Assembly (NCBI RefSeq): GCF_055900595.2
Contig: NZ_CM148325.1
Length of the DNA: 64,000 nt
Strand: one strand, 5' to 3'
Part shown: positions 1-64,000 of the stretch, piece after piece
How the letters are laid out: every line of letters starts with the position of its first letter
Numbering within the stretch: the stretch's first letter is position 1
The notes under the pieces: model-generated
The model's database searches: none
What the model was told of the DNA's origin: nothing
What the model saw: the letters and a program-made list of their open reading frames with translations, nothing else
Made by a program: the position numbers and the translations under genes

Positions 1-1069
1 CCAGTTCATGACATTTTTGCAGGGCGAAGGCAAACCAGCTTTTCACTTCTGCATCAAGACGCGTTTCCACGCTCAGGTCGATAGGGCTGTGCAGCAATGA
101 GCAGGAAGATGCCACCCACAAATCACGTTTGCCGACAATGTCCTTAATTTGCGCATATTTCTCGGTAAGATCGGCGCGCCAGACGTTACGACCATTGATA
201 AGACCAGCAGATAGCAGCCAGTCAGAAGGCAGACGCTTGTGCAGTTCAGCAACGTCATCTTTACCATGTACGAGATCGACATGCAGACCCTGAACAGGCA
301 GCGCAGTAATGGTGTCGAGATTTGGCGTTACGCCTTCAAAATAGGTAGTCAGCAGCAGTTTCACCTGGCCCTGGAGCGCGTCGTAAGCGGGTTTATAGGC
401 GTCCAGCCACGCCTGCGGCAGTTCCAGCACCAGCGCGGGTTCGTCGATCTGTACCCACTCAATGCCGCGTTTTGCCAGTTCTGCCAACACTTGCTGATAA
501 ACCGGCAGAATGTCGTTTAGCAGGCTCAGGCGATCAAACTGTTCACCTTTCACTTTACCCAGCCACAGGTAGGTAACCGGTCCCAGCAGCACGGGCTTGA
601 CCTTGTGGCCCAGCGCCAGCGCCTCGTCCACTTCCTCCAGCAGTTGCGTCCAGGTCAGTTTGAACTGTTGGCCTTTAACGAACTCCGGCACCATGTAGTG
701 ATAGTTGGTGTTAAACCATTTGGTCATTTCCGCTGCCGCCGCAGGTTCGCCAGTCGGCGCACGTCCACGACCAATACGGAACAGGGTGTCGATATCTACC
801 GAACCATCTTTGTTCTGGTGACGCGCCGGAACGTTACCCAGCAGCAGGCTGGTGGTCAGGACATGATCGTACCAGGCAAAATCACCCACCGGCAGCAGGT
901 CGATACCTGCTTGCTTTTGTTGATCCCAGTGACGAGCACGCAGTTCACGCCCTACCGCCAGCAGTTCTTCACGCGTGGAGTTCCCCGCCCAATAACTCTC
1001 TTGCGCTTTTTTCAGCTCGCGACGCAGGCCAACGCGAGGGAAACCGAGGGTGTGATTAAGAATTGTCAT
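1..1069 (-). CDS. metE: Cobalamin-independent methionine synthase MetE, N-terminal part only; the 3' end of the gene lies beyond the window start
   Basis: Minus-strand reading from ATG (plus 'cat' at 1067-1069) gives [21 protein letters not shown]..., which I recognise as the MetE N-terminus. Absent from the ORF track because no stop falls inside the window. Divergent from metR as in E. coli. Confidence 0.9.
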
Positions 1070-1186
1070 TATATGCCCCTTATGGAATTTTTAGTATTTA
1101 GCCGTCCAGATGTTTACACATCCATAATTGGCGGTTACTGTATATTCCTCAAGCGCAAATTATTCATGCCGAAGTGAAGGACTTTC
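1070..1186. promoter_or_regulatory. metE–metR divergent control region (expected MetR and MetJ operator sites)
   Basis: 117-bp gap between the divergent metE and metR starts. Contains met-box-like octamers (AGATGTTT, ACACATCC around 1108-1125) resembling the AGACGTCT consensus. Site positions were not verified. Confidence 0.45.
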
Positions 1187-2140
1187 ATGATCGAAGTAAA
1201 ACACCTGAAAACGCTACAAGCGTTGCGGAACTGCGGCTCACTCGCAGCCGCTGCGGCGACGTTGCATCAAACGCAATCCGCCCTGTCTCACCAGTTTAGC
1301 GATCTGGAACAACGCCTTGGCTTCCGGCTATTTGTGCGTAAAAGCCAGCCGCTTCGGTTTACACCGCAGGGAGAAATCCTGTTGCAACTGGCGAATCAGG
1401 TGCTGCCGCAAATCAGCCAGGCACTGCAAGCCTGCAATGAACCGCAGCAGACGCGCCTGCGCATTGCCATTGAGTGCCATAGCTGTATTCAGTGGCTGAC
1501 GCCCGCGTTAGAAAATTTCCATAAGAACTGGCCGCAGGTGGAGATGGATTTTAAATCGGGCGTGACGTTTGACCCGCAGCCCGCGTTGCAGCAGGGTGAG
1601 CTGGATCTGGTGATGACCTCCGATATTCTGCCGCGCAGTGGCCTGCATTATTCGCCGATGTTCGATTATGAAGTGCGTCTGGTGTTGGCACCTGACCATC
1701 CACTGGCGACAAAAACGCGAATCACGCCGGAAGATCTCGCCAGCGAGACGCTGTTAATTTATCCGGTGCAGCGTAGCCGACTGGATGTCTGGCGGCATTT
1801 TCTTCAGCCCGCAGGCGTTAGCCCGTCACTGAAAAGCGTCGATAACACCTTGTTGTTGATTCAGATGGTTGCCGCACGGATGGGCATCGCTGCTCTACCG
1901 CACTGGGTGGTGGAGAGTTTTGAACGCCAGGGTCTGGTGGTCACCAAAACCCTGGGCGAAGGCTTGTGGAGCCGACTGTACGCCGCCGTTCGCGATGGTG
2001 AGCAGCGTCAGCCGATTACGGAAGCGTTTATTCGTTCAGCGCGCAATCACGCCTGCGATCATCTGCCGTTTGTGAAGAGCGCGGAGCGACCCACTTACGA
2101 TGCACCCACAGTGAGGCCAGGATCACCAGCGCGCCTGTAA
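1187..2140 (+). CDS. metR: LysR-family transcriptional activator MetR
   Basis: 317-aa ORF beginning [45 protein letters not shown], an HTH LysR-type N-terminus matching MetR, divergent from metE. Confidence 0.95.
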
Positions 2141-2927
2141 TAAACGTTGGCCAGTGCGGCTGTTGGTGCCAGATAGCCAGGTTAACCAACAGCCCTGCCG
2201 GAACGTGCATATTATTCATAATGCCCAGCGTTCCGGCGTCCACCTGAGTCGCGCCGTAGTTCCACATAAAGTAGCCAATACCGGAAGCCACCACGCCAAG
2301 AAACACCAGAATGCCCCATTGCAGCGTGGTTTGCGGCATTTTCTGCGCATTTCCCAGCAAGAACCATGCAATCACCGCCACCAGGAACGCGCCAAGATAG
2401 AACCACGCAAAGGCGTTATGCTGCGGCATCGGGCGAGTTTCCATCAGGCGTTTGTAGCCCACCATGCCGATGGCAAAAGTGATATTGGAGAGTTGCACCA
2501 GCAACAGGCCGGTCCAGAAATGGTCAGTGACCTGATCATAGCGAATAATCCCGGCACCAATCACCGCCAACAAGGCGCTAAAAGCATAGCCCCAGCGCAG
2601 ACGGCGCTTACTCATGATGTCATAAATCAGCGTGATGTAGAGCGGCGTCAGTACGGTGAACAGCAACAGTTCGGAGACCGTCAGGTAGAGATAGGCGCGA
2701 AAACTCAGCATATACATCACGCCAAGCTGCATCGCGCCCACCAGCATATACAGACCGACCGTTTTCAGGCTATTGCCACGGGTACGCAGAAACGGCAGAA
2801 ACACGAGTGCCGCCAGGCCAACGCGCACCAGCACTGCAAAATAGCTATCGACGTGCCCCGCAAGGTACTCGCCATAAAAGCTAAAGGAGAAGGCCCACAG
2901 AATCGTGGTGATGATAAGTAGCGCCAC
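2028..2927 (-). CDS. yigM: Inner-membrane EamA/DMT-family transporter YigM (biotin uptake, BioP)
   Basis: The track ORF (2028..3002) is N-terminally extended. The polytopic membrane protein matches YigM (299 aa) if it starts at the GTG at 2925-2927 ([15 protein letters not shown]...). Its 3' end overlaps the metR 3' end by 113 bp. Confidence 0.85.
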
Positions 2928-3002
2928 AATGGAAAACTCTTTGATTAACGAGTATCCATTGTAGCGAAGTATCAGGTTGACAACTGACCAAATAAAGAAC
3001 AA

Positions 3003-3803
3003 TTACGATAAATAGAGTTTACGCAGATAATGCGGCACCGCGTCGTCGGCATTAGTACCAATCACTTCCAGCTCCGGATGCAGATCTTTCAGACGCTGGT
3101 GCGCACTGCCCATAATGCAGCCTTTACCTGCCATCGACAGCATTTCGGCGTCGTTCATCCCGTCACCAAAGGCAATACAATCTTTCAGACTGTAGCCCAG
3201 TTTCTTCGCTACCGCTTCCAGGGCATGGCCTTTTGAAACGCCACCCGCCATCACTTCCAGACAAGTTAGGGTAGAGAAGCTGACGTTGACGCGATCGCCC
3301 CAACGAGCGTTGATTGCCTGCTCCAGCGGCAGCAGTTGCTCATGGGAATCGCAGGTGAAGAACACTTTGCTGACGCCTTCCGGCTCCAGTAATCCTGGCT
3401 CATACAGCGCATATTTGAACACCGCTTCTTTAAAAAAGCGCATCTCTTCCGGGCGGTGGCGATTCATAAACCATTCGTCGTCGCGATAAACGTTAGTAAT
3501 GATGTCCGGGTTGTCGTTGACCACGCCAAACAGATCGCTGGCAATGTCGCGATCCAGGTTATGAGCAAAAATCAGATTGCCATCCAGATCGTGAACACGC
3601 GCGCCATTGGAGGTAATCATGTAAGACTTAATCTCCAGATTATCGCGAATTTGCCCTACATCAACGTGGTGGCGACCGGTCGCAAACACAAAGTTAATGC
3701 CGCGCGCGGTGAGCAGCTTCAGAGTTTCTTTGGCGTAAGGGGATAACGTATGGTCGGGAGAAAGTAACGTGCCATCTAAATCAGACGCAACAACCTGGTA
3801 CAT
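3003..3803 (-). CDS. yigL: HAD-superfamily sugar-phosphate phosphatase YigL
   Basis: Track ORF 3003..3929 trimmed to the internal ATG at 3801-3803, giving MYQVVASDLDGTLLSPDHTLSPYAKETLKLLTARGINFVFATGR (the HAD DxDGT motif), 266 aa. Immediately downstream of pldB, as in the pldB-yigL operon. Confidence 0.9.
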   Translation of the reverse strand: MYQVVASDLDGTLLSPDHTLSPYAKETLKLLTARGINFVFATGRHHVDVGQIRDNLEIKSYMITSNGARVHDLDGNLIFAHNLDRDIASDLFGVVNDNPDIITNVYRDDEWFMNRHRPEEMRFFKEAVFKYALYEPGLLEPEGVSKVFFTCDSHEQLLPLEQAINARWGDRVNVSFSTLTCLEVMAGGVSKGHALEAVAKKLGYSLKDCIAFGDGMNDAEMLSMAGKGCIMGSAHQRLKDLHPELEVIGTNADDAVPHYLRKLYLS

Positions 3804-3810
3804 AAGAAAT

Positions 3811-4833
3811 TTAAACCTCTGTAGAGCGGTTTCCGCTGGGTGAGTTATGCCTGTTGAAAAAATCAACAATGGCGTGGAGCGCGACTGAGCGCATTGCGTC
3901 CTTTTCAAAAAGGATCTCATGGTACGCACCTTTAATTACCAGCGGTCGTCCCCCTTCGACAGGATGGCCCGCAGCGGTGCGGAGTTCACAAAAACGGTCG
4001 TGCATGCGGTTATCCACCACGCGTTCCTCTTCAGCCTGCAAGAGAAGCGTTGGCGTGGCGTCATCACCCGCACCGGCTAACACCTGTTCGCCAGCCAGAA
4101 TACTTTCGCGTACCCAATGGTAGGTCGGCCCACCGACGCGAATCGTTGGGTCATCAGCATAGAAGCGTAAGTTACGTCGATATCGCTGTCTGCTGTGGGT
4201 CAGTACGTTGATAGCAAACGGCAACGCGCGCCAGCGCCCGGTGCCTATTGCATAGCCATCACGGAAACGGGGATGCGCTTCGGCCCAGTTAAGGATCTGC
4301 CGCGCCATAAATGACGGCATACGAATCACGATCCCAAACATTGGCGCAGTTAGCGCAATGGCGTCACATACACCTGGATGGCGTTGCAGAAATAACGTGG
4401 AGATCGCACCGCCCATCGAATGTGCCAGTATATAGCGCTTACGCCACGGACCGGGCTGGACCTCCTGTTGCCAGAATGCCGCCAGATCATCAACATAATC
4501 ATTAAAGCGATTAACATGCCCAAGATGCGGATCGGCTAACAGGCGACCGGAACGTCCCTGCCCGCGATGGTCGATGATTAAGACATCAAACCCCAAATGG
4601 AACAGGTCGTAGGCCAGTTCCGCATATTTTACGTAGCTCTCAATACGCCCCGGGCAGATGACTATCACCCGGTCATGGTGCTGTGCGCGAAAACGGACAA
4701 AGCGCACCGGAATGTCATCTACACCAGTAAACTCTGCTTCATCACGCTGACGCCAGAAATCAGTCAGCGGTCCCATGGTAAAAGCAGCAAACGCGTTTTC
4801 TCTTGTTTCCCAGTCTTTTTGCTGCTGAAACAT
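3811..4833 (-). CDS. pldB: Lysophospholipase L2
   Basis: 340-aa ORF (MFQQQKDWETRENAFAAFTMGPL...), alpha/beta hydrolase with a GHSMGG nucleophile elbow. Length and sequence match PldB. Confidence 0.95.
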   Translation of the reverse strand: MFQQQKDWETRENAFAAFTMGPLTDFWRQRDEAEFTGVDDIPVRFVRFRAQHHDRVIVICPGRIESYVKYAELAYDLFHLGFDVLIIDHRGQGRSGRLLADPHLGHVNRFNDYVDDLAAFWQQEVQPGPWRKRYILAHSMGGAISTLFLQRHPGVCDAIALTAPMFGIVIRMPSFMARQILNWAEAHPRFRDGYAIGTGRWRALPFAINVLTHSRQRYRRNLRFYADDPTIRVGGPTYHWVRESILAGEQVLAGAGDDATPTLLLQAEEERVVDNRMHDRFCELRTAAGHPVEGGRPLVIKGAYHEILFEKDAMRSVALHAIVDFFNRHNSPSGNRSTEV

Positions 4834-4943
4834 CGGGTAATCTGCCTCTTAAACCACGTAAAATCGTTTTTTTAAGCGTGTCTGACACAACGCTGCGACA
4901 GTAGCGTATTGTGGCACAAAAATAGACACACCGGGAGTTCATC

Positions 4944-5564
4944 ATGACCTTAGAATGGTGGTTTGCCTACCTGCTAACATCAATCATTTTAAGCCTGTCG
5001 CCAGGCTCTGGTGCAATCAACACCATGACCACCTCGCTCAACCACGGTTATCGTGGTGCGATGGCGTCTATTGCTGGGCTTCAGACCGGACTGGCGATTC
5101 ATATTGTGCTGGTTGGTGTGGGGTTGGGTACGCTATTCTCCCGCTCAGTGATTGCGTTTGAAGTGTTGAAGTGGGCAGGAGCAGCTTATTTGATTTGGCT
5201 GGGTATCCAGCAGTGGCGTGCTGCTGGCGCAATTGATCTTAAATCGCTGGCCTCTACTCAATCGCGCCGACATTTGTTCCAACGCGCAGTGTTTGTGAAT
5301 CTCACCAATCCCAAAAGTATTGTGTTTCTGGCGGCGCTCTTTCCGCAATTCATCATGCTGCAGCAGCCGCAACTGATGCAGTATATCGTGCTCGGCGTCA
5401 CCACTATTGTGGTCGATATTATTGTGATGATCGGTTACGCCACCCTCGCCCAACGGATCGCATTATGGATAAAAGGGCCAAAACAGATGAAGGCATTGAA
5501 TAAGATTTTCGGCTCGTTGTTTATGCTGGTAGGAGCGTTGTTGGCATCGGCGAGGCATGCGTGA
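4944..5564 (+). CDS. rhtB: LysE/RhtB-family homoserine / homoserine-lactone exporter
   Basis: 206-aa membrane protein ([28 protein letters not shown]...), divergent from pldB and convergent with rhtC, as in E. coli. Confidence 0.95.
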
Positions 5565-5572
5565 AAAATAAT

Positions 5573-5602
5573 GTCGGATGCGGCGTAAACGCCTTATCCG
5601 AC
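5573..5602. repeat. REP (repetitive extragenic palindromic) element between the convergent rhtB and rhtC
   Basis: GTCGGATGCGGCGTAAACGCCTTATCCGAC, a canonical REP palindrome with the GCCGGATG/CATCCGGC-type core. Confidence 0.8.
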
Positions 5603-5625
5603 TTACTCTGATGACGCGTCTGGCA

Positions 5626-6246
5626 TCAACGCGAAATAATCAAATGAATACCAAATCCGGCAAATAACGCCCCGGCAAAACCATCAATCCACTTCGCCAG
5701 ACGTTGATAACCACGGCGCATTTGCGGCAGGGCAAACAGGCTGGCAACGACGGTAAACCACGCCAGTGTTTCGATAATAATCAACGCGAAAATGCCCCAG
5801 CGCTCAGTGGTGCCGACGTTATCGCCGACAAACAGCGAGAATACCGAACCAAAGTAGATAATCGCTTTCGGATTGGCGAGATTGGTCAGTAAGCCTTTCA
5901 GGAAACTGCGCCCGCTTTTTGCCAGTTCTACCTGTGGCGCAGGCGCAGAAACGACCTCTTTTTTCAGTGCGCTACGCAGCATCTGATAACCCATCCAGCA
6001 GAGATACAGGCCACCGCCCACCATAATCAGCGTATGCAGCCAGGCCATTTTTTCGATAATCAAATGCAGGCCAAGCAACGCGATCCCTGCCCAGACCATT
6101 ACGCCGCAGGTAATGCCCAGCACGCCCATCATCGCTTCTTTGCGCGAACGGCTAACGGCAGTCTGGGAGACAAAAAAGAAATCGGGACCGGGGCTCATAA
6201 GCGCCACGATATGAACCATGGCGACGGTGAGGAATAACATCAACAT
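5626..6246 (-). CDS. rhtC: LysE/RhtB-family threonine exporter
   Basis: 206-aa ORF (MLMLFLTVAMVHIVALMSPGPDFFFVSQTAVSRSRKEAMMG...) matching RhtC. Confidence 0.95.
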   Translation of the reverse strand: MLMLFLTVAMVHIVALMSPGPDFFFVSQTAVSRSRKEAMMGVLGITCGVMVWAGIALLGLHLIIEKMAWLHTLIMVGGGLYLCWMGYQMLRSALKKEVVSAPAPQVELAKSGRSFLKGLLTNLANPKAIIYFGSVFSLFVGDNVGTTERWGIFALIIIETLAWFTVVASLFALPQMRRGYQRLAKWIDGFAGALFAGFGIHLIISR

Positions 6247-6309
6247 ACAATTGACTCGCGGGGAAATCGTTTACGGAGTCTTCATCCTGGCACTTTTTTA
6301 TGCCGCTGA

Positions 6310-8139
6310 CTACTCTTCGTCGTCGCCATCGACATGCGCACGGATAAGTGCCATAAACGGTTTGCCAAAGCGCTCCAGTTTGCGCATCCCAACGCCGTTA
6401 ACGCTGAGCATTTCGCTGGCGGTGATTGGCATCTGTTCCGCCATCTCAATCAGGGTCGCGTCGTTAAACACCACATACGGCGGGACATTACTTTCATCAG
6501 CAATGGATTTACGCAGTTTGCGTAATTTGGCGAACAGTTTGCGATCGTAATTGCCACCGAACGATTTCTGCATCGCTTTCGGTTTGAGCGCCACAATACG
6601 CGGCACGGCAAGTTGTAAAGAGGATTCGCCGCGCAACACCGGGCGCGCGGCCTCTGTCAGTTGTAGGGCAGAATGCTGCGCAATATTTTGCGTCACCAGG
6701 CCGAGGTGAATCAGCTGGCGGATCACGCTGACCCAATGTTCATGGCTTTTATCGCGACCCATGCCGTAGACTTTCAGTTTGTCATGACCATAGTCGCGGA
6801 TTCGCTGGTTATTGGCGCCGCGAATCACTTCCACTACATAGCCCATACCAAAACGCTGATTCACACGACCAATGGTGGAAAGCGCAATCTGCGCATCGGT
6901 TGAACCATCGTACTGTTTCGGCGGATCGAGGCAGATATCGCAGTTCCCGCACGGCTCCTGCCGCCCTTCGCCAAAATAGTTCAGCAGCACCAGACGACGG
7001 CAAGTTTGCGCTTCGGCAAACGCGCCCATCGCATTGAGTTTATGACGTTCGATATCCTGCAACTGCCCCTGCGGCTTCTCTTCCAGGCAACGGCGCAGCC
7101 ACGCCATATCCGCTGGATCGTAAAACAGCATCGCTTCCGCGGGCAGGCCATCACGCCCGGCGCGTCCGGTTTCCTGATAATAGGATTCGATATTGCGCGG
7201 AATATCAAAGTGGACCACGAAGCGGACGTTTGGTTTATTGATGCCCATGCCGAACGCCACCGTCGCCACCACAATTTGCAGGTCATCGCGCTGGAATTTT
7301 TCCTGCACGTCCGCACGGACATCGTTTTCAAGCCCGGCGTGATAAGCCGCTGCGCTGATACCCTTGCTTTGCAGACGCGCTGCGGTGTCTTCTACTTTCG
7401 CACGACTATTACAGTAAATAATCCCCGACTTACCGCGTTGTTCCTGCACGTAGCGCATCAGCTGATCGAGAGGTTTGAACTTCTCCATCAGCATGTAGCG
7501 AATATTCGGGCGATCAAAACTGCTGATTTGAATCAGCGGATCGTTCAGCCCCAGCAGGCGCACGATATCCTGCCGCGTGGTGTCGTCGGCGGTGGCGGTT
7601 AGCGCCATAAACGGCAGAGTAGGAAAACGCTGACGCAGCTGACCGAGCGCGGCGTATTCCGGGCGGAAATCGTGCCCCCATTGGGAGATACAGTGCGCTT
7701 CATCAACGGCTAATAACACTGGATTCCAGTGCGCCAGATGCTCAAGGAAGTTATCCAGCATCAGGCGTTCCGGCGCGATATACAGCAGGCGGATTTGCCC
7801 GGTGCGGCAGCCTGTCATTACTTCAAGCTGCTGCTCGCGGGTTTGCGTCGAGTTAAGGCACGCCGCCGCCACGCCGTTGGCCTGTAGCTGATCCACCTGA
7901 TCTTTCATCAACGAAATCAGTGGTGAAACAACCACGGTAAGACCGTTTAGCAGTAAGGCAGGAATTTGATAGCAAAGGGATTTTCCGCCACCAGTGGGCA
8001 TGACGACCAGGCAATCGCGACCGGAAAGTACGGTGTCGATAATCTCTTCCTGGCCGGGGCGAAACTGTTGGTAGCCAAAGGTTTCTTGTAAAACCTGTTT
8101 AGCCCCGGACTCCAGATTCAACACTTCCGCCTGCGCCAC
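6310..8139 (-). CDS. recQ: ATP-dependent DNA helicase RecQ
   Basis: 609-aa ORF with the helicase motifs PTGGGKS and DEAH (in [19 protein letters not shown]), plus the Zn-binding CGNCDIC and a C-terminal HRDC region. Starts at a GTG (plus 'cac' at 8137-8139). Confidence 0.95.
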
Positions 8140-8157
8140 ATTAACCCCGATTGCCTG

Positions 8158-8188
8158 AAATAAAAACAGGCGCTATTTTCAGCGCCTG
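8158..8188 (-). terminator. Rho-independent terminator downstream of pldA
   Basis: Minus-strand hairpin CAGGCGCT–GAAAAT–AGCGCCTG followed by TTTTTATTT (plus-strand A-run 8158-8166), between the pldA stop and the recQ start. Confidence 0.7.
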
Positions 8189-8270
8189 CGCGAGAAACTG
8201 CAATGCTTTTAGTCTCTGAGAGGGTAATCCTGGATGCTGGATTCCAGTTTTGCCTTTCAATCAACTCACA

Positions 8271-9140
8271 TTAGAACAAGTCGTTTAGCATAACCCCCAC
8301 ACCCACACGGGTCTGGTTAAAGTTATAGTCGATGAGCGATTCGCCATAACCGCTGTAAACCTGGGTATAAAGGCGCACATGCCTGGTGATCGGGTAACTT
8401 AAGCCTAACTCCGCACCACCGTAACCGGTGTTCCAGTTGTACTGTCCTTTCGCACTCAGCACCGCATCACCCAGGTGATAGCCGATTTTAAGCTGGTAGT
8501 AACCCATATATTTGGTGATATCTGGGTTATCGTCAGTATTCCCCACCACATACCACGGCTTCACCTCTACCAGCCAGTTACCGTTTTCTGCCATCAGACG
8601 GGTATAAAGGCGGTTCCAGCTGCGGGAAGTCGGGTCTGAACGCCCGTTAGAGTCGTGGTTATAACCCATCTCCACATCGCGCAGCGTCCAGCCAGCAAAG
8701 CGGTAATCTGTGGCAAAACCAAGGAACAATTGCGGTTCGTAGTTGGTTTCACGAAACGGTGAAGACTCTTCGCTATTGGACAGTTGCCACCAGGATTTTT
8801 GCGTGTAAGAAGCTCCCAACACCGAATTTGGCCCCAATATTCCGCGCCACAGCGGAAATGCCAGACTCAACTGGAATTTCACTTCATCCTTACGCGCATT
8901 TTCCGCCCAGTCATAACTGGCAATCGCTTCTTTATTCAGATCGCTGGTTTGGGTGTAGATGAGGTAGTTGGTGTCATAAGGATAGAGCGTGAAAGGATTG
9001 TCATGCTCCTGCAGCATATTCGCAATAATACTGCCACGCACCGCAGGCGCGTCATGCACCTCTTTTACCGTTGCCTCTTGCGCATACACTGCCATTGGCA
9101 ACATAAACACCGGCAACAACCAGCCCTGCAGAGTCCGCAT
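8271..9140 (-). CDS. pldA: Outer-membrane phospholipase A1 (OMPLA)
   Basis: 289-aa ORF with an N-terminal signal peptide (MRTLQGWLLPVFMLPMAVYAQEA...) and the conserved catalytic region (YNHDSNGRSDPTSRSWNR), matching PldA. Confidence 0.95.
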   Translation of the reverse strand: MRTLQGWLLPVFMLPMAVYAQEATVKEVHDAPAVRGSIIANMLQEHDNPFTLYPYDTNYLIYTQTSDLNKEAIASYDWAENARKDEVKFQLSLAFPLWRGILGPNSVLGASYTQKSWWQLSNSEESSPFRETNYEPQLFLGFATDYRFAGWTLRDVEMGYNHDSNGRSDPTSRSWNRLYTRLMAENGNWLVEVKPWYVVGNTDDNPDITKYMGYYQLKIGYHLGDAVLSAKGQYNWNTGYGGAELGLSYPITRHVRLYTQVYSGYGESLIDYNFNQTRVGVGVMLNDLF

Positions 9141-9304
9141 CGGTCGTGTTCTCCGTAACGAATTATTGATTAGATGAATATTTTTCTGCGGGCTATTTTA
9201 CATACTTAACTCCTTTGCCGTTAGTTATCCCTTCCTAAAGTAGAAACCAACAAAAAAGAAGCATAAAATCAACATTTCATTAACCAATAAAGTGTAAGGA
9301 TGAT

Positions 9305-9772
9305 ATGTCTGCCGTACTGACCGCTGAACAAGCCCTGAAATTAGTGGGTGAGATGTTTGTTTATCACATGCCATTTAACCGTGCGTTAGGGATGGAACTG
9401 GAGCGTTACGAAAAAGAGTTCGCACAGCTGGCCTTTAAAAATCAGCCAATGATGGTGGGTAACTGGGCGCAAAGCATTTTGCACGGCGGGGTCATTGCGT
9501 CGGCGCTGGATGTCGCCGCAGGTCTGGTGTGCGTGGGAAGTACCTTAACCCGCCACGAAACCATCAGTGAAGATGAACTGCGCCAGCGGCTATCGCGGAT
9601 GGGGACCATTGATCTTCGCGTCGATTATCTGCGCCCAGGCAGAGGCGAGCGTTTTACTGCTACCAGTAGCCTGTTGCGGGCAGGCAATAAAGTCGCCGTC
9701 GCCCGCGTTGAATTACACAATGAAGAACAGCTTTATATTGCCAGCGCTACAGCCACCTATATGGTAGGTTGA
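9305..9772 (+). CDS. yigI: PaaI/hotdog-fold acyl-CoA thioesterase YigI
   Basis: 155-aa ORF ([36 protein letters not shown]...), in the position and with the sequence expected for YigI. Confidence 0.9.
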
Positions 9773-9823
9773 TAACGTAAAAGCAGGTAAACTGCTTTTA
9801 CCAATAAAAAATGAGTTTTGCCA

Positions 9824-10714
9824 ATGGACACCAAACAAACGCGGCAGGGCGTATTACTCGCTCTTGCCGCTTATTTTATTTGGGGTATTGCGCCAGCGTA
9901 CTTCAAGCTGATTTACTACGTGCCCGCCGATGAGATCCTGACGCATCGCGTGATCTGGTCGTTTTTCTTTATGGTGGTGCTGATGAGCATCTGCCGCCAG
10001 TGGTCTTATTTAAAAACGCTGATTCAGACGCCACAGAAAATTTTTATGCTGGCCGTCTCTGCCGTACTGATTGGCGGCAACTGGCTACTGTTTATCTGGG
10101 CGGTGAACAATCACCATATGCTGGAAGCGAGCCTCGGTTATTTTATTAACCCACTGGTGAATATAGTGCTGGGAATGATTTTCCTCGGCGAGCGATTCCG
10201 CCGGATGCAATGGCTGGCGGTGATTCTGGCGATATGTGGTGTGTTGGTTCAGTTGTGGACTTTTGGTTCACTGCCGATTATCGCGCTGGGGCTGGCGTTT
10301 AGTTTTGCCTTCTACGGCCTGGTACGCAAGAAGATTGCTGTTGAAGCGCAAACCGGCATGTTAATCGAAACTATGTGGCTGCTGCCCGTGGCGGCGATTT
10401 ACCTGTTTGCTATTGCCGACAGCTCAACCAGCCATCTGGGGCAAAACCCGATGTCGCTGAATTTACTGCTGATCGCCGCCGGTATTGTCACTACCGTACC
10501 GCTGTTGTGTTTTACTGCGGCTGCGACACGCCTGCGTCTCTCAACGTTAGGCTTTTTTCAGTATATTGGCCCGACGCTGATGTTCCTGCTGGCTGTGACG
10601 TTTTATGGTGAAAAACCGGGTGCCGATAAGATGGTGACCTTCGCCTTTATTTGGGTGGCGCTGGCAATTTTTGTGATGGATGCGATTTATACGCAGCGTA
10701 GAACGTCCAAATAA
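9824..10714 (+). CDS. rarD: EamA/DMT-family inner-membrane protein RarD
   Basis: The track ORF starts at a TTG at 9818; the ATG at 9824 gives MDTKQTRQGVLLALAAYFIWGIAPAYFKL..., the RarD N-terminus (296 aa). Confidence 0.9.
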   Translation: MDTKQTRQGVLLALAAYFIWGIAPAYFKLIYYVPADEILTHRVIWSFFFMVVLMSICRQWSYLKTLIQTPQKIFMLAVSAVLIGGNWLLFIWAVNNHHMLEASLGYFINPLVNIVLGMIFLGERFRRMQWLAVILAICGVLVQLWTFGSLPIIALGLAFSFAFYGLVRKKIAVEAQTGMLIETMWLLPVAAIYLFAIADSSTSHLGQNPMSLNLLLIAAGIVTTVPLLCFTAAATRLRLSTLGFFQYIGPTLMFLLAVTFYGEKPGADKMVTFAFIWVALAIFVMDAIYTQRRTSK

Positions 10715-10801
10715 ATATATTCTGAAAAAATATGCCGACTCTTGCATGAGAGTGGGCATATTGTCATGCTGACAGGAGACTCACACAAGGATGTAAAATT
10801 T

Positions 10802-11182
10802 ATGTTGCGTATATTTATCCCAACATCTAACGGTAAGATTTCCAGACGTCGTTATATATTTTCATTTATTTTAATAAATTTCATTTTTGCCTTTCTTATT
10901 ATCTTTTTTAACGATGGGGACGCAGGTTTTCTTGTTATTGTCTCTACCATCGCACTCCATTATCTCGTCATCAACATGAATTGCCAACGACTCCGTGATA
11001 GTGGTTTCATATATATAAAAACTTATGTTTTTGGTACATTAGCAGTATATATCATCTCTATCATCACAATGATAGCCGAACATTTTGATTGTTCAGGCAA
11101 TGGTTCGATGATTTTTTTGATTTGTTATTTTTCTACTTTCAGTATGCTAATGCTTGCACCTACTGATTCATCAAAACAATAG
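10802..11182 (+). CDS. yigG: Small inner-membrane protein YigG
   Basis: Track ORF trimmed to the ATG at 10802 ([36 protein letters not shown]..., 126 aa). AT-rich coding sequence, located between rarD and yigF. Confidence 0.8.
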
Positions 11183-11195
11183 TTATGGAGTATTT

Positions 11196-11576
11196 ATGAG
11201 TAAGGAATATATGAACGATGGTTCATTAAGTGAAAAATGGAAATATCGCTTTAGTTTTTATGATCAACATGGCTTTCCTGGATTCTGGGGGGCAACACCA
11301 GAATATAAAGCAGCATTTAAAGCATTAAAAGTAAGACAACGATTAACTATTCAAATTAATTTCATTGCTTTCTTCTGTTCCTGGATCTATCTATTTGTTC
11401 TGGGTTTATGGAAAAAAGCAATTATAGTTCTATTACTTTGCATTCTATCTCTATTTGTTGGTGCACTAATTGGCGTTAACATTTTGGGAATTGCCGTAGC
11501 AGCCTATGTTGCTGTTAACACGAACAAATGGTTTTATGAGAAAGAGGTAAAAGGGTTAAATACCTGGAGCCTTTGA
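11196..11576 (+). CDS. yigF: Small inner-membrane protein YigF (DUF2628-type)
   Basis: Track ORF trimmed to the ATG at 11196, preceded by a GGAG Shine-Dalgarno (MSKEYMNDGSLSEKWKYRFSFYDQHGFPGFWG..., 126 aa). AT-rich. Confidence 0.8.
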   Translation: MSKEYMNDGSLSEKWKYRFSFYDQHGFPGFWGATPEYKAAFKALKVRQRLTIQINFIAFFCSWIYLFVLGLWKKAIIVLLLCILSLFVGALIGVNILGIAVAAYVAVNTNKWFYEKEVKGLNTWSL

Positions 11577-11582
11577 ATAACT

Positions 11583-11620
11583 GGTGGCTTAGCCGGGCTA
11601 AACCACCACTCTCGTTTTTT
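11583..11620 (+). terminator. Rho-independent terminator for yigG-yigF; its T-tract overlaps the corA stop codon
   Basis: GGTGGCTTAGCC-G-GGCTAAACCACC imperfect hairpin followed by CTCGTTTTTT (11611-11620), between the convergent yigF and corA. Confidence 0.65.
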
Positions 11621-12569
11621 ACAACCAGTTCTTCCGTTTAAAGTACAGATACGGTGCCAGGCCCGCGAGGATCATAAAGATAATCGCGCCTGGGTAGCCG
11701 AAGCTCCACTTCAGTTCCGGCATAAACTCAAAGTTCATCCCGTAGCTGGAAGCGACCAGCGTCGGTGGCAGGAACACCACGGATACCACCGAGAAGATTT
11801 TGATGATGCGGTTCTGCTCGATATTGATAAAGCCCATCGCCGCCTGCATCAGGAAGTTCACCTTCTGGAACAGGGATTCGTTATGCGGCAGCAGGGATTC
11901 GATATCTCGCAGGATTTCACGCGCCTGTTCCAGTTGCCCACCCGGTAAGCGTGCTTTACGTACCAGGAAGTTGAGCGCGCGCTGGGTATCCATCAGACAC
12001 AGGCGAACTTTCCAGCCGATATCTTCCAGTTCCGCCAGCGTGGAGAGCGCCTCGTCGTACTCATCGCCCTGATGCCCTTCCATAATTACCCGGCTCAACT
12101 GCTCCAGGTCGCTGTAGATATTTTCAATTTCATCTGCCAACTGTTCGATTTTGGTTTCGAACAGATCCAGCAGCAGCTCGTAGGCGTTACCGTCCACCAT
12201 TGACTGGCTACGGGCACGCATACGATACAGACGAAAAGCGGGCAGTTCACGCTCACGCAGAGTAAACAGACGACCATCACGGATGGTAAATGCCACAGTG
12301 GAGTTACCGGCGTGATCTTCCGCATCTTCAAAGAAGAAGAAGGAGTGAATATGCAGGCCGTCATCGTCTTCAAAGAAACGTGCCGATGCTTCGATGTCTT
12401 CCAGTTCCGGGCGGGTTGCCAGGCTCTGCCCAAGTTCAGATTGTACGCGCAGTCGCTCGTCGTCATCCGGTTCGACAAGATCAATCCATACTGCATTTAC
12501 AAGGGGTTGTGACTCTTCGACTTCCAGCCGGGTCAGTCGGTTATTTTCCAGTTGAAATGCGCTCAGCAT
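11619..12569 (-). CDS. corA: Mg2+/Co2+ transporter CorA
   Basis: Track ORF trimmed to the ATG at 12567-12569 ([23 protein letters not shown]...). C-terminal [10 protein letters not shown] carries the CorA GMN signature. 316 aa. Confidence 0.95.
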
Positions 12570-12938
12570 GACCGGGACTCCCAATGCTTAAAATATCGGA
12601 CAGTTCGGTGGGCACACAGAAACAAATTGGGTTTCAGACCATTAAACAGCCTGACTCAGCGCGACGGGAAAAATTGAGGTCGCTGACAACCGCTAAGGCT
12701 ATCAGCAAAAAGGGATAGCCTTAGGAGTTGATCCTGGATGACAGGATAATGAGCCAGTATCTACTGGGTGTGTCCAAGGCGAATGTCCTCTTAGAGTGAT
12801 CGTGCGCGCATGTTACGCCAGCAAAATTTTGCCGTCAACACGCAACAGAACACCACAGAACAATAGTTGAACTTCGCGCTTTTTGGTACTCGTCAAGGTC
12901 GCTAACAGGATAAAAAAATCCCACATCCAGGACCTATA

Positions 12939-13703
12939 ATGGCGCATCGGCTACTCATTGGTAAAGGAATGATCACCTTGAATCTCAAACGGATTTTTCT
13001 CGCCCTCACCTTACTTCCCTTGTTTGCTGTTGCCGCTGATGATTGCGCACTATCAGATCCGACACTGACCGTACAGGCGTATACCGTTAATCCTCAAACA
13101 GAGCGGGTGAAAATGTACTGGCAAAAAGCCAATGGCGAAGCGTGGGAAACGTTACATGCGCTGCTGACGGATATTAATAGTCAGGGTCAGGTGCAAATGG
13201 CGATGAACGGCAGCATATATGATGAAAGCTATGCGCCGCTCGGTTTGTACATCGAAAACGGTCAGCAGAAGGTGGCGTTAAATCTCGCTTCAGGTGAAGG
13301 GAATTTCTTTATCCGTCCTGGCGGTGTGTTTTATGTCGCGGGAGATAAAGTCGGCATCGTTCGTCTGGATGCCTTTAAAACCAGTAAAGAGATTCAGTTC
13401 GCGGTGCAGTCAGGGCCAATGTTGATGGAAAACGGCGTCATTAATCCGCGTATTCATCCCAACGTCGCCTCACGCAAAATTCGTAACGGTGTTGGGATTA
13501 ATAAACAAGGGAACGCCGTGTTTTTGTTGAGCCAGCAGGTGACAAATTTTTATGATTTTGCCTGTTATGCCAAAACGAAACTGAACGTTGAGCAACTGCT
13601 TTATCTTGATGGCACGATTTCACATATGTATGTGAAAGGCGGGGCAATCCCGTGGCAACGCTATCCTTTTGTTACCATGATTTCCGTCGAGCAGAAAAGT
13701 TAA
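12939..13703 (+). CDS. yigE: Conserved exported protein YigE (DUF2233)
   Basis: 254-aa ORF with a signal-like N-terminus (…LKRIFLALTLLPLFAVAADDCA…), between corA and uvrD as in E. coli. Confidence 0.85.
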   Translation: MAHRLLIGKGMITLNLKRIFLALTLLPLFAVAADDCALSDPTLTVQAYTVNPQTERVKMYWQKANGEAWETLHALLTDINSQGQVQMAMNGSIYDESYAPLGLYIENGQQKVALNLASGEGNFFIRPGGVFYVAGDKVGIVRLDAFKTSKEIQFAVQSGPMLMENGVINPRIHPNVASRKIRNGVGINKQGNAVFLLSQQVTNFYDFACYAKTKLNVEQLLYLDGTISHMYVKGGAIPWQRYPFVTMISVEQKS

Positions 13704-13738
13704 AACAACCGTTTTGTGTCACTGAATATGGTGCAGAT

Positions 13739-13841
13739 GCCGGATGCGGCGTAAACGCCTTACCCGGCCTACATGACATTGCAATTTATTGAATCTACAT
13801 GATTTTGTAGGCCGGATAAGGTGCGCAGCACCGCATCCGGC
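13739..13841. repeat. BIME: two REP elements in inverted orientation
   Basis: GCCGGATGCGGCGTAAACGCCTTACCCGGCCTAC (13739-13773) and the inverted copy GTAGGCCGGATAAGGTGCGCAGCACCGCATCCGGC (13808-13841), between the convergent yigE and uvrD. Confidence 0.8.
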
Positions 13842-13845
13842 AACG

Positions 13846-16008
13846 TTATACCGTCTCCAGCCGGGCGTAAGCCGCCACCAGCCATTTAATACCCTGGCCC
13901 TGAAATGCCACCTGCAAACGACTATGTTCGCCGCTGCCTTCCATATTGACGATAGTCCCTTCACCAAACTTGGCGTGTCGTACGCGCTGGCCGAGTTTGT
14001 AACCGCTGTCGTTCTCAACCATCGGCGTACCCATACGCTGATGGCTGACCGGGCGGCTTACCGTAGCGCGTAAACGCACCTCTTCCACACACTCTTCCGG
14101 CAACTCGCCAATAAAACGCGACGGGCGATGGTAAACCTCTTTGCCATACAGACGCCGGGTTTCCGCGTAGGTCAGCGTCAGTTTCTGCATCGCGCGGGTT
14201 ACGCCAACGTAGGCCAGACGGCGTTCTTCTTCCAGACGCCCGCCTTCATCCAGCGACATCTGGCTTGGGAACATGCCCTCTTCCATACCGACAATAAACA
14301 CCTGCGGGAATTCCAGACCTTTCGCCGAGTGTAGCGTCATCAGCTGTACCGCATCCTGCCAGGTATCCGCCTGCCCTTCACCTGCTTCCAGTGCCGCATG
14401 GGAGAGGAACGCCTGCAGCGGCATTAAATCTTCGTCTTCTTCGTTGTAGCTGAACTGGCGCGTTGCCGTCACCAGTTCCTCTAAGTTTTCGATACGCGTC
14501 TGGCCTTTTTCGCCCTTCTCTTGCTCGTACATGGTGCGCAGGCCGGAGTCTTTAATTACCCGATCAGTCTGTACATGCAGCGGCATATCGGCAGTTTCTT
14601 GCGCTAAGGCGTCGATCAGTTCCATAAACCGTTGCAAAGCGCTGGCAGCACGTCCGGCGAGGGCTTTTTCCTGCAACAGTTCACGACATGCCTGCCAGAG
14701 TGTTAACTGGCGATCGCGCGATGTCTGACGTACCACGTCCAGCGTCCGGTCACCAATACCCCGCGTTGGCGTATTCACCACGCGCTCAAAGGCCGCGTCG
14801 TCGTTACGGTTGGCAATCAGGCGCAGATACGAGAGCGCATCTTTGATTTCCTGGCGTTCGAAGAAGCGCATCCCGCCATAAATACGGTACGGCATACTGG
14901 CTTGTAATAACGCCTCTTCCAGTACACGCGACTGGGCATTGCTACGATAGAGAATGGCGCACTCGGCGAGCGCCCCGCCGTTGTCCTGCCAGGTCTTGAT
15001 GCGGTTAACAACAAAACGCGCTTCGTCGAGTTCGTTAAAAGCGCAATAGAGGGAAATCGGCTCACCGTCCGCGCCATCGGTCCACAACTTTTTACCCAAA
15101 CGCCCGTTGTTGTTTTCAATCAAGGCGTTCGCCGCGCTCAGGATATTGCTAGTGGAGCGGTAGTTTTGCTCCAGACGGATAGTTTCGGCACCGGGGAAAT
15201 CATTGAGGAAACGCTGAATATTCTCCACCTGCGCCCCGCGCCAGCCGTAGATTGACTGGTCGTCATCGCCAACAATCATCACTTTGCCAGTATCGCCCGC
15301 CAGCAGGCGGATCCACGCGTACTGAATGTTGTTGGTATCCTGGAATTCGTCTACCAGGATATTGGTAAAACGTTCGCGGTAGTGTTGCAGGATATGCGGC
15401 TTGTTAAGCCACAGTTCGTGGGCGCGTAGCAGTAGTTCAGCGAAGTCTACCAGGCCCGCGCGGTCGCACGCTTCCTGATACGCCTGGTACACCTTCTGCC
15501 AGGTCTGCTCCACCGGATTACCGTAGCTTTGAATATGATGCGGACGCAGCCCTTCATCTTTCTGGCTGTTGATGTACCACATTGCCTGGCGCGGCGGCCA
15601 CTGCTTCTCGTCGAGGTTCATGGCTTTGATCAGACGCTTAAGCAGGCGCAGCTGGTCTTCGCTGTCGAGGATCTGGAAATCCTGCGGCAGGTTGGCGTCC
15701 ATATGGTGCGCACGCAGCAGACGGTGTGCCAGCCCGTGGAAAGTGCCGACCCATATACCGCCCTGGCTGGTACCCATCAGTTGCCCGATACGATGGCGCA
15801 TTTCCGCCGCCGCTTTGTTGGTAAATGTCACCGCCATAATCGAGTACGGCGAGCAGTTTTCCACGCTCATCAGCCAGGCGATACGATGCACCAGTACGCG
15901 CGTCTTACCACTGCCCGCGCCCGCCAGCACCAGAAGGTTGCTGCGTGGCGCGGCCACCGCTTCGCGCTGTTTGTCATTAAGGCTGTCGAGCAGGTAAGAA
16001 ACGTCCAT
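13846..16008 (-). CDS. uvrD: DNA helicase II UvrD
   Basis: Track ORF (782 aa) trimmed to the ATG at 16006-16008, giving [40 protein letters not shown]... (720 aa), a UvrD/Rep superfamily-1 helicase. Confidence 0.95.
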   Translation of the reverse strand: MDVSYLLDSLNDKQREAVAAPRSNLLVLAGAGSGKTRVLVHRIAWLMSVENCSPYSIMAVTFTNKAAAEMRHRIGQLMGTSQGGIWVGTFHGLAHRLLRAHHMDANLPQDFQILDSEDQLRLLKRLIKAMNLDEKQWPPRQAMWYINSQKDEGLRPHHIQSYGNPVEQTWQKVYQAYQEACDRAGLVDFAELLLRAHELWLNKPHILQHYRERFTNILVDEFQDTNNIQYAWIRLLAGDTGKVMIVGDDDQSIYGWRGAQVENIQRFLNDFPGAETIRLEQNYRSTSNILSAANALIENNNGRLGKKLWTDGADGEPISLYCAFNELDEARFVVNRIKTWQDNGGALAECAILYRSNAQSRVLEEALLQASMPYRIYGGMRFFERQEIKDALSYLRLIANRNDDAAFERVVNTPTRGIGDRTLDVVRQTSRDRQLTLWQACRELLQEKALAGRAASALQRFMELIDALAQETADMPLHVQTDRVIKDSGLRTMYEQEKGEKGQTRIENLEELVTATRQFSYNEEDEDLMPLQAFLSHAALEAGEGQADTWQDAVQLMTLHSAKGLEFPQVFIVGMEEGMFPSQMSLDEGGRLEEERRLAYVGVTRAMQKLTLTYAETRRLYGKEVYHRPSRFIGELPEECVEEVRLRATVSRPVSHQRMGTPMVENDSGYKLGQRVRHAKFGEGTIVNMEGSGEHSRLQVAFQGQGIKWLVAAYARLETV

Positions 16009-16066
16009 TGGCACCGCCGCGTAAAAATAGGTTGGGCGGAGAAGCGCAACGCCCTCCGCCAAAAAG

Positions 16067-16082
16067 CTGGGTATATATACAG
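16067..16082 (-). promoter_or_regulatory. LexA (SOS) box in the uvrD promoter
   Basis: Minus-strand CTGTATATATACCCAG fits the CTG-N10-CAG LexA consensus and lies about 60 bp upstream of the uvrD start. uvrD is a known SOS gene. Confidence 0.8.
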
Positions 16083-16091
16083 ATTTGCTGA

Positions 16092-16808
16092 TTATATCAG
16101 CGAGGTCAGAGATGCCAACCGGGAAATTTCCAGATGCGGGAGTAAACGGCTGTCCCAGGTTTGCATCAGATCGCCATTTTCCGGTCTGATCCAACAGGCC
16201 TGCATTCCGCTGCGAATTGCCCCACCCACGTCAGTGGTGAGATCGTCCCCGACATGTAAGATCTCACCGATCGGCACGTTGAGTTTTTCCGCCGCCAGGA
16301 AGTACATATCGCTGAACGGTTTCGAGCGCCCGTGCGGACCAGCGCGCAGCACAAACTCAAAATAATGCCCCAAACCAAACAGCTCCGGCTGGGCGTTACC
16401 GTTGGTGATCGCCACCAGCGGCCATTTCTTCGCCAGCTGTTTTAAGGTGTCGTGCGTTTGCTGCGGAACGTCGATCCGGCTACGCCATTTGGCAAAGTTG
16501 ATCATTGCCGCGTGTGCGCCTGCACTGGCCTCTTCCGCGCTCAGCCCGGCATCAAGCATCGCTTGTTCTATTGAGCGAAAACGCCAGCGCGTCACATCAT
16601 GATAAATCTCGGGTTCCGCTTCCCGTACCGCCTGACGCAGACGTTGCAGATCTTCATTCTGGAAGCTGCGCAGCGCCGGATGGTAATTTTGCACAAAGGT
16701 AAGCGCCTCCTGCTCAGTGCGCAAAATCACCGGACGGTTATCGTAAAGGGTATCATCCAGGTCAAAGGTGAGCGCCGAGATGCGCCCCAAAGGCCGGTAA
16801 AAACGCAT
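16092..16808 (-). CDS. yigB: HAD-family phosphatase YigB (5-amino-6-(5-phospho-D-ribitylamino)uracil phosphatase)
   Basis: 238-aa ORF containing [12 protein letters not shown] (HAD motif I), the last gene of the dapF-yigA-xerC-yigB cluster. Confidence 0.9.
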
Positions 16809-17704
16809 TATTTCCCCCGTTTGGCGCGTGGATGCGCCGCATCGTACACCGAGGCAAGGTGTTGAAAATCAAGATGAGTATAGATTTGCGTGGTAGAAAG
16901 GTTGGCATGACCCAGCAGCTCCTGTACACCACGAAGATCACCGCTCGACTCCAGCATATGCGTAGCGAACGAGTGACGTAATTTATGCGGGTGAACGTGA
17001 TTATTCAGCCCTTGTTTTATGCCCCATTCGGCAAAGCGTTTCTGCACATTACGCGCGGAGATACGCTTGCCCAGTTTCGACAGAAAAAGCGCGTCGTCTT
17101 CGCTACCAAACAGGTCGCGCAAATCAAGCCAGTGCTCAATCCACGCCACGGCGTTGCGACCAATCGGCAGGCGGCGCTCTTTGCTGCCTTTCCCCATCAC
17201 CCACACTTCACCGGACTCCAGGTCGAGGTGTTTGATATCGAGCCCCACCAGTTCGGAAAGACGCAGACCCGCACCGTACATTACTTCCAGCATTGCCCGA
17301 TCGCGCACGGCGAGGGGATCGTTGATATCAATATCCAGCAGCCGATTTATATCATCGACGTCGATATTTTTCGGCAGATGACGCGGCGCTTTCGGTGCCG
17401 AAACACCTTTCGCCGGGTTGGCTTTAAGTTCGTTCTGGCTGACCAACCAGTCAAAAAAGCTACGTAGCGCAGAGAGGCGTAATGCGAGGCTTGCCGCGCC
17501 CAGCCCTTTACGGCGACTGCGTACAGCGAAATTGCGCACCATCGCCGCATCACATTGCTGCCAGCTTTGCAGGCCGTTTTCGCTGGCAAAATTGATGATC
17601 GCCTCAAGTTGGCGCTGGTAGTTAAGCAGGGTTATCGGGCTAAGCTGACGCTCCACGCTCAGATAACGTAGGTAGCGTTCTACATCGGTGTGTAAATCGG
17701 TCAT
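16808..17704 (-). CDS. xerC: Tyrosine recombinase XerC
   Basis: 298-aa ORF ([33 protein letters not shown]...) with the C-terminal catalytic region [39 protein letters not shown] containing the R-H-R-Y signature. Confidence 0.95.
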
Positions 17705-18408
17705 ACGCGTTCAATCCAACGCTCCAGAAGCTCCGGCAACATCAGCGCAATTTCATGAAGTAACTGCGTTCCCTGCCCTTGTTGATAGTGACTGGCATCG
17801 CGGCTGGTGAACAGCACGACACCCAAATCAGCATCGCTTCCCAGCATCGACATCGCCACCGATCCCACCGCTTTCGCTTCCGGTAGCACCACCAGCAGCT
17901 CCGGTCCGTTAAGCGGCCCAAGATAGTGCTGTTCCTGCCCCAGACGCTGAATACGCAGCGGTTCGAAAGACTGACGGCTTAATGCGAGATGAGTGTGGTT
18001 CGACGGCGCACCTAAGCGCCAGCGATCCGGAAACAGGCGCAGACTCGCACCTGCCAGGCCGAGATCGCGCGCCCAGCGGTGAAAACGCATCAGCATATCG
18101 TCGAGACTGCTGGCGGCTGTGAGACTACGCTGCAGGTAAAGTAAGCGATAGAACAAGCCTTCGTTGGCGATAGCCTGTTCCATCAACAGCGCCATGTTCT
18201 CTTCCAGAACATGAATATGATGACGTGCGCGGGCCATGTGCCACTCGACCAACGAAACGGTGCCGCGTACCGGATGCGGCACACGTATCGCTTCTACTGC
18301 GCGCGCATTGCGGATAAAAAACTCAGGATTTTTAATCAGATAATCGACAACCGCCCGGTCATCTAGCTCCGTGAGTGTTTCCTGTAGTTCTTCCCCTGGT
18401 TGCTTCAT
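17701..18408 (-). CDS. yigA: Conserved protein YigA (DUF484)
   Basis: 235-aa ORF overlapping the dapF stop and xerC start by 4 bp each, in the conserved position between dapF and xerC. Confidence 0.85.
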
Positions 18409-19229
18409 AGATGAATAAATCCGTCGTAGACATGTACCGCCGGCCCCGTCATATATAAGGGGTGACCCGGACCTTTCCAGGCGATATCAAGACGACCGCC
18501 GGGGAGTTCCACACGTACTTCTTCGGCCAGCAAACCTTGCTGAATCCCTACCGCCACCGCCGCACACGCGCCGCTGCCGCAGGCCTGGGTTTCTCCTGCC
18601 CCACGCTCATAAACGCGTAAACGAATATGCTCGCGCTTAACCACTTGCATAAAACCGATATTAGCGCGCTCCGGAAAACGTTCGTGGCTTTCCAGAACAG
18701 GACCAAGCGTTTCTACCGCCGCAGTATCGACATCATCAACCTGAATCACGCAGTGCGGATTTCCCATCGACACCACGCCGCATAAGATTGTCTGCTCGGC
18801 GGCGCGCATAATATAGGTCTTTTCCGCTTTGTTAGCGCGAAATGGCACGGCAGAAGGTTCGAAGTTGGGTTCGCCCATATTGACGCGCACCAGATCGTCA
18901 TCGGTGACGGTCAGAACCATCCGCCCGTTGGCAGTGCTGACGCGGATATCGCGCTTATTGGTCAGCCCTTTCAGGCGCACAAAGCGGGCAAAGCAGCGCG
19001 CGCCGTTGCCGCACTGCGTCACTTCACTGCCATCAGCATTGAAAATGCGATAGTGAAAATCCAGTTCCGGATCATACGGTGGCTCAACCACCAGCAGTTG
19101 GTCAAACCCTATCCCCAGGTGCCGATCCGCCAGGCGACGAATCAGTTCTGGTGAAAAAAAGACATTCTGCGTTACCGCGTCGACGACCATAAAATCGTTG
19201 CCAAGGCCATGCATTTTCGAGAACTGCAT
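18405..19229 (-). CDS. dapF: Diaminopimelate epimerase DapF
   Basis: [33 protein letters not shown]... with the active-site region around [12 protein letters not shown]; started at the second Met (274 aa). Confidence 0.95.
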
Positions 19230-19265
19230 CATTTACTCCAATCACGCGGGTACAGAAACTGACTT

Positions 19266-19469
19266 TTAGTAATTCACCTGGGATGGGCCATCGCCAGTGG
19301 CGCGGTCGTTTTTATCCGGCACCGTGGATTGCGTTTGCGTCTCTACCGGTTTGGTCGGTGGCGGTGCGTTTTTATCTGCAGGCGGGAAATAGAGCGGACC
19401 TTTCAGACCGCAGCCCGTCAGGCTGAAGAGAGTAAGTAATACAGTGAGTGCCTTAAACACGTTTTTCAT
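19266..19469 (-). CDS. yifL: Small lipoprotein YifL
   Basis: 67-aa ORF MKNVFKALTVLLTLFSLTGCGLKGPLYFPP... with an LTGC lipobox, directly upstream of dapF. Confidence 0.85.
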   Translation of the reverse strand: MKNVFKALTVLLTLFSLTGCGLKGPLYFPPADKNAPPPTKPVETQTQSTVPDKNDRATGDGPSQVNY

Positions 19470-19557
19470 TATGGATTGCCTGTAAAGTTCATCGCTTTCT
19501 GCTTTCTATCATCGCAGGAGAAGACGTAAAAGCAAGCGTTTAGCGACTCTTTATGAA

Positions 19558-19560
19558 GTC
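19558..19560. repeat. Target-site duplication (GTC), left copy, flanking the IS629-like element
   Basis: GTC immediately abuts the IS terminus at 19561 and is repeated at 20871-20873. Confidence 0.75.
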
Positions 19561-19602
19561 TGAACCGCCCCGGGTTTCCTGGAGAGTGTTTTATCTGTGA
19601 AC

Positions 19603-20493
19603 TCAGGCTGCCAGATCATCGTTTCCGATGGAAGCATAATAAGCTTTTTCTGCTTCTGCCGGAGGAGTATGGCCCAGCCTTCCCAGCAATCGTCGATTGT
19701 TATACCAGTCCACCCACGTTAGTGTGGCCAGTTCCACTTCTGCACGGTTTTTCCAGCTCTTACGGTGTATTACCTCCGCTTTGTAAAGACCATTGATGCT
19801 CTCAGCCATCGCGTTGTCATACGAGTCGCCTGTACTCCCTGTTGATGCCAGTAATCCGGCTTCTTTTAGTCGCTCCGTATAGGCCAGTGACACATACTGA
19901 GAGCCTTTATCGCTGTGATGGATGGTGCCAGACGGACGACGGGCCCACAACGCCTGCTCCAGCGCATCCAGCACGAATGTCGTTTCCATAGACGATGAGA
20001 CCCGCCACCCCACGATGTATCCGGCAAACACATCAATGATAAACGCCACATAGACGAAGCCCTGCCATGTGCTGACGTAAGTAAAATCAGCCACCCACAG
20101 CTGGTCAGGTCGTTCTGCCACGAACTGACGGTTTACGCGGTCGCCTGCGGCAACGGCTTTCCGGCTGATGGTCGTACGGACCTTTTTACCCCGGAGAACA
20201 CCGGCAAGTCCCATAACCGCCATGAGACGTGCCACTGTACATCTGGCCACCCTGATTCCTTCCCGTAACAACTGACGCCAGACTTTACGCACACCGTACA
20301 CCTGATGATTTTCATCGTATACGCGCTGTATCTCTCTCTTCAGCCAGTCGTCGTGCTGCGCACGGGCACTGCGTTTATCCGGATGATGTCGCTGTTGCTG
20401 ACAATGGTAATACGTTGACGGGGCAATATGCAGTTCGCTGCATACCGGTCCGACCCCGTACTGCTCACGCAGCTTATCCAGCAGTGGCATCAT
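19603..20493 (-). CDS. IS629-like transposase OrfB (DDE integrase/catalytic domain)
   Basis: 296-aa ORF ([33 protein letters not shown]...) with an rve-type catalytic core (…[31 protein letters not shown]…[10 protein letters not shown]…[16 protein letters not shown]). In the -1 frame relative to orfA. Confidence 0.9.
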
Positions 20494-20816
20494 TTTTTCC
20501 AGAGGCGGTCGAACTCCGCCTTCGCAAAATAAGCGGAAGCCTGGCGAAGGATATCGTTACTGCGGCGCAGTTCACGATTTTCACGTTCCAGCTCTTTCAG
20601 ACGCTGACGTTCAGCGCTGGTGAGCCCACCATCACCGCCCCCGGTATCCCGCTCATGCTGGCGAACCCAGACACGCAGAGTCTCCGGCGTACAGCCAATC
20701 TTTGGAGCAATGGAACAAATTGCCGCCCACTGTGAGTCATATTCATCCTGACTTTCCAGAACCATACGAATCGCCCGCTGACGGACTTCGGGGGAAAAAC
20801 GAGTATTTTTAGTCAT
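20490..20816 (-). CDS. IS629-like transposase OrfA (HTH and leucine-zipper protein)
   Basis: 108-aa [67 protein letters not shown]...[28 protein letters not shown]. Ends in the A-run CTCTGGAAAAAATGA, where orfB begins in the -1 frame. Confidence 0.9.
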
Positions 20817-20870
20817 CCTGTTTACCTCTTTCTCAGGGAGTTTAGTCTCCAGGATTTCCGGGGCGGTTCA

Positions 20871-20873
20871 GTC
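20871..20873. repeat. Target-site duplication (GTC), right copy
   Basis: Direct repeat of 19558-19560, immediately outside the IS terminus at 20870. Confidence 0.75.
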
Positions 20874-20970
20874 TGAAAAATGAGGAATTGCTGCGAGTAT
20901 AACGCTTACACGTGGGGATTTATGTTTTGCTGGTAGTTTCGTGATCGGCACCTCGCGCCAGGATGGCTTT

Positions 20971-22449
20971 ATGCACTATCGCAATGTGGTTTGTTTGTTG
21001 TCTTGTTCGTTATTCTTATCCCCGGCATGGGGATGTCGGCTTTCCGCGCCTGAACATAATATTTACCAGAAACAGGGAAAAGGCGTGGTGTACCTGCGCC
21101 CTTATAAAGAAACAAATCTTTCTCTACCTGACGTGAATTACAAGAGTTTGCGTCGTTTACCTAATTTATTAATAGACGCAACAACACAAGATGAATGGAA
21201 TAAAGAACCACCTCTGACTGATCTAACAACTGACAACCTCTATGAGGGCGCACAAGCCTGGTATCCCCATTACTCCTGGCATAGCGATGGTCGCTATATC
21301 CTCTACGCGGGTGAAGTAGTGCAAAATCCTCACGACGCACCACCCGTCGATATCGCCTCATTCAAGGCATGGGGAGATTTTGCCGCGGATAAACACAGTC
21401 TCTATTTTGAAGGCAAGCGCACCGATAACAATGGCGGGGGAAATAGCTTAGATATCAAAACACTGCATCAGGTGGAATTCCGGCCTCCCTGGGATCCTGA
21501 CTTACTGGGGCTGATATTACGTGACGCTAATTTCTTGTATATCAATGGGCATCGCCTCGCAGATCCCGATAGTTTCCGTGTGCTGGCACAAAAGTCATGG
21601 GATCAGCGAGGAAAGTTTTCTACCGCGTTTAATCCCTGTGTGGCTATGCCATTTGGCCCCTGGGATACCCTGGCTCGTACACGGACCAAAATCCTGATCA
21701 ACGGCGAACAGCTTGATGCCGACCCGGACACCTTTTCCGTCGTGCGCTGGATGCCCGGCTCACTCTTGACCTGGCGTGATAAAAACGGGCTACAGCGTAA
21801 AGTCCTCGACAAGGAAAATCTGGCGTGGGATGAAGATTTAACAAAGCACTGTCTGGATTTTTCTCTGCTGGAAAAGAAAGTGTTCTGGCGTAAAGGGCCT
21901 GCTTGTAAACAGGAAGAATTACCGGGGCTCGATCCTGAACAGTTCCACCCCATCAGTGATGCTGTCGCCCAGTATCAGGATTCGCTTTATACCATCATCG
22001 AAACAGAGTCTGGTGACCGCAAGCTGGAGATCGTAAAACTTGATGATCCCAATCTTATTATCAACAAACGTTTCAACGCCGGGAAACGCCATGGCTATTT
22101 ACTTACGCGTGCCGAAGGGTGGCCAAACCATTCCGGTTTACACGTGTTTGAATCTGACGGACCGCTGATCTTACTGGATAACCACTCTCCGGATGAACGC
22201 GAAGCCCATCTTGATGACCATCCCTTTTTGCGCAGATGGTATGCCCGCGATAACCGCTACGTTTACAGCTTTGATGGCGCGCAGCTCTGGCGATACCGCA
22301 CTGCGGATCCGAAACAAGTTCGCTTAATCTGGAAGGAACAACATTCGGGATATGGCTACGGGGTAAATTACAAAACGGGATATCTGGACGGAAAAATTAC
22401 CGATGACGGCGAATTTATTCCTGCCCCGCGCAATGAGGCGACAAAATGA
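20971..22449 (+). CDS. Secreted protein with DKNYY-like repeats (paralogue 1); function unknown
   Basis: Track ORF 20941..22449 trimmed to the ATG at 20971, with AGGA 7 nt upstream. Hydrophobic signal-like N-terminus MHYRNVVCLLSCSLFLSPAWGC. Recurrent motifs DKHSLYFEGKR, DANFLYINGHRLADPDSF and DNRYVYSFDG. Family assignment is by motif recall, not a database search. The segment looks AT-richer than its flanks by eye. Confidence 0.75.
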   Translation: MHYRNVVCLLSCSLFLSPAWGCRLSAPEHNIYQKQGKGVVYLRPYKETNLSLPDVNYKSLRRLPNLLIDATTQDEWNKEPPLTDLTTDNLYEGAQAWYPHYSWHSDGRYILYAGEVVQNPHDAPPVDIASFKAWGDFAADKHSLYFEGKRTDNNGGGNSLDIKTLHQVEFRPPWDPDLLGLILRDANFLYINGHRLADPDSFRVLAQKSWDQRGKFSTAFNPCVAMPFGPWDTLARTRTKILINGEQLDADPDTFSVVRWMPGSLLTWRDKNGLQRKVLDKENLAWDEDLTKHCLDFSLLEKKVFWRKGPACKQEELPGLDPEQFHPISDAVAQYQDSLYTIIETESGDRKLEIVKLDDPNLIINKRFNAGKRHGYLLTRAEGWPNHSGLHVFESDGPLILLDNHSPDEREAHLDDHPFLRRWYARDNRYVYSFDGAQLWRYRTADPKQVRLIWKEQHSGYGYGVNYKTGYLDGKITDDGEFIPAPRNEATK

Positions 22450-23774
22450 AAGGTCAAATAATCACTGTTGCACTCATCCTGTTGGGGCACATATTTCTGA
22501 CGCCTGCTGTACAGGCCATAGGGTTCGACTATTACAATGATCACGGTGTTATGTCTTACGGTAAAGGTTATGGGGAGGATGAGAAAATCATTGCCCAATT
22601 TCCGAAGATGAACAGAGCCGATTTACGCCTTGTGACAAATATATCCAGGGAGCGGGAGTTGGTGGAAGGCTATATACCCACCGATGAAATAAGCATAAAA
22701 AATGAGGAATACCACTGGGTGACAGACGGCCGCGTTATTCTCTGGCGTGGCAAAATCGTTAGCAATCCACCGGGAACACCCACTGTCGATATTGCCAGCT
22801 TTCAGGCTATGGGCCGCTTCGCGGTCGATAAATATAGCCTCTATTTTGACGGACAGCGCACCGAAAGTAATAGCGGCGCGTCACGTGTTGATCTGGCGAC
22901 ACTAAAAGCTATCGAAGGTAACTCTACCACGCTGGTGGATAGTAAAAATCTCTATTTGTCCGGTCGACGTCAGGGGAGCAGCAGTAATGTTACTGTATTA
23001 GAAAAAAGATGGTGGGGTATTAATCCACGTCTTATGAGTGTAAACAGAAATTTGTATTCCAATGATCTGCTTATCCGCAGTGGGCAGAATATTTATTTAA
23101 ATGGCGTTCACCTTACGGCGAATGCAGACTCATTTGAGATAATTCGCTGGATACCTCATTCACTGCTGGTTTTTCGCGACAATAAGGGTATGCATCGTTA
23201 TCCCTTTGGGCAATTGTCTGGCAAAGCGATACCCGTAGATGATGACGTCTCTTTTGAAGTAGGGGAAAGTCGCGTTCGCTGGCGTAAACAGCTCACGTCC
23301 GACCGTCAGTGGAGCCAGTGGATAGACCTACCAGGTATTGAACCTGAACAATTTCATCTGATTACTGACAATATTGCGCAGTATAAAGATCGGCTGTATG
23401 TAACAAAATTATCGACTTTTGGTGAAGACCAGCTTGAAATAATCCCGCTGGATTTGCCAGACCTGGTCATTGATCACTCATTTAATCGCGGCAAACAGCA
23501 TGCTTACTTTATCCACCAATTACGGTCACGCAAGAGCGTGCAAATTATTCCAGTTAACGGCCCGCTAACTAAAAACGATCGCTTTGCTTATGACGATCGC
23601 AATGTTTATACATGGACCGATACAGAGGTAAGGATTACACCCTCCCCCTGCCCAGCGAAAACATACGTCAGAGAAAAGAATGTCCGTGAAATTCATAATA
23701 GCGACATTATTATTCCGGTGACGGAGGAATCGTGCCGGAACGCAGCAGCAGACGGGCAAACTTTGAAGCCCTGA
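22446..23774 (+). CDS. Secreted protein with DKNYY-like repeats (paralogue 2); function unknown
   Basis: 442-aa ORF whose ATG overlaps the stop of the upstream gene (ATGA at 22446-22449), with GAGG 8 nt upstream. Sec-type signal MKGQIITVALILLGHIFLTPAVQA. Alignable blocks shared with paralogue 1: W.SDGR.IL..G..V.NP...P.VDIASF.A.G.FA.DK.SLYF.G.RT and G..PEQFH.I.D..AQY.D.LY. Confidence 0.75.
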   Translation: MKGQIITVALILLGHIFLTPAVQAIGFDYYNDHGVMSYGKGYGEDEKIIAQFPKMNRADLRLVTNISRERELVEGYIPTDEISIKNEEYHWVTDGRVILWRGKIVSNPPGTPTVDIASFQAMGRFAVDKYSLYFDGQRTESNSGASRVDLATLKAIEGNSTTLVDSKNLYLSGRRQGSSSNVTVLEKRWWGINPRLMSVNRNLYSNDLLIRSGQNIYLNGVHLTANADSFEIIRWIPHSLLVFRDNKGMHRYPFGQLSGKAIPVDDDVSFEVGESRVRWRKQLTSDRQWSQWIDLPGIEPEQFHLITDNIAQYKDRLYVTKLSTFGEDQLEIIPLDLPDLVIDHSFNRGKQHAYFIHQLRSRKSVQIIPVNGPLTKNDRFAYDDRNVYTWTDTEVRITPSPCPAKTYVREKNVREIHNSDIIIPVTEESCRNAAADGQTLKP

Positions 23775-23821
23775 CACCATGCCGCTATACTGCCGCCATC
23801 ACCTAAAAACAGGAAACAACA

Positions 23822-24142
23822 ATGAACGACAGTGAATTTCATCGCCTGGCCGATACCCTGTGGCTGACCATTGAAGAACGTCTGGATGACTGGGATGGCG
23901 ACAGCGATATCGACTGCGAAATCAACGGCGGTGTGCTGACCATTACCTTTGAAAATGGCAGCAAAATCATTATCAACCGTCAGGAACCGCTGCACCAGGT
24001 TTGGCTGGCAACCAAACAGGGCGGCTACCATTTTGATCTGAAAGGCGACGAATGGATTTGCGACCGTAGCGGCGAAACCTTCTGGGATTTGCTGGAACAG
24101 GCGGCAACGCAGCAAGCGGGTGAAACAGTCAGTTTCCGCTAA
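23822..24142 (+). CDS. cyaY: Frataxin homologue CyaY (iron–sulphur cluster assembly)
   Basis: 106-aa [66 protein letters not shown]..., matching CyaY; convergent with cyaA. Confidence 0.95.
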
Positions 24143-24181
24143 GATTGCATGCCGGATAAGCCTCGCTTTCCGGCACGCTCA

Positions 24182-26728
24182 TCACGAAAAATACTGCTGT
24201 AATAGCGGCGTGTCGTGATCCTGATTGGCAGGCGGCATGTTGCCGATAGATTTGGTGCGGAACGGAATCACCTGTTCACGACCATCAACCTTCACAATTT
24301 GATAGAACTGCGGCAGGTTGAAGTTGATGAAGCTTGAGCCGTAGGTGAAACGGTCGTGCGAAGACGAGTAGAAGCGACTGACGTCACGCACCAGTTCCTC
24401 TTTGCTGCCTTCGCAGTGGTGATACACCTCAACCCGGTTGCTTTCGTCGAGAATGTAGATATTAAAGCCATTCTCGTCTTGCGTTTCTTCGAAGAAGAAC
24501 TGGATGATCCCTTCGCTGGCAAAGCCGTCCACCACCGCCGGTAATTTGACGTGATTGGTTTCAACCTGCACTGACAGGCCGTGCAGTTTGTTATGCGAAA
24601 TAGCGCCATAAAACTCGATGGCATTTTCCAGTTTCTGTACCGATACATTCAGGCGTTCGAAGAATAAGCCCCAAGTTTGACCAGAAACGCGCAGCGCCTT
24701 GAAGCGCCCGGTTTCCTGGCGGGTGCTGGAAAGACGCAGTTCAATGCACTCAGAAACCAGTTGCTGCACGCGAGTACGGATTAAGCCGCGCAGATGCTGG
24801 CTGTAGCAGAAGACTTCCACGCTATCTGGCGGTGCGGCGTCCTGATGCATTTTGCCGAGAATGGTTTTCAGGGCTTCGATCATCGACTGCTCGCCGTTGA
24901 AGTGCAGCGTACGCACTTCGTTCCACGAGTTGCGGTACAGCAGGTCAACGCTACCTACCAGGCAATTTTGGTTTTCGCCAAAGCTGAAGACGTCCAGCTT
25001 ACGGAAATCAAAATGCACCACCTGATTGCGGAACGCAGCTGTCGGGTCATATTCCAGGTTAACGATAATCGCCAGATGGCGAATTTCACACGGGCTGTAG
25101 AGCGCTTTTGGCGTCGGTGCAGGCAGGCGCAGCGGGAAATGGTGCGACACATCGGCGACCATCTCCTGCAACTTAGGCAAATCGACAATGCCGTTGCCTT
25201 TAATATACAAGCGGGTGCGCGAGGTCAGCAGGCCGTTAAACCATGCCCACGCCACCAGTTTATTCAGGTAACGGTTATATTCCAGCGGCTGATGGCTGAT
25301 GATCGACTCAATATTTGGCGCGCGGTTATACAGATACCAACCTGAACGGTTAGCCCGGCCCGGCGGCACATAAATAAAGGTCAGATTCGGTTCCGAGAGA
25401 TCGGGCGAAATCTGCGGGTTTACCAGCGTCACTTTACCTGGCAATGCTTCAAACGCGGCGTACAGTTTACGCGTCAGAACACCGATATCCTGTGGGCTGG
25501 CGGAGACGCTAAGGTTATTGCGACGCGCAAAGCGGATCAGATTACGGTAGCTCTGCATCATTGCATCGAGCAGCTCGTTGTGCGCCTCACGCACCTGATC
25601 AATCTTCCAGTTAGCGCGGTTATCGAGCATTGCAAGACGACCATCGTCCCATTCCCACTCTTTCACTAACTGGGTTAGCACTTCACGACGCCAGCCTACA
25701 CAGGCGCGTTCACGGCTGAGTTTTTCGCACACTTTTAAATAGAAGCAGCGACGCACTAAATCCAGACGGGTGAAATCTTCAATCGCCGTCAGGTATTCAG
25801 TAACACGCTCCAGCATCATGCAGTACGGATCGAGACCAAACGATACAATCTCGCCGTCGTGCAAACGCTGTTTGATATCTTTCGCCAGCAGACGTGGGTT
25901 CGGGTATTCCCAGGAATAGGCTTCCAGCAGCAGTGTTTTCAGTACCGCTTTGTATGGGGAATCGATACTCTTGTAGAGCTGCCAAAGGCTGGCACCAAAG
26001 TACTCTTCAGCAGAAAGCGAGCTTAAGCCACCGAGATCCAGCCATTCATTTGGCGTCAGCACGCCCTGCGCGTAAAGCGTCATCACATAGTCATCGTAAT
26101 GCTCTTCTTCGTCACACGGCACCATATTCCACAGAATACGCTTACCGGCGAGACGCACGGCGGTACGATAAAATTCGTCAAGCAGCAGTATATGCTGGGT
26201 GGAGCCACAATCTTCGCCCCCCAGGCTGCCGCTTTCATTATGACGGAAGCGATTTTCATCAATCAGGAAGAAGCTAACTTCCACGCCCAGCGAGGCGGCC
26301 CAGCTTTCCAGCAGGCTGCATTTACGTTGTAGTAACTGGCGCTCTTCGCTATCAAGCCAGGATTGATGACAGACCCAGATATCCAGGTCAGAGGAACAAC
26401 TTTGCCCTACGGACGAGGTGCTGCCCATGGTGTATACACCAGTAATTGGAAGCTCACCTTTCGGCGGATCCTGTACTGACATTCCACGATACAGTTCAAG
26501 CTCGTTCAGGTAGTGGCGTTGAGTTTCATCAGGCGTGTAAAGGCAAATGCCTTTGGGAACGTTACCATCAAGGTAACCCGGCATTAGCGGATGGTGATAG
26601 TGCAACAATGTCGGCAGTAGACTGTAGACCTGTTGGAATGCAGGCCCCATAGCAGCAAGCGCGCGATCCACGCGCAATTGATTTATGGCATCCAGTCTCT
26701 GTTTCAGAGTCTCAATATAGAGGTACAA
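24182..26728 (-). CDS. cyaA: Adenylate cyclase (class I)
   Basis: 848-aa [50 protein letters not shown]..., starting at a TTG (plus 'caa' at 26726-26728), consistent with the known UUG start of E. coli cyaA. Confidence 0.95.
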
Positions 26729-26879
26729 GACGTATCGCCTGATTTGCTACCCGTCATGACTGTGATTCCGCCAACATCAACGGTAACACGCGGCATTCGG
26801 GATATTTCGTATGTCAAAGGTAACCGTTACCACTTTTCGCGCCTGGTTTTTTTAGTTTCACGACGAAAAAATGGTCTAA

Positions 26880-26899
26880 AACGTGATCAATTTAACACC
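26880..26899. promoter_or_regulatory. Candidate CRP-cAMP site in the cyaA–hemC divergent promoter region
   Basis: AACGTGATCAATTTAACACC resembles the TGTGA-N6-TCACA consensus (GTGA-N6-TAACA). cyaA is known to be CRP-repressed, but the exact site was not verified. Confidence 0.4.
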
Positions 26900-27114
26900 T
26901 TGCTGATTGACCGTAAAGAAAGATGCGCTACATACAAGTGTAGCACCGTTTATTCTCTGTAAATTCCTTATTACGACGGCGTGAAACGCCTGTCAGGATC
27001 CACTGCCAGACCTCATTTTACGGTTTGCGCAGGCGTCTACGTTTCACCACAACACTGACATCGCTCTGGCAAGGATGTTAGGATGGACCACGGATGATAA
27101 TGACGGTAACAAGC

Positions 27115-28056
27115 ATGTTAGACAATGTTTTAAGAATTGCCACACGCCAAAGCCCACTTGCACTCTGGCAGGCACACTATGTCAAAGACAAGTTAATGGC
27201 GAGCCATCCGGGTCTGGTCGTTGAACTGGTACCGATGGTGACGCGCGGCGATGTGATTCTTGATACGCCGCTGGCGAAAGTAGGCGGAAAAGGTTTATTT
27301 GTTAAAGAGCTGGAAGTCGCGCTCCTGGAGAATCGCGCCGATATCGCCGTACATTCAATGAAAGATGTGCCGGTTGAATTCCCGCAAGGTCTGGGGCTGG
27401 TCACCATTTGCGAGCGTGAAGATCCTCGCGATGCCTTTGTGTCCAATAACTATGACAGTCTGGATGCGTTACCTGCAGGCAGTATCGTCGGGACGTCCAG
27501 TTTACGTCGCCAGTGCCAACTGGCTGAACGCCGCCCGGATCTGATTATCCGCTCCCTGCGCGGCAACGTCGGCACTCGCCTGAGCAAACTGGATAACGGC
27601 GAATACGATGCCATCATTCTTGCCGTAGCCGGACTAAAACGTTTAGGTCTGGAGTCACGCATTCGCGCCGCGTTGCCACCCGAGATTTCTCTTCCGGCGG
27701 TAGGACAAGGTGCGGTCGGTATTGAATGCCGCCTTAATGATACTCGCACTCGCGAGCTGCTTGCCGCGCTGAATCACCACGAAACTGCACTGCGTGTTAC
27801 CGCAGAACGCGCCATGAATACCCGTCTCGAAGGCGGATGTCAGGTGCCAATTGGTAGCTACGCCGAGCTTATTGATGGCGAAATCTGGCTGCGTGCGCTG
27901 GTCGGCGCGCCGGACGGTTCGCAGATTATTCGCGGTGAACGCCGCGGTGCGCCGCAAGATGCCGAACAAATGGGGATTTCGCTGGCAGAAGAGCTACTGA
28001 ATAACGGCGCGCGCGAGATCCTTGCTGAAGTCTATAACGGAGACGCCCCGGCATGA
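27115..28056 (+). CDS. hemC: Porphobilinogen deaminase (hydroxymethylbilane synthase)
   Basis: Track ORF trimmed to the ATG at 27115 ([27 protein letters not shown]..., 313 aa), the first gene of hemCDXY. Confidence 0.95.
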
Positions 28057-28793
28057 GTATCCTGGTCACCCGCCCGTCTCCCGCTGGAGAAGAGTTAGTG
28101 AGCCGTCTGCGCACACTGGGGCAGGTGGCCTGGCATTTTCCGCTGATTAAGTTTTCTCCGGGTCGACAATTACCGCAACTTGCTGATCAACTGGCAGCGC
28201 TGGGGGAGAGGGATCTGTTGTTTGCCCTCTCGCAACACGCGGTTGCTTTTGCCCAATCACAGCTGCATCAGCAAGATCGTAAATGGCCCCGACTACCTGA
28301 TTATTTTGCCATTGGACGGACCACCGCACTGGCGCTACATACCGTAAGCGGACAGAAGATTCTCTACCCGCAGGATCGGGAAATCAGCGAAGTCTTGCTA
28401 CAATTACCTGAATTACAAAATATTGCGGGCAAACGTGCGTTGATATTGCGTGGCAATGGCGGTCGTGAGCTGATTGGGGATACCCTGACGGCGCGCGGTG
28501 CTGAGGTCACTTTTTGTGAATGTTATCAACGATGCGCAATCCATTACGATGGTGCAGAAGAAGCGATGCGCTGGCAATCCCGCGAGGTGACGACGGTCGT
28601 TGTTACCAGCGGTGAAATGTTGCAGCAACTCTGGTCGCTGATCCCACAATGGTATCGTGAGCACTGGTTACTACGCTGTCGACTATTGGTCGTCAGTGAG
28701 CGTTTGGCGAAACTCGCCCGGGAACTGGGCTGGCAAGACATTAAGGTCGCCGATAACGCTGACAACGATGCGCTTTTACGGGCATTACAATAA
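28053..28793 (+). CDS. hemD: Uroporphyrinogen-III synthase
   Basis: 246-aa [35 protein letters not shown]...; its start overlaps the hemC stop (ATGA). Confidence 0.95.
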
Positions 28794-28814
28794 CTCTCAT
28801 AACAGGAAGCCATA

Positions 28815-30020
28815 ATGACGGAACAAGAAAAAACCTCCGCCGTGGTTGAAGAGACCAGGGAGGCCGTGGACACCACGTCACAACCTGTCGCAACAGAAAA
28901 AAAGAGTAAGAACAATACCGCATTGATTCTCAGCGCGGTGGCTATCGCTATTGCTCTGGCGGCGGGCGTCGGTTTGTATGGCTGGGGTAAACAACAGGCC
29001 GTCAATCAGACTGCCACCAGCGATGCCCTGGCTAACCAACTTACGGCACTGCAAAAAGCCCAGGAGAGCCAAAAAGCCGAGCTGGAAGGCATTATCAAGC
29101 AACAAGCTGTACAGCTTGAGCAAGCGAATCGTCAGCAAGAAACGCTGGCAAAACAGCTGGATGAAGTCCAACAAAAGGTCGCGACTATTTCCGGCAGCGA
29201 TGCTAAAACCTGGCTGCTGGCTCAGGCTGATTTCCTGGTGAAACTCGCCGGAAGGAAGCTGTGGAGCGATCAGGACGTCACGACCGCTGCAGCGTTGCTG
29301 AAAAGTGCAGATGCCAGCCTGGCGGATATGAATGACCCGAGTCTGATTACCGTTCGTCGGGCAATTACCGATGATATCGCCAGCCTTTCTGCGGTATCGC
29401 AGGTGGATTATGACGGCATCATCCTTAAGCTGAACCAGCTTTCTAATCAGGTAGATAACCTGCGTCTGGCCGATAATGACAGCGATGGTTCACCAATGGA
29501 TTCCGACGGTGAAGAGCTTTCCAGTTCCCTCAGCGAATGGCGTATCAATCTACAAAAAAGCTGGCAGAACTTTATGGACAACTTCATTACGATTCGCCGT
29601 CGTGATGACACCGCCGTACCACTGTTAGCACCGAATCAGGATATCTATCTGCGCGAAAATATTCGCTCCCGCCTGCTGGTCGCGGCACAAGCCGTACCGC
29701 GTCATCAGGAAGAGACTTACCGCCAGGCGCTGGAGAATGTCTCCACCTGGGTACGTGCTTACTACGATACTGATGATGCCACCACCAAAGCGTTCCTCGA
29801 CGAGGTGGACCAGTTAAGTCAGCAAAATATCTCGATGGATCTCCCGGAAACCCTGCAAAGCCAGGCGATGCTGGAAAAACTGATGCAGACCCGCGTGCGT
29901 AACCTGCTGGCACAACCGGCAGCAGGGACAACGGAAGCTAAACCTGCACCTGCACCTGCACCTGCACCTGCACCTGCACCGCAAGCTGATACTCCGGCAG
30001 CCGCGCCGCAAGGAGAATAA
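28815..30020 (+). CDS. hemX: HemX (membrane-anchored, coiled-coil and PA-repeat protein; putative uroporphyrinogen-III C-methyltransferase)
   Basis: 401-aa [28 protein letters not shown]... with a transmembrane segment ([22 protein letters not shown]), a Q-rich coiled-coil and a C-terminal (PA)n tract. Confidence 0.9.
29942..29971 (+). repeat. Hexanucleotide tandem repeat (ACCTGC)x5 inside the hemX 3' end, encoding (Pro-Ala)n
   Basis: Five perfect tandem copies, ACCTGCACCTGCACCTGCACCTGCACCTGC, translating to [10 protein letters not shown]. Confidence 0.9.
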
Positions 30021-30022
30021 CC

Positions 30023-31219
30023 ATGCTAAAAGTGTTATTGCTCTTTGTGTTGCTGATTGCGGGGATCGTGGTCGGCCCGATGATTGCCGGTCATCAGGGG
30101 TACGTGCTGATCCAGACCGATACCTACAATATCGAAACCAGCGTCACGGGCCTGGCGATCATTTTGATTCTGGCGATGGTAGTGCTGTTTGCCATTGAGT
30201 GGCTACTGCGGCGGATCTTCCGCACAGGCGCACACACCCGTGGGTGGTTTGTCGGACGTAAGCGTCGCCGTGCCCGTAAGCAGACCGAACAGGCGCTGCT
30301 GAAACTAGCGGAAGGCGATTATCAGCAAGTTGAAAAGCTGATGGCGAAAAATGCCGATCACGCTGAACAACCGGTGGTGAACTATCTGCTGGCTGCCGAA
30401 GCCGCGCAACAACGCGGTGATGAAGCACGCGCCAACCAACATCTGGAACGCGCAGCGGAGCTGGCCGGCAACGACACAATTCCGGTAGAAATCACCCGTG
30501 TACGTCTGCAACTGGCCCGTAATGAAAACCATGCAGCACGTCACGGCGTTGATAAGCTGCTGGAAGTTACGCCACGCCATCCGGAAGTATTACGTCTGGC
30601 GGAACAGGCGTATATCCGCACCGGTGCATGGAGTTCGCTGCTGGATATCATCCCATCAATGGCAAAAGCCCACGTTGGCGATGAAGAGCATCGTGCAATG
30701 CTGGAACAACAGGCATGGATTGGCCTGATGGATCAGGCGCGTGCCGATAACGGTAGCGAAGGTTTGCGTAACTGGTGGAAAAACCAAAGCCGGAAAACGC
30801 GTCATCAGGTGGCGTTACAGGTGGCAATGGCGGAACATCTTATTGAATGTGACGATCATGATACTGCCCAGCAAATTATCATCGACGGCCTGAAACGCCA
30901 GTATGACGATCGCCTGCTGCTGCCGATCCCGCGTCTGAAAACCAATAACCCGGAACAGCTGGAAAAAGTGCTGCGCCAACAGATCAAAAACGTGGGCGAT
31001 CGCCCGTTGTTGTGGAGCACACTGGGTCAGTCGCTGATGAAGCACGGCGAATGGCAGGAAGCATCGCTCGCCTTCCGCGCGGCGCTGAAACAACGTCCGG
31101 ACGCCTACGATTACGCATGGCTTGCCGACGCGCTGGACAGACTGCACAAGCCGGAAGAAGCCGCAGCGATGCGTCGCGATGGCTTGATGCTAACCTTACA
31201 GAATAACCCGTCACAGTAA
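30023..31219 (+). CDS. hemY: HemY (TPR-containing inner-membrane protein of the hem operon)
   Basis: 398-aa ORF MLKVLLLFVLLIAGIVVGPMIAGHQGYVLIQTDTYNIETSVTGLAIILILAMVVLFAIEW..., the last gene of hemCDXY. Confidence 0.95.
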   Translation: MLKVLLLFVLLIAGIVVGPMIAGHQGYVLIQTDTYNIETSVTGLAIILILAMVVLFAIEWLLRRIFRTGAHTRGWFVGRKRRRARKQTEQALLKLAEGDYQQVEKLMAKNADHAEQPVVNYLLAAEAAQQRGDEARANQHLERAAELAGNDTIPVEITRVRLQLARNENHAARHGVDKLLEVTPRHPEVLRLAEQAYIRTGAWSSLLDIIPSMAKAHVGDEEHRAMLEQQAWIGLMDQARADNGSEGLRNWWKNQSRKTRHQVALQVAMAEHLIECDDHDTAQQIIIDGLKRQYDDRLLLPIPRLKTNNPEQLEKVLRQQIKNVGDRPLLWSTLGQSLMKHGEWQEASLAFRAALKQRPDAYDYAWLADALDRLHKPEEAAAMRRDGLMLTLQNNPSQ

Positions 31220-31222
31220 TCT

Positions 31223-31252
31223 ATATCGCCTCGTTCAGAGGCGATATTTTTT
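31223..31252 (+). terminator. Rho-independent terminator of the hem operon
   Basis: ATATCGCCTC–GTTCA–GAGGCGATAT hairpin followed by TTTTT, starting 4 nt after the hemY stop. Confidence 0.7.
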
Positions 31253-31258
31253 ACCAGG

Positions 31259-31858
31259 ATGTCAAAATTGCGCACGCCGTCCCGCTATCTTTTCCGCTTG
31301 CCATCGCATGAAATTACTCCTTTTCGGGCAACGCTCTTTTTAATCTTGTTGATATGTGCCGCTCTGGCTGGCGTAAGTTGGCTGATTATTTCCTTTGTGC
31401 GTACGGGCAATACATTCATCTTCTGGTTAACACTTTTTATTGGGTATCTGATAGCTGCGGCGAAGCAGGAAAAAATCAAGCTCCTCAAGAAGTACCGAAT
31501 CATGGCAGATAAACGTCGGGTACGCTCCATTTGCCAGTTCGCCCGCGAATTTGACACCTACACCGTAGATACATGGGTGATTCGTGCGGTGTGGGATACC
31601 TTGCAAGGAAACGGCTATATCGATTACCCACTGCCACTGAAAGCCGATGATATACTGGACGATGATCTGGATTTGGTGCGCGACGCAGTCGAGTTAGAAG
31701 AGCTGGTTGAAGATACCGCTGCTCGTTGCGGGCGCGATCTATGCGGAATAGAAGAGAATCCGTTTCTTCCCATCGTCACGGTAGGCTCTCTTGTAAGAGT
31801 TTTAAACGCGCAACCGATGACCCAGGAGCGACGTAACCAGTTCTTTATTCGGTCATAA
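31259..31858 (+). CDS. Hypothetical membrane-anchored protein (two predicted transmembrane helices and an acidic cytoplasmic domain); function unknown
   Basis: 199-codon ORF starting 7 nt after the hemY terminator T-tract, with its stop (TAA, 31856-31858) overlapping the 3' end of GlmZ on the opposite strand. N-terminus TLFLILLICAALAGVSWLIISFV / FIFWLTLFIGYLIAAA; C-terminal acidic stretch DDILDDDLDLVRDAVELEELVED. Ordinary codon usage by eye. No convincing Shine-Dalgarno (only AGG abutting the ATG). I do not recognise the protein. Confidence 0.5.
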   Translation: MSKLRTPSRYLFRLPSHEITPFRATLFLILLICAALAGVSWLIISFVRTGNTFIFWLTLFIGYLIAAAKQEKIKLLKKYRIMADKRRVRSICQFAREFDTYTVDTWVIRAVWDTLQGNGYIDYPLPLKADDILDDDLDLVRDAVELEELVEDTAARCGRDLCGIEENPFLPIVTVGSLVRVLNAQPMTQERRNQFFIRS

Positions 31859-32063
31859 AAAAACGCCTGCTCTTATTACGGAGCAGGCGTTAAAACAGGT
31901 CTGTATGACAACAAGTGGGTGCTTCACTCAACGTTGTGTCCATGGTGTCTGATGAGGCATAAGCGACATCTGTCAGTGGACGATAAGCACCGTAAACGGC
32001 TCTGCGTCATTCCGGAGTTTATGAGGCACTAAGGCGAACATAAGAGATGGAATGAGCATCTAC
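31857..32063 (-). ncRNA. glmZ: Small regulatory RNA GlmZ (activator of glmS translation)
   Basis: Reverse complement of 31857-32063 reads GTAGATGCTCATTCCATCTCTTATGTTCGCC...AACGCCTGCTCCGTAATAAGAGCAGGCGTTTTTTT, matching GlmZ (207 nt) including its 3' terminator hairpin and U-tract. Lies between hemY and aslA as expected. Confidence 0.9.
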
Positions 32064-32487
32064 TCGTTTAGTATGCCACAGAGAACCGGGAAATAACATC
32101 CCTTAACACTTGTTATGAGATAATTCTGTAATCCTCTTTGCTTCCTGAGTAATAACTTCCTGAGTGAATATTTCTCCTGCGCACGATTCTACACATATAT
32201 ATAATGAATAATAAAAGTCATTCAATTAATAATATATATATTAATTGCCATTAAAACTAAAAACAGCATCAATAATCAACGCGATATAACATCACCGCCT
32301 TACATATCACCTGCGCCAGAGGTAGGATTGAAAACGCTCTCCTGATTTTCAAATTCATTATCTGGATAAATAAATAATTTATTTTCATCACTATTATTTA
32401 TGCAATCATCCTGTCAGGGAGAGGGATCTCAATTATCAATGCTTAATTACGTCAACATTTTGACGACATGAAACCGGAGCATTTTGC

Positions 32488-34143
32488 ATGGAATTTTCGT
32501 TTTCACCCAAACTTCTTGTTGTGGCTGTCGCCGCCGCTCTTCCACTCATGGCCAGCGCAGCAGATACCCCGTCAACCGCCACCGCACGCAAAGGCTTTGC
32601 CGGATACGATCACCCAAACCAGTATCTGGTTAAACCGGCGACCACTATTGCCGACAACATGATGCCGGTGATGCAGCATCCTGCACAAGACAAAGAAACC
32701 CAGCAGAAGCTGGCGGAATTAGAGAAAAAGACCGGTAAGAAACCGAACGTGGTTGTTTTCTTGCTGGATGATGTGGGCTGGATGGACGTTGGCTTTAACG
32801 GCGGCGGCGTGGCGGTGGGTAACCCTACACCAGATATCGACGCCGTTGCCAGCCAGGGGCTGATTTTAACTTCGGCGTATTCTCAACCGAGTTCTTCCCC
32901 AACCCGCGCCACGATTCTCACCGGACAATACTCCATCCACCACGGCATTCTGATGCCGCCAATGTACGGGCAACCGGGCGGTCTGCAAGGGTTAACCACT
33001 CTGCCGCAGTTGCTGCACGATCAGGGCTACGTCACCCAGGCCATCGGGAAATGGCATATGGGGGAAAACAAAGAGTCGCAGCCGCAGAACGTTGGCTTTG
33101 ATGATTTCCGCGGCTTTAACTCGGTATCCGATATGTATACCGAATGGCGTGATGTTCATGTCAACCCGGAAGTCGCCCTGAGCCCGGATCGTTCTGAATA
33201 CATCCAAAAACTGCCGTTCAGCAAAGATGACGTTCATGCCGTGCGCGGCGGTGAACAGGAAGCCATTGCCGACATTACGCCGAAATATATGGAAGACCTG
33301 GATCAACGCTGGATGGAATATGGCGTTAAGTTCCTCGACAAGATGGCGAAGAGCGATAAGCCTTTCTTCCTCTACTACGGCACTCGCGGCTGTCACTTCG
33401 ATAACTACCCAAATGCGAAATATGCGGGTAGCTCTCCGGCGCGCACCTCTTACGGCGACTGCATGGTGGAGATGAACGATATCTTCGCCAATCTGTATAA
33501 AGCACTGGAGAAAAACGGTCAGCTTGATAACACGCTGATTGTGTTCACCTCTGATAACGGTCCGGAAGCTGAAGTTCCGCCGCACGGTCGCACGCCGTTC
33601 CGCGGTGCGAAAGGTTCTACATGGGAAGGCGGCGTTCGTGTGCCAACCTTCGTTTACTGGAAAGGGATGATCCAACCGCGTAAATCTGACGGTATTGTCG
33701 ATCTGGCGGATCTCTTCCCTACGGCGCTGGATCTGGCAGGACATCCTGGAGCGAAAGTGGCGAATTTAGTGCCGAAAACCACCTTTATTGATGGTGTGGA
33801 CCAGACATCTTTCTTCCTGGGAACAAATGGTCAGTCTAACCGTAAGGCCGAGCACTACTTCCTCAACGGCAAACTTTCTGCTGTGCGTATGGATGAGTTT
33901 AAATATCACGTACTCATCCAACAGCCATACGCTTATACCCAGAGCGGGTATCAGGGTGGATTCACCGGCACAGTAATGCAAACGGCGGGATCGTCGGTGT
34001 TTAACCTGTACACCGATCCGCAGGAAAGCGACTCTATCGGCGTGCGCCATATCCCAATGGGTGTACCGCTACAGACCGAAATGCACGCGTATATGGAGAT
34101 CCTGAAAAAATATCCGCCGCGCGCGCAGATTAAATCTGATTAA
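32488..34143 (+). CDS. aslA: Arylsulfatase-like protein AslA (Ser-type sulfatase)
   Basis: 551-aa ORF with a signal peptide ([27 protein letters not shown]) and the sulfatase signature around [15 protein letters not shown] (S-x-P-x-R). Convergent with aslB. Confidence 0.95.
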
Positions 34144-34179
34144 GCCGGCGCTATCGCTACATCGGGCCACACTGACCTT

Positions 34180-34282
34180 GCCGGATGCGGCGTGAACGCC
34201 TTATCCGGCCTACAAGCCTTGCAAATTCAATAAATTGCAGCGTCCTGTAGGCCGGATAAGATGCGTCAGCATCGCATCCGGC
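34180..34282. repeat. BIME: two inverted REP elements between aslA and aslB
   Basis: GCCGGATGCGGCGTGAACGCCTTATCCGGCCTAC (34180-34213) and the inverted GTAGGCCGGATAAGATGCGTCAGCATCGCATCCGGC (34247-34282). Confidence 0.8.
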
Positions 34283-34317
34283 AATCAACCGCAGGCGGCC
34301 ACAAAATGGCTGCTTTT

Positions 34318-35553
34318 TTACTTATTCACCACCATCAAATGCGCCTGCATAATGTCGCTGGCCGGGCGACCGTGCGCCAGCAAATCAGCCATTGCTTTAA
34401 GATATGGCGGTAGATAGCGGAAATAACGCTGATACCCGGCACACAAATAATTCAGCCCCGGCTTACCGCTGGCATCGAGCATAAAGCGGTGTTTCGGGCA
34501 GCCTCCCCAACATGCTTTTAACACGTTACAACTGCGACACTGCGCCGGTAACTGCTTAAATTTATCTTCTCCAAACACCTGCTGCTGCGGGGAATCTAAC
34601 ATTTCTGCAATTGTTTGCTGAAGCATATTCCCTAGTCGATACTGGGGATAAACATAGTGATCGCAGGCATAAACGTCACCGTTGTGCTCAACAATCACCG
34701 AGCGTCCACAGGTCGGCTGATGATGGCAAACCGCGCCCGGTGCGCCAACAAAATTGGCGAACGCCCATTCGATATTCATTACGAAAATCTTACCGACGTC
34801 GCGCTTAATCCAGTGGTCGAAAATCGCCACCAGAAACTCACCGAACTCATCGGGGCGCACCGACCATTCTGTCAGTTCCCCCTGAATATCACCAGGCGCA
34901 TGTAATTTCAGTCCATTGCGGGCAGCTGTTTCATCAGCCAGGCGCTCCACCACCGGAATAAACTGGATGAACTCCACGCCTGCATTGCACAAAAAATCAT
35001 AAACCTGTAACGGTTGCTGCGCGCTGGTGCGGTTGACACAGACCAGCACGTTATAGTCGACATGATGTTTTTGCAGGAGCGTCAGGGCACGCATCACCAG
35101 CTTATGCGTGGGTCTGCCACCTTTGGTCACGCGATATTGATTGTGGATCTCAGCCGGACCGTCCAGCGATAACCCAACAAGAAAATGATTTTCTGCCAGA
35201 AATGCACACCACTCATCATCAAGCAGCACACCGTTAGTCTGGAAGCTGTTACTTACCTTCCTACCAGCACCATATTTCGCCTGTAGCGCCACGGCACGGC
35301 GGTAAAAATCCAGCCCGAGTAACGTTGGTTCGCCGCCCTGCCAGGTAAAAGCCACTTCGTTTTGGGGTTCGCTGGCAGCGATATAGTGACGGACATACGC
35401 TTCCAGCGTGTCATCGTCCATATGCGCAACTGGCTTTTCGCGGTAAAGGGATTGTTTTTCGAGATAAAAACAGTAGTCACAGTTCAGATTACAATCGGAA
35501 CCGCTTGGTTTCGCCATCACATGAAAAGCACGCGTTGGAACCTGTTGCAGCAT
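34318..35553 (-). CDS. aslB: Anaerobic sulfatase-maturating enzyme homologue AslB (radical SAM)
   Basis: Track ORF trimmed to the ATG at 35551-35553 (MLQQVPTRAFHVMAKPSGSDCNLNCDYCFYLEK...). The CxxxCxxC radical-SAM motif is CNLNCDYC. Confidence 0.9.
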   Translation of the reverse strand: MLQQVPTRAFHVMAKPSGSDCNLNCDYCFYLEKQSLYREKPVAHMDDDTLEAYVRHYIAASEPQNEVAFTWQGGEPTLLGLDFYRRAVALQAKYGAGRKVSNSFQTNGVLLDDEWCAFLAENHFLVGLSLDGPAEIHNQYRVTKGGRPTHKLVMRALTLLQKHHVDYNVLVCVNRTSAQQPLQVYDFLCNAGVEFIQFIPVVERLADETAARNGLKLHAPGDIQGELTEWSVRPDEFGEFLVAIFDHWIKRDVGKIFVMNIEWAFANFVGAPGAVCHHQPTCGRSVIVEHNGDVYACDHYVYPQYRLGNMLQQTIAEMLDSPQQQVFGEDKFKQLPAQCRSCNVLKACWGGCPKHRFMLDASGKPGLNYLCAGYQRYFRYLPPYLKAMADLLAHGRPASDIMQAHLMVVNK

Positions 35554-35664
35554 GGTCGCTCCTTGCCTGAAGTCATCCTTCAATACGTTAAGGGCGAAAT
35601 CATACCGTGTAGCAATGAGTGACTACGGGCGTTTATTGCGAAGGGAGAGTGATGAAATGCACAG

Positions 35665-35693
35665 AAAACAAAAAACCCCGCCGAAGCGGGGTT
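35665..35693 (-). terminator. Rho-independent terminator of the argX-hisR-leuT-proM tRNA operon
   Basis: Minus strand reads CCCCGC–TTCG–GCGGGG followed by TTTTTTGTTTT, directly 3' of proM. Confidence 0.75.
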
Positions 35694-35699
35694 CAAAAT

Positions 35700-35776
35700 T
35701 GGTCGGCGAGAGAGGATTCGAACCTCCGACCCACTGGTCCCAAACCAGTTGCGCTACCAAGCTGCGCTACTCGCCG
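35700..35776 (-). tRNA. proM: tRNA-Pro
   Basis: Reverse complement is CGGCGAGTAGCGCAGCTTGGTAGCGCAACTGGTTTGGGACCAGTGGGTCGGAGGTTCGAATCCTCTCTCGCCGACCA (77 nt, CCA encoded). Confidence 0.97.
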
Positions 35777-35818
35777 AAATACTGCTTTTTGAATTTTTAG
35801 TTCAATTTTTTAAAGTCG

Positions 35819-35905
35819 TGGTGCGAGGGGGGGGACTTGAACCCCCACGTCCGTAAGGACACTAACACCTGAAGCTAGCGCGTCTACCAATTCCGCCACC
35901 TTCGC
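35819..35905 (-). tRNA. leuT: tRNA-Leu (CAG)
   Basis: Reverse complement is GCGAAGGTGGCGGAATTGGTAGACGCGCTAGCTTCAGGTGTTAGTGTCCTTACGGACGTGGGGGTTCAAGTCCCCCCCCTCGCACCA (87 nt, long variable arm). Confidence 0.97.
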
Positions 35906-35925
35906 ATTGTCACAACTTCTAATAA

Positions 35926-36002
35926 TGGGGTGGCTAATGGGATTCGAACCCACGACAACTGGAATCACAATCCAGGGCTCTACCAACTGAGCTATAGCCA
36001 CC
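35926..36002 (-). tRNA. hisR: tRNA-His (GUG)
   Basis: Reverse complement is GGTGGCTATAGCTCAGTTGGTAGAGCCCTGGATTGTGATTCCAGTTGTCGTGGGTTCGAATCCCATTAGCCACCCCA (77 nt). Confidence 0.97.
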
Positions 36003-36059
36003 ACTACAAATCTTGTTACGCGGTATTACTACCACCGCAGCTCAAGCGCCGGGACTAAA

Positions 36060-36136
<77 letters not shown>

Positions 36137-36157
36137 TTAGCGCCGTTGCGGGGGTGG

Positions 36158-36186
36158 ATAATACGGACTTCCCACCCCTCTGTCTA
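36158..36186 (-). promoter_or_regulatory. Candidate sigma-70 promoter of the argX tRNA operon
   Basis: Minus strand has TAGACA (-35), a 17-bp spacer and TATTAT (-10), followed by the GC-rich discriminator CCACCCCCGC typical of stringently controlled stable-RNA promoters; an AT-rich UP-like tract lies upstream. Not experimentally verified here. Confidence 0.55.
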
Positions 36187-36238
36187 GTCCCTTTTTAAAT
36201 AAATTGCGCGTTTGGTTACGGTTTGTGCGTTTTGCTGC

Positions 36239-37624
36239 TTATTCCTCCAGTTTATGCGCTTTACCGTGGCGATTAAGCCCAAAAACTTTATAAATTGCCG
36301 TCACCGCCAGCATAAAGATGATACCGACAAACAGCGACATACGCGTATCTTCATTAAAGTACATGCCGATCAAAACGCAAATCAGGAATGCCATTGTTAC
36401 GTAGTTGGCCCACGGGAACAGGATTGAGCGGAACGGATGGCTGGCAATCGCCGCTTTGTGCGCTCGACGAAAACGCAACTGGCTAATCAAAATCACAAAC
36501 CATGGCACCATCCCCGGAAGCACGCTGGCACTGTAGACATAGACAAACACACGCTGTGGATTGGGAATGATGTAGTTCAGGCATGAGCCAATTAACAGAA
36601 TAGCAATTGATACCGCCACGCCTGCAACCGGAACACCTTGACGGGAAACTTTCGCCATTGCCGCCGGTAACTGACGGTTTTTCGCCAGTGCGTAGAGCAT
36701 ACGTCCACAACTGTACATGCCGCTGTTACAGCCAGAGAGCGCAGCCGTCAGTACCACAAAGTTGATAATACCCGCCGCTGCAGTAATGCCGATTTTGGCG
36801 AAAGTCAGTACGAACGGGCTGCCGTTACTGCCTATTTCATTCCACGGGAAGATGGTGACGATAACGAAAATCGCGCCTACGTAGAAAATCAGGATACGCC
36901 ACAGCACCTTGCCTACGGCACTGCGCAGCGTCACCTGCGGATTCTTCGCTTCACCGGCAGTAATGCCAATCAGCTCCACGCCCTGGTAGGACGCCACCAC
37001 AATACACAATGCGGTCAGGAACCCTTTCCAGCCACCCGCAAAGAAACCGCCATGCTCTGTGAGATTGCTAAAACCAATCGACTGCCCGCCATTGCCAAAG
37101 CCAAAGAAAATCACGCCCAGGCCAATAACAATCATCACGATAATCGTGGTGACTTTGATCATCGCGAACCAGAACTCGATTTCGCCGTACAACCGCACTG
37201 CCGCCAGATTCGCCAGCGCCACCAGCGCCACCGCGATCAATGCGGGTATCCACTGCGCCATCTCCGGGAACCAGAACTGGACATAAACGCCAATGGCGGT
37301 GATTTCTGAGATCCCCACCGCCATCCACATAAACCAGTAAGACCAGGCGGTGAGATAGCCAAAAAACGGGCTCATATAACGATGCGCATAAACGGCGAAC
37401 GAACCGGTAACCGGTTCGAGGAACAACATTTCGCCCATTGAACGCATGATGAAAAAGACAAACAGCCCGGCGATGATATAGGCCAACAATACGGATGGCC
37501 CGGCCCATTTCAGGGTACTGGCGGCCCCCATAAACAGGCCGACGCCAATGGTGCCCCCCAGGGCGATGAGTTCGATATGTCGAGCTTCCAGCCCACGCTG
37601 TAGCTCTGGTTTGTTATCTGCCAT
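36239..37624 (-). CDS. yifK: APC-family amino-acid permease YifK (Thr/Ser transporter)
   Basis: 461-aa polytopic [39 protein letters not shown]... matching YifK. Confidence 0.95.
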
Positions 37625-37814
37625 AAATCCTCGTGTTGTGTTTGCATGCTTTCCGGTGTTACCGGTTATCGTTATGGGTACATCGAGTGTTGCGAATGTT
37701 TTCGTAATTCAGGAGAAATGGCAAATAAAGCATTAAAAATTTGAATGCTTTGTGTAATAAAAAGACAGGCAGGCGACGAAGTGACCACTCCGTCGCTTTA
37801 CAGAGAGAGGAAAA

Positions 37815-38555
37815 TCAGAGGTTGCCGGTGTAATACCAGCGTAAATAACGCAGCAAACGAAGCTGACGCTTAATGCGGCTCGGCTGCGAAAGCAGGCGGT
37901 AGAGCCACTCCAGCCCCAGCGTTTGCCAGATTTTCGGTGCGCGTTTCACGTGACCGGTGAAAACATCGTAAGTCCCGCCAACGCCCATATACAGCGCATC
38001 CGGATGCACCAGACGGCAGTCGCGCATGAAGATCTCCTGCTTTGGCGATCCCATCGCAACGGTGACGATTTGCGCTCCGCTGGCATGAATGCGTTCAAAC
38101 AGCGCCTGACGCTGCTCGGGTTTAAAATAACCATCCTGACTGCCAACGATATTCACATTCCACTGATTGCGCAGTTTAGCTTCAGTTTGCGCCAGCACTT
38201 CAGGTTTACCGCCCACAAGAAATACCGGCGTCCCTTCTTTGCCTGCGCGCGCCATCAGCTCTTCCCAGAGATCGGCCCCGGCAACGCGGGAAACCTGCGC
38301 CTGCGGGTACTTTTTACGTACTGAACGTACAACGCTGATGCCATCAGCATATTTAAATTCGGCAGCATTAATTAACTCCCTGACCTCGGCGTTATCTTCA
38401 ATGGTCAGCATTTTTTCGGCATTAATGGCAACCAGCGTTCCCTGCTTAAGCTGCCCGTCAGCAAACAGATAATCGAGGGCGTGCTGCATATCACGCCAAC
38501 CAATCAACTGTAAGCCACGCAGCGTATAGGTCGGTGCTGTGGTGTTGTTATTCAT
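37815..38555 (-). CDS. wecG: UDP-ManNAcA transferase (ECA biosynthesis)
   Basis: 246-aa [34 protein letters not shown]..., WecB/TagA/CpsF glycosyltransferase family, the last gene of the wec cluster. Confidence 0.9.
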
Positions 38556-38557
38556 TG

Positions 38558-39910
38558 TTATCCTTCAACCTGCGTCCGGAGCGATGATTTTGTACGTTTA
38601 TGAATGAGTCCGGCGCTTTCAAAAAGCCAGTACAACAGTTTTGCGATCATCAGACATGCGCCGAAGACCACGATAAAAAAGACCACGCGTGAGACAAACG
38701 AATCCAGCCCTTCACGCGCCAGTACGACCATATTGAAGATCGCCCCGAAGCAGAAACTGTGCAATATCGCAGCCTTATAGCGATTAGTTTCGCGATTGCC
38801 CAGTTCATACAGCCAGTCGAACCATTTGATGATCAGTCCAACCACAATCGCCCCGAGTGGGATGAACAACGCGCCGCCCATAACAACCAGTGAGCCTATA
38901 AGCGTAGGCGAGATCGCCAGCCCGGAGTGGTTATTCAGCACTTCCCAGGTAAAGTAGTTGGCGGAGTTCAGTACCATACTCGGGCGACCCGGCCACAGCC
39001 AGGAAGGGATAAAGACATAGAAATCGCGGACAATGGGAGCCAGGCCCTGGAAGTCGATGTTGTCGTAGTTCTGCAACAGCAACGCCAGATTCTCCCACGG
39101 CGAGAAGGTGTCGCGAGTGAGATAGAGAAACGTATAGAACGCTTCATCGCCGCTCACATTCATTCCATAGCGTTTTAGCGCCAGCCAGAACATGCCCACA
39201 ATCCCCAGCACGCCCGCCGCCGCCAGCATCCACAACGAAATCCAGCCGCGAATAATGCCAATAAACAGGAAGATAGCAAATGCGATGATAATATTGGCGC
39301 GAGTGCCGCCGACAATCATGTAAGTCAGCAAGCCAAAGGCGACCGTGCTGACGAGGAAAAACAGCCACGCTTTGCTGTCCTGGCGCAGAAAGTAGACCAC
39401 CAGCATTGCTGGGATGAAAAAGTAAAAGAAGCGCTTTAACGCCACGCCGGAGACTTCACTGGAGAAGATCTGACTGTAGGAGTTAAGACGGAACAGCAAA
39501 AAACCGTTGTGCATGAAGAAGATGCCGACGCTTACCAACGCAATGCCCATCAGGATCACCCACGTGAGATTGGTCTCCACGCGGTTCATGGTAAACAGCG
39601 GACGGCGCGGTACATCAGCAACGCGTTTGCGTAGGCGGGTTTTGTAGGTGACATAGTAAACCGCGTAGAAGCAGCCCGCAGAAAGCAACGCCTGCAACAA
39701 GATTTCTGGCGGCGCAACACCAACATCAAAGCGAAATACCAGCACGCTGGTCAGCGGAAAGCCGAAGAAAAAGGTGAGCAAAAACAGCAATGAAAAGAAG
39801 ACATTGAAGTTAAAGCGCACACGGCGAAACTCAAACCAGGTCAGCGTGGCAATAAACAACGTGCAGAGCAGCCAGACAACAAACAGGCCACTGAATTGCA
39901 GCAGACTCAT
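38558..39910 (-). CDS. wzyE: ECA polysaccharide polymerase
   Basis: 450-aa polytopic membrane ORF in the wzyE position of the cluster. Confidence 0.9.
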
Positions 39911-40986
39911 GCGACCTCCCCGGCGGCAATCGCCAATGCCCGCTGCCAGCCTTGCAGATAGTTCGGGCTAAAGAAGGCAATGGTGTTTTTATCCACCGAC
40001 GCCAGCTGGCGCTGCGCTTCACGCACAATATCCTCGTTGAGATCGTCGGTAGTAAACAGCACCGGCAAATGCTGTTCCGTCATATCCTGCCAGAACGGAT
40101 TTTCCCGGTTAAGCACACAAGGAATACCCGCCTGAATAAGTAAGCACAGCGTACCAATGCCCTGCTGGCGGGCAAAAATAAAGTAACCGAGATCGCACTG
40201 ACGAAGTAGCGTCAGATAGGCGTCAAATTCCAGTTTTTCGCTCAGAACTTGCAGATTTTCTTCGCTGAATAACGCCAGCCCCGCCTGACGAACTTCCTCG
40301 ATGTACGCTTCGTTATTAGGCGGATATCCCATCGGTACAACCACTTTTACAGTATCGCCAAATTGCTGATGAACGGCGCGTAAGGCGGCGACATGCTCAT
40401 TGCTGCGGTCGCCGGAGTTCCCCACCAGAATGGTCATTTTCCCTTCACGTTGGCGATCGTTCGCCATCGTATTGAGAGAAGGGTCCATCCGCGTCGGGAA
40501 GTACAGCAGTTCGCCCCGCACCTTTGGATGCGTTTTGGCAAAAAAACTCAAATCACCGCGGGTGGCAAATACACAGCCGACTCGCTTTTGCGCCAGGCGA
40601 CGCAACGGGTAAAAAAGCTTATATCTCAAGCCACTGGAAAGCTCATACAGGTCTGCCCCCCAGATATGCCAGAAAAACTGGCTGGGCTTAATGCCACCAC
40701 TCAGCAGAGCCAGCCACAGTTTGGGATTGAACTGACCGTGGAAAAAAAATCGCTGCTGACGGTTAGCTTTTGCTTTCGCGATGACCGCTTCCGCCAGCGA
40801 TTTTTTCCCAGGGAAAAATTGCACAGAAAGCGCCGGACAGCTATCACTTAAGCCGTCGTCCTTGCCAACAACCATAAACTCGCGCGCATGCTCGCTCGTC
40901 GCGGCCAGCACGTCGTTGAAAAACCGCAAAACGGTTTGGTTATGGTGAGGGATATCCGATCCCAGTACGTGAATCAGTACAGTCAT
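39907..40986 (-). CDS. wecF: TDP-Fuc4NAc:lipid II Fuc4NAc transferase
   Basis: 359-aa [36 protein letters not shown]... in the conserved position between wzxE and wzyE. Confidence 0.9.
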
Positions 40987-42233
40987 GCCCGCCTACGCCA
41001 GAGTAAAAACACGCCACAACAAAGAGAAAAATAGACGATATAGGTTGCCATATAGGCCTGCGCCGCGCCCAGTGCACCATGCGCAGGGATTAGCCAGTGG
41101 GCAAATACCATCAATAAAGTGAACTGGCTGACTTCCGCCAGAATATAAAACCGCAGTGACGCTTTGGCGATCACCAGATAACCAAAGACATAAGCGCCCA
41201 CTTTTAACACATCACCCACTAACTGCCAGGCAAAGAGATCGCGCATAGCGGTAAATTTATTCGACAACAGCAGCCAGATAGCAAAATCACGCAGCAACCA
41301 GACGGTAAAACTCGCCGCCGCCACTGCCGGTAAGACGAATTTCAGCGATTTAACCACTTCCCGGGTGATATCGCGCTTTTCCGTTAGCCGCGACAACGTG
41401 GGCAGTAAATATACGCTGAACGATGCCGTAATAAATTGCAGGTAGGCATCGGAAATACTGCTCACCCCTTGCCAGATACCCACTTCATCCCAGCTATACT
41501 GCGCCGCCAACAGTTTACGCATCATGATGTACGCAACGGGCAAGGTCACCGACGTAATCAACGCCATGAGCGTAAATTTGCTCAACTGCCCTGCCAGGCC
41601 GTTATCCCAGCAGGGTTTCAGATAGCTTAACGGGATGGCACCACGTTTGATCAACATGATGACGGCAGGAATCACCACCAACGCGGGAATCAGCGCCAGC
41701 CCCAGCAATGCCCCTTCATAACCGCCCAAACGGTAACTGACATAATAAGCAATTACGCCAATCAGGCTGCCGACAATCAGCGATAACGCATTACCTGCAG
41801 CATCGCGAAAGCCTTTCATCAGCGCCAGCAACAGGTTGCCCCAGGCGATCCCCATTTGCACCAGCGCCACTAAACGCACCAGCCCCACATAGTCGGTATT
41901 ACCAAACAATCCCTGGCTAATTGGCGCTGCCGCCAGCACAAAAACCAGCGCCATCAGCGTAGAGAAACCAAGCACCATCGCTGATGAAGTGCCGACCACG
42001 CGGCGCAGCTGCTGCGGATTATCATGGTACTGGGCAACGTATTTGGTTACGCCGTTAAAGATGCCTGCACCAGCAAGCACGCCGAGCACGGTAATCAACT
42101 GGCGGAAATTTGCCGCCAGCCCAAGCCCCGCAGGACCAAATGACACCGCCAGCAACTTACCGACTAGTAACCCGGCACCAATCTTGACCAGTGTACTGGC
42201 CGCCGTCCACAAGGACGCTTTTGCCAACGACAT
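40983..42233 (-). CDS. wzxE: ECA lipid III flippase
   Basis: 416-aa polytopic membrane ORF of the MOP/Wzx family, between wecE and wecF. Confidence 0.9.
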
Positions 42234-42234
42234 A

Positions 42235-43365
42235 TCAGGAGAAGTAGTTCAACAAGGTCGCAATTACCGTGCGCTGATTGACGGGCGACAGGTTGTAGAA
42301 CAACGGCAGGCGCAGCAGGCGCTCGCTCTCTTTGGTGGTGTAGCGATCTTCACCGTGGAACTCACCAAAGCGTTCCCCCGCAGGGCAACCGTGCAGCGGA
42401 ATGTAATGGAACACCGCCATGATTTCCGCTTCTTTCAGAAAGTTAATCAACGCGCTCCGGTCATCAATATCCCGCAGTTTAATGTAGAACATATGCGCGT
42501 TCTGCACGCAGCCATCGGGAATCGACGGCAGCTCGATACGCCCGGCTTTCGCCAGAGGTGCTAACGCATCGTAGTAGTTTTGCCACAGCGCCAGACGTTG
42601 CTGATTGATACGATCCGCTGCTTCCAGTTGCGCCCACAGGTACGCAGCTTGCAGATCGGACATCAAATAGCTGGAGCCAATATCGCGCCAGGTATATTTA
42701 TCGACCTGACCACGGAAGAACTGGCTGCGGTTTGTGCCTTTTTCACGGATGATCTCGGCTCGTTCGATTAACGCTTTATCGTTAATCAGCGTCGCGCCGC
42801 CTTCACCGCCCGCCGTGTAGTTTTTGGTTTCATGGAAGCTAAAGCAGCCAATATGACCAATGGTTCCCAGTGCACGCCCTTTATAAGTGGACATCACGCC
42901 CTGAGCGGCATCTTCCACCACAAACAGGTTATACTTTTTCGCCAACGCCATAATGGTGTCCATTTCGCAGGCCACACCCGCGTAATGGACCGGCACGATA
43001 ACGCGCGTTTTGTCGGTGATCGCCGCTTCAATCAGCGTTTCGTCGATGTTCATAGTGTCCGGGCGAACATCCACAAAGACGATTTTCGCGCCACGCAGCA
43101 CAAAGGCATTGGCGGTGGAGACAAAGGTGTAGCTCGGCATGATCACTTCATCGCCAGGCTGGATATCGAGCAGCAGCGCCGCCATCTCCAGAGAAGCGGT
43201 GCAGGACGGCGTCAGTAACACTTTGGCGCTGCCAAAACGTTGCTCCAGCCACTGCTGGCAGCGACGGGTAAAACCGCCATCGCCACACAGTTTGCCGCTA
43301 CCCATTGCCGACTGCATATAGTCGAGTTCGGTTCCCACCACCGGCGGTGCGTTAAATGGAATCAT
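42235..43365 (-). CDS. wecE: dTDP-4-keto-6-deoxy-D-glucose aminotransferase (PLP-dependent)
   Basis: 376-aa ORF MIPFNAPPVVGTELDYMQSAMGSGKLCGDGGFTRRCQQWLEQRFG..., DegT/DnrJ/EryC1 family. Confidence 0.92.
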   Translation of the reverse strand: MIPFNAPPVVGTELDYMQSAMGSGKLCGDGGFTRRCQQWLEQRFGSAKVLLTPSCTASLEMAALLLDIQPGDEVIMPSYTFVSTANAFVLRGAKIVFVDVRPDTMNIDETLIEAAITDKTRVIVPVHYAGVACEMDTIMALAKKYNLFVVEDAAQGVMSTYKGRALGTIGHIGCFSFHETKNYTAGGEGGATLINDKALIERAEIIREKGTNRSQFFRGQVDKYTWRDIGSSYLMSDLQAAYLWAQLEAADRINQQRLALWQNYYDALAPLAKAGRIELPSIPDGCVQNAHMFYIKLRDIDDRSALINFLKEAEIMAVFHYIPLHGCPAGERFGEFHGEDRYTTKESERLLRLPLFYNLSPVNQRTVIATLLNYFS

Positions 43366-43369
43366 GTGA

Positions 43370-44044
43370 TCACCTGTATAACCAGTACGCGGTGCTTTCT
43401 ACATTCGCACCACTTTGTATGTATCGTTTAAGCGCGGCGGTGTTGCCCATCTGGGTCGCCACCCGCAAAGTTGTTTTACCGCGAGCATACGCCCAGTTTA
43501 GCGCTGTTTGCATCAGCTCAGCACCTGCACCGCGTCCAGCCAGCAGGCCAATTCGCGCATCTGTCGCATTGAGTTCCCGTAAAGAGACATAGCCGCGAAT
43601 ATCGCCGGACGCCGAACGTAAAATGAGGCATTGATGATCAAAGGTGCCGCGCACGGCATTTTCAACCCACTGCGCATAAAAGCGACCGCTGGCGTCAGGC
43701 GCATACCACGGCGCACGAAAACGGCTTTGCGCAAATGCGGCACTGGCTAACTGACGTAATACGGGAATATCTGTCTCTTGTGCCACTTCTGCGCCGCTAT
43801 CACTGACATTGTTCACGGGTAGCGCCAAATCAACTTCACCTTCAACCAGGCAGAATCCCAGCTGTTGCAAGGCATCCAGCTCAACAGTATTTGATGCAGC
43901 AATTTTGGCCTGCACTCGTGACCACGGCGCTAAAGCGTCTGGCGTCAGGAGTGGCGCATCAGGAGTGAGATGCACGATAGCGCTGTTAACGCCAAAGAAG
44001 GCATTTTCCCAGGTTAGTGGTTCAATACTGGCGCGGACGGGCAC
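43370..44044 (-). CDS. wecD: dTDP-fucosamine acetyltransferase (GNAT)
   Basis: 224-aa ORF as given in the track; the true start may be an internal codon. Overlaps the 3' end of rffH by 23 bp. Confidence 0.8.
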
Positions 44045-44903
44045 GGAGTAACTCCAGCAGATATTGGCCGTAGCCAGTTTTCGCTAATGAACTGGCAGCA
44101 CGCTTCACACCTTCGTCATCGAGCCAGCCGTTACGCCAGGCAATCTCTTCCAGGCAGGCAATCTTAAAGCCCTGGCGTTTTTCCACCGTCTGTACAAAGG
44201 TACTGGCTTCAATCAGGCTGTCGTGTGTGCCGGTGTCCAGCCAGGCAAATCCGCGCCCGAGCAGTTCAACGGTCAGGTTGCCTGCCTCGAGGTACATCTG
44301 GTTGATGGAGGTAATCTCCAGTTCACCACGCTCCGACGGCTTCACCTGCTTTGCGTACTCCACAACTTTACTGTCGTAGAAATAAAGCCCGGTCACCGCC
44401 CAGTTTGATTTTGGCTGTTTTGGCTTTTCTTCCAGAGAGATAGCGCGGAAATTGTCGTCAAACTCCACGACGCCAAAGCGTTCTGGATCCATTACCTGAT
44501 AGCCAAATACCGTCGCCCCTTGCGTGCGCGCCGCAACATGACGCAGCTTCGGACTGAAGCCCTGGCCGAAGAAGATGTTATCGCCCAGCACCAGACAAGA
44601 TGGTTCACCATTAAGGAAGGTTTCACCGATGATAAATGCCTGCGCAAGACCGTCCGGGCTGGGCTGTTCGGCATATTCCAGCTGGATACCGAACTCACTA
44701 CCATCGCCCAGCAGGCGCTGGAAATAACCTTTATCTTCCGGCGTGGTGATGATGAGAATTTCGCGGATACCGGCCAGCATCAGCACCGACAGCGGATAGT
44801 AAATCATTGGCTTATCGTAAATCGGCAACAATTGCTTCGATACGCCGCGCGTAATCGGATGCAATCGGGTGCCGGAACCGCCCGCCAGGATAATACCTTT
44901 CAT
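44022..44903 (-). CDS. rffH: Glucose-1-phosphate thymidylyltransferase 2
   Basis: 293-aa [42 protein letters not shown]..., the RmlA-type signature. Confidence 0.95.
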
Positions 44904-44921
44904 GTTTGCCTCCGCTGAGAA

Positions 44922-45989
44922 TTAGCCGTTCAGACCTAAACGCTCACCCTGATAGCTGCCGTCCTGCACCTGCTTCCACCAGCTTTCATTAGCCAGATAC
45001 CACTGCACTGTTTTACGCATTCCACTTTCAAAGGTTTCCTGCGGCAGCCAGCCAAGTTCACGGGCAATTTTCGAAGCATCAATGGCATAGCGTAGGTCAT
45101 GCCCTGGACGGTCAGCGACAAAGGTAATCAGATCGCGATAGTGCGCCACACCGTGCGATTTATTCGGGGCCAGTTCTTCCAGCAGCTCGCAGATGGTTTC
45201 CACAACCTCGAGATTCTTACGCTCGTTGTGACCACCAATATTATAGGTTTCACCGACTTTCCCGGTGGTCACCACGCAATACAGCGCGCGGGCATGATCT
45301 TCAACATATAACCAGTCACGGATTTGCTGCCCATTGCCATATACCGGCAGCGGTTTACCCGCCAGCGCGTTGAGGATCATCAGCGGGATCAGTTTTTCCG
45401 GAAAGTGGTAAGGACCGTAGTTATTAGAGCAGTTGGTGATTAACGTCGGCAGGCCGTAGGTCCGCAGCCAGGCGCGCACCAGATGGTCGCTGCTTGCTTT
45501 TGAAGCAGAATAAGGGCTGCTCGGCGAATACGGCGTGGTTTCGGTAAAGAAATCATCTGTGGAATGCAGGTCACCGTATACTTCGTCGGTGGAGATATGA
45601 TGAAAACGGAACGCCGATTTTTTGTCTTCTGCCAGCGCATTCCAGTAAGCCCGCGCCGCTTCAAGCAGTGTATAAGTCCCGACAATGTTGGTTTCGATAA
45701 ACGCTGCCGGGCCGTCAATAGAACGGTCAACATGGCTTTCAGCTGCCAGATGCATAACGCAGTCTGGCTGATGTTCTGTGAAAATGCGCGCCAACTCTGC
45801 CCGATCGCAGATATCAACTTTCTCAAAGGCAAAGCGATCGCTTTGCGCGACTGGTGCCAACGACATCAGGTTTCCGGCGTAGGTCAGCTTATCGACCACC
45901 ACCACCGCATCGTTCGTCTCGTTGATGATATAACGCACCAGCGCCGAGCCAATAAACCCGGCACCGCCTGTTATCAGAATCTTTCTCAT
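44922..45989 (-). CDS. rffG: dTDP-glucose 4,6-dehydratase 2
   Basis: 355-aa [25 protein letters not shown]... with a Rossmann GxxGxxG motif, RmlB family. Confidence 0.95.
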
Positions 45990-47251
45990 TAGCGCCAGAC
46001 TCCTTTGGCATCGACGACATACTGCTGATGGACGTTGTCGCCATTGATAACTTTGAACTGACTATGATCGACCAACATCACCAGCACATCTGCCGTTGCC
46101 AGCGCCTCGTCAAGCTGCGCCAGAGTACAAAGCCCATTCAGTTTGTTCGGCAACTGGTGAATGTTAGGCTCAACAACCAGCGTTTCGCCGCTGTGCCACT
46201 GAGCGATCAATTCAGCGATTTCCATCGCCGGACTTTCGCGCAGGTCATCAATATTCGGTTTAAACGCCAGACCAAAGCAGGCAATTTTCAGCTCACTGGC
46301 GCGTTTATCGGTAGCGGCCAGGCAGTCGGCAACCGCCGCTTTGACCTGATCAATCACCCAGAACGGTTTGTGATCGTTCACTTCGCGCGCGGTACGGATA
46401 AGCCGCGCCTGCTGCGGATTCTGTGCCACGATAAACCACGGATCAACAGCGATGCAGTGGCCGCCCACACCTGGGCCAGGCTGAAGAATATTGACGCGTG
46501 GGTGGCGATTCGCCAGGCGAATCAGTTCCCAGACGTTAATCCCCTGATCGGCACAAATCAGCGACAATTCATTAGCAAAAGCGATATTCACATCGCGGAA
46601 GCTGTTCTCGGTGAGTTTACACATTTCCGCCGTCCGTGAGTTAGTGACGACACACTCACCTTCGAGGAAAATTTTGTACAGTTCGCTGGCACGGGCCGAA
46701 CAAACCGGCGTCATACCACCAATCACGCGATCGTTTTTAATCAGCTCGACCATAACCTGGCCCGGTAACACTCGTTCCGGGCAGTAAGCAATGTTGACGT
46801 CCGCCTGCTCGCCCACCTGCTGTGGGAAAGTCAGGTCCGGACGCATCTCTGCTAACCATTCTGCCATCTTCTCGGTTGAACCCACCGGCGAGGTGGACTC
46901 AAGGATCACCAGCGCGCCTTTTTTCAGCACTGGCGCAATGGAGCGAGCAGCCGATTCAACGTAAGCCATATCAGGCTCATGATCGCCTTTAAACGGCGTG
47001 GGTACAGCAATCAGCCAGGCATCCGCTTCAACCGGCGTCGTGCTCGCTCGTAAAAAACCGCCTTCTACGGCAGTTTTTACTACGCTCGCCAAATCAGGCT
47101 CGACGATATGGATTTCGCCACGATTGATGGTATCAACCGCGTGTTGGTTGATATCAACACCAATCACCTGTTTTTGCCGGGAGGCAAACGCTGCCGCCGT
47201 TGGCAGTCCAATGTAACCCAGTCCAATGACAGAAATGGTCGCAAAACTCAT
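45989..47251 (-). CDS. wecC: UDP-N-acetyl-D-mannosamine dehydrogenase
   Basis: 420-aa [39 protein letters not shown]..., UDP-glucose/GDP-mannose dehydrogenase family. Confidence 0.95.
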
Positions 47252-48378
47252 AGTGATATCCGATTATTTTTTAACGCTTCCAGAATGCGAGAGCATGCCT
47301 GACCATCACCATACGGGTTATGGGCGCGGCTCATGGTTTGATATTCGTTTTCGTCTTTTAAAAGACGCGTCACTTCCTCGACGATTCGCTGCTTATCCGT
47401 GCCGACCAGACGTACCGTACCCGCCTTCACTGCTTCCGGACGTTCAGTGGTTTCACGCATCACCAGCACTGGTTTCCCCAGCGAAGGCGCTTCCTCCTGA
47501 ATGCCACCTGAATCGGTCAAAATCAGCCAGGCGTGGTTCATCAGCCAGACAAACGGTAAATACTCCTGGGGATCGATCAGAATGACATTTTTCACGTGCC
47601 CCAGAATGCGATTGACCGGCTCTCTGACGTTCGGGTTGAGATGCACCGGATAGACAATCTGAATGTCCTGGTGAGTGGTGGCGATGTCTGCCAGCGCATG
47701 GCAGATTTCTTCAAAGCCACGACCAAAACTCTCACGTCTGTGACCGGTCACCAGAATCATTTTTTTATCAGGGTCGATAAACGGATAATTTGCCGCCAGT
47801 TCTGAACGCAGCGTATCGCTGCTCATCACCTGGTCACGCACCCATAACAGTGCATCAATAACGGTATTACCGGTAATGAAGATTCGGCTGTCAGCAACGT
47901 TTTCACGCAGCAAGTTTTGCCGGGAAGTTTCGGTTGGAGAGAAGTGATACATCGCCAGATGCCCGGTCAATGTACGGTTAGCCTCTTCCGGCCACGGCGA
48001 ATAGAGATCGCCCGTGCGCAGACCAGCCTCAACGTGACCAACAGGAATACGCTGATAAAACGCCGCCAGGCTGGTTGCCAGCGTCGTCGTCGTATCGCCG
48101 TGAACCAGCACGACGTCTGGTTTGAACTCGGCAAGAATAGGTTTTAGCCCTTCCAGAATCCGACAGGTTATCTCTGTCAGACCCTGTCCTGGCTGCATTA
48201 TGTTGAGATCGTAGTCAGGTACAATGGAAAAGAGTTTCAGCACCTGATCGAGCATCTCCCGATGCTGCGCAGTGACGCAAACTTTAGCCTCAAAAAAAGG
48301 ATCTTTTGCCAACGCATGCACCAACGGCGCCATCTTGATGGCTTCCGGGCGCGTACCAAATACAGTCAGTACTTTCAC
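47248..48378 (-). CDS. wecB: UDP-N-acetylglucosamine 2-epimerase
   Basis: Track ORF trimmed to the GTG at 48376-48378, giving (M)[46 protein letters not shown]... (376 aa). Confidence 0.92.
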
Positions 48379-48433
48379 ATCGATTCTCTTCGAATAAGCG
48401 GCGAGCGCCTTTGCGCTCACCGCAGCAGTGTTG

Positions 48434-49483
48434 CTATTTCGAGCAACGGCGGGTTAATGCGACACCAGCCCCGATCAGCCCCCCGACAATGCCCCACATA
48501 ATCATCAGGAAGGCACGACGTGGGCTATCGCGTTTTACCGGTTCTTCCGGCGTACGCAAATAGCGATAGGTCTGAAAACGCGGATCCAGGGTTGGACCAA
48601 CATTCAGGGTGTTTAACATGGCCCGATTCTGATCATAGTCGAGATCAAAGGCCGGACCGACGGCCTGTAAATTTTCCAGTCGCGCCTGGAGCATTGGACG
48701 CCCAAGCAGGAACATTTCTGAATCAGGTAGTTCCTCGGCAGGTACATCTGTCGCACTGCGCGAAATATTATGCTGCTCAGCAATTTTCAGCGCCTGTTCA
48801 ATGCTGTTCATCCGGCGGTCGTAGATGGCTTTCGCCACTTCTTCCTGACGCTTCACCTGAGCTTTCATCTGGATGGTACGCGCCGCCCATGCGCCTTTCA
48901 GCTCATCATTCAGATGGCTGGCTGCTCGTTGGCTGGCAAACGCAACATACTGACGTAACAGGTTATTAGCGTCAGGCGCGGTTTCGGCAATCAGCTTAAC
49001 GCTATCATTGACCGCACGCGTGAAGTCACCGGGAATAAACACGATGTTGTTAATCATTTCATCCAGCAACGCCGCATCGGCTTTGCTGTTCCCGACCATC
49101 CGCTGTTTGTAATAGTCTGTCTGCAACCAGAAATCGCGGCGGGTATCCCACGAGGCCAGTTGCATAACAAACTCTTTATAGGCTTCATCCATGACCGATG
49201 GTTGGTCGGCAGAAGCCATGTTCGAACGGACGTCCAGGTTACGCAAAAATTGCTGCTGCGAGTAGTATCCTCCCAGCATATTCACTGTTGGACGATCGGT
49301 AATCGCCGTCGAGCTCCACTCCTGACGAGCAAAAAAAGTATACGCCAGCGCGATTAACGCAAACGCCAGCCCCATGCCAATAATCCACAGCTTCCCAGCC
49401 CACAAGGTACGAAACAACCCACGAATATCCAGTTCATTTTCAGCGTCTTCGGCCGGTTTCCCAGGCATTGGTTGTGTCATCAC
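48434..49483 (-). CDS. wzzE: ECA chain-length regulator
   Basis: 349-aa ORF with N- and C-terminal transmembrane segments flanking a periplasmic coiled-coil domain (Wzz/PCP family). Confidence 0.92.
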
Positions 49484-49491
49484 ATCCTCAT

Positions 49492-50595
49492 TTATTTGGT
49501 TAAATTGGGGCTGCCACCACGATTTCTACGCAGTCTGCGTTTTACGCGCTTAATAAAGCGAGCAACTTTCCAGGCACGCTTAATGCAATATCCATAGAGG
49601 AAGAATGCTAGCAAAAAGAGCACCAGCATGACCCATTCCGGGACAAAATGAGAGTATTCTGCCAGCACGCCAATTGAGGCGAGCAGTGCTGCGGCAAGGG
49701 TAATCAGCACAAACGCCTGGCGGGAAGTAAACCCGGCACGCATGATCAAATGGTGAATATGCTGACGGTCAGGAGAGAATGGGCTCATGCCTTTACGCAG
49801 GCGACGGTACATAATTGCCACCATATCCATTAGCGGAATGGCGATAATCCATAATGCAGTAACCGGGCTTATTGGGTGCGTTTTTCCCTGAGTCGTTTCG
49901 AGCAGGATCCAGATAACGGTAAAACCAATCAGCGTACTGCCCGCATCACCCATAAAGACTTTGTAGCGGCGACCCAGGATACCAAGGTTGAGCATGATAT
50001 AGGGCAGGATGGCGGCGATCATCGCAAAGCACCAGATAGCGAGGCTGGTTTGCCCGTCGAACCACAAAATCATACCGATTGCTGCAAACGAGACGCAGGA
50101 CAACCCGCCCAGCAAGCCATCAATGCCATCAACCATGTTGAAAGCATTAATTGCCGCCCAGACGGCAAATAGCGTCAGGAAGTAGCCAAACGGTCCGAGC
50201 ACCATCTCCCAGGAGCCAAAGATATAACCCAGGCTACTGAGATAAAGTTTGCCGAACACCATCATAACAATGCCAACAGCGGCCTGTATGGTGGCACGGA
50301 TTTTTACGCTGATATCAAAACGGTCATCCAGCGCACCGATGAACACAAGCACACCGGCACAAGCGAGATAGAGAGATGCATGCGGAATATAATAATCGAC
50401 AATTCCGAACGTGAAGCAAATCCCTGCGTAAACCGAAATACCCCCAACGAGAGGTATCAATCCCTGGTGACGTTTGCGGAAGTTAGGTTTATCCACTAAA
50501 CCGACTTTTTTTGCTACCTTTCGGGCAAAAAACAGAAACAGTGTCGTGAATAAAAAAATACTGATGAGATCAGTACTCACTGTCAGTAAATTCAC
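49492..50595 (-). CDS. wecA: UDP-GlcNAc:undecaprenyl-phosphate GlcNAc-1-phosphate transferase
   Basis: 367-aa polytopic ORF of the MraY/WecA family; first gene of the wec cluster, downstream of rho. Confidence 0.95.
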   Translation of the reverse strand: MNLLTVSTDLISIFLFTTLFLFFARKVAKKVGLVDKPNFRKRHQGLIPLVGGISVYAGICFTFGIVDYYIPHASLYLACAGVLVFIGALDDRFDISVKIRATIQAAVGIVMMVFGKLYLSSLGYIFGSWEMVLGPFGYFLTLFAVWAAINAFNMVDGIDGLLGGLSCVSFAAIGMILWFDGQTSLAIWCFAMIAAILPYIMLNLGILGRRYKVFMGDAGSTLIGFTVIWILLETTQGKTHPISPVTALWIIAIPLMDMVAIMYRRLRKGMSPFSPDRQHIHHLIMRAGFTSRQAFVLITLAAALLASIGVLAEYSHFVPEWVMLVLFLLAFFLYGYCIKRAWKVARFIKRVKRRLRRNRGGSPNLTK

Positions 50596-50785
50596 AATGC
50601 ATGCTCTCAGAGAAAATTATTAGCAGAAGTATAACCACGAAGACCTTTATTCAGAAGGGAAAGTCCGTTCCGAACCCACCAGTCCTGTGCAAAAATTAAT
50701 CATTCGATATGCAAATTGCATAACACACGAGCAAAACCCAGGAATTTTCCTAACATTGCCAGTGCGGCAATAAGATTACAGATAT

Positions 50786-50820
50786 AAAAGCAAAACGCCA
50801 CGTAAACACGTGGCGTTTTT
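50786..50820 (-). terminator. Intrinsic (bidirectional-looking) terminator downstream of rho
   Basis: Perfect palindrome AAAACGCCACG–TAAACA–CGTGGCGTTTTT with A/T runs on both sides, 15 bp after the rho stop codon. Confidence 0.7.
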
Positions 50821-50834
50821 GGCATAAGACAAAT

Positions 50835-52094
50835 TTATGAGCGCTTCATCATTTCGAAGAAATCGTCATTGGTCTTGGTCATCGCCAGTTTATTAATGAG
50901 GAACTCCATGGCATCGATTTCGCCCATCGGGTGAATGATTTTGCGCAGGATCCACATTTTCTGCAGCTCTTCCTGAGTAGTGAGCAGCTCTTCTTTACGG
51001 GTACCGGAACGGTTGTAGTCGATTGCCGGGAAGACGCGTTTTTCAGCGATCTTACGAGAGAGGTGCAGTTCCATGTTGCCTGTACCTTTAAACTCTTCGT
51101 AGATAACTTCGTCCATCTTGGAACCGGTATCGATAAGCGCGGTAGCGATGATGGTCAGGCTGCCGCCCTCTTCCACATTACGCGCCGCACCGAAGAAGCG
51201 TTTCGGGCGATGCAGGGCGTTGGCATCCACACCACCGGTCAGCACTTTACCTGACGCCGGAACAACGGTGTTGTAAGCACGCGCCAAACGAGTGATGGAG
51301 TCGAGCAGAATGATAACGTCTTTCTTGTGCTCAACCAGGCGTTTCGCCTTCTCGATCACCATTTCCGCAACCTGAACGTGGCGAGATGCGGGTTCGTCAA
51401 AGGTGGAAGCAACAACTTCACCTTTTACCAGACGCTGCATCTCGGTGACTTCTTCCGGACGTTCGTCAATCAGCAGAACCATCAGCACACAATCCGGGTG
51501 GTTGTAAGCAATGCTCTGAGCAATGTTCTGCAGCAGCATGGTTTTACCGGCTTTCGGCGGTGCCACAATCAGACCACGCTGACCACGACCGATAGGTGAT
51601 GCCAGATCCAGTACGCGAGCGGTTAAATCTTCAGTAGAACCGTTACCACGTTCCATGCGCAGACGAGAGTTTGCGTGCAGCGGGGTTAAGTTCTCAAAGA
51701 GGATTTTGTTGCGGGCGTTTTCAGGTTTGTCGAAGTTAACTTCGTTAACTTTCAGCAGCGCAAAATAGCGTTCACCTTCTTTCGGCGGGCGAATCTTACC
51801 AGAGATGGTATCACCAGTGCGGAGGTTGAAACGGCGGATTTGGCTAGGAGAAACGTAGATGTCATCAGGACCGGCGAGGTAGGAGCTGTCTGCGGAACGG
51901 AGGAAACCAAATCCATCCTGCAATATCTCCAGTACGCCATCACCAAAGATATCTTCGCCACTCTTTGCGTGCTGCTTCAGGATGGCAAAAATAATGTCCT
52001 GCTTACGCATACGAGCCAGGTTTTCCAGCCCCATATTTTCGCCGAGAGTGATCAGCTCAGAAACCGGCGTATTCTTTAATTCGGTAAGATTCAT
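50835..52094 (-). CDS. rho: Transcription termination factor Rho
   Basis: Track ORF (443 aa) trimmed to the ATG at 52092-52094, giving [44 protein letters not shown]... (419 aa) with a Walker A motif (APPKAGKT). Confidence 0.97.
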
Positions 52095-52178
52095 AGTGGT
52101 GTGAGTTCTTAAACTTGGGGTAAATCTCGAACTTAATGTTGTGAATGGTATGGCAGGATCATCCATGCCTGTTTACGG

Positions 52179-52280
52179 TCATCGACTCATGTCTTTTCGC
52201 TGCCTGGTCACAGGAGAGTACGCAGAACTGAAACGACAAGACGGATTGAGTGACGAGCCAGAAATCTGTTCACTTCGCAT
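52179..52280 (-). CDS. rhoL: rho operon leader peptide
   Basis: 33-codon minus-strand ORF MRSEQISGSSLNPSCRFSSAYSPVTRQRKDMSR between trxA and rho. Too short for the track; found by direct translation. Confidence 0.85.
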   Translation of the reverse strand: MRSEQISGSSLNPSCRFSSAYSPVTRQRKDMSR

Positions 52281-52420
52281 TTAAGATAAAACGGGAAGCG
52301 TTGGAAATTACAAGATTCAAACTTAATAAGGTATGTTTAATACGAAGTCAACACTAAGTTAGCATGACTCACGCCGGGCGTCCAGTTTTTAGCGACAGGG
52401 CACCCGAACATGAAATTCCC

Positions 52421-52750
52421 TTACGCCAGGTTAGCGTCGAGGAACTCTTTCAACTGACCTTTAGACAGTGCGCCCACTTTGGTTGCCGCCACTTCACCGT
52501 TTTTGAACAGCAGCAGAGTCGGGATACCACGGATGCCATATTTCGGCGCAGTGCCAGGGTTTTGATCGATGTTCAGTTTTGCAACGGTCAGTTTGCCCTG
52601 ATATTCGTCAGCGATTTCATCCAGAATCGGGGCGATCATTTTGCACGGACCGCACCACTCTGCCCAGAAATCAACGAGGATCGCCCCGTCCGCTTTGAGT
52701 ACATCCGTGTCAAAACTGTCGTCAGTCAGGTGAATAATTTTATCGCTCAT
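52421..52750 (-). CDS. trxA: Thioredoxin 1
   Basis: Track ORF trimmed to the ATG at 52748-52750, giving [50 protein letters not shown]... (109 aa, WCGPC active site). Confidence 0.97.
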
Positions 52751-52880
52751 ATATAACTCCACAGGAATAAGCCTGGCGTGTTGGTTTCGTTGTTGGTGTA
52801 ACATTAACCAACTAAAGGTTGACTTTATTTCACCGGATACGCTTTCGTAAAGCAATAGTAAGCTGATATTCTACCACACT

Positions 52881-54146
52881 ATGAGCAAAACACATTTAAC
52901 AGAACAGAAGTTTTCCGACTTCGCCCTGCATCCGAAGGTTGTAGAAGCCCTTGAAAAAAAAGGGTTTCATAACTGTACGCCCATTCAGGCACTGGCCCTT
53001 CCGCTGACGCTGGCGGGTCGTGACGTAGCCGGGCAGGCGCAAACCGGTACCGGGAAAACGATGGCGTTTCTTACGTCAACGTTTCATTATCTTCTCTCTC
53101 ATCCCGCGATTGCCGATCGCAAGGTGAATCAGCCGCGTGCCTTAATTATGGCACCGACGCGTGAACTTGCCGTGCAGATCCACGCCGATGCGGAGCCACT
53201 GGCGCAAGCTACCGGCCTGAAGCTGGGTCTGGCTTACGGTGGTGATGGCTACGACAAACAGCTGAAAGTGCTGGAAAGCGGCGTTGACATACTGATTGGC
53301 ACCACGGGTCGTTTAATTGACTACGCCAAGCAGAACCACATTAACCTCGGTGCCATTCAGGTGGTAGTACTGGACGAAGCCGATCGCATGTACGATCTGG
53401 GCTTTATTAAAGATATCCGCTGGCTGTTCCGCCGTATGCCGCCTGCAAACCAGCGCCTCAACATGCTGTTCTCCGCCACGCTTTCGTACCGGGTACGCGA
53501 ACTGGCATTCGAGCAGATGAACAATGCCGAATATATTGAAGTGGAACCGGAACAGAAAACGGGCCACCGTATAAAAGAAGAGCTTTTCTACCCTTCTAAC
53601 GAAGAAAAAATGCGTTTGCTGCAAACGCTGATTGAAGAAGAATGGCCAGACCGAGCGATTATTTTCGCCAACACCAAACATCGTTGTGAAGAGATCTGGG
53701 GCCACCTGGCAGCAGATGGTCATCGTGTCGGTTTGTTGACAGGCGATGTCGCGCAGAAAAAACGTCTGCGTATCCTTGATGAATTTACCCGTGGCGATCT
53801 GGATATTCTGGTTGCCACCGACGTTGCCGCGCGTGGTTTGCATATTCCGGCAGTGACGCACGTCTTTAACTACGATTTACCCGATGACTGTGAAGATTAC
53901 GTTCACCGTATTGGTCGTACAGGTCGCGCAGGAGCAAGCGGTCACTCTATCAGCCTGGCCTGTGAAGAGTATGCATTGAATTTGCCTGCTATTGAGACCT
54001 ATATTGGTCACTCAATTCCGGTAAGCAAATACAATCCGGACGCATTGATGACCGATCTGCCAAAACCGCTGCGCCTCACACGCCCGCGTACAGGTAATGG
54101 TCCGCGTCGTACTGGCGCTCCGCGTAATCGTCGTCGTTCAGGTTAA
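52881..54146 (+). CDS. rhlB: ATP-dependent RNA helicase RhlB (degradosome component)
   Basis: 421-aa DEAD-box ORF (AQTGTGKT Walker A; DEAD in VVLDEADRM; C-terminal RGR-rich tail). Divergent from trxA. Confidence 0.95.
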
Positions 54147-54281
54147 ATAAAAAATGTCATACTCAAAATCATTCAAACTGTATCAAGATGGCAAGAGAGT
54201 TAATCCCAATGAACTTACTGTAGTAAGTGATTCGGATGAAAGAACGCAGCCAACGCAGAGACAGAATGAAGGATGAAGAGT

Positions 54282-55766
54282 ATGGGTTCCACTTCGTCAT
54301 TATATGCAGCCATTGATCTCGGTTCGAATAGTTTTCATATGCTGGTTGTGCGCGAGGTGGCTGGAAGCATCCAGACGCTGACGCGAATTAAACGCAAAGT
54401 GCGTCTGGCTGCTGGCCTGAACAGCGAAAATGCCCTGTCTAATGAAGCAATGGAGCGCGGTTGGCAATGTTTGCGCCTGTTTGCTGAACGTCTGCAAGAT
54501 ATCCCTCCCTCGCAAATTCGCGTTGTCGCCACGGCGACATTACGCCTTGCCGTCAATGCCGGTGATTTTATTGCCAAAGCGCAGGAAATCCTCGGTTGTC
54601 CGGTACAAGTGATCAGCGGTGAAGAAGAAGCTCGCCTGATTTATCAGGGGGTTGCTCACACCACTGGCGGTGCCGATCAGCGCCTGGTGGTGGATATCGG
54701 CGGCGCCAGTACTGAACTGGTAACCGGCACGGGCGCACAAACCACCTCGTTGTTCAGCCTGTCGATGGGCTGCGTCACCTGGCTGGAACGCTATTTTGCC
54801 GATCGTAATCTGGGGCAGGAAAATTTTGATGCCGCAGAAAAAGCGGCACGCGAAGTGTTACGTCCGGTTGCCGATGAATTGCGGTATCACGGCTGGAAAG
54901 TATGCGTTGGTGCTTCCGGCACTGTGCAGGCCTTACAAGAAATCATGATGGCACAGGGGATGGATGAACGGATTACCCTGGAAAAGTTGCAGCAACTGAA
55001 ACAGCGCGCCATTCATTGTGGTCGACTGGAGGAACTGGAGATCGACGGGCTGACGCTGGAACGTGCGTTAGTGTTCCCGAGTGGTCTGGCGATCCTGATA
55101 GCCATTTTTACCGAACTGAATATTCAGTGTATGACCCTGGCTGGCGGTGCACTGCGTGAAGGCCTGGTCTACGGCATGTTGCATCTGGCCGTCGAGCAGG
55201 ATATTCGCAGCCGTACGCTGCGTAATATTCAACGCCGCTTTATGATCGATATTGATCAGGCTCAGCGAGTAGCCAAAGTTGCGGCTAATTTCTTCGATCA
55301 GGTGGAAAACGAATGGCATCTTGAAGCAATAAGCCGTGATTTGCTCATCAGCGCCTGTCAGCTTCATGAAATCGGTCTGAGCGTTGATTTCAAACAAGCG
55401 CCGCAACATGCTGCTTATCTGGTGCGTAATCTGGATCTTCCCGGTTTTACGCCTGCACAGAAAAAATTACTGGCGACGCTACTACTCAACCAGACGAACC
55501 CAATAGATCTCTCCTCGTTGCATCAACAAAATGCCGTACCGCCACGCGTCGCAGAACAACTCTGCCGTTTACTACGCCTGGCCATCATTTTTGCCAGCCG
55601 TCGCCGTGACGATCTCGTGCCAGAGATGACATTAAAGGCCAACCATGAACTGTTGACCTTGACGCTTCCGCAAGGTTGGCTAACCCAACATCCGCTGGGT
55701 AAAGAGATTATTGATCAGGAAAGCCAGTGGCAAAGCTATGTTCACTGGCCGTTGGAAGTGCATTAA
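54282..55766 (+). CDS. gppA: Guanosine pentaphosphate phosphohydrolase / exopolyphosphatase GppA
   Basis: Track ORF trimmed to the ATG at 54282 ([33 protein letters not shown]..., 494 aa), Ppx/GppA family. Confidence 0.95.
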
Positions 55767-55813
55767 AGAGTAATATGCTGGGTGCGATGCTCGCGCATCT
55801 TACCCGGCCTTGA

Positions 55814-57835
55814 TTATTTCCCTCGTTTTGCTGCCATCATCGCCTTCAGATTTGCCAGATGGTTTTGGCCTTTCTGCATTCGTTCTTCGGCGCTGACAAC
55901 TTTGCGCTCCTGTTCCCATACCAAATCATCCTGCGGCAGCTCCAGCAGGAAGCGACTCGGCTCCGGGCGCACAAGTTCGCCGTACTGACGGCGTTCTTTA
56001 CACAGCGTAAAGGTCAATTCCTTCTGGGCGCGGGTGATGCCAACATAGGCCAGCCGACGCTCCTCATCAATATTGTCTTCATCGATGCTGCTCTGGTGAG
56101 GCAAAAATCCTTCTTCCATACCGACCATGTAGACATAAGGAAACTCCAGCCCTTTTGACGCGTGCAGAGTCATCAGTTGTACCTGATCCAGCTCTTCCTC
56201 GCTCTCGCCGCGCTCCATCATGTCTCGCAGAGTAAAGCGCGTCACCACCTGAGTGAGCGTCATCGGCTCATCCAGTTCACTGCCTTCCAGCATCTCCGTC
56301 ATCCAGCTAAACAGTTGGTTGACGTTCTTCATGCGCATTTCGGCAGCTTTCGGGCTGGGCGATGTTTCATACAGCCAGGATTCATAATCCATGCCGTGGA
56401 TCAGATCGCGTACTGCGGCAATCGGTTCCCGCTCCGCCAGGCGCTGGATTTCCGCTAGCCAGTGAGTGAAGCGGGTCAATGCTTCATAACCACGTCCACT
56501 AAGCGTCTGACTCAGGCCCATATCAAAACTGGCGGTAAACATACTTTTATTGCGCGTCATCGCCCACTCGCCCAGCTTTTTCAGCGTCGCCGGGCCAATC
56601 TCTCGTTTCGGCGTGTTAACGATACGCAGAAATGCGCTGTCATCGTCCGGGTTAGTCAGCACGCGCAGATAAGCCAGCAAATCTTTGATTTCTGGGCGAG
56701 AGAAAAACGACGTGCCACCGGAAATTTTGTACGGGATGCGGTTTTGCATCAGGAATTTTTCAAACACCCGCGACTGATGGTTACCACGATAAAGAATGGC
56801 GTAATCTTTGTACTGCGTTTTATTGACGAAGTGATGGGCGATCAATTCACCGGTGACGCGCTCGGCCTCATGTTCCTCGTTATTCGCGCTTAAAACTTTT
56901 AGCTCTGTGCCGTAACCCAGTTCAGAAAAAAGACGCTTTTCAAAGACGTGCGGGTTATTGGCGATAAGGATGTTCGCCGCTTTCAGAATACGCCCGGAAG
57001 AGCGATAGTTCTGTTCGAGTTTAATCACCTTCAACGCAGGGAAATCCTGGCTCAACAGCACCAGGTTTTGCGGACGGGCACCGCGCCAGGAGTAGATCGA
57101 CTGGTCATCATCGCCTACCACGGTAAAACGTGCGCGGCTGCCCACCAGCAGTTTCACCAGTTCATACTGGCTGGTGTTGGTGTCCTGATACTCATCCACC
57201 AGCAGGTAGCGAATTTTGTTCTGCCAGCGCTCGCGGACTTCTTCATTGCGTTGCAGCAGTAACGTCGGCAATAAAATCAGATCATCGAAGTCGAGAACGT
57301 TACAGGCTTTCAGGTGTGAATCATACAGCCCATAACAATGGGCAAAAATGCGATCCCGCTCGCCCTTTGCTTCTGCCGCCGCCTGCGCCGGTGTTTTGAG
57401 ATCGTTCTTCCAGTTAGAGATGGTCGAAATCAGCTGTTGCAGAAGAACTTTGTCATCTTCAATCAGCCCCTCGGTCAGTTCTTTGAGCAACGCCAGTTGA
57501 TCGGTATCGTCAAACAGTGAAAAGTTCGCTTTCATCCCAAGCGCCGCATACTCCCGTTTGATGATATCCAGCCCTAATGTATGGAAGGTGGAGATCATCA
57601 GCCCGCGCGCCTCTTTACGCCCCAGCGTCTGCCCGACACGCTCTTTCATCTCGCGCGCCGCCTTATTGGTAAAGGTCACCGCCGCGATATGCCGTGCCTG
57701 ATAACCGCAACCGCGGATCAGATGGGCGATTTTATTGGTGATAACACGAGTTTTACCGGAACCCGCGCCCGCCAGCACCAGGCAGGGGCCGGTAACGAAT
57801 TCGACAGCTTGTTGTTGGCCGGGGTTTAGACGCAT
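55814..57835 (-). CDS. rep: ATP-dependent DNA helicase Rep
   Basis: Track ORF trimmed to the ATG at 57833-57835 ([41 protein letters not shown]..., 673 aa). Confidence 0.95.
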
Positions 57836-58051
57836 AGGTGTATTGCTCAATCTTCGAACGGGGGGAGGATTGTAGCAGAATCGCATTTGAATGTGACCGA
57901 GTGAAAACCGCTAACCGGATGGCTGCGGATGTTTAAATCAGAGAGGGAAGGCCGAAACCGGAGTGCATCATGAATCCATTAGACTTAGAAAATATCGGGT
58001 CGTAACGTTGTGTTATTACTTTTTCAGAGTTTACTAAGGAGAGGTTTACTC

Positions 58052-58501
58052 GTGGCGATTAATTTCAGCCCCAAGGTTGGTGAAATACTGGAATGCAACT
58101 TTGGTAACTATCCTGTTAGCCAGAATGGACAGTTCAGCACGACGTATTACGATGGCCGCATTCCACCTGAGATGATAAAAAATAGGTTGGTTGTCGTGCT
58201 CAACGGAAAAATTAATGGCAACGCATGTATCGTCGTTCCATTATCAACCACTCGCGACCATGACAAGTTAAATCGTGGAATGCATGTTGAAATAGCCAGT
58301 AATGTTATCAATGACCTGCAATTCTTTGATCAGCAGATACGTTGGGCTAAAGCCGACCTGGTACAACAAGTCAGTCGAAACCGATTAAACAGAGCAAGGA
58401 CTTATCGGGGGTATCTTAATCAATGTTTGCCACATGAGTTGGTTGCAGACATACAGAGGGCAGTCATCAAGTCAATCAATGCCATATCGCTCATAAATTG
58501 A
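58052..58501 (+). CDS. yifN: PemK/MazF-like (yifN-type) protein, apparently intact
   Basis: Track ORF 58010..58501. I prefer the GTG at 58052 because AAGGAGAGG lies 7 nt upstream. PemK/MazF-like blocks: PKVGEILECNFG (compare P-x-x-G-E/D-I/L-W), RLVVVLNG and CIVVPLSTT. Similarity judged by eye only. Confidence 0.65.
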   Translation: MAINFSPKVGEILECNFGNYPVSQNGQFSTTYYDGRIPPEMIKNRLVVVLNGKINGNACIVVPLSTTRDHDKLNRGMHVEIASNVINDLQFFDQQIRWAKADLVQQVSRNRLNRARTYRGYLNQCLPHELVADIQRAVIKSINAISLIN

Positions 58502-58578
58502 CAATAAAATCACCATCCCCGATAATGACTCTGTAGCCCATAGAGGCCCTAAGTTTTCTCCCCTTGAGGGACCTGCGA

Positions 58579-58600
58579 AGCCCGGATTTTCCGGGCTTTT
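58579..58600 (+). terminator. Candidate intrinsic terminator downstream of yifN
   Basis: AGCCCGG–ATTTT–CCGGGCT hairpin followed by TTTT. Confidence 0.5.
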
Positions 58601-58628
58601 GCCATATATGTCCCCCCTCCCTGACTGA

Positions 58629-58934
<306 letters not shown>

Positions 58935-58936
58935 CA

Positions 58937-58964
58937 GCAAGGCCTTCTCCGGGAGAAGGCCTTG
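58937..58964. terminator. Long perfect palindrome between the convergent ppiC and ilvC (probable bidirectional terminator)
   Basis: CAAGGCCTTCTCC-C-GGGAGAAGGCCTTG, a 12-13 bp stem directly after the ppiC stop and before the ilvC stop. No strong T-tract. Confidence 0.5.
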
Positions 58965-58979
58965 AACTCTGAATCGCAC

Positions 58980-60455
58980 TTAACCCGCAACTGCAATACG
59001 TTTCATATCCGTCATATAGCCGCGCAGTTTCTTACCTACCTGCTCAATCGCATGGCTGCGAATCGCTTCGTTCACATCACGCAACTGCGCGTTATCTACC
59101 GCACCTTCCGGAATAGCTTTACCCAGGTCGCCCGGTTGCAGCTCTGCCATAAACGGTTTCAGCAACGGCACACAAGCGTAAGAGAACAGATAGTTACCGT
59201 ACTCGGCGGTATCAGAGATAACCACGTTCATTTCGTACAGACGCTTACGGGCGATGGTATTGGCAATCAGCGGCAGTTCGTGCAGTGATTCATAGTAAGC
59301 AGACTCTTCGATGATGCCGGAATCAACCATGGTTTCGAATGCCAGCTCAACGCCTGCTTTTACCATCGCGATCATCAGTACGCCTTTATCGAAGTACTCC
59401 TGCTCGCCGATTTTGCCTTCATACTGCGGCGCGGTTTCGAACGCGGTTTTGCCGGTCTCTTCACGCCAGGTCAGCAGTTTCTTATCGTCGTTAGCCCAGT
59501 CCGCCATCATGCCGGAAGAGAATTCGCCAGAGATGATATCGTCCATATGTTTCTGGAACAGCGGTGCCATGATCTCTTTCAGTTGCTCTGACAGCGCATA
59601 AGCACGCAGTTTCGCCGGGTTAGAGAGCCGGTCCATCATCAGGGTGATGCCGCCCTGCTTCAGGGCTTCGGTGATGGTTTCCCAACCGAACTGAATCAGT
59701 TTTTCTGCATATGCCGGGTCGGTGCCTTCTTCCACCAGCTTGTCGAAGCACAGCAGAGAGCCAGCCTGCAACATACCGCACAGAATGGTTTGCTCGCCCA
59801 TCAGGTCAGATTTCACTTCCGCAACAAAGGACGACTCCAGCACGCCCGCACGGTGACCACCGGTGGCTGCCGCCCATGCTTTAGCGATCGCCATGCCTTC
59901 GCCTTTCGGATCGTTTTCCGGGTGAACGGCAATCAGCGTCGGTACGCCAAACCCACGTTTGTACTCTTCACGCACTTCGGTGCCAGGGCATTTCGGCGCA
60001 ACCATTACTACGGTGATGTCTTTACGGATCTGCTCGCCCACTTCGACGATGTTGAAACCATGCGAGTAACCCAGCGCCGCGCCGTCTTTCATCAGCGGCT
60101 GTACGGAACGCACCACGTCGGAGTGCTGTTTGTCTGGCGTCAGGTTAACGACCAGATCCGCCTGCGGGATCAGCTCTTCATAAGTGCCAACTTTAAAACC
60201 GTTTTCGGTCGCTTTACGCCAGGATGCGCGCTTCTCAGCGATCGCTTCTTTACGCAAGGCATAGGAGATGTCCAGACCAGAATCACGCATGTTCAGGCCC
60301 TGGTTCAGACCCTGTGCGCCACAACCGACGATGACCACTTTTTTACCCTGAAGGTAGCTCGCGCCGTCAGCGAATTCGTCGCGGCCCATAAAGCGACATT
60401 TACCCAGTTGCGCCAGTTGCTGGCGCAGATTCAGTGTATTGAAGTAGTTAGCCAT
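58980..60455 (-). CDS. ilvC: Ketol-acid reductoisomerase (NADP+)
   Basis: 491-aa [65 protein letters not shown]..., matching IlvC. Confidence 0.97.
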
Positions 60456-60606
60456 GGTGATTCCTCGTGATGTTGTGCTTCTTATTGTTCGGTTCGCTGA
60501 TGAGCGAGAATGTCACCACATTACAACAGGAAATTTATTGCGGAAATTGATATATTCACAACGTCATGTTGCAATTTCTGCAACGTCCTAACCGGGGGAT
60601 CTACCA
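60456..60606. promoter_or_regulatory. ilvC–ilvY divergent promoter/operator region
   Basis: 151-bp gap between the divergent ilvC and ilvY starts. IlvY is known to bind tandem operators here; the sites were not individually mapped. Confidence 0.5.
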
Positions 60607-61497
60607 GTGGATTTACGCGACCTGAAAATGTTTCTACATCTGGCGGAAAGCCGCCATTTTGGCCGCAGCGCACGGGCGATGCACGTCAGTCCGTCCACGC
60701 TTTCGCGTCAGATTCAGCGCCTGGAAGACGATCTCGGTCAACCATTGTTTGTACGCGATAACCGTACGGTGACGCTGACGGAAGCGGGCGAAGAACTGCG
60801 CGTTTTCGCCCAGCAAACACTGTTGCAGTATCAGCAATTGCGCCACACCATCGACCAGCAAGGGCCGTCCCTCTCTGGCGAATTACATATCTTCTGCTCG
60901 GTGACCGCTGCCTACAGCCATCTGCCGCCGATTCTGGATCGCTTCCGCGCGGAACACCCGTCGGTGGAGATTAAACTCACTACTGGTGATGCGGCGGACG
61001 CAATGGAAAAAGTTGTAACGGGGGAAGCGGATCTGGCGATTGCCGGGAAGCCGGAGACGCTGCCCGGTGCGGTGGCGTTTTCGATGCTGGAGAACCTTGC
61101 GGTGGTGCTGATCGCGCCAGCCTTACCGTGCCCGGTGCGTAATCAGGTTTCGGTAGAGAAGCCGGACTGGTCTACAGTGCCGTTTATCATGGCCGATCAG
61201 GGACCGGTACGCCGCCGCATTGAACTGTGGTTCCGACGCAACAAAATCAGCAACCCGATGATTTACGCCACGGTTGGTGGGCATGAAGCGATGGTATCGA
61301 TGGTGGCGCTCGGCTGCGGCGTGGCCTTGTTGCCAGAAGTGGTGCTGGAAAACAGCCCGGAACCGGTGCGTAACCGCGTGATGATTCTGGAGCGTAGCGA
61401 TGAGAAAACGCCGTTTGAGCTGGGCGTTTGTGCACAAAAAAAGCGGCTGCATGAGCCGCTGATTGAGGCTTTCTGGAAGATTTTACCGAACCATTAA
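60607..61497 (+). CDS. ilvY: LysR-family regulator IlvY
   Basis: 296-aa ORF starting at a GTG (MDLRDLKMFLHLAESRHFGRSARAMHVSPSTLSRQIQRLEDDLGQPLF...), an HTH LysR N-terminus. Confidence 0.95.
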   Translation: MDLRDLKMFLHLAESRHFGRSARAMHVSPSTLSRQIQRLEDDLGQPLFVRDNRTVTLTEAGEELRVFAQQTLLQYQQLRHTIDQQGPSLSGELHIFCSVTAAYSHLPPILDRFRAEHPSVEIKLTTGDAADAMEKVVTGEADLAIAGKPETLPGAVAFSMLENLAVVLIAPALPCPVRNQVSVEKPDWSTVPFIMADQGPVRRRIELWFRRNKISNPMIYATVGGHEAMVSMVALGCGVALLPEVVLENSPEPVRNRVMILERSDEKTPFELGVCAQKKRLHEPLIEAFWKILPNH

Positions 61498-63038
61498 CCT
61501 GCCAAAAAGAACCTGAACGCCGGGTTATGGGTTTCGTCGTGGCAATCGTAGCCCAGCTCATTTAGCCGGGTTTCGAAATCCGGTTCATGATCGCCAAGCT
61601 CGAACGCCGCCAGTACGCGCCCGTAGTCGGTACCGTGGCTGCGATAATGGAACAGCGAGATGTTCCAGTGCGTACCCAGCGTGTTGAGGAAGCGCAGCAG
61701 CGCACCCGGTGATTCCGGGAATTCGAAGCTGTAGAGACGTTCCTGCAACGGATGCGATGGACGCCCGCCAACCATATAGCGCACGTGTAGCTTCGCCATT
61801 TCGTCGTCGGAGAGATCAACCACGCTGTAGCCGCCATCGTTGAGCATCTGCAAAATTTCTTTACGCTCTTCGAGGCCGCGGCTTAAGCGCACGCCGACAA
61901 AAATGCAGGCGTTTTTCGCATCGGCAAAGCGGTAGTTGAACTCGGTGACCGAGCGCCCGCCAAGCAACTGGCAGAACTTCAGGAAGCTGCCCTTCTCTTC
62001 CGGAATGGTCACCGCCAGCAATGCTTCACGTTGTTCGCCCAGTTCGCAGCGTTCCGAGACGTAGCGCAGGCCGTGGAAGTTCACGTTAGCACCGGAAAGA
62101 ATATGCGCCAGCCGTTCACCGCGAATGTTGTGCTGAGCGATATATTTTTTCATCCCTGCCAGTGCCAGCGCGCCGGAGGGTTCCGCCACCGCGCGCACAT
62201 CTTCGAATAAATCCTTCATCGCCGCACAGATAGCATCACTATCGACGGTGATGATGTCGTCGAGATACTCCTGGCACAAACGGAAGGTTTCGTCGCCAAT
62301 GCGTTTTACCGCAACGCCTTCAGCAAACAGCCCCACGCGCGGCAGATCCACAGGATGACCCGCATCCAGCGCCGCTTTCAGGCAGGCAGAATCTTCCGCT
62401 TCTACGGCGATCACTTTGATTTGCGGCATCAGTTGTTTGATCAACACCGCCACACCCGCCGCCAGACCGCCGCCGCCGACCGGCACAAACACGCGGTCAA
62501 GATGGGCATCCTGCTGGAGCAGTTCCAGCGCCAGCGTGCCTTGCCCAGCGATCACCATCGGGTGGTCGAACGGTGGCACCCAGGTGAAGCCCTGCTGCTG
62601 TGACAGTTCGATCGCTTTCGCTTTTGCTTCGTCAAAGTTCGCGCCATGAAGCAACACTTCGCCGCCAAAGCCGCGTACCGCATCAACTTTGATATCGGCG
62701 GTGGCGGTTGGCATGACGATCAGCGCCTTCACGCCTAACCGTGCGGAAGAAAACGCGACGCCCTGCGCGTGATTACCCGCCGAGGCAGTGATCACGCCGT
62801 GCGCTTTTTGTTCTTCCGTCAGGCCCGCCATCATGGCGTATGCACCGCGCAGCTTAAAGCTGTGTACCGGCTGGCGATCTTCGCGCTTCACCAGAATCAC
62901 GTTATCAAGACGCGACGAGAGCTTTTCCATTTTTTGTAGCGGCGTGACCTGCGCCGCCTCGTAAACCGGTGCACGTAGCACCGCTCTTAAATATTCGGCG
63001 CCTTCCGGAGCACCAGACAGGGGTTGTGAGTCTGCCAT
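61494..63038 (-). CDS. ilvA: Biosynthetic threonine dehydratase (deaminase)
   Basis: MADSQPLSGAPEGAEYLRAVLRAPVYEAAQVTPLQKMEKLSSRL..., started at the second Met (514 aa). PLP-binding region around FKLRGA. The 3' end overlaps the ilvY 3' end by 4 bp. Confidence 0.95.
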   Translation of the reverse strand: MADSQPLSGAPEGAEYLRAVLRAPVYEAAQVTPLQKMEKLSSRLDNVILVKREDRQPVHSFKLRGAYAMMAGLTEEQKAHGVITASAGNHAQGVAFSSARLGVKALIVMPTATADIKVDAVRGFGGEVLLHGANFDEAKAKAIELSQQQGFTWVPPFDHPMVIAGQGTLALELLQQDAHLDRVFVPVGGGGLAAGVAVLIKQLMPQIKVIAVEAEDSACLKAALDAGHPVDLPRVGLFAEGVAVKRIGDETFRLCQEYLDDIITVDSDAICAAMKDLFEDVRAVAEPSGALALAGMKKYIAQHNIRGERLAHILSGANVNFHGLRYVSERCELGEQREALLAVTIPEEKGSFLKFCQLLGGRSVTEFNYRFADAKNACIFVGVRLSRGLEERKEILQMLNDGGYSVVDLSDDEMAKLHVRYMVGGRPSHPLQERLYSFEFPESPGALLRFLNTLGTHWNISLFHYRSHGTDYGRVLAAFELGDHEPDFETRLNELGYDCHDETHNPAFRFFLAG

Positions 63039-63040
63039 CA

Positions 63041-64000
63041 TTAACCCCCCAGTTTCGATTTATCGCGCACCGCGCCTTTGTCGGCGCTGGTTGCCAGGCT
63101 GGCGTAGGCGCGCAGGGCAAAGGAAACCTGACGTTCACGGTTTTTCGGCGTCCAGGCTTTGTTGCCACGGGCTTCCTGCGCTTCACGACGGGCCGCCAGT
63201 TCGGCATCGCTTACCTGTAACTGAATGCCACGGTTCGGAATGTCGATAGCGATCAGGTCACCATCTTCAATCAGGCCAATGCTGCCGCCGCTTGCCGCTT
63301 CCGGCGAGACGTGGCCGATGGAAAGACCAGAGGTGCCGCCGGAGAAGCGTCCATCGGTGATCAGCGCACAGGCTTTGCCGAGCCCCATTGATTTCAGGAA
63401 GCTGGTTGGGTAGAGCATTTCCTGCATGCCAGGGCCGCCTTTCGGGCCTTCATAGCGGATCACCACCACATCGCCCGCGACAACTTTGCCACCGAGGATC
63501 GCTTCTACCGCGTCGTCCTGGCTTTCGTACACTTTCGCCGGGCCGGTGAATTTTAGGATGCTGTCATCGACGCCTGCGGTTTTAACGATGCAGCCGTTTT
63601 CTGCGAAATTACCGTAGAGCACCGCCAGACCGCCGTCTTTGCTGTAGGCGTGTTCCAGCGAGCGGATACAGCCATTGGAGCGATCGTCGTCCAGCGTATC
63701 CCAGCGGCAATCCTGCGAGAATGCCTGTGTAGTACGAATGCCCGCAGGGCCAGCGCGGAACATATTTTTTACCGCATCATCCTGGGTCACGACGATGTCG
63801 TATTGTTCCAGTGTTTGCGGCAACGTCAGGCCAAGTACGTTTTTCACATCACGGTTCAGTAACCCCGCGCGATCCAGTTCGCCGAGAATACCGATAACAC
63901 CACCAGCACGGTGAACATCTTCCATATGGTATTTCTGGGTGCTCGGCGCGACTTTACACAGCTGCGGTACTTTGCGGGAGAGCTTATCGATATCACTCAT
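63041..64000 (-). CDS. ilvD: Dihydroxy-acid dehydratase IlvD, C-terminal part only; the 5' end lies beyond the window end
   Basis: Minus-strand ORF running off the window end. The translation (…[52 protein letters not shown]…) is the IlvD/Edd-family C-terminus. The initial M in the track entry is an artefact of the window edge. Confidence 0.93.

Follow-up and report, generated by a model that had tools for sequence, protein, structure and literature searches.

The tail-to-tail overlap of metR with yigM (bioP), a gene for a biotin transporter, in Escherichia coli: codon-level constraint, distribution and possible explanations

The metR-yigM locus

In the present study, we analyzed the convergent 3' ends of metR and yigM (bioP) in a window, by which we mean the whole stretch of 64,000 nucleotides taken from contig NZ_CM148325.1 (assembly GCF_055900595.2). 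The following features are located at this site.

1187..2140, plus strand: metR coding sequence, a LysR-type regulator of 317 aa, with a TAA stop at 2138-2140
2028..2927, minus strand: yigM/bioP coding sequence for a 299-aa biotin transporter of the EamA/DMT family; start GTG at 2927, stop TAA at 2028-2030
2028..2140, both strands: metR/yigM tail-to-tail overlap, encoding MetR aa 281-317 plus stop and YigM aa 263-299 plus stop

The sequence-only reading had placed the metR stop at 2140 on the plus strand and the end of yigM at 2028 on the minus strand, with about 113 bp in common, and this geometry was confirmed. The shared DNA is exactly 113 nt with both stops and 107 nt (2031-2137) without them, and RefSeq agrees, as the same 113-nt overlap is annotated in L001 (metR 1588-2541, bioP 2429-3328), which is identical to the window, and in K-12 MG1655 (bioP 4011076-4011975 on the plus strand, metR 4011863-4012816 on the minus strand). 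The region was found in 5422 of 5426 complete E. coli genomes. No earlier in-frame stop was present in either the yigM or the metR frame of the window sequence. As a mechanical ORF, the yigM frame is open up to TTG 3002, the annotated start being GTG 2927. According to the coordinates, codon positions 1, 2 and 3 of metR lie opposite yigM positions 1, 3 and 2, respectively.

Both partners are conserved protein-coding genes, as judged from their domains, their RefSeq naming and the dN/dS of the gene bodies. In MetR, the HTH_1 domain covers aa 5-63 and the LysR_substrate domain aa 86-288; aa 1-92 are identical to PDB 5FO5, the solved DNA-binding domain of E. coli MetR, and homology with the solved regulatory domain of Neisseria meningitidis MetR (PDB 4AB5) reaches aa 296. 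YigM, which RefSeq names as a biotin transporter, is a DMT transporter with two EamA domains, whose EamA match stops at aa 275. Its last hydrophobic stretch (aa 262-275) ends at V275 and is followed by HRKW. In addition, a 255-codon open frame without RefSeq annotation was observed at 2154-2921 on the plus strand, antisense to and wholly within yigM; shadow ORFs of this type are common opposite genes for membrane proteins.

The overlap as such is already known, being both annotated and published. In the Keio design (Baba et al. 2006), the metR deletion reportedly removes all but the last 6 codons and the stop. Côté et al. 2016 (mBio, PMC5120140) described the yigM-metR overlap as substantial and stated that deletion of metR also disrupts yigM. 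They found synthetic lethality with bioA and sensitivity to a BioA inhibitor for the Keio metR deletion as well as for the yigM deletion. Mutations in metR and bioP are shown by these data to be genetically coupled, the metR deletion also inactivating bioP; the deletion was uncomplemented, so that the loss of MetR itself may formally contribute.

Codon-level constraint and the two stop codons

A genome scan with YigM provided the material for comparison, from which the best 80 of 568 confirmed loci were taken, one per species and all from Enterobacteriaceae. The alignment was built from 80 metR-yigM sequences, that is, 79 of these loci and the window, and it has 1741 columns with zero gaps. 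The locus left out (L066, Leclercia adecarboxylata NCTC13032, 3800-4750) carries an intact yigM of 299 aa and has metR only in several frameshifted pieces, which is probably an assembly error or a pseudogene. The dN/dS values were calculated by the Nei-Gojobori method and pooled over all pairs of the 80-sequence alignment, as follows.

2030-2077, MetR frame, aa 282-297: dN/dS 0.10
2031-2078, YigM frame, aa 284-299: apparent dN/dS 2.55
2094-2141, YigM frame, aa 263-278: dN/dS 0.17
2093-2134, MetR frame, aa 303-316: apparent dN/dS 2.39
metR body, MetR frame: dN/dS 0.05
yigM body, YigM frame: dN/dS 0.08

The position of the substitutions in the 80 sequences follows the same division. From 2028 to about 2074, variation falls at metR third positions, and the metR second positions, which are the yigM third positions, are almost invariant. 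From about 2094 to 2140 the pattern is reversed and variation falls at yigM third positions. At about 2079-2093 the periodicity ceases to follow metR and begins to follow yigM, and within GCGGAGCGACCCA (2081-2093) all three codon positions are invariant or nearly so. In the five middle codons (2079-2093), both frames give a dS of about 0.13 and a dN of about 0.04, the dS of the gene bodies being about 1.0; synonymous change is suppressed in the overlap in this alignment. Dual coding in the strict sense was not found, as just about 15 nt (2079-2093) are constrained in both frames. Within the overlap, each stretch belongs to a single gene, apart from about 15 nt that are used by both. The three segments are listed below.

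2028..2078: MetR-owned segment, encoding MetR aa 281-297, with the YigM tail (aa 284-299) read passively
2079..2093: doubly constrained core, encoding MetR (S)AERP (aa 298-302) and YigM WVAPR (aa 279-283)
2094..2140: YigM-owned segment, encoding YigM aa 263-278 (the end of the last helix and HRK), with the MetR tail (aa 303-317) passive
2027..2032: MetR codons F281-I282 (TTT ATT), invariant in 80 of 80 sequences (79 of the best 80 of 568 loci, plus the window)

On the metR strand, the yigM stop TAA reads TTA (2028-2030) and falls within the MetR codons F281-I282. Whichever of the two Phe codons stands before an A, the yigM frame acquires a stop (TTC-A gives TGA), so that the Phe-Ile dipeptide of MetR forces the yigM stop. 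For yigM to stop earlier, a codon beginning with A must come after an xTT, xCT or xTC codon in metR, and between I282 and the core the MetR sequence permits this at V296-K297 only. In one genome (L024, MGYG-HGUT-00110), Val296 is encoded by GTC and followed by AGG at the equivalent of window positions 2072-2077, which gives TGA in the yigM frame and a YigM of 284 aa; the change in the Val296 codon is synonymous for metR. On the other side, the metR stop sits in the YigM codons I263-T264, and a change of residue 264 to Leu or Val gives a MetR of 318 aa.

The length of the tails was compared with the 39 gene-sized ORFs of the window, in which stops in the antisense phase occur at 0.041 per codon with a median open run of 15 codons; the chance that 15-16 codons stay open in the overlap phase is about 0.5. 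The tails which create the overlap (15 codons in MetR and 16 codons in YigM) are about as long as this median open run. The overlap is real, but its length is within chance expectation.

Conservation and separation across Enterobacterales

The overlap was present in 79 of 79 informative other Enterobacteriaceae genomes, drawn from the best 80 of 568 loci, with a length of 68-116 nt. Protein lengths were taken from direct translation of the 80 sequences (79 of the best 80 of 568 loci, plus the window). By this comparison with orthologues, which the sequence-only reading had proposed as a check on the yigM stop, the pair of 317 and 299 aa was found to be kept in most sequences.

71 of 80 sequences: MetR 317 aa, YigM 299 aa, overlap 113 nt
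6 of 80 sequences: MetR 318 aa, YigM 299 aa, overlap 116 nt
2 of 80 sequences: MetR 312 aa, YigM 299 aa, overlap 98 nt
1 of 80 sequences (L024): MetR 317 aa, YigM 284 aa, overlap 68 nt

Further lineages with and without the overlap were as follows.

Yersinia (L085): overlap 113 nt
Dickeya (L088, L082): overlap 98 nt
Sodalis (L090): overlap 95 nt
Salmonella lineage (L092): YigM 285 aa, overlap 71 nt
Serratia marcescens (L086): yigM and metR apart, 36-nt spacer
Gibbsiella (L091): yigM and metR apart, 327-nt spacer
Erwinia toletana (L087): DUF1456 gene (L087 3410-3886) inserted between yigM and metR

The arrangement is not retained wherever both genes are, since Serratia, Gibbsiella and Erwinia have separated them and kept both, with a YigM of 286-287 aa and a MetR of 312-314 aa, the tails of which bear no relation to the E. 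coli ones. In Serratia and Erwinia, MetR is alignable up to ...HLPFVRDA(A/S)R and YigM up to ...LWVH(R/K)RW; past those points their tails are unrelated to the E. coli tails, and the core motifs are partly retained as separate copies. More distant YigM relatives (51% identity) stand in other gene contexts without metR. The overlapping lineages have an identical phase and junction, so that the most parsimonious reading is one ancient origin followed by two or more separations. On this reading, the overlap would have arisen once, before the split of Enterobacteriaceae, Yersinia and Pectobacteriaceae, and would have been lost at least two times, the overlap being the ancestral state.

It had been held beforehand that a shorter true C-terminus of YigM would do away with the overlap. 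The functional end is indeed shorter, and natural YigM proteins of 284-287 aa exist, but L024 and L092 still overlap by 68-71 nt, because the MetR tail still crosses the last helix of yigM. These two genomes, L024 and the Salmonella lineage L092, may be regarded as natural tests, showing that YigM can apparently lose its last 14-15 residues. Taken together with the substitution patterns, the natural variants suggest that the E. coli tails of MetR and YigM would be dispensable.

Some further observations were made in the separated lineages and around the pair. In Serratia, an inverted repeat occupies the 36-nt spacer from stop to stop (L086 3359-3400; arms of 15 nt, 80% complementary, loop of 12 nt), and by its sequence it may act as a bidirectional terminator. 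When the spacer was examined for an origin by tandem duplication of the overlap, just a weak 19-nt direct repeat of 74% was present. In Erwinia toletana (L087), a terminator-like hairpin (AGCGGAGCGG...CCGCTCCGCT) lies directly past the yigM stop. The gene upstream of yigM, for which L085, L086, L088 and L090 were compared with window 2928-3929, is variable: E. coli and Salmonella have yigL at this place, Yersinia and Serratia a Mem_trans gene, Dickeya pagP, and Sodalis a gamma-glutamyltranspeptidase gene. The trio yigM-metR-metE is constant although this upstream neighbor varies, so that yigM probably has its own promoter.

Transcript ends and explanations of the overlap

The statement that each transcript is antisense to the 3' end of the other follows from the geometry, as full-length mRNAs are necessarily complementary over at least 113 nt. 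It was likewise borne out that no terminator can sit between metR and yigM, the genes having no intergenic DNA. Where a bidirectional intrinsic terminator lies between two convergent genes (Ju et al. 2019), both transcripts are said to end in one place. Such terminators need an intergenic hairpin with A/U tracts, whereas the E. coli pair has neither intergenic DNA nor such a site, a G+C-rich hairpin flanked by A/U tracts near the stops being absent at 2028-2140. The consensus scan of 1000-3200 gave no intrinsic terminator near 2028-2140 and one weak site far inside metR, and no Rfam family was detected in 1000-3200 at E <= 1. On the plus strand, the RNA past the metR stop could form two stable hairpins, at 2158-2194 and 2197-2238, inside the yigM coding sequence. 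As terminators these were rejected, having no U tract and a fold z-score of just -2.2. The hairpin at 2158-2194 is largely kept in the 80 species (from the best 80 of 568 loci, plus the window), with some changes from G-C to G-U or A-U, and conservation of the YigM residues accounts for most of the retained pairs in both hairpins.

The RNA just past both stops has more C than G, a composition that goes with Rho loading sites (Adams et al. 2021, PMC7815308). In the same work, one Rho termination region is recorded at this locus.

About 2250..2350, around window position 2299 (MG1655 4011704, plus strand), yigM strand: Rho termination region (Adams et al. 2021, PMC7815308, Supplementary file 2)

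This region was classed as internal to yigM, with a Rho score of 5.07 and p = 1.3e-12, and its peak lies inside yigM, 271 nt ahead of the yigM stop; the 800-nt windows used to call it leave its position coarse (PMC7815308). On the yigM strand, untreated cells gave 98 reads upstream and 21 downstream (downstream/upstream ratio of 0.21), and cells treated with bicyclomycin gave 300 upstream and 326 downstream (ratio of 1.09) (PMC7815308). With windows of 800 nt, this result says only that Rho stops transcription on the yigM strand somewhere around the end of yigM, limiting antisense RNA over metR. The metR transcript may likewise end by Rho-dependent termination. Among the Term-seq 3' ends of Adams et al. 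2021 (PMC7815308), none is named for metR or yigM and none lies in 4011600-4012199, and the SMRT-Cappable-seq supplements have no entry for metR or yigM. A genome-wide capture of dsRNA cleaved by RNase III (the p19 study) likewise lists neither gene in its supplements.

We consider it very probable that the overlap is a tolerated historical accident of two abutting genes and not a dedicated regulatory device. According to this explanation, metR and yigM would converge without a spacer, their functional cores abutting at about 2079-2093, and each frame would continue antisense across the conserved codons of the partner up to the first stop which the partner happens to offer. The resulting tails, a hydrophilic one of 16 residues in YigM and a proline-rich one of 15 residues in MetR, would not be selected for their own sequence. 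The overlap would be maintained passively, as the conserved amino acids of the partner leave almost no path to an earlier stop; since these amino acids are conserved, both stops would be locked and the overlap held in place. Each mRNA would extend into the ORF of the partner and end by Rho-dependent termination instead of a hairpin terminator. With each stop locked in conserved codons of the partner, selection on the tails or antisense regulation need not be invoked, and the locus may serve as a case study that a long and deeply conserved convergent overlap can be passively held.

Retention of the overlap in several families might also mean that it has itself been selected. One such explanation is a selected cis-antisense device, in which metR and bioP would antagonize each other, either through colliding polymerases or through cleavage of the 113-bp duplex by RNase III. 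Complementary 3' ends forced by geometry, the lack of a terminator at hand and the maintenance of the overlap across families are in its favor, and three steps of biotin synthesis use SAM, which makes a metabolic link with methionine conceivable. If it were true, the methionine/SAM regulon would be coupled to biotin uptake. However, Serratia, Gibbsiella and Erwinia split the genes yet kept both, and we argue from these three lineages that overlap-based interference is not required. One or the other protein frame accounts for all of the conservation in the overlap, neither gene is in the supplements of the RNase III-cleaved dsRNA capture, and Rho curbs read-through on the yigM strand (0.21 untreated versus 1.09 with bicyclomycin, PMC7815308). 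Among the papers searched in full text, none linked yigM to antisense regulation. We regard a selected device of this type as improbable. Transcriptional interference between methionine regulation and biotin uptake, which the sequence-only reading had raised, is possible in principle, but no support for it was found and we regard it as improbable. Reciprocal control in particular, in which derepression of metR at methionine/SAM scarcity lowers bioP, or the reverse, via collision, Rho or RNase III, seems to us very improbable; if it were true, Enterobacteria which keep the overlap would differ physiologically from Serratia and Erwinia.

It may also be proposed that the overlap was selected for economy or for mutual Rho-dependent termination, the untranslated antisense RNA of the partner acting as a Rho loading site. 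The excess of C over G past both stops, the Rho termination region on the yigM strand (PMC7815308) and the absence of a hairpin terminator are in agreement with it. On the other hand, Rho is the default in E. coli downstream of genes without an intrinsic terminator, so the overlap is unneeded for this purpose; lineages with a spacer exist, one of them with an inverted repeat across both stops, and a saving of 113 nt is negligible. We give this proposal a low probability. That the overlap is an annotation artefact, one gene truly ending earlier, has practically no probability: most overlaps >60 bp in prokaryotic annotations are of this kind (Pallejà et al. 2008, PMC2478687) and the functional ends of both proteins are shorter than the ORFs, but stops, unlike starts, are not predicted and neither frame stops earlier, both lengths are kept in 71 of 80 sequences (79 of the best 80 of 568 loci, plus the window), bioP no longer functions properly when metR is deleted (Côté et al. 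2016, PMC5120140), and YigM aa 263-278, encoded within metR, are under purifying selection, the YigM residues encoded there being required for function.

Passive maintenance, which we prefer, can be placed beside other overlapping or converging genes. According to Pallejà et al. 2008 (PMC2478687), true overlaps >60 bp are possible in the convergent orientation only. The conserved long convergent overlaps of Rogozin et al. 2002, as summarized by Pallejà et al. 2008 (PMC2478687), are alike in that conserved genes on opposite strands have common 3' ends, and in that summary their proposed origin is loss of a stop codon and 3' extension into the neighbor. Among the 54 possibly real cases of Pallejà et al., most are conserved among very close species only, whereas metR-yigM spans several Enterobacterales families; the pair is not in the supplementary lists of that study (PMC2478687). 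The metR-bioP pair belongs with the few true long overlaps of convergent genes, and its conservation is unusually deep. The holD-rimI overlap (Pallejà et al. 2008, PMC2478687) is similar in being a true overlap that Escherichia, Salmonella and Yersinia all retain, its shared part being highly conserved at the nucleotide level, but it is co-directional, covers 32-56 bp and involves translational coupling, whereas metR-yigM is convergent and covers 113 nt. Interference between convergent promoters, as outlined for coliphage 186 pR/pL by Callen et al. 2004, and the excludons (PMC7154746) are also alike, as they are convergent units whose RNAs or polymerases meet. What sets those systems apart is a demonstrated cis effect, the dominance of a strong promoter over a weak one, or a long antisense RNA.

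Côté et al. 2016 dealt with the same locus and used the overlap only to explain their genetic result; the present study adds the two passive tails with the doubly constrained core of about 15 nt, and the taxonomic distribution. The main value of the overlap is practical, and a new question would arise only if interference were demonstrated. Deleting, inserting into or recoding the last ~110 nt of metR alters bioP too, and vice versa, and the overlap has already confounded one genome-wide genetic screen (Côté et al. 2016, PMC5120140). It should be kept in mind in Tn-seq, CRISPRi and Keio work on methionine or biotin phenotypes.

In the rest of the window, the Rfam search gave the following matches, all on the minus strand.

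20419-20535: match to the ALIL pseudoknot, 121 bits
31857-32063: GlmZ sRNA, above the gathering score
35703-36136: cluster of four tRNA genes, above the gathering scores
52721-52820: trxA 5' UTR thermometer, above the gathering score

The ALIL family marks the programmed-frameshift site of IS3-family transposases, and an insertion sequence may lie at 20419-20535.

Follow-up and report, generated by a model that had tools for sequence, protein, structure and literature searches.

The window, by which we mean the whole stretch of 64,000 nucleotides that was analysed (RefSeq assembly GCF_055900595.2, contig NZ_CM148325.1), contains the pldB-yigL operon of Escherichia coli. This operon is a characterised target of SgrS, the small RNA (sRNA) of glucose-phosphate stress, and its SgrS pairing site is intact at positions 3899-3879. 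We put the probability of this reading at roughly 0.9. Both genes and the junction between them were defined as follows:

4833..3811, minus strand: pldB, lysophospholipase L2, 340 aa, with its ATG at 4833 and its TAA stop at 3813-3811 (ORF list, script, RefSeq and Pfam)
3810-3804, minus strand: pldB-yigL spacer of 7 nt, ATTTCTT (AUUUCUU in the RNA), read from the sequence; the gap is equal in K-12
3803..3003, minus strand: yigL, HAD/Cof-type sugar phosphatase, 266 aa, with its ATG at 3803-3801 (Pfam and RefSeq)

The original prediction had pldB stopping at 3811 and yigL starting at 3803 after a spacer of 7 nt, and these positions are correct according to the minus-strand reading, the ORF list and a coordinate script. 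The gap in K-12 is also 7 nt, as pldB ends at 4010192 and yigL starts at 4010200. The two genes are directly consecutive on one strand, which is the arrangement of a dicistronic operon (ORF list, RefSeq, K-12 and Pfam). Several complete E. coli genomes match positions 2900-5000 with 100% identity, and their RefSeq annotation of this stretch names pldB, yigL, rhtB and bioP; the stretch was found in 5425 of 5426 E. coli genomes. The window pldB-yigL region shares 97.5% identity with K-12, with zero differences across pldB +910..+965 and from +967 through the yigL start codon. Judged by these matches, the window is E. coli DNA and carries an ordinary E. coli pldB-yigL operon.

The domain content of the two proteins agrees with their names. 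PldB matched the alpha/beta hydrolase families PF12146 and PF00561 (190 and 139 bits, residues 52-312) and YigL matched the HAD/Cof-type family PF08282 (216 bits, residues 5-260). The N-terminus of YigL, MYQVVASDLDGTLL, contains the N-terminal DxD motif of Cof-type phosphatases. The longest open frame of yigL runs from a GTG at 3929 (3003..3929), and we rejected this as the real N-terminus. As stops interrupt the upstream part of that frame in most relatives, ATG 3803 is the real yigL start.

Papenfort, Sun, Miyakoshi, Vanderpool and Vogel are said to have described, in Cell in 2013, the activation of the pldB-yigL mRNA by SgrS in both Salmonella and E. coli, reportedly the first case of gene activation by an sRNA that covers an RNase E site within the coding sequence of an upstream gene. 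Reviews of this system state that yigL is co-transcribed with pldB and that RNase E cuts inside pldB, leaving a 'pldB-yigL RNA that is free of pldB-translating ribosomes and is otherwise degraded further; SgrS pairing hides one particular RNase E site ahead of yigL and so stabilises the RNA, independently of translation (PMC4021124, PMC4098024). In a CLASH study, SgrS was mapped to pldB +935-955, with the RNase E site that it covers at +948-955 (PMC5286369). Bobrovskyy et al. used a yigL transcript from -191 to +50 relative to the AUG for in-vitro binding, which was barely detectable, and placed yigL alongside ptsG among the high-priority targets of SgrS in vivo (bioRxiv 10.1101/221978). The mechanism that the original prediction gave for this junction, in which the dicistronic mRNA is cut by RNase E and SgrS stabilises the yigL part by pairing within pldB, is thus supported by the published record (PMC4021124, PMC4098024, PMC5286369). 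According to this literature, the window operon would be transcribed as a dicistronic mRNA and cut by RNase E inside pldB. The resulting 'pldB-yigL fragment, uncovered by pldB-translating ribosomes, would be open to further RNase E decay until SgrS, together with Hfq, paired with it in the 3' end of the pldB coding sequence and covered the cleavage site. The yigL message would then be stabilised and more YigL phosphatase would be made, independently of translation. Two positions of the published constructs and sites can be placed in the window:

3994, minus strand: yigL -191, the 5' end of the in-vitro construct (bioRxiv 10.1101/221978), which maps to a U-run (CG/UUUUUG)
3899-3879, minus strand: the SgrS pairing site, pldB +935..+955, which is -96..-76 from the yigL AUG (PMC5286369 and duplex scan)

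The RNase E-processed 'pldB-yigL species may begin near position 3994 in vivo; no special synonymous constraint was seen near this presumed processing point. The pairing site reads ACGCAAUGCGCUCAGUCGCGC and corresponds to pldB codons 312-319, so that it begins at the last residue of the hydrolase domain and extends into the PldB tail. The published RNase E cleavage region (+948..+955) maps to 3886-3879.

The original prediction did not locate the SgrS site and proposed to look for energetically favourable pairing in the 3' part of pldB (3811-4100, minus strand); such a site was found. We compared SgrS nt 158-190, taken from K-12 (L001 568-794), with every 24-nt segment of the 1.9-kb transcript from 4900 to 2990 on the minus strand. 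The best duplex of the interval, which is also the best of the whole transcript, lies at 3900-3878 with -24.5 kcal/mol. Its core helix comprises 12 contiguous pairs, three of them G-U, between mRNA GCUCAGUCGCGC (3890-3879) and SgrS nt 168-179 (GUGUGACUGAGU), and an additional helix of 4 bp joins ACGC (3899-3896) to SgrS 184-187. The segments of 24-26 nt replaced an unrestricted RNAduplex run of the seed against a 400-nt stretch, whose best hit (-26.4 kcal/mol, 4057-4012) contained a 16-nt internal loop and was rejected as an artefact of unrestricted loops. When opening energies were included by local partition-function folding, the site ranked first with K-12 SgrS (total -9.4 kcal/mol) and second with the strain-type SgrS allele, with -9.2 versus -10.4 kcal/mol for an unrelated pldB stretch, +389..+414. 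The predicted cost of opening the target site is ~10 kcal/mol and the net energy ~-9 kcal/mol; such a costly opening fits the weak in-vitro binding that was reported.

These energies are of limited specificity. Duplexes at least as stable were obtained in 6 of 300 dinucleotide shuffles (2%) of the 290-nt interval 3811-4100, and helices of >=12 bp, with G-U allowed, in 55 of 1000 (5.5%). Thermodynamics alone would therefore be modest, even weak, evidence, as a prediction made from the sequence puts the site first in the list and proves nothing by doing so. Such shuffle frequencies speak for the possibility that the complementarity at 3899-3879 is a chance match, in which case its conservation would have to come from the protein, an overlapping frame, an internal promoter or another RNA partner. 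We consider this highly improbable. The published experimental site coincides exactly with the predicted one (PMC5286369), and the pattern of substitutions in related genomes, presented below, points the same way.

The gene for SgrS is not in the window, and the cognate sRNA was therefore taken from a matching genome, NZ_CP098223.1, which is 100% identical to the window over 2900-5000. Located between sgrR and leuD, sgrS of this genome reaches 228 bits with the Rfam SgrS family (RF00534). SgrS nt 162-187, including the whole pairing region, are identical between NZ_CP098223.1 (L083 2169-2395) and K-12 (L001 568-794), and the pairing site in the window is complementary to these nucleotides of the NZ_CP098223.1 allele. 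Outside nt 162-187 this allele is ~88% identical to K-12. Among the 5426 E. coli genomes, 5399 carry sgrS, and two allele classes can be distinguished: 3230 genomes have an sgrS >=99% identical to that of K-12 and 2157 have one that is 80-90% identical. What separates the classes is the 3' part of sgrT and the sequence around the terminator. We also observed that setA is unannotated between sgrST and leuD in NZ_CP098223.1, which has the divergent sgrS allele.

A 13-nt core of SgrS, CUGAGUAuUGGUG, was reported to be nearly invariant (PMC2760817), while the Rfam consensus shows nt 171-173 to be variable in the wider family. The yigL helix uses just 6 nt of this core. Complementarity to the 13-nt core, sought in the 200 nt that precede yigL in the 80 genomes, did not differ from that of shuffles, and the test therefore has no power.

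To investigate the site across species, we scanned species-representative genomes with YigL, which yielded 80 loci from Escherichia to Edwardsiella. Codon usage was analysed in 44 Enterobacteriaceae genomes, one per species, in which the peptide MRSVAL is kept at the site; these include Escherichia, Citrobacter, Salmonella, Enterobacter, Klebsiella, Kluyvera, Kosakonia and other genera. One block stood out:

3921-3880, minus strand: the strongest synonymous constraint in pldB, codons 305-318, +913..+954 (codon entropy, 44 species)

In windows of 12 codons, synonymous entropy was lowest at codons 305-317 (0.36) and next lowest at 306-318 (0.39), against a mean of 1.14 bits over 256 informative codons, and 0 of 5000 permutations reached the entropy of the 305-318 block. 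The block contains the SgrS site, so the site is under constraint beyond what coding for the protein needs. Its GAG, ATC, AAG and GAC codons are fixed in all sequences (43-44), and CTT is kept for Leu308 in 42 of 44 species; Leu263 and Leu264, by comparison, have an entropy of 2.1-2.3. Within the 12-nt helix, the 44 sequences show 16 differences from the window, and 14 of these (A->G facing U, C->U facing G or G->A facing U) leave a standard pair with the E. coli seed in place. Third-position synonymous changes in the four site codons are transitions in 14 of 15 cases, compared with 230 of 415 in flanking codons (Fisher p = 0.003). All these substitutions were counted per sequence and not per independent event, and the analysis applies the E. 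coli SgrS seed to the remaining 43 species as well. Buttiauxella, Serratia, Pectobacterium, Yersinia, Erwinia and others have RAEAL or similar in place of RSVAL, and complementarity to the E. coli seed is lost in the Buttiauxella and Serratia sequences tested (-9 to -13 kcal/mol).

Within E. coli, the 50-nt element at 3923-3874 is identical in 5089 of 5424 genomes and 335 differ somewhere. A strain of O157:H7, 146N4 (L085), carries C->U changes at pldB +951 and +955 inside the SgrS helix, one of which results in L319F. This variant keeps wobble pairs, and its predicted duplex is weaker (-24.5 -> -18.1 kcal/mol).

The evolutionary pattern is thus stronger evidence for the SgrS site than thermodynamics, and it bears directly on the chance reading. 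In favour of a protein origin of the conservation, the constrained block extends ~25 nt 5' of the duplex, into the codons of the catalytic-His motif HEILFEKD. However, the constraint was measured on synonymous codon choice, and the substitutions that occur retain SgrS pairing. An overlapping frame, which would encode an N-terminally extended YigL (dual coding), was rejected as the source of the constraint, as the upstream yigL frame is closed by in-frame stops, at -18 or similar, in most species that keep the site. An internal promoter was rejected as well: a search of the minus strand of 2800-5100 gave no sigma-70-like site. Nor does a known Rfam cis-element account for the constraint: there is none at the junction, and the Rfam matches in the window lie elsewhere. 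Recognition of the site by SgrS remains the reading that these observations favour.

The constrained block is longer than the SgrS duplex, and two hairpins flank the site:

3914-3899, minus strand: hairpin UCCUUU-UUGA-AAAGGA, directly 5' of the SgrS site (MFE folds and pair counts)
3869-3851, minus strand: second hairpin, UUGUUGA-UUUUU-UCAACAG, 3' of the SgrS site and inside pldB (folds and pair counts)

Over ~25 nt on the 5' side of the duplex (3921-3899, minus strand), synonymous positions are frozen. In the near-invariant hairpin at 3914-3899, 4 of 6 pairs never vary, and one compensatory change from U-A to C-G was found, in Phytobacter. In the MFE folds, UGAG (3919-3916) pairs with CUCA (3889-3886), the centre of the SgrS target. 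This suggests that the block may be composite, with the SgrS duplex next to a separate module, made up of the hairpin at 3914-3899 and UGAG at 3919-3916, that hides CUCA until Hfq or SgrS opens it or that serves as a docking site for Hfq or RNase E. Several observations favour this tentative idea. The stretch +913..+936 is under synonymous constraint as strong as that of the duplex itself, the MFE folds form both the hairpin and the UGAG-CUCA pairing, and a compensatory change is present, if a single one. In addition, SgrS-yigL binding in vitro is barely detectable while regulation in vivo is efficient, which fits a closed or protein-dependent site (bioRxiv 10.1101/221978). On the other hand, the folding z-scores for the upstream hairpin region are not significant (-0.6 and -1.15), the invariance of most pairs means that covariation says little, and RNAalifold favours a partly different outer helix. 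The hairpin at 3914-3899 is thus a plausible but unproven structure, and we hold the composite reading to be possible rather than probable. The cited reviews, the CLASH study and bioRxiv 10.1101/221978 do not mention this hairpin, but the primary paper (Papenfort 2013) may already describe the region. If the composite reading is true, an anti-seed or docking module could explain why yigL is bound poorly in vitro and yet is a high-priority SgrS target in vivo. For the second hairpin, the alignment columns 69/79 hold C-G in 19 sequences, U-A in 11 and U-G in 4, and are broken in 6, so that covariation lends moderate support to this structure.

Short gaps between the genes of an operon are common, and a chance test is therefore not applicable to the 7-nt spacer. 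Two further features lie just upstream of it:

3837-3825, minus strand: small GC hairpin AGCGG-AAA-CCGCU, inside the lengthened pldB frame in Escherichia and intergenic in most genera
3819-3815, minus strand: Shine-Dalgarno-like GAGGU of yigL, within the last pldB codons, 11 nt before the AUG and inside CCAGAGGUU

The gap is 7 nt in the Escherichia loci only. Wherever a pldB stop could be identified in other genera, it measures 8-53 nt: 8-15 nt in Citrobacter and Salmonella, and 21-52 nt in Enterobacter, Klebsiella, Kluyvera and others. In the genera with longer gaps, PldB ends ~10 codons earlier, at CAT AAC TGA or similar. The ancestral stop is TGA or TAA in Enterobacter, Klebsiella and others, whereas the same position reads TCA in Escherichia, where the frame runs on to give the tail SPSGNRSTEV (window 3811-3843, minus strand) and closes at a TAA just past the yigL Shine-Dalgarno sequence. 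The short gap of Escherichia thus results from loss of the ancestral pldB stop and read-through of the frame into former intergenic DNA. By this comparison, the 7-nt spacer is an incidental, Escherichia-specific feature that lies outside the conserved mechanism.

The CCAGAGGUU motif is kept in almost all of the 80 Enterobacterales loci in the alignment, and GAGGU at 3819-3815 probably serves as the yigL ribosome-binding site. Its distance of 11 nt from the AUG is long; it is ~10-15 nt in most of the 80 loci and shorter in a few, e.g., those of Mixta, Erwinia and Pantoea. The GC hairpin has counterparts with other stem sequences at the equivalent place in many Enterobacterales (CGGCG/CGCCG, GCGGC/GCCGC, GGCAG/CUGCC and AGCGG/CCGCU), in coding and intergenic positions alike, and sits ~10-15 nt upstream of the conserved motif. 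No counterpart was found in the sampled loci of Enterobacter, Lelliottia and Kosakonia.

The tight junction could also be a sign of translational coupling: ribosomes terminating at pldB on the yigL Shine-Dalgarno sequence would start again at AUG 3803, and it would be this coupling, not SgrS, that is decisive here. The geometry would permit termination-reinitiation on the full-length mRNA, with GAGGU within the final pldB codons and only 7 nt separating the stop from the AUG. This geometry is present in Escherichia and is not conserved among the other genera, where the gap is 8-53 nt. As the spacer varies from 7 to 53 nt between genera while the Shine-Dalgarno motif and the SgrS site stay put, the short gap reflects no conserved requirement. 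Moreover, activation of yigL was reported on processed RNA without pldB translation, and was independent of translation (PMC4021124). Coupling as the decisive factor is thus unlikely, but coupling and the SgrS mechanism are not mutually exclusive and can coexist.

Regulation by SgrS thus accounts best for the conserved part of this locus, and the original prediction points correctly to an already characterised system, from which nothing in the window departs. The window holds an intact textbook copy of a well-studied regulatory site, and there is little beyond confirmation in this. What is gained are the exact coordinates of the site, the recognition that the spacer is incidental, and support from sequence comparison across species, namely the synonymous constraint and the substitutions that keep pairing. 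The conserved hairpin adjacent to the site is flagged as a possible cofactor-binding or site-masking element.

Elsewhere, an IS3-family, IS1203-like element with an ALIL/AL1L frameshift pseudoknot (20419-20535, minus strand) occupies ~19550-20890. A 2-kb query of the region (19500-21500) was contiguous in 0 of 5426 complete E. coli genomes, and the insertion looks strain-specific. Other RNA features of the window are:

31857-32063, minus strand: GlmZ sRNA (218 bits)
52721-52820, minus strand: TrxA 5'-UTR thermometer (79 bits)
35700-36136, minus strand: tRNA cluster Arg(CCG)-His(GUG)-Leu(CAG)-Pro(UGG)

The closest known system is SgrS-pldB-yigL itself, as described in Papenfort 2013. The genes, the operon order and the organism are the same, the site lies at the published +935..+955 and is identical to K-12, and the SgrS seed is intact in the matching genome, so nothing differs at the site. 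The one difference from the K-12 system is that the lineage of the window has the divergent sgrS allele class, in which the pairing region is untouched.

Activation of the cfa mRNA by the sRNA RydC was reportedly described by Frohlich et al. in 2013. RydC-cfa is the second case of the same principle (PMC4021124, PMC4098024): here too, an sRNA binding ahead of the ribosome-binding site shields an RNase E site, and the mRNA becomes more stable independently of its translation. However, the RydC site lies in the 5' UTR of the primary transcript, whereas SgrS pairs within the upstream gene's own coding sequence, at a site said in the literature to be accessible only after a first processing cut. 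The repression of ptsG and manXYZ involves the same sRNA with an overlapping seed (the 13-nt core, PMC2760817), depends on Hfq and involves RNase E. In those mRNAs, SgrS pairs at or close to the ribosome-binding site, so that translation is blocked and decay promoted. In yigL, by contrast, pairing takes place 76-96 nt upstream of the AUG through SgrS nt 168-179, which include 6 nt of the invariant core, and the mRNA is protected.

Follow-up and report, generated by a model that had tools for sequence, protein, structure and literature searches.

The window analyzed here, a stretch of 64,000 nucleotides on contig NZ_CM148325.1 of assembly GCF_055900595.2, is part of the E. coli chromosome, with the gene order pldA-yigI-rarD-yigG-yigF-corA-yigE-uvrD as determined from its open reading frames, megablast against 5426 complete genomes and the K-12 RefSeq annotation. 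Two small genes, yigG and yigF, lie between the convergent genes rarD and corA in an AT-rich insert. The features of this region are as follows (positions are those of the window).

9824-10714, plus strand: rarD, core flank; its last four or so codons are remodeled by the insert
About 10705-11618, no strand assigned: AT-rich insert of about 914 bp (GC 0.344, measured on 10703-11618)
10715-10801, plus strand: leader from the rarD stop to the yigG ATG (GC 0.38)
10729-10762, minus strand: left hairpin with 14-nt arms that are 93% complementary
10802-11182, plus strand: yigG, 126 aa, predicted four-helix membrane protein and divergent DUF805 relative (K-12 RefSeq annotation)
10859-10891, plus strand: the AT run TTTTCATTTATTTTAATAAATTTCATTTTTGCC that had first drawn attention to the segment, inside yigG in the codons of the first transmembrane helix
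10953-11102, plus strand: homologue of the K-12 'yigG 1.2' fragment, with an AT-tract at about 11010-11031 and TGGTACATT at 11032-11040
11196-11576, plus strand: yigF, 126 aa, small membrane protein, DUF2628 (annotation and Pfam PF10947)
11582-11608, no strand assigned: right hairpin, located between the stop codons of yigF and corA
11615-11620, plus strand: T6 run overlapping the corA stop codon at 11619-11621
11619-12569, minus strand: corA, core flank (ORF and annotation)

A preliminary description had delimited the yigG-yigF segment as 10742-11576. Its AT-rich core stands, but the start that it implied for yigG and its extent do not. The segment ends at the yigF stop (11576) and begins where a mechanical ORF of 146 aa has its TTG (10742), whereas the annotated start of yigG is the ATG at 10802, which has an AAGGA Shine-Dalgarno sequence on its 5' side and is supported by an NCBIfam equivalog match (PRK11371, residues 1-126, 251.9 bits with a cutoff of 217). 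The AT-rich unit is also wider than the segment and reaches from about 10705 to 11618.

The segment 10742-11576 has a GC content of 0.338 compared with 0.521 for the whole window, which corresponds to z = -5.1 among 63,166 placements of 835 bp (mean GC 0.521, sd 0.036). The placement with the lowest GC of all, 10709-11543 (0.331), overlaps the segment almost entirely, and the second-lowest GC region in the window has a value of 0.404. Read in the correct frames, yigG has a GC of 0.323 and a GC3 of 0.294 and yigF a GC of 0.344 and a GC3 of 0.270, whereas GC3 is 0.622 in rarD and 0.627 in corA. Both genes fall about 6 sd below the 24 long ORFs in the window that served as reference (mean GC3 0.594, sd 0.050, minimum 0.495). 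The segment had been singled out as conspicuously AT-rich relative to its neighbors, and this is what we observed: the sliding-window comparison places GC and GC3 far below those of the flanking genes, with the AT-richness that is one mark of foreign DNA.

The insert stands where most Enterobacterales have a GC-rich hairpin spacer of 41-96 bp between the convergent rarD and corA. On the left, the window departs from genomes with an empty site at about position 10705, within the last four rarD codons, after ...CAGCGTAGAAC; on the right, alignment with the empty sites resumes exactly at the corA stop codon, at 11619. We found no direct or inverted repeats bracketing the insert and no integrase or transposase ORFs near it in the window, and there is no tRNA beside it, the nearest ones lying at 35.7-36.1 kb. 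By these features it does not look like a classical mobile element or island. An Rfam search of 9000-14000 gave no match in the segment and only sub-threshold hits to the REP-like naRNA4 near 13.7-13.9 kb. The upstream part of the leader is kept even in E. coli in which yigGF is replaced by a DUF3289/DUF943 gene pair: in a BLAST comparison with one such genome (L004), window positions 10501-10889 align (84% with gaps) and the sequences are divergent beyond.

We then surveyed 80 corA loci from Enterobacterales, one genome per species, by tblastn for RarD, YigG, YigF, DUF3289 and DUF943. The convergent adjacency of rarD and corA was nearly universal. A gap of 41-96 bp with one GC-rich hairpin was present in most Enterobacter, Citrobacter, Klebsiella, Kluyvera, Cedecea, Hafnia, Yersinia and Erwinia, and also in an assembly labeled E. 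coli (L006). The gap contained yigGF in Escherichia, Superficieibacter, Pseudescherichia, Phytobacter, Kosakonia, Mangrovibacter and Atlantibacter subterranea, as well as in Escherichia sp. E1V33, 'Enterobacter sp. Bisph1' and Enterobacter sp. E76; in E. albertii only YigF was seen, in a truncated locus, and in Salmonella assemblies yigF adjoins corA. Gaps filled by yigGF were 0.9-1.1 kb long with a GC of 0.34-0.45 compared with 0.49-0.57 for their flanks. In more distant genera, among them Serratia, Pectobacterium, Pantoea, Dickeya and Franconibacter, the gap was taken up by unrelated genes whose GC is normal. The presence/absence survey that had been suggested as a check of foreign origin therefore gave an empty gap in most Enterobacterales and yigGF in a patchy minority of genera, at least eight of which share the gene pair at this position, with YigG identity down to 23-50%. 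The history is either one ancient gain followed by many losses, or several gains. Patchiness extends to serovars: yigG has been reported in Salmonella Typhimurium, Typhi and Saintpaul (82% amino-acid identity to K-12) and as absent in Enteritidis, and its deletion in Salmonella caused modest attachment and chlorine phenotypes (PMC3579871).

Synonymous divergence between yigGF orthologues is saturated, and an ancient acquisition fits for that reason. All orthologues nevertheless have a GC3 of 0.27-0.44, compared with 0.59-0.71 in the host flanks. Judged from these values, simple amelioration of yigGF has not happened despite saturated dS. Either the low GC is actively kept up, for instance to preserve H-NS control, or an AT-rich pool has repeatedly supplied the cassette anew. 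As an observation in its own right, a GC3 in this range at saturated dS counts against a classical, slowly ameliorating old acquisition. Persistence of AT-richness through saturating divergence is a modestly interesting by-product of the survey, and it bears on the old question of whether the low GC of "foreign" genes is a passing trace of where they came from or a feature that is preserved; the rarD-corA locus is a compact and experimentally tractable case for this question.

The survey also adds that the locus has several states, of which the silent cassette is one. Of 5426 complete E. coli genomes, 2962 carried the full yigGF cassette (55%, a fraction of clinically biased complete assemblies and not of lineages). 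About 2400 of these carriers have a K-12-like or window-like allele, with 11 at least 99% identical to the window. A further 565 genomes have an allele (L002) with 78% DNA identity to that of the window and a YigF 99% identical to that of E. albertii, so a deeply diverged yigGF allele common to E. albertii is circulating in E. coli. Between the window and this allele, dS is 0.69 for yigG and 1.17 for yigF but 0.145 for rarD and 0.023 for corA. Such high values in the cassette next to low values in the flanks indicate that the 78% allele was introgressed or anciently maintained and did not arise by local divergence. This polymorphism is, like the persistent AT-richness, modestly interesting.

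About half of sequenced E. coli have a T6SS-type toxin/immunity pair in place of, or besides, yigGF. This YPO3983/DUF3289 plus DUF943 pair was found in the gap in 2623 genomes (about 48% of complete E. coli, again counted over assemblies), and has recently been demonstrated to be a colicin-M-like T6SS-type toxin with its immunity protein (PMC11148199), here as an orphan effector-immunity pair. We observed three arrangements. In the first, the pair lies in tandem after yigGF and a 147-bp corA 3' fragment (L093). In the second, it follows a scar of yigG codons ~9-30 (L004, roughly 1000 genomes). In the third, the pair is preceded by another left module, made up of a membrane protein of 99 aa, a yigG-like ORF that lacks annotation and the corA fragment (L003); this type accounts for 1431 genomes including O157:H7, and 28 genomes have a short deletion derivative of it. 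In Atlantibacter and in Enterobacter sp. E76 we likewise saw tandems that include fragments of rarD and corA. IS1 copies lie in or beside the cassette in a few genomes.

The DUF3289/DUF943 pair resembles yigGF in that it is a two-gene cassette in the same rarD-corA gap with the same direction of transcription and, in L004-type genomes, lies 3' of the same rarD-proximal leader. Its proteins have no sequence relationship to YigG or YigF, however, and the two cassettes are not strict alternatives, as shown by the tandems in L022, L090 and L093. Foreign 147-bp corA 3' fragments sit between the modules. The duplicated flank fragments and the lack of mobility genes suggest that exchange proceeds through recombination in the flanking sequence.

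The K-12 counterpart of the segment is a 'promoter island', a class of sequence for which Shavkunov et al. (2009) is a further source. It forms Figure 1 of Panyukov & Ozoline (2013; PMC3661553), where the K-12 locus 4000528_663 qualifies as an island by the PlatProm criterion. In Table 1 of that paper (row 4000528_663), it is listed with predictions of foreign origin from Nakamura 2004 and from Lawrence & Ochman 1998 and as H-NS binding category 'A', that is, bound in all ChIP-chip studies tabulated for K-12. A small silencing EPOD covers yigF, yigG and rarD (Freddolino et al, 2021, Fig 7C; PMC8282354), and yigG contains an H-NS-repressed intragenic promoter that needs an AT-tract and sigma70 R451 (PMC7229825). 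Consulting the published H-NS data, as had been recommended, thus yielded binding, an EPOD and a repressed promoter, all at the K-12 locus.

The window allele is 96% identical to that of K-12. Window positions 10953-11102 are identical at 144 of 150 positions to the K-12 fragment set by the primers of that promoter study, and the AT-tract and the -10 region TGGTACATT are unchanged. We infer from this conservation that the intragenic yigG promoter would be active in the window strain also, and H-NS binding and silencing, shown in the literature for K-12, presumably extend to it. Scans of the window itself showed no enrichment: the high-affinity H-NS motif TCGATAAATT, allowing up to 2 mismatches, occurs 67 times in the window (57 ± 7 expected) and 2 times in the segment, and a simple sigma70 scan of 10400-12900 returned 3 sites compared with 4.4 ± 2.0 in shuffled sequences.

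Horizontal origin and H-NS silencing of yigG-yigF are correct, ordinary and already published for K-12, where the locus is itself a published example of promoter islands, EPODs and H-NS-silenced DNA (AT-rich, predicted foreign, H-NS-bound, covered by an EPOD and containing a spurious promoter). As a textbook-style case of AT-rich, H-NS-bound foreign DNA, the finding itself matters little. The window differs from the K-12 example in carrying another allele, one matched at 99% identity or more in only 11 of the 5426 complete genomes. The unit differs from large islands in that it is only 0.9 kb long, has no mobility genes and occupies a site conserved across genera. The preliminary description had called the segment anciently acquired and probably H-NS-silenced: saturated dS fits the first and the K-12 literature the second, but the cassette is not a fixed relic and has not ameliorated.

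It had also been proposed that the segment ends in a strong terminator whose T-tract overlaps the corA stop codon. The GC-rich stem-loop (11582-11608), the T6 run and the overlap are present, but the term "strong" does not hold. The T6 run lies 6 nt from the hairpin, compared with the canonical U-tract spacing of 0-2 nt, and a consensus terminator scan did not call the hairpin. On the plus strand it folds with -14.4 kcal/mol (z -2.6) and on the corA strand with -21.8 kcal/mol (z -4.8). The plus-strand fold is modest because of a C·A mismatch in the RNA of the yigF strand; the same arm position on the corA strand is U·G in the window allele. Both the K-12 allele and the THO-003 allele (~78% identical to that of the window) retain the hairpin. 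It resembles the bidirectional intrinsic terminators of convergent genes in being GC-rich, in its place between two stop codons and in having an A-run or T-run nearby, but it is canonical in neither direction, with the U6 of the yigF strand 6 nt past the stem and AGUUAUUC as the tail on the corA strand. In our reading, the two genes share a non-canonical 3'-end hairpin, which belongs to corA at least as much as to yigF and is not a strong yigF terminator.

The left hairpin has a predicted free energy of -18.3 kcal/mol on the minus strand (z -3.1) and -22.3 kcal/mol on the plus strand (z -3.8). AUUUUUU follows it on the minus strand, and there is no U-tract on the plus strand. Aligning the K-12 and THO-003 alleles, we read one compensatory change from A-U to G-C. 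With its minus-strand tail, the left hairpin resembles an intrinsic terminator that would act on transcripts running out of the cassette toward rarD. Since its U-tract is on the minus strand only, the two end hairpins face outward from the cassette.

We consider it very probable that yigG-yigF as a whole is a horizontally derived accessory cassette that is silenced by H-NS, selectively kept and bounded by outward-facing hairpins. Its two genes would encode small inner-membrane proteins, and in the rarD-corA gap it would have replaced an ancestral short, GC-rich hairpin spacer. Because there are no mobility genes or flanking repeats, homologous recombination within the highly conserved rarD and corA sequences on either side is the probable route by which the cassette is spread and exchanged. 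Its low GC would make it a substrate for H-NS filaments and keep it largely silent, and H-NS would also silence promoter-like sequences that arise by chance within AT-rich coding DNA. The end hairpins probably curb read-through into rarD antisense and corA antisense, with the right one probably doubling as the 3' end of corA. Since the genes are intact and under purifying selection, they are presumably used under some condition that relieves repression.

A broader reading takes the rarD-corA gap as a conserved cassette-exchange site of the Enterobacteriaceae and yigGF as a conditional module for competition or envelope protection, with its AT-richness selected for H-NS control instead of being a sign of foreign DNA yet to ameliorate. 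We think this unlikely. A toxin/immunity role is documented for DUF3289/DUF943, and nothing in our analysis extends it to yigGF. In this reading, small modules related to the envelope would be stacked and exchanged through recombination in the almost invariant flanks. The modules at the proposed exchange site comprise yigG-yigF, the 99-aa protein with its yigG-like gene, and the DUF3289/DUF943 pair.

The silenced accessory cassette might alternatively be a recent arrival on a mobile element (an IS, an integron cassette or a phage remnant) that has not yet ameliorated. Low GC without amelioration, presence/absence polymorphism in E. coli and IS1 in or near the cassette in a few genomes would all agree with this. 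We nevertheless regard it as highly improbable: the window has no integrase, transposase or flanking repeats, eight or more genera carry the pair at this site with saturated dS and YigG identities down to 23-50%, and the IS1 copies entered individual genomes secondarily. A PADLOC search at E ≤ 0.1 with YigG, YigF and the 99-aa protein found in the L003 type likewise gave no match.

Hardly any weight can be given to the idea that yigG and yigF are native genes, neither horizontally derived nor silenced, which are AT-rich because small hydrophobic membrane proteins use the codons for Phe, Ile, Leu, Asn, Lys and Tyr. The fraction of FLIMNKY residues is indeed 0.54 in YigG and 0.49 in YigF compared with 0.45 in RarD, and back-translation of the two proteins with host codon usage by itself lowers the expected GC to 0.43-0.46 from a host ORF mean of 0.535. 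The observed GC of 0.32-0.34, however, is another 0.11-0.12 lower, and GC3 is 0.27-0.29 instead of the expected 0.59. About half of the GC deficit comes from amino-acid composition and about half from codon choice. RarD, although likewise a polytopic membrane protein, has a GC3 of 0.62; AT-richness extends to the non-coding leader, and the gap is empty in most relatives. As the sole explanation, amino-acid composition is ruled out by GC3.

There is virtually no room for the suggestion that the yigG and yigF ORFs are spurious, in an AT-rich non-coding spacer or a decayed pseudogene, although the genes lack a known function, stay silent in standard conditions and are often truncated or frameshifted in database entries: this reading is ruled out by the selection signal, and the conserved ORF lengths and YigG motif, a confident structural model of YigG, a DUF2628 match of YigF above threshold and the phenotypes of the Salmonella yigG deletion (PMC3579871) also oppose it. 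Over pairs with 97% to 44% amino-acid identity, dN/dS is 0.13-0.27 for yigG and 0.04-0.17 for yigF. Across genera, YigG orthologues are 121-142 aa long and keep the motif N-x-N-x-Q-R-x-R-D-S-G, and most YigF proteins have 126-130 aa. By these substitution patterns, yigG and yigF are real genes under purifying selection.

YigG and YigF show no similarity to each other by BLASTP and are therefore not tandem paralogues, though both have 126 aa. YigF passes the threshold for Pfam DUF2628 (PF10947; 39.1 bits, cutoff 23). Its distant DUF2628 homologues in Pseudomonas are encoded by a solitary gene adjoining sbcCD and batD, with no DUF805 partner and no clue to function. YigG scores 17.3 bits against Pfam DUF805 (PF05656), under the gathering cutoff of 25.7, and its orthologues score 12.9-22.1 bits. 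Its AlphaFold2 model (pLDDT 85) has helices at residues 15-37, 42-67, 72-92 and 100-118, and a Foldseek search of this model against the PDB returned no match with E < 6. We also built a profile from 11 YigG orthologues and searched it against 1.84 billion representative proteins, which yielded only 57 representative clusters at E ≤ 1e-3. Its weak matches (E 1e-8 to 1e-5) include proteins that score 27-117 bits on DUF805, and since this weak tail consists of bona fide DUF805 proteins, YigG is a small, divergent offshoot of the DUF805 superfamily. It differs from DUF805 by its sub-threshold score and very small clade, but has the predicted four-helix layout in common with it, and its R-x-R-D-S-G loop motif resembles the RRLHD-G motif of DUF805.

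The rarD–corA gap is occupied in several ways. Of the complete E. coli genomes, about 48% have a YPO3983/DUF3289 gene there together with a DUF943 gene; this pair has been described as encoding a colicin-M-like T6SS effector and the matching immunity protein (PMC11148199). The pair may replace yigGF, with a scar corresponding to yigG codons ~9–30 left behind, or lie in tandem 3′ of yigGF, with a duplicated 147-bp corA 3′ fragment between them. The features of the gap are as follows:

Window 10705–11618 and loci L003 (O157:H7-type), L004 (yigG-scar type) and L093 (tandem type): rarD–corA gap in its different states, with yigGF in the window and the DUF3289/DUF943 pair in the three loci
L002 1710–2485 and L005 5997–6374: diverged yigGF allele, with the YigF match to E. 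albertii
L003 1659–2583: O157:H7-type left module, with the gene for a 99-aa protein (minus strand), a 128-aa ORF (plus strand) and a corA 3′ fragment
Window 10729–10762: hairpin in the rarD–yigG leader, with A6 upstream (T6 downstream on the minus strand)
Window 10708–10714, compared with L001 at about 1609–1622: rarD stop region

The cassette itself also varies. In 565 of the 5426 complete genomes yigGF is present as an allele that shares just 78% identity with the window's, and its YigF is 99% identical to E. albertii YigF. Because the flanking corA is 99–100% identical, the sequence comparison points to introgression or to an allele kept for long. The O157:H7-type left module (1431 genomes) encodes an annotated 99-aa membrane protein and an unannotated 128-aa ORF whose product (MFKSSIRNIF...) can be aligned to YigG and retains the R-x-R-D-x-G motif; after these comes a foreign corA 3′ fragment with 90% identity to corA. 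IS1 copies lie within or beside yigGF in single genomes (E. coli JMF1 and TOE3), and many database YigF entries, including that of locus L092, are truncated or frameshifted, which suggests that the cassette decays often.

At the rarD end, insertion of yigGF altered the RarD C-terminus from ...RRTRLGN, as in genomes with an empty site, to ...RRTSK. At the rarD stop, 7 bp (AAATAAA) are duplicated in K-12 and THO-003 but not in the window. The leader hairpin resembles a terminator for transcripts leaving the cassette in the direction of rarD, and a single base pair in it differs between alleles by a compensatory change.

Elsewhere in the window, the second most AT-rich stretch is the hemY–aslA gap (31220–32487; GC 0.40 at 31689–32523), which is 1.27 kb long as against about 0.68 kb in K-12. 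It contains a 199-aa ORF (31259–31858) with a predicted membrane N-terminus and is probably another variable accessory insert. Further local GC minima (0.435–0.44) fall at 22881–23715, 50300–51134 and 57929–58763. Between yigE and uvrD (13711–13883), both strands match the Rfam families naRNA4 and ES036 below threshold, and these matches look like REP-type palindromic repeats.

Follow-up and report, generated by a model that had tools for sequence, protein, structure and literature searches.

REP sequences and BIMEs have been catalogued at the junctions of convergent genes in Escherichia coli since the 1980s and 1990s. The palindromic units (PU) of the types Y, Z1, and Z2 reportedly go back to Stern et al. 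in 1984 and to Gilson, Bachellier, and Hofnung. The preference of REPs for the spaces between convergent genes is a published property (PMC1525189), and two classes of BIME bear on the elements considered here. BIME-1, under which the RIB/RIP elements (Boccard and Prentki 1993; Oppenheim 1993, both as cited in PMC3333891) are subsumed, has been tied to IHF through its L linker (PMC3333891). BIME-2 combines Y and Z2 units with short S linkers in tandem multiplicity (PMC3333891), and the binding of DNA gyrase is a property of these tandem elements (PMC2817692, PMC3333891). At the level of the transcript, REP hairpins stabilize the mRNA upstream of them and have an attenuating effect on transcription (reviewed in PMC12306157). 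Further, REPs situated less than 16 nt from a stop codon have been linked to ribosome stalling and reduced translation (Liang et al. 2015, as summarized in PMC12306157).

Here we describe the REP sequences in a stretch of 64,000 nt (the window), which represents the metE-ilvD region of an E. coli chromosome in reverse orientation relative to MG1655. Across 39 kb of core genes, the window is only ~96.0% identical to MG1655, which points to a divergent lineage; strain Z0117EC0005 is 99.9% identical to it, and only 11 of 5,426 E. coli genomes reach an identity of at least 99% around uvrD. Judged from these identities, the source is a rare, divergent lineage of E. coli, possibly cryptic clade I. 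The gene layout was taken from ORF calls and from the annotation of Z0117EC0005. Two DKNYY-family genes are situated between lptM and cyaY (~20970-23800; 26629-29449 of the Z0117EC0005 stretch), where MG1655 lacks both and has yzcX and short spacers instead. A 591-bp hypothetical gene between hemY and glmZ/aslA (36925-37515 in Z0117EC0005; ~31270-31860 in the window) has no counterpart in the MG1655 annotation. Direct repeats of 71 to 82% identity shared by uvrD and rep (14244-14359 with 56077-56192 and 15896-15933 with 57744-57781) belong to paralogous superfamily-1 helicase genes and are not repeat elements.

REPs occur at 3 of the ~10 convergent junctions of the window and at none of the ~53 others (hypergeometric p ~0.003 within the window, on our own count of ~63 junctions from the gene annotation), and all five units are extragenic, lying in convergent spacers outside ORFs (Table 1). 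The first-pass annotation, which was made from the letters alone, had placed canonical REPs at these same three sites, all of them convergent 3'-3' junctions, with inverted pairs at 13739-13841 and 34180-34282. The ORF calls and the Z0117EC0005 annotation bear out the convergent arrangement, and both pairs are indeed tail-to-tail BIMEs; all three sites carry a REP where it had been reported, and what needs amending is the description of the rhtB/rhtC unit, which has the stem GTCGG...CCGAC and the tail TTAC and extends to 5606. We conclude that the three sites very probably belong to the E. coli REP/palindromic-unit family and comprise two BIME-1-like elements of ~103 bp and a decayed Y-type unit standing alone, all of them old and vertically inherited.

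Several lines of evidence carry the family assignment. Failure to align with the REP consensus had been named beforehand as the outcome that should overturn it, and the units do align. Against the published 34-nt consensus (GCCGGATGCGGCGTGAACGCCTTATCCGGCCTAC; PMC12306157), the unit at 34180-34213 shows 0 mismatches and that at 13739-13772 shows 2, and consensus matches were found in 0 of 100 dinucleotide-preserving shuffles. Profiles built for nhmmer from the units of 23 independent BIME-1 loci in other genomes recover exactly five units (5572-5602, 13738-13772, 13807-13843, 34178-34213, and 34247-34284) at Y-type profile E values from 1e-14 to 7e-7, and a degenerate pattern scan agrees with this result. 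Since there are only these five profile matches and the next stands at E=0.26, the first-pass list of REPs is complete for the window. The spacers that contain REPs fold far better than their shuffled counterparts (z of -3.6 to -9.2), and the stems display compensatory changes, namely G:C, U:A, and C:G interchanging at columns 4/29 and C:G interchanging with U:A at columns 2/31, the latter in the solitary unit. The GTAG/CTAC foot is present in four of the five units, and the rhtB/rhtC unit has TTAC. Queries containing a unit match at least 40 places per record in 3,352 to 4,229 records (median of at least 39-40 per genome); with at least 40 places per record in most genomes, REP-related sequence is of high copy number. 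An Rfam scan of the window returned no matches at the REPs, only GlmZ, ALIL, the TrxA thermometer, and tRNAs, and the RefSeq annotation of MG1655 has no REP features for the matching region.

TABLE 1 Positions of the three convergent junctions and of the REP units, linkers, and terminator-like hairpin found in them
Junction	Feature	Positions	Strand	Y-profile or unit E value	Remarks
rhtB/rhtC	rhtB and rhtC, convergent	4944-5564 (rhtB); 5626-6246 (rhtC)	+ (rhtB); - (rhtC)		Spacer of 61 bp
rhtB/rhtC	Solitary degenerate Y-type unit	5573-5606	+	1e-10 (Y profile)	GTCGGATGCGGCGTAAACGCCTTATCCGACTTAC
yigE/uvrD	yigE and uvrD, convergent	12939-13703 (yigE); 13846-16008 (uvrD)	+ (yigE); - (uvrD)		Spacer of 142 bp
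yigE/uvrD	Left arm, Y-type unit	13739-13772	+	4e-13	CTAC tail toward linker
yigE/uvrD	L linker, 34 nt	13773-13806			Core ATTCAATAAATTG on - strand, 13782-13794
yigE/uvrD	Right arm, 35-nt Y-like variant X'	13807-13841	-	1e-10	GCCGGATGCGGTGCTGCGCACCTTATCCGGCCTAC (- strand)
aslA/aslB	aslA and aslB, convergent	32488-34143 (aslA); from 34318 (aslB)	+ (aslA); - (aslB)		Spacer of 174 bp
aslA/aslB	Left arm, Y-type unit	34180-34213	+	1e-14	Exact consensus match (34/34)
aslA/aslB	L linker, 33 nt	34214-34246			Core ATTCAATAAATTG on + strand, 34225-34237
aslA/aslB	Right arm, 36-nt Y-like variant X	34247-34282	-		GCCGGATGCGATGCTGACGCATCTTATCCGGCCTAC (- strand)
aslA/aslB	Terminator-like hairpin plus T-run for aslA, outside the REP family	34293-34321	+

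The solitary unit between rhtB and rhtC consists of the palindrome GTCGGATGCGGCGTAAACGCCTTATCCGAC (5573-5602) followed by TTAC in place of CTAC. At positions 2/31 of its stem, the C>T and G>A changes compensate for each other, and MG1655 has an identical unit. The right unit at yigE/uvrD has decayed at its foot in MG1655, which has TTAGGCCAAAT where the window has GTAGGCCGGAT (13807-13820); the window thus holds the better-preserved copy.

The Y and Z1 types were derived empirically by scanning one genome per species for GGCCTAC-N6-16-CAATTTRTTGAATNTRCA. This yielded 23 loci, which, apart from two contaminant-looking contigs, are from Escherichia or Pseudocitrobacter; the canonical order Z1 (GCCTGATGCGCTRCGCTTATCAGGCCTAC)-L-inverse Y is present in 17 of the 23. 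Canonical BIME-1 was seen on short contigs of Alkalicoccobacillus porphyridii (720 bp) and of a Collinsella MAG, and such occurrences on Firmicutes/Actinobacteria contigs most likely reflect contamination with Enterobacteriaceae DNA. Both 103-bp elements of the window have a plus-strand unit ending in GGCCTAC, an AT-rich linker of 33-34 nt, and a minus-strand unit starting with GTAGGCC, and each is a single pair of inverse units placed tail to tail in the order CTAC-L-GTAG. Their L linkers align with those of the 17 canonical loci and of RU-3 around a common core, ATTCAAYAAATTG.

Sorting the units of the window into Y, Z1, and Z2, as the first-pass annotation had proposed, gives three Y units and two Y-like long variants of 35-36 nt; neither pair contains the Z1 unit, and Z2 is likewise absent. 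The long variants, X and X', have the outer stem of the Y type around a longer interior and differ from each other by a compensatory A:T to G:C pair; X occupies the slot that Z1 fills in canonical BIME-1. Given that Z1 is absent and that the partners are 35-36 nt long with a Y-type outer stem, we file the pairs as BIME-1-like variants; the definitions in PMC3333891 set them apart from BIME-2. The aslA/aslB element reads X-L-inverse Y and the yigE/uvrD element Y-L-inverse X', and the orientation of the L linker relative to the Y unit is opposite between the two. This opposite orientation, together with the membership of X and X' in the same subtype, suggests that the two BIMEs are related and that one of them may have undergone either an inner inversion restricted to the linker or a swap of units.

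Matching elements are found at the matching junctions in E. whittamii, Escherichia sp. E1V33, Escherichia sp. MOD1-EC7003, and "E. coli" E69, whose identity to the window is 91-95%. Their presence at the same junctions in several Escherichia species indicates that the elements are old and have been inherited vertically. Across the 5,426 complete E. coli genomes compared, structural variation is seen at each of the three junctions. Hence, of the two kinds of hotspot that the first-pass annotation had ascribed to these sites, that for rearrangement holds up; that for IS insertion finds no counterpart in the window, where no REP contains an IS and the only IS, IS1203 (IS3 family; ~19565-20869), is located between lptM and a DKNYY-family gene. 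This IS1203 carries the ALIL frameshift pseudoknot (20419-20535), and no IS occupies its position in any of the 5,426 complete E. coli genomes.

The rearranged alleles differ from junction to junction. At rhtB/rhtC, ~650 genomes (~12%) lack a full-length match to the spacer, and in the one genome of this kind that was inspected, that of isolate SC477, an rpn-family (recombination-promoting) nuclease gene with a hairpin of its own replaces the whole REP spacer. The yigE/uvrD BIME allele is matched over at least 80% of the query in only 3,011 of the 5,426 genomes, and ~44% are without a full-length match. In G3X16-2 and 1450, taken as examples, a 903-bp gene of the SAM hydrolase/SAM-dependent halogenase family stands between yigE and uvrD. 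The only remnant of the BIME in such strains is a perfect 33-nt hairpin of REP "heads" (TGCCGGATGCGGTGTGGCGCACCGCATCCGGCA) beside the uvrD stop codon, and the breakpoints of the allele fall at the yigE stop codon and inside the right unit. Collapse of a flipped BIME accounts for this hairpin with 2 differences and collapse in the present orientation with ~5, neither figure being decisive.

The classes of allele at aslA/aslB are approximate, having been read from match classes and example genomes. The allele of the window is present in 23 genomes, and ~2,840 have a full BIME that is only 85-88% identical to it. A further ~1,450 have collapsed single hairpins, and in ~1,150 aslA is largely deleted with the right breakpoint in the left unit, so that an intact BIME is missing in about half of the genomes. 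The collapsed forms arose by deletion between direct repeats internal to the units, ATCCGGC in 2014C-3338 and GCATC in 2021CK-01784; as there is one such allele on each flank haplotype, at least two independent collapse events are implied. Similar "long palindromic REP singlets" have been ascribed by Bertels and Rainey to excision of the center of a REPIN (PMC3337134). In the deletion allele, found in about one-fifth of genomes, an internal part of aslA (…CCAGTATC) is joined to the 3' arm or the tail of the left unit across a few bases of microhomology (32596-32630 and 34180-34213 of the window). A REP-head-like sequence, GCCGGATACG, is present inside aslA at 32599-32608, just upstream of this junction.

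The orientation of the aslA/aslB element relative to its flanks provides an explanation for the 85-88% class. In MG1655 (9195-9352 of the stretch compared), CFT073, and ERL05-0623, the BIME is flipped with respect to the window. Indeed, the MG1655 element is 80.8% identical to that of the window on the same strand and 93.3% identical after reverse complementation, and the corresponding values are 80.6% and 96.1% for CFT073. The relation is reversed in E. whittamii (95.2% on the same strand and 80.8% reverse-complemented), Escherichia sp. MOD1-EC7003 (96.2% and 81.7%), and "E. coli" E69 (100% and 82.5%). Flipping the K-12-type element in silico between GCCGGATGCG and CGCATCCGGC brings the whole spacer into register with those of the window and the outgroups at every column, with the sole exception of an 8-bp deletion, accompanied by substitutions, that abuts the left end of the element in the flipped type. 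Typical E. coli is also matched more closely by a synthetic flipped query than by the native one. These alignments are most simply read as one inversion event in the ancestry of most E. coli, in which the ~100-bp element would have been turned around between perfect inverted ends of 12 bp (TTGCCGGATGCG/CGCATCCGGCAA). The unflipped orientation, shared by the window, 23 other "E. coli" genomes, and three other Escherichia species, is apparently ancestral. Candidate mechanisms for the flip include template switching within the hairpin, short-homology recombination, and excision followed by reinsertion.

Taking these comparisons together, we tentatively propose, at somewhat less than even confidence, that a BIME-1-type pair can be inverted in place through its inverted arms and can afterward be reduced to a single hairpin, the aslA/aslB element having been flipped as a unit in K-12, CFT073, and about half of sequenced E. 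coli. The opposite linker orientations at yigE/uvrD and aslA/aslB hint at a second, inner inversion. At yigE/uvrD itself, a synthetic flipped query recovered no flipped allele, the best full-length match being 89% identical and in the native orientation. No large class of flipped alleles was seen for the canonical BIME-1 elements at mtlA/mtlD and ubiA/plsB, on a query from a divergent strain with which small classes could be missed, and it follows that inversion is not a general polymorphism of such elements. We found no description of the in-place inversion of a REP doublet in the literature searched, which leaves key papers of the 1990s outside its reach.

The same polymorphism bears on whether these elements serve the host at all. 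They could be selfish, REPIN-like non-autonomous mobile DNA, mobilized by RAYT/TnpA-REP and tolerated at convergent junctions without a host function at these sites. The architecture of a doublet forming a hairpin is that of REPINs (PMC3337134, PMC2817692), two of the junctions show collapsed singlets of the kind that Bertels and Rainey explained by central excision, and the elements are dispensable, in that large fractions of E. coli genomes are without each one; this last point also argues against any strongly selected function. Against recent mobility of these copies stand their orthologous positions in several Escherichia species and the lack of a RAYT gene among the genes annotated across the window, and the conservation of the L linker with its IHF-type core across loci and genera suggests constraint. 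We therefore consider a purely selfish origin without local function the less probable account, if a serious one, and it is in any case compatible with co-option by the host.

Under the reading that we prefer, of old BIME-1-like elements in the REP/PU family, the linker is predicted to bind IHF. Its core agrees with the IHF consensus WATCAANNNNTTR at 8 of the 9 specified positions, and the exact pattern is absent from the two linkers of the window. IHF bound at the L linker would be predicted to bend the spacer between the converging transcription units. The first-pass annotation had described the elements as associated with both gyrase and IHF; with their single-copy, tail-to-tail architecture and long L linker, the second association fits and the first probably does not. 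That they might be gyrase binding or cleavage sites of the BIME-2 type is very improbable: all that speaks for it is that the literature associates BIMEs in general with gyrase (PMC2817692). Each locus consists of one pair joined by a long L linker and lacks Z2, as opposed to the tandem Y and Z2 units with S linkers that define BIME-2 (PMC3333891).

The remaining predictions concern the hairpins that the units would form in RNA. Each 3' UTR is predicted to end in a strong hairpin without a U-tract, which could block 3'-5' exonucleases and attenuate read-through into the opposing gene. X' lies 4 nt from the uvrD stop codon and the solitary unit begins 8 nt past that of rhtB, and the other four stop codons are 19-36 nt away, including that of rhtC at 19 nt; hence, at uvrD and rhtB the hairpin would be in range for stalling terminating ribosomes and thereby lowering translation. 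By analogy with the REP family, bending by IHF, protection of mRNA together with attenuation, and ribosome stalling at uvrD and rhtB are the likely roles of these elements. A scan for intrinsic terminators found none at 13400-14100 or in the rhtB/rhtC spacer, and none overlapping a REP. Although the REPs are GC-rich hairpins at gene 3' ends, the notion that they are ordinary Rho-independent terminators or chance palindromes resembling REPs can be dismissed, as it is ruled out by the consensus and profile tests (the exact 34/34 match, the at least 40 related places per record in most genomes, and the 0 matches in shuffles), along with the missing U-tracts and the negative terminator scan.

The aslA/aslB BIME may be redundant in this respect, since the junction has its own terminator-like hairpin for aslA, a separate structure that the terminator scan places at 34293-34315. 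This hairpin is intact in the window and several other strains, and its 3' arm is missing in MG1655, CFT073, E. whittamii, and Escherichia sp. MOD1-EC7003, which have GGCCGCCGATTTCT or a similar sequence. The short inverted and direct repeats that the elements bring with them may also destabilize the spacers over evolutionary time, predisposing them to inversion, to collapse into a single hairpin, and to replacements or deletions that break within a unit.

REPs and BIMEs at convergent junctions are a known kind of element, and all three loci also exist in K-12; for these reasons, the finding as first stated matters little. Only two parts go further than textbook knowledge, namely the in-place inversion and the collapse series. 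The comparison does make the annotation precise, as the pairs are of the IHF-linker type and not the gyrase type, and it singles out uvrD and rhtB as candidates for REP-dependent damping of translation. It also lets the elements be seen changing, through flips in place and through collapse via direct repeats of 5-7 bp within units, and it presents REP elements as breakpoints for the gain (rpn, SAM hydrolase) and loss (aslA) of genes. If the proposed inversion is correct, the orientation of the aslA/aslB element would serve as a lineage marker and would supply a natural example of the inversion of a spacer between short inverted repeats, whether by template switching or by short-homology recombination. 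Should it prove general, it would constitute a simple, testable, hairpin-driven rearrangement in a model organism.

With respect to the described systems, the units of the window share with the REP/PU of E. coli their form as imperfect palindromes of ~34-36 nt with a GTAG/CTAC foot, their extragenic location, and their high copy number; one is exact to the consensus, and three of the five are plain Y. They depart from that family in the longer interiors of 13807-13841 and 34247-34282, which retain the outer stem of Y (G...C at the diagnostic positions), and in the loss of the CTAC foot from the solitary unit. Compared with BIME-1, the pairs have the same single-copy, tail-to-tail layout of ~100 bp, the same ~34-nt L linker with ATTCAAYAAATTG, and the same placement at the 3' ends of transcription units. 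However, the canonical order is Z1-L-Y, whereas both pairs of the window are without Z1, and at yigE/uvrD the linker points the other way with respect to the Y unit. RU-3, a 103-bp "small mobile sequence" (Delihas 2007, PMC2759123), resembles them in its length and its Y-L-inverse-unit layout and aligns with them directly, although its second unit, as printed, is Z1; RU-3 appears to be BIME-1 under another name. The likeness to REPINs is that a REP doublet forms one long hairpin, and the collapsed aslA/aslB and uvrD alleles of other strains resemble the "long palindromic REP singlets"; REPINs, however, were defined in Pseudomonas with other sequences (Bertels and Rainey 2011, PMC3116915/PMC3337134). 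Finally, BIME-2 is built from palindromic units of a similar kind, but the window has single pairs rather than arrays, joined by L rather than S linkers and devoid of Z2.

Follow-up and report, generated by a model that had tools for sequence, protein, structure and literature searches.

A LexA-controlled uvrD promoter within the end of yigB, followed by a leader hairpin that is probably a weak attenuator, in Escherichia coli

How much of the transcription of uvrD comes from its own SOS promoter, and how much from read-through of the genes upstream, bears on the high and partly LexA-independent basal level of this gene. The yigB-uvrD junction described here belongs to a stretch of 64,000 nt (hereafter the window) from contig NZ_CM148325.1 of RefSeq assembly GCF_055900595.2. 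Positions 16009-16091 of the window (minus strand) are the whole 83-nt intergenic spacer between yigB and uvrD (Table 1), and 1201 nt around it match several E. coli chromosomes in RefSeq with 100% identity. The gene order in the identical RefSeq genome is lptM-dapF-yigA-xerC-yigB, then uvrD, all on one strand. The stop and start codons of lptM, dapF, yigA, xerC and yigB overlap or abut, with yigB as the last gene of the string.

Based on our data, this is very probably the uvrD regulatory region in a form identical to that of K-12, made up of a strong promoter in the end of yigB, a LexA operator and a leader hairpin that is probably a weak attenuator. The LexA box, the promoter and the leader attenuation of uvrD are already known, from publications that go back to 1983, and a sequence identical to that of K-12 holds little new biology. 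What is added here is a quantification, across 80 species, of the selection on a promoter whose -10 overlaps a stop codon, the description of a plastic uvrD leader that appears to capture repeats, and the correction of an earlier note on this DNA with regard to the strength of the operator, the place of the promoter and a hairpin that it had missed.

Table 1. Features of the yigB-uvrD junction and of the uvrD 3' flank, in window coordinates
Feature	Position	Strand	Basis and remarks
yigB CDS, 238 aa	16808..16092	minus	stop TAA 16094-16092; ORF list and RefSeq annotation of a 100% identical genome
-35 hexamer TTGGCA (yigB Leu-Ala codons TTG GCA)	16118-16113	minus	promoter scan
Extended -10, TG-A-TATAAT	16099..16091	minus	TG 16099-16098, TATAAT 16096-16091; promoter scan
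Putative uvrD transcription start, A residue 5-7 nt past the -10	16084..16086	minus	promoter geometry only
LexA operator, 20-mer ATCTGTATATATACCCAGCT; core CTG-N10-CAG = CTGTATATATACCCAG	16084..16065; core 16082..16067	minus	pattern and weight matrix
Leader hairpin GGCGGAGGGCGUUGCGCUUCUCCGCC, GC-rich	16060..16035	minus	-17.9 kcal/mol; folding
U5 run, 7 nt past the hairpin, spacer CAACCUA	16027..16023	minus	sequence
Shine-Dalgarno-like GGCGGUG within the CGGCGGTGCCA motif, immediately 5' of the uvrD ATG	16012..16018	minus	sequence
uvrD CDS, DNA helicase II, 720 aa plus stop	13846..16008	minus	ATG 16008-16006; ORF list and RefSeq annotation
Two inverted REP elements right after the uvrD stop	13737-13772; 13807-13844	plus; minus	REP tail pattern; REP HMM E 4e-11 and 5e-10

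A single sigma-70 promoter was seen by the promoter scan on the minus strand of the yigB-uvrD region, with 11 of 12 hexamer positions matched, a 16-nt spacer and an extended -10, and it was the best promoter-like site across the 7 kb from uvrD to lptM. The earlier note had placed this promoter in the 3' flank of the yigB transcription unit. It is indeed embedded at the end of dapF-yigA-xerC-yigB, but both hexamers are within yigB, whose last nine codons carry the promoter, and the TATAAT overlaps the stop itself, the last Ile codon, the TAA and the T that follows together forming the hexamer. As judged from promoter geometry, uvrD transcription would start at one of the A residues 16086-16084.

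For comparison, species-representative genomes were scanned once with the N-terminal 200 aa of UvrD as query, which gave 80 Enterobacterales loci ranging from Escherichia to Pantoea, Pectobacterium, Serratia, Hafnia and Budvicia. Among the 72 unique sequences from these 80 species, 96-100% invariance was seen at the third codon positions that fall in the -35, the TG and the -10, and equally at the other bases of the -35; at the fifteen other third positions of the last 19 yigB codons the major-allele frequency runs from 0.35 to 1.0, with a median of about 0.69. Moreover, the yigB stop is always TAA, and the TG and the -10 hexamer do not vary at all. This invariance of synonymous sites and of the TAA across species is direct evidence that selection acts on the promoter within the coding sequence, and codon and stop-codon choice in yigB is thus constrained by the uvrD promoter.

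The operator follows closely. The earlier note had located it at 16067-16082 of the minus strand, about 10 bp past the yigB stop, and these coordinates proved exact, with a gap of 9 nt to the stop and 58 nt left before the uvrD ATG. The core, CTG-N10-CAG, forms an imperfect palindrome of 16 bp whose centre is AT-rich. The 20-mer begins 6 nt past the TATAAT and thus abuts the promoter; relative to the proposed start it would span roughly +1 to +20.

The bare pattern CTGT-N9-CAG is not informative, with nine matches in the window against 5.8 +/- 2.5 expected. Scoring was done with a symmetrised weight matrix from 17 published LexA boxes, uvrD being left out of the 18 motifs in Table 4 of PMC3009722. 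With 16.4 bits (16.2-16.4, uvrD left out), the operator 20-mer is the top site of the window, the runner-up having 12.3. Its score was reached by 3.8% of 500 first-order Markov sequences of 64 kb and lies about 2 sd above the expected maximum; in a leave-one-out ranking the box comes 14th among the 18 validated ones, which range from 6.4 to 28.2 bits. By sequence alone, then, the site looks like a real but middling operator, not an overwhelming one by weight matrix. Another CTG-N10-CAG match, TGCTGTTTTACGATCCAGCG (12.0 bits; 7111-7130, minus strand; core 7113-7128), lies within a 609-aa minus-strand ORF that we take to be recQ from its size and map position. It is probably a chance match and not an operator; the other CTG-N10-CAG matches in the window likewise score no more than 12 bits.

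It is the context that decides. The promoter adjoins the site, the LexA motif of K-12 uvrD, whose transcript is UV-induced, is printed as AAATCTGTATATATACCCAGCTTTT and is identical to that of the window (PMC3009722), and a box is conserved in 80 of 80 loci; for these reasons the core is accepted as the genuine LexA operator of uvrD, which we regard as confirmed. Its middling rank agrees with a reported heterology index (HI) of 8.5, a 2.1-fold induction by AZT with a 1.7-fold lexA (lexA3) dependence (PMC11228462), and the classification of uvrD as an "early" SOS promoter (PMC5999292). The weight-matrix score proposed as a check by the earlier note thus falls within the range of the validated boxes but is moderate: the operator is genuine, as had been claimed, and the word "good" overstated it.

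A yigB-like ORF ends 43-207 nt before uvrD in every one of the 80 loci, and the best match to the LexA matrix always lies 0-13 nt past the yigB stop (6.5-21.5 bits; a perfect CTG...CAG in 73). Between the box and the ATG, on the other hand, there are anything from 12 to 176 nt. The operator is therefore tied in its position to the promoter rather than to uvrD. The CGGCGGTGCCA motif beside the ATG is also kept in most of the 80 loci, and the GGCGGUG in it probably serves as the uvrD ribosome-binding site.

Within E. coli the junction hardly varies. From the -35 to uvrD codon 3, 126 nt are identical to K-12 MG1655. The spacer shows 0 differences in 83 nt, while yigB differs by 4.3% and uvrD by 4.9%, mostly at third positions (about 12% there). 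Of 5425 complete E. coli genomes, 5359 (98.8%) carry exactly these 83 nt, and the spacer of E. albertii has five differences, one beside the ATG and the other four within the hairpin. The block that is free of differences from MG1655 begins 48 nt ahead of the yigB stop and extends to +135 of uvrD (window about 16140 to 15874), and thus reaches beyond the known regulatory elements. Over the surrounding 1.2 kb, only 16 of the 5425 genomes are at least 99% identical to the strain and the rest are 95-99% identical; the window thus comes from a relatively divergent E. coli lineage.

Between the operator and the ATG lies the GC-rich hairpin of Table 1. The earlier note, in stating that there was no obvious intrinsic terminator, had missed both this hairpin and the U5 run; its conclusion that read-through is plausible nevertheless stands, as the terminator scan found no canonical minus-strand terminator at the junction. 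The scan did not call the hairpin because the U run is too far from the stem, starting 7 nt past it where the criterion is 0-2 nt. Locally the hairpin is unusually stable (z = -3.4), as none of 200 dinucleotide shuffles of its 45-nt context reached its stability. The leader as a whole, about 77 nt from the proposed start, has a minimum free energy ordinary for its composition (z = -0.32), and only the local hairpin stands out. In ten homologous hairpins from Escherichia, Citrobacter, Salmonella and some others, 93.6% of the cells are paired; one pair has changed in a compensatory way (G-C to U-A) and three changes lead to wobble pairs, and this retained pairing lends the structure modest support. 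An Rfam scan of 15800-16300 on both strands (E <= 1) returned no family.

The arms of the hairpin show a further feature. The 5' arm GGCGGAG nearly repeats the heptamer GGCGGUG of the Shine-Dalgarno region, and the 3' arm CUCCGCC could instead pair with the ribosome-binding region (16035-16041 versus 16012-16018). When the 5' arm is masked, the leader adopts another fold of -14.3 kcal/mol in which CCGCC from the 3' arm pairs; nothing that would trigger such a switch is evident.

Judged by its geometry, the hairpin is probably the uvrD attenuator hairpin, presumably the attenuator of a study of 1983, and would give a transcript of about 60 nt. The title of that study states that uvrD is controlled by attenuation (Easton and Kushner 1983, NAR 11:8625, as cited in PMC7835731). 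The Term-seq data of Adams et al. (2021), from three growth conditions, have no entry for uvrD or yigB and none at 39979xx; they show no 3' end inside uvrD or up to 200 nt upstream of it, though a low-abundance RNA of about 60 nt might escape them. Such an absence speaks against a strong terminator in vivo but does not prove that none exists. The earlier note had held that a mapped terminator between yigB and uvrD would speak against its reading, and these data contain none. Taken together, the E. coli leader hairpin is at most a weak, partial terminator.

Outside the clade of Escherichia, Citrobacter and Salmonella type, the leader sequence is unrelated. Among 81 leaders, 67 have a hairpin of -10 kcal/mol or better and six have none. 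On average the leaders are more structured than their shuffles (mean z = -1.56), an excess driven by long palindromic inserts. A terminator-like layout of hairpin plus U run was found in 19 of 74 real leaders (26%) versus 81 of 444 shuffled ones (18%), which is no clear enrichment. A leader terminator as a conserved feature of the family is therefore not supported, and leader attenuation does not appear to be a conserved trait of it.

With no canonical terminator and no mapped 3' end at the junction, transcripts of the upstream operon must cross the promoter, the operator and the hairpin. In the excerpts considered of the plus-strand Term-seq list of MG1655, the entries of the cya region (cyaA) are followed directly by 4000258/9, the uvrD REP terminator, and the uvrD 3' end of K-12 was mapped at this very position, within the REP pair (Adams et al. 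2021). The SMRT-Cappable-seq supplements list no uvrD or yigB entry. A Rho-dependent termination region has been reported inside xerC (MG1655 3996822, plus strand, score 1.94, p 1.6e-6; Adams et al. 2021); it corresponds to about 17169 of the window (minus strand), upstream of yigB and uvrD, and may limit the read-through that reaches them. In Salmonella, a uvrD reporter revealed a subpopulation of ON cells that requires neither lexA nor recA (PMC8072944), which is compatible with a LexA-independent input without proving read-through. Since the hairpin is non-canonical and no Term-seq 3' end maps there, read-through from dapF-yigA-xerC-yigB into uvrD is plausible, and nothing in these data contradicts it.

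In the reading that we prefer, transcription would start about 7 nt past the -10, and a LexA dimer on roughly +1 to +20 would block initiation or promoter escape until RecA-stimulated cleavage of LexA lifted the block. Binding and induction are here taken from the literature on the identical sequence. Because the operator is moderately near the consensus and the promoter is strong, a high basal level of uvrD with early, few-fold induction would be expected, as the literature describes and in agreement with the weight-matrix rank. The hairpin with its distant U5 would probably act as a weak, partial terminator for transcripts from the uvrD promoter and from upstream alike, a step for which the title of 1983 and the invariance among E. 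coli genomes speak, and against which the Term-seq data and the non-canonical spacing count. LexA-independent basal transcription would come from read-through of the upstream operon.

The leader also carries signs of repeated elements. In a MAFFT alignment with six REP candidates of the window, the E. coli hairpin resembles, by eye, a short REP variant. The REP-like hairpin reads GGCGGATGGCG...CTTATCCGCCCTAC in Citrobacter and Salmonella, and for these homologues the likeness to REP in the alignment, including the ...CTTATCCGGCCTAC tail, looks convincing. A REP HMM made from five window REPs gave no match for the E. coli hairpin (E > 100) and weak ones for its relatives (E 0.1-1.3). Salmonella-type leaders add a second, inverted REP-like copy. 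In Phytobacter, Cedecea, Kluyvera and a Citrobacter sp. (four leaders), an ERIC-like insert of about 125 nt is found some 20-150 nt past the LexA box and contains ...CACCCCAGTCAC...GCTCCTGGGGAT...; these two sequences presumably match the primer regions used in ERIC PCR.

Other explanations of the junction have to be set against the one preferred here. If the CTG-N10-CAG were a chance AT-rich palindrome of a promoter region, with no LexA function, one would understand why the bare pattern is about as frequent as chance predicts, why random sequences at times reach its score and why induction is only about 2-fold. This idea is effectively refuted by the identity with the published K-12 box (PMC3009722), by the lexA dependence of expression (PMC11228462) and by the presence of a LexA-type box at the same position in all 80 species while the flanking leader turns over. 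Another proposal makes the hairpin and its U run an efficient terminator, which would end the dapF-yigA-xerC-yigB transcripts and insulate uvrD, leaving its expression essentially to its own LexA-controlled promoter. A stable GC hairpin with U5 does stand between yigB and the uvrD ATG, the title of 1983 speaks of attenuation, and the 83 nt, hairpin included, are invariant in nearly all E. coli genomes. Nevertheless, we consider it improbable: the U run is 7 nt off the stem and the canonical scan is silent, no 3' end was mapped in the uvrD 5' UTR under the three growth conditions, six relatives lack any hairpin, and an efficient terminator at this place would block the transcripts of uvrD itself as well.

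The repeats just described lend themselves to yet another view, namely that the hairpin is a decayed REP-type palindrome in a permissive leader, with little or no regulatory role or at most one in RNA stability, so that control would consist of promoter and LexA only. The alignment with the window REPs points that way, as do the second inverted copy of Salmonella-type leaders, the ERIC-like insert at the same place in four genera, the variation in leader length and the lack of enrichment of terminator-like leaders over shuffles. The REP HMM, however, does not recognise the E. coli hairpin and scores its relatives weakly; pairing has been kept through the compensatory and wobble changes; and a hairpin without polymorphism in 5359 of 5425 genomes, alongside synonymous sites that diverge by about 12%, argues for constraint. 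We regard this view as clearly less likely than promoter, operator and weak attenuator acting together.

A broader and rather unlikely proposal, which we offer as speculation, would join some of these elements. The yigB-uvrD junction might combine a fixed module, a "promoter in stop codon", with a plastic leader that captures repeats. The -10 would be kept by selection at synonymous sites and on stop-codon choice across Enterobacterales, and repeated capture of palindromes would have given the leader its REP-like hairpin in both Escherichia and Citrobacter, its pair of REP-like copies in Salmonella, and its ERIC-like insert in Kluyvera, Phytobacter, Cedecea and a Citrobacter sp. The "attenuator" of E. 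coli would then be a domesticated REP-like element that throttles both the transcripts of the uvrD promoter and the read-through of the dapF operon, and bound LexA would act as a roadblock to that read-through.

The closest known system is the uvrD control region of E. coli K-12, which is the same locus: the 126 nt identical to MG1655 include the box AAATCTGTATATATACCCAGCTTTT, so that the regulatory region has no differences and only the flanking coding DNA differs, by 4-5%. In Salmonella enterica (PMC8072944; Pang and Walker 1983), uvrD has the same promoter in the end of yigB and the same box position relative to the yigB stop, the box being TTCTGTATAAATTCCCAGT(C/T) with an HI of 11.48, and the gene is SOS-inducible, 13.9-fold with nalidixic acid (PMC8072944). 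Its box lies 105 nt from the ATG versus 56 nt in E. coli, because the Salmonella leader carries the extra inverted REP-like element; our computed distance of 105 nt equals the 105 bp printed in PMC8072944.

Like REP/BIME elements, the leader hairpin is an imperfect, GC-rich palindrome that lies between genes and is transcribed, and in close relatives it resembles the REP tail ...CTTATCCGCCCTAC. REP/BIME elements act as partial transcription attenuators or 3'-end stabilisers. The E. coli hairpin differs from them in finding no match to the REP HMM and in lying in a 5' leader instead of a 3' UTR.

Among the SOS genes, uvrA/ssb, uvrB, ruvAB, dinG and ftsK, which have moderate, early operators, likewise carry a single CTG-N10-CAG at or near the promoter, with a mid-to-high HI, few-fold induction and substantial basal expression. 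Unlike them, uvrD has its promoter within the coding end of the preceding gene, with the -10 over its stop, and transcription from upstream is thereby forced through the operator.

What the first reader, a model, noticed from the sequence alone, without database searches (positions are those of the whole stretch)
19558..20873. Complete IS629-like element with GTC target duplication, oriented to read into yifL-dapF
A 1310-bp IS3-family element with imperfect terminal inverted repeats (TGAACCGCCCCGG…) and an intact orfA/orfB pair is flanked by a perfect 3-bp direct repeat (GTC at 19558-19560 and 20871-20873). That indicates a bona fide, probably recent, transposition event rather than a remnant. 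orfA ends in CTCTGGAAAAAATGA and orfB starts in the -1 frame at the same A-run, which is the arrangement expected for programmed -1 frameshifting to an OrfAB transposase. The transposase genes run toward yifL, whose start codon is about 90 bp from the IS end, so the insertion separates yifL-dapF-yigA-xerC-yigB from whatever lay upstream and could supply read-through or hybrid-promoter transcription. The opposite IS end is about 100 bp from the first DKNYY-like gene.
Basis: seen in the sequence. Interest (0 to 1): 0.55.

Follow-up and report, generated by a model that had tools for sequence, protein, structure and literature searches.

The report
Recent IS1203/IS629 insertion upstream of lptM
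This is an ordinary, intact copy of the very common E. coli insertion sequence IS1203 (an IS629 isoform) that recently jumped into the gap between lptM(yifL) and a DKNYY gene; nothing about it is new except the site.

Summary
Window 19561-20870 is a complete 1310-bp IS3-family element on the minus strand, flanked by a GTC/GTC duplication. It is 100% identical to copies annotated "IS3-like element IS1203 family" in many E. coli genomes, and 95.4% identical to a Shigella IS629 copy. The empty site with a single GTC exists. Seven complete E. coli genomes match the reconstructed site at 100.0% identity over 2 kb. Strain E200086 matches at 100.0% identity across 25 kb apart from the 1313 inserted bases. 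None of 5,426 complete E. coli genomes has this junction, so the insertion is genuine and recent.

One detail needs correcting. The A6 run at the orfA stop is probably not the programmed frameshift site. An ALIL frameshift pseudoknot (Rfam RF01497, 121.5 bits) begins 5 nt after a U_UUU motif about 30 nt upstream. That U_UUY motif is conserved in all nine relatives examined; the A-run is found only in IS629/IS1203.

The orientation toward lptM-dapF-yigA-xerC-yigB and the distances (91 nt to the lptM ATG, 100 nt to the DKNYY ATG) are correct. Any effect on expression is untested, because no consensus promoter or terminator was found. Already known; low interest.

The parts
19558..19560 (.). Target-site duplication, copy 1 (GTC)
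   Evidence: Sequence. The empty site has a single GTC in E200086 and six other genomes, and in K-12.
19561..20870 (-). Complete IS1203 (IS629 isoform), 1310 bp, IS3 family
   Evidence: 100% identical over 1310 bp to copies annotated 'IS3-like element IS1203 family transposase'. 99.9% identical to an O111:H8 copy and 95.4% to the S. flexneri pCP301 IS629.
19561..19585 (-). Right terminal inverted repeat (IRR, downstream of orfB)
   Evidence: 13/13 terminal bases and 22/25 match the other end.
19603..20493 (-). orfB (catalytic DDE domain). The reading frame is open upstream to 20556.
   Evidence: NCBIfam transpos_IS3, 316 bits, profile positions 93-369 of 369. D136, D195 and E231 are present, with 35 residues between the second D and E. 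Frame extent.
20419..20535 (-). ALIL (apical loop-internal loop) frameshift-stimulating pseudoknot
   Evidence: Rfam RF01497, 121.5 bits (gathering score 50), E=1.8e-32, full length 1-117. 95.4% of cells paired across 7 relatives. The kissing pair 23-87 changed on both sides, C-G to U-A.
20526..20529 (-). U_UUU slippery tetramer in the orfA frame: the probable -1 frameshift site
   Evidence: It lies 5 nt 5' of ALIL stem-loop 1. U_UUY sits at the same position in all 9 relatives, as a full U_UUU_UUC heptamer in two of them and as the only Z_ZZN motif in the overlap in two others. The resulting fusion protein is the one named 'IS3-like element IS1203 family transposase'.
20493..20498 (-).
   Evidence: It lies between ALIL stem-loops 1 and 2 and is absent from the relatives. 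A fusion made at this site also occurs in NCBI protein sets, on 158 contigs.
20490..20816 (-). orfA (DNA-binding N-terminal part of the transposase)
   Evidence: NCBIfam transpos_IS3, profile positions 1-86. The exact protein is in a 5002-member cluster named 'transposase'.
20846..20870 (-). Left terminal inverted repeat (IRL, upstream of orfA)
20871..20873 (.). Target-site duplication, copy 2 (GTC)
19266..19469 (-). Neighbour: lptM (yifL), first gene of lptM-dapF-yigA-xerC-yigB; its ATG is 91 nt from the IS
   Evidence: NCBIfam SS_mature_LptM, 44.5 bits against a cutoff of 27.7. Annotation of E200086. Operon as listed in PMC11376589.
20971..22449 (+). Neighbour: first of two DKNYY-family genes, divergent from lptM; its ATG is 100 nt from the IS
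   Evidence: PGAP names the ortholog 'DKNYY family protein' in genomes 99.6-99.9% identical over the 2-kb empty-site query, and 'hypothetical protein' in E200086.

Best explanation
Window 19561-20870 is an intact, probably active copy of IS1203, the E. coli isoform of IS629 (IS3 family, IS51/IS407-like ALIL group). It transposed recently into the 188-bp divergent intergenic region between lptM(yifL) and the first DKNYY gene, duplicating the target GTC. This was presumably by the copy-out-paste-in route known for the family. Its transposase OrfAB (404 aa) is made by programmed -1 ribosomal frameshifting. The most likely slip site is the U_UUU tetramer at 20529..20526. It would be stimulated by the ALIL pseudoknot that starts 5 nt downstream, in which the stem-loop 1 apical loop GUUCGA pairs with the stem-loop 2 internal loop UCGGAC. 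Without the shift, only the 108-aa OrfA is made. Shown here: identity, completeness, target duplication, the empty site, recency, and presence and conservation of the RNA element. Inferred: activity, the transposition pathway, the exact slip site, and any effect on neighbouring genes.
For: Identity: 100% over 1310 bp to IS1203-annotated copies. 3042 of 5426 complete E. coli genomes carry a copy covering at least 80% of the element. Completeness: inverted repeats; orfA plus orfB cover positions 1-86 and 93-369 of the 369-position IS3 transposase profile; the DDE residues are intact. True insertion: the reconstructed empty site (1000 + 1000 bp with one GTC) matches seven complete genomes at 100.0% identity as a single ungapped piece. 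E200086 differs at 2 of 10,000 positions around the site. It matches a 25-kb query at 100.0% identity across a span exactly 1313 bp shorter. K-12 also has a single GTC at the site. Recency: the junction is absent from all 5,426 complete genomes. A 3-4 bp duplication is the published behaviour of IS629 (PMC3271280). Frameshift: ALIL scores 121.5 bits. U_UUY is conserved 5 nt upstream of stem-loop 1 in nine elements with OrfB identity down to about 50%. There is a compensatory change in the kissing helix. The U-run fusion is the NCBI 'IS1203 family transposase', seen on 394 contigs. The review PMC5009743 places the ALIL structure 3' of the shift site in IS3411.
Against: I could not read the primary paper on the IS3411 frameshift signal (Mazauric et al. 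2008), so the slip site rests on comparison and geometry. It does not rest on a cited experiment. A fusion at the A-run is also present in NCBI protein sets, on 158 contigs. A_AAA followed by a stop codon is in principle shift-prone. Activity of this particular copy is inferred only from its intactness and its identity to other copies.
Confidence: 0.93

Rival explanations
1. The -1 frameshift happens at the A6 run (G_AAA_AAA followed by UGA) at 20498..20493, and not at the upstream U_UUU.
For: A_AAA in the orfA frame lies inside the orfA/orfB overlap, directly before the stop. The corresponding 404-aa fusion exists in NCBI sets on 158 contigs. Lysine A-runs are the commonest IS3-family slip motifs (PMC4066793).
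Against: The A-run lies 3' of ALIL stem-loop 1 and 34 nt 5' of stem-loop 2. A ribosome positioned there would already have melted stem-loop 1, and no structure sits 4-10 nt downstream. The A-run is absent from IS51 and six other ALIL-bearing relatives, while U_UUY is present in all of them. The base before the two AAA codons is G, so this is not a full heptamer.
Confidence: 0.17
2. The insertion has a functional consequence. It cuts lptM-dapF-yigA-xerC-yigB and/or the divergent DKNYY genes off from their native promoter. It would then replace that drive with read-through from the transposase transcript or with a hybrid promoter at the IS end.
For: The IS splits a 188-bp divergent intergenic region, 91 nt from the lptM ATG and 100 nt from the DKNYY ATG. 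The transposase genes share a strand with lptM. No minus-strand terminator-like site lies between the orfB stop and lptM. A -10-like TATACT on the lptM strand (20901..20896) would be displaced by the IS.
Against: No sigma-70 consensus promoter was found in 19200-21100 on either strand. A weak candidate, TTGCTT-16 nt-TGc-GATGAT (19535..19508), remains inside the retained 91 nt and could be the native promoter (sequence). No outward -35 is evident at the IS end. I could not find transcription-start data.
Confidence: 0.3
3. The element at this site is an assembly artefact (a repeat placed wrongly), or it was inherited by recombination rather than by de novo transposition in this lineage.
For: IS1203 is multicopy in many strains (median 4 places per genome). 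Repeats of that kind are a classic source of misassembly.
Against: Both junctions are exact to the base, with a clean 3-bp duplication of a sequence that is single in the empty site. That is not expected from misjoining. No other genome carries the occupied allele that could have been imported.
Confidence: 0.03

Closest known systems
IS1203 (E. coli O111:H-; the 'sub-type I IS629' of O157:H7)
   Same: 1310 bp. 100% nucleotide identity to many copies that PGAP names 'IS1203 family', and 99.9% to O157:H7 and O111:H8 copies. Same ORF layout and ALIL element.
   Different: Nothing except the insertion site, which is not present in any of 5,426 complete E. coli genomes.
IS629 of Shigella (S. sonnei / S. 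flexneri pCP301)
   Same: Same length, ends, gene organisation, ALIL element and both candidate slip motifs.
   Different: 95.4% nucleotide identity (53 mismatches, 2 gaps). This fits the roughly 4% sub-type divergence reported in PMC3271280.
IS3411 (Tn3411 citrate transposon): the element in which the ALIL pseudoknot was defined
   Same: It is treated as an IS629 isoform in PMC3271280. The window matches the full ALIL model.
   Different: It was not aligned directly, because no IS3411 reference sequence was available in the tools.
IS51 (Pseudomonas syringae) and related ALIL-bearing IS3-family elements
   Same: OrfB is 50-67% identical. ALIL scores 86-120 bits in five of the relatives (the two Streptomyces elements score 33.6-39.4, below the gathering score of 50). 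U_UUY lies at the same position 5 nt before stem-loop 1.
   Different: No A6 run at the orfA stop. The kissing helix uses GCUCGA/UCGAGC instead of GUUCGA/UCGGAC.

Membership tests
IS3 family insertion sequence | Two consecutive, partly overlapping ORFs in phases 0 and -1 (orfA, orfB) | tested here: met
   orfA 20816..20490; orfB frame open from 20556 to 19603, in the -1 phase; 67-nt overlap.
IS3 family insertion sequence | Transposase matches the IS3 profile and has a DD(35)E catalytic core | tested here: met
   NCBIfam NF033516: orfB 316 bits (cutoff 160), positions 93-369; orfA positions 1-86. D136, D195 and E231 of OrfB, with 35 residues between D195 and E231.
IS3 family insertion sequence | Imperfect terminal inverted repeats beginning 5'-TG | tested here: met
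   TGAACCGCCCCGG at both ends; 22/25 identical.
IS3 family insertion sequence | Short (3-4 bp) target-site duplication | tested here: met
   GTC on both sides, and a single GTC in empty sites. IS629 is reported to duplicate 3-4 bp (PMC3271280).
IS3 family insertion sequence | OrfAB fusion made by programmed -1 ribosomal frameshifting | not testable with these tools
   The signals are present: a slippery U_UUU plus the ALIL pseudoknot. Protein production was not observed.
IS3 family insertion sequence | Copy-out-paste-in transposition through a circular intermediate | not testable with these tools
   Taken from family knowledge (bioRxiv 10.1101/2023.06.07.543989).
IS629/IS1203 isoform group | At least 95% nucleotide identity over the full 1310 bp to named copies | tested here: met
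   100% to PGAP 'IS1203 family' copies. 99.9% to the O111:H8 copy and 95.4% to the pCP301 IS629. Not compared with the ISfinder reference entries themselves.
ALIL pseudoknot (Rfam RF01497) | Full-length match above the gathering score, with stem-loop 1, stem-loop 2 and loop-loop complementarity | tested here: met
   121.5 bits against 50, model positions 1-117. All 6 kissing pairs form in the window sequence. Across 7 sequences, 97.6% of cells in that helix pair, with one compensatory pair.

The most novel reading that the evidence does not exclude
The insertion is not neutral. By splitting the divergent lptM/DKNYY promoter region, it would rewire expression of the lptM-dapF-yigA-xerC-yigB operon (LPS-translocon maturation, peptidoglycan precursor synthesis, chromosome dimer resolution) or of the DKNYY pair, and it would have been selected in this lineage. 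A lesser novelty would be that IS629/IS1203 uses two alternative slip sites (U_UUU and A_AAA-stop), giving two OrfAB isoforms that differ in 11 of the 13 residues encoded between the two sites.
Probability: 0.12. Interest if true: 0.3.

Novelty: already known. Interest (0 to 1): 0.08.

Why it matters
It matters little beyond strain typing. The insertion is a lineage-specific marker that separates this genome from near-identical relatives such as E200086. It also shows that IS1203 has been mobile recently in this background. Two modest points are useful. First, the same DNA is annotated with two different OrfAB fusion proteins in public databases. The comparative evidence here favours the U-run fusion, the one current PGAP names "IS1203 family transposase". 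Second, the IS sits in a promoter-bearing intergenic region of an operon that includes xerC and dapF, so a transcript check would be cheap if the strain is under study.

Tried and rejected
- I tried to read the primary ALIL/IS3411 paper (Mazauric et al. 2008) by DOI and by PubMed id; it is not held. The supplements of PMC4066793 do not mention IS3411, IS629 or IS1203.
- I looked for the K-12 lptM transcription start in the Cappable-seq supplements (PMC4782308) by coordinate prefix and found nothing. Literature searches for a yifL/dapF promoter returned only operon listings.
- The consensus promoter scan found no sites in 19200-21100. My relaxed scan gave only weak 8/12 matches far from lptM. 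I therefore make no claim for a hybrid or outward promoter.
- I searched for the occupied junction in 5,426 complete E. coli genomes. The only hits covering at least 80% of the query were two O111:H8 strains. These turned out to carry an independent IS1203 insertion in a DUF3304 pseudogene, about 650 bp from lptM, and not this event.
- I considered whether the window holds other copies of the IS that could have mediated a rearrangement. Only these two ends are present in the 64 kb.
- I did not scan genome contigs or metagenome contigs for the junction. The cost was not justified for an ordinary IS.

Full report
**Observation**

The 13-mer TGAACCGCCCCGG occurs at 19561-19573 on the plus strand, and its exact reverse complement ends at 20870. 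These are the only two occurrences in the 64-kb window, against 0.14 expected by chance. The ends match at 13/13 terminal bases and 22/25 over the first 25. The element between them is 1310 bp. GTC lies directly outside each end (19558-19560 and 20871-20873).

On the minus strand, orfA runs 20816..20490 (108 aa). orfB runs 20493..19603 (296 aa from its first ATG) and is in the -1 phase. orfA ends CTC TGG AAA AAA TGA, and the first orfB ATG overlaps that stop. The lptM (yifL) start codon at 19469 is 91 nt from the IS end. The first DKNYY gene starts at ATG 20971, 100 nt from the other end. That start is the one PGAP uses in strain E200086.

**What it is**

A megablast of the 1310 bp against 5,426 complete E. 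coli genomes finds 100% identical full-length copies in many strains. All are annotated "IS3-like element IS1203 family transposase", with an "AL1L pseudoknot" feature. In total, 3042 genomes carry a copy covering at least 80% of the element, with a median of 4 places per genome that has any match. The window copy is 99.9% identical to an O111:H8 copy and 95.4% identical to the IS629 copy on S. flexneri pCP301. This fits the published division of IS629 into sub-types about 4% apart, with sub-type I equal to IS1203 (PMC3271280).

OrfA and OrfB together cover positions 1-86 and 93-369 of the 369-position NCBIfam IS3 transposase profile, and OrfB scores 316 bits against a cutoff of 160. The catalytic residues D136, D195 and E231 are present, with 35 residues between the last two. 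The element is therefore complete and intact.

**Is it a real, recent transposition?**

I joined 1000 bp of left flank ending in GTC to the 1000 bp that follow the second GTC, and searched with that reconstructed empty site.

- Seven complete E. coli genomes match it at 100.0% identity over all 2000 bp, as a single ungapped piece.
- In strain E200086 (human stool, Mali), 10,000 bp around the site differ from the reconstructed window at only 2 positions, and the junction reads ...TTTATGAAGTCTGAAAAATG... with one GTC.
- A 25-kb query spanning the IS matches E200086 at 100.0% identity in two pieces, over a span exactly 1313 bp shorter than the query. That is the IS plus one GTC.
- K-12 MG1655 also has a single GTC at this position.
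- A 300-bp probe across the left junction is covered at 80% or more in only two of the 5,426 genomes. Both are O111:H8 strains with a different, independent IS1203 insertion in a DUF3304 pseudogene.

The occupied allele therefore appears in no complete genome of the collection, and its flanks are essentially identical to empty-site relatives. This is a de novo and recent event. The 3-bp duplication agrees with the 3-4 bp reported for IS629.

**How it works: the frameshift**

Rfam finds a full-length ALIL pseudoknot (RF01497) at 20535..20419 on the minus strand, scoring 121.5 bits against a gathering score of 50, E=1.8e-32. This is the frameshift stimulator defined in IS3411 and reported in at least 27 other IS elements. 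It lies 3' of the shift site, and the apical loop of stem-loop 1 pairs with an internal loop of stem-loop 2 (PMC5009743).

In the window, stem-loop 1 (GGCGG-AGUUCGA-CCGCC) occupies 20520..20504. The A-run (20498..20493) lies after stem-loop 1, in the linker to stem-loop 2. Five nucleotides before stem-loop 1 sits UAU UUU G in the orfA frame, which is a U_UUU slippery tetramer at 20529..20526. The orfB frame is already open from 20556, so both motifs fall inside the 67-nt overlap.

To choose between the two sites, I fetched eight relatives with OrfB identity from 96% down to about 50%. They were Shigella IS629, P. syringae IS51, and elements from Janthinobacterium, Burkholderia, Roseomonas, Acinetobacter and two Streptomyces.

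- All eight have ALIL. Six score 86-120 bits and the two Streptomyces elements score 34-39 bits.
- In every one, a U_UUY tetramer in the orfA frame sits at the same model position.
- In Burkholderia and Acinetobacter it is a full U_UUU_UUC heptamer.
- In Roseomonas and Janthinobacterium it is the only Z_ZZN motif in the whole orfA/orfB overlap.
- A_AAA occurs only in IS629/IS1203.

Counting the ALIL pairs on seven sequences gives 95.4% of cells paired, against 32-44% when the partners are slid. The loop-loop helix has a compensatory change: pair 23-87 is C-G in five relatives and U-A in IS629/IS1203.

An exact look-up shows that both conceivable 404-aa fusions exist in NCBI protein sets. The U-run fusion (...[20 protein letters not shown]...) is the "MULTISPECIES: IS3-like element IS1203 family transposase", seen on 394 contigs. 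The A-run fusion (...[14 protein letters not shown]...) is a singleton cluster seen on 158 contigs.

I conclude, at roughly 80% confidence, that the programmed shift is at U_UUU and that the A-run is at most a minor second site. I could not read the primary experimental paper, so this rests on geometry and comparison.

**Context and possible effect**

The surrounding 50 kb is ordinary E. coli core genome (recQ, uvrD, xerC, dapF, lptM, cyaY, cyaA, hemCDXY and others), with no other mobile element. The IS splits the 188-bp divergent region between lptM and the first DKNYY gene. Its transposase genes share a strand with lptM-dapF-yigA-xerC-yigB, which PMC11376589 lists as one operon.

No terminator-like site lies on that strand between the orfB stop and lptM, so read-through is conceivable. 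However, the consensus scan finds no sigma-70 promoter anywhere in 19200-21100. By eye, two candidates exist on the lptM strand:

- A weak TTGCTT-16 nt-TGc-GATGAT (19535..19508), which remains within the retained 91 nt.
- A -10-like TATACT (20901..20896), which would be displaced by the IS.

I could not find transcription-start data for lptM. The expression effect therefore stays an open, testable possibility, not a finding.

**Comparison and verdict**

Every defining feature of an IS3-family element that sequence can test is met. The element is identical to known IS1203 copies. Only the insertion site is new, and that is routine for an IS present in more than half of complete E. coli genomes. 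Novelty: already known. Interest: low.

Noticed in passing
window 20874-23780 compared with K-12 (L003): K-12 MG1655 lacks about 2.57 kb between lptM and cyaY. Only the first ~250 bp after the insertion point (the 5' end of DKNYY gene 1) and the last ~100 bp of DKNYY gene 2 remain, joined directly. The K-12 intergenic region is therefore a deletion remnant of the two-gene DKNYY cassette.
   Followed up: partly
L002 3712-5021 (E. coli O111:H8 strain 1056-1; also strain 1074-2): An independent IS1203 copy, 1 nt different from the window copy, sits in the same variable lptM-cyaY interval and in the same orientation. It interrupts a DUF3304 pseudogene and is flanked by CTGG on both sides. The interval carries different cargo in different lineages and has been hit by this IS at least twice.
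   Followed up: partly
window 20490-20535 (-): Public protein sets hold two different 404-aa OrfAB fusions derived from identical DNA. One joins at the U-run (394 contigs, named IS1203 family transposase). The other joins at the A-run (158 contigs, named IS3 family transposase). This is an annotation inconsistency.
   Followed up: yes
window 20419-20535 (-); alignment A1: The ALIL loop-loop helix of IS629/IS1203 (GUUCGA with UCGGAC) differs from that of IS51-like relatives (GCUCGA with UCGAGC). One change is compensatory (C-G to U-A) and one is a wobble (U-A to U-G). This supports the tertiary pairing.
   Followed up: yes
window 20971-22449 and 22446-23774 (+): The two tandem DKNYY-family genes overlap by ATGA (22446-22449) and have no NCBIfam hit. 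PGAP labels the orthologs 'DKNYY family protein' in some genomes and 'hypothetical protein' in others. About 1,578 of 5,426 complete genomes carry the first gene next to lptM.
   Followed up: no
window 31857-32063 (-), 35703-36136 (-), 52721-52820 (-): Rfam gathering-level hits elsewhere in the window are GlmZ sRNA, a four-gene tRNA cluster (Pro-Leu-His-Arg in the E200086 annotation) and the trxA 5'-UTR thermometer. All are expected for this E. coli core region.
   Followed up: no
25-kb region around the site in strain RMDEC465 (hit H129): A related genome carries an IS4-family element somewhere in the homologous 25-kb region. I did not determine its position relative to lptM.
   Followed up: no
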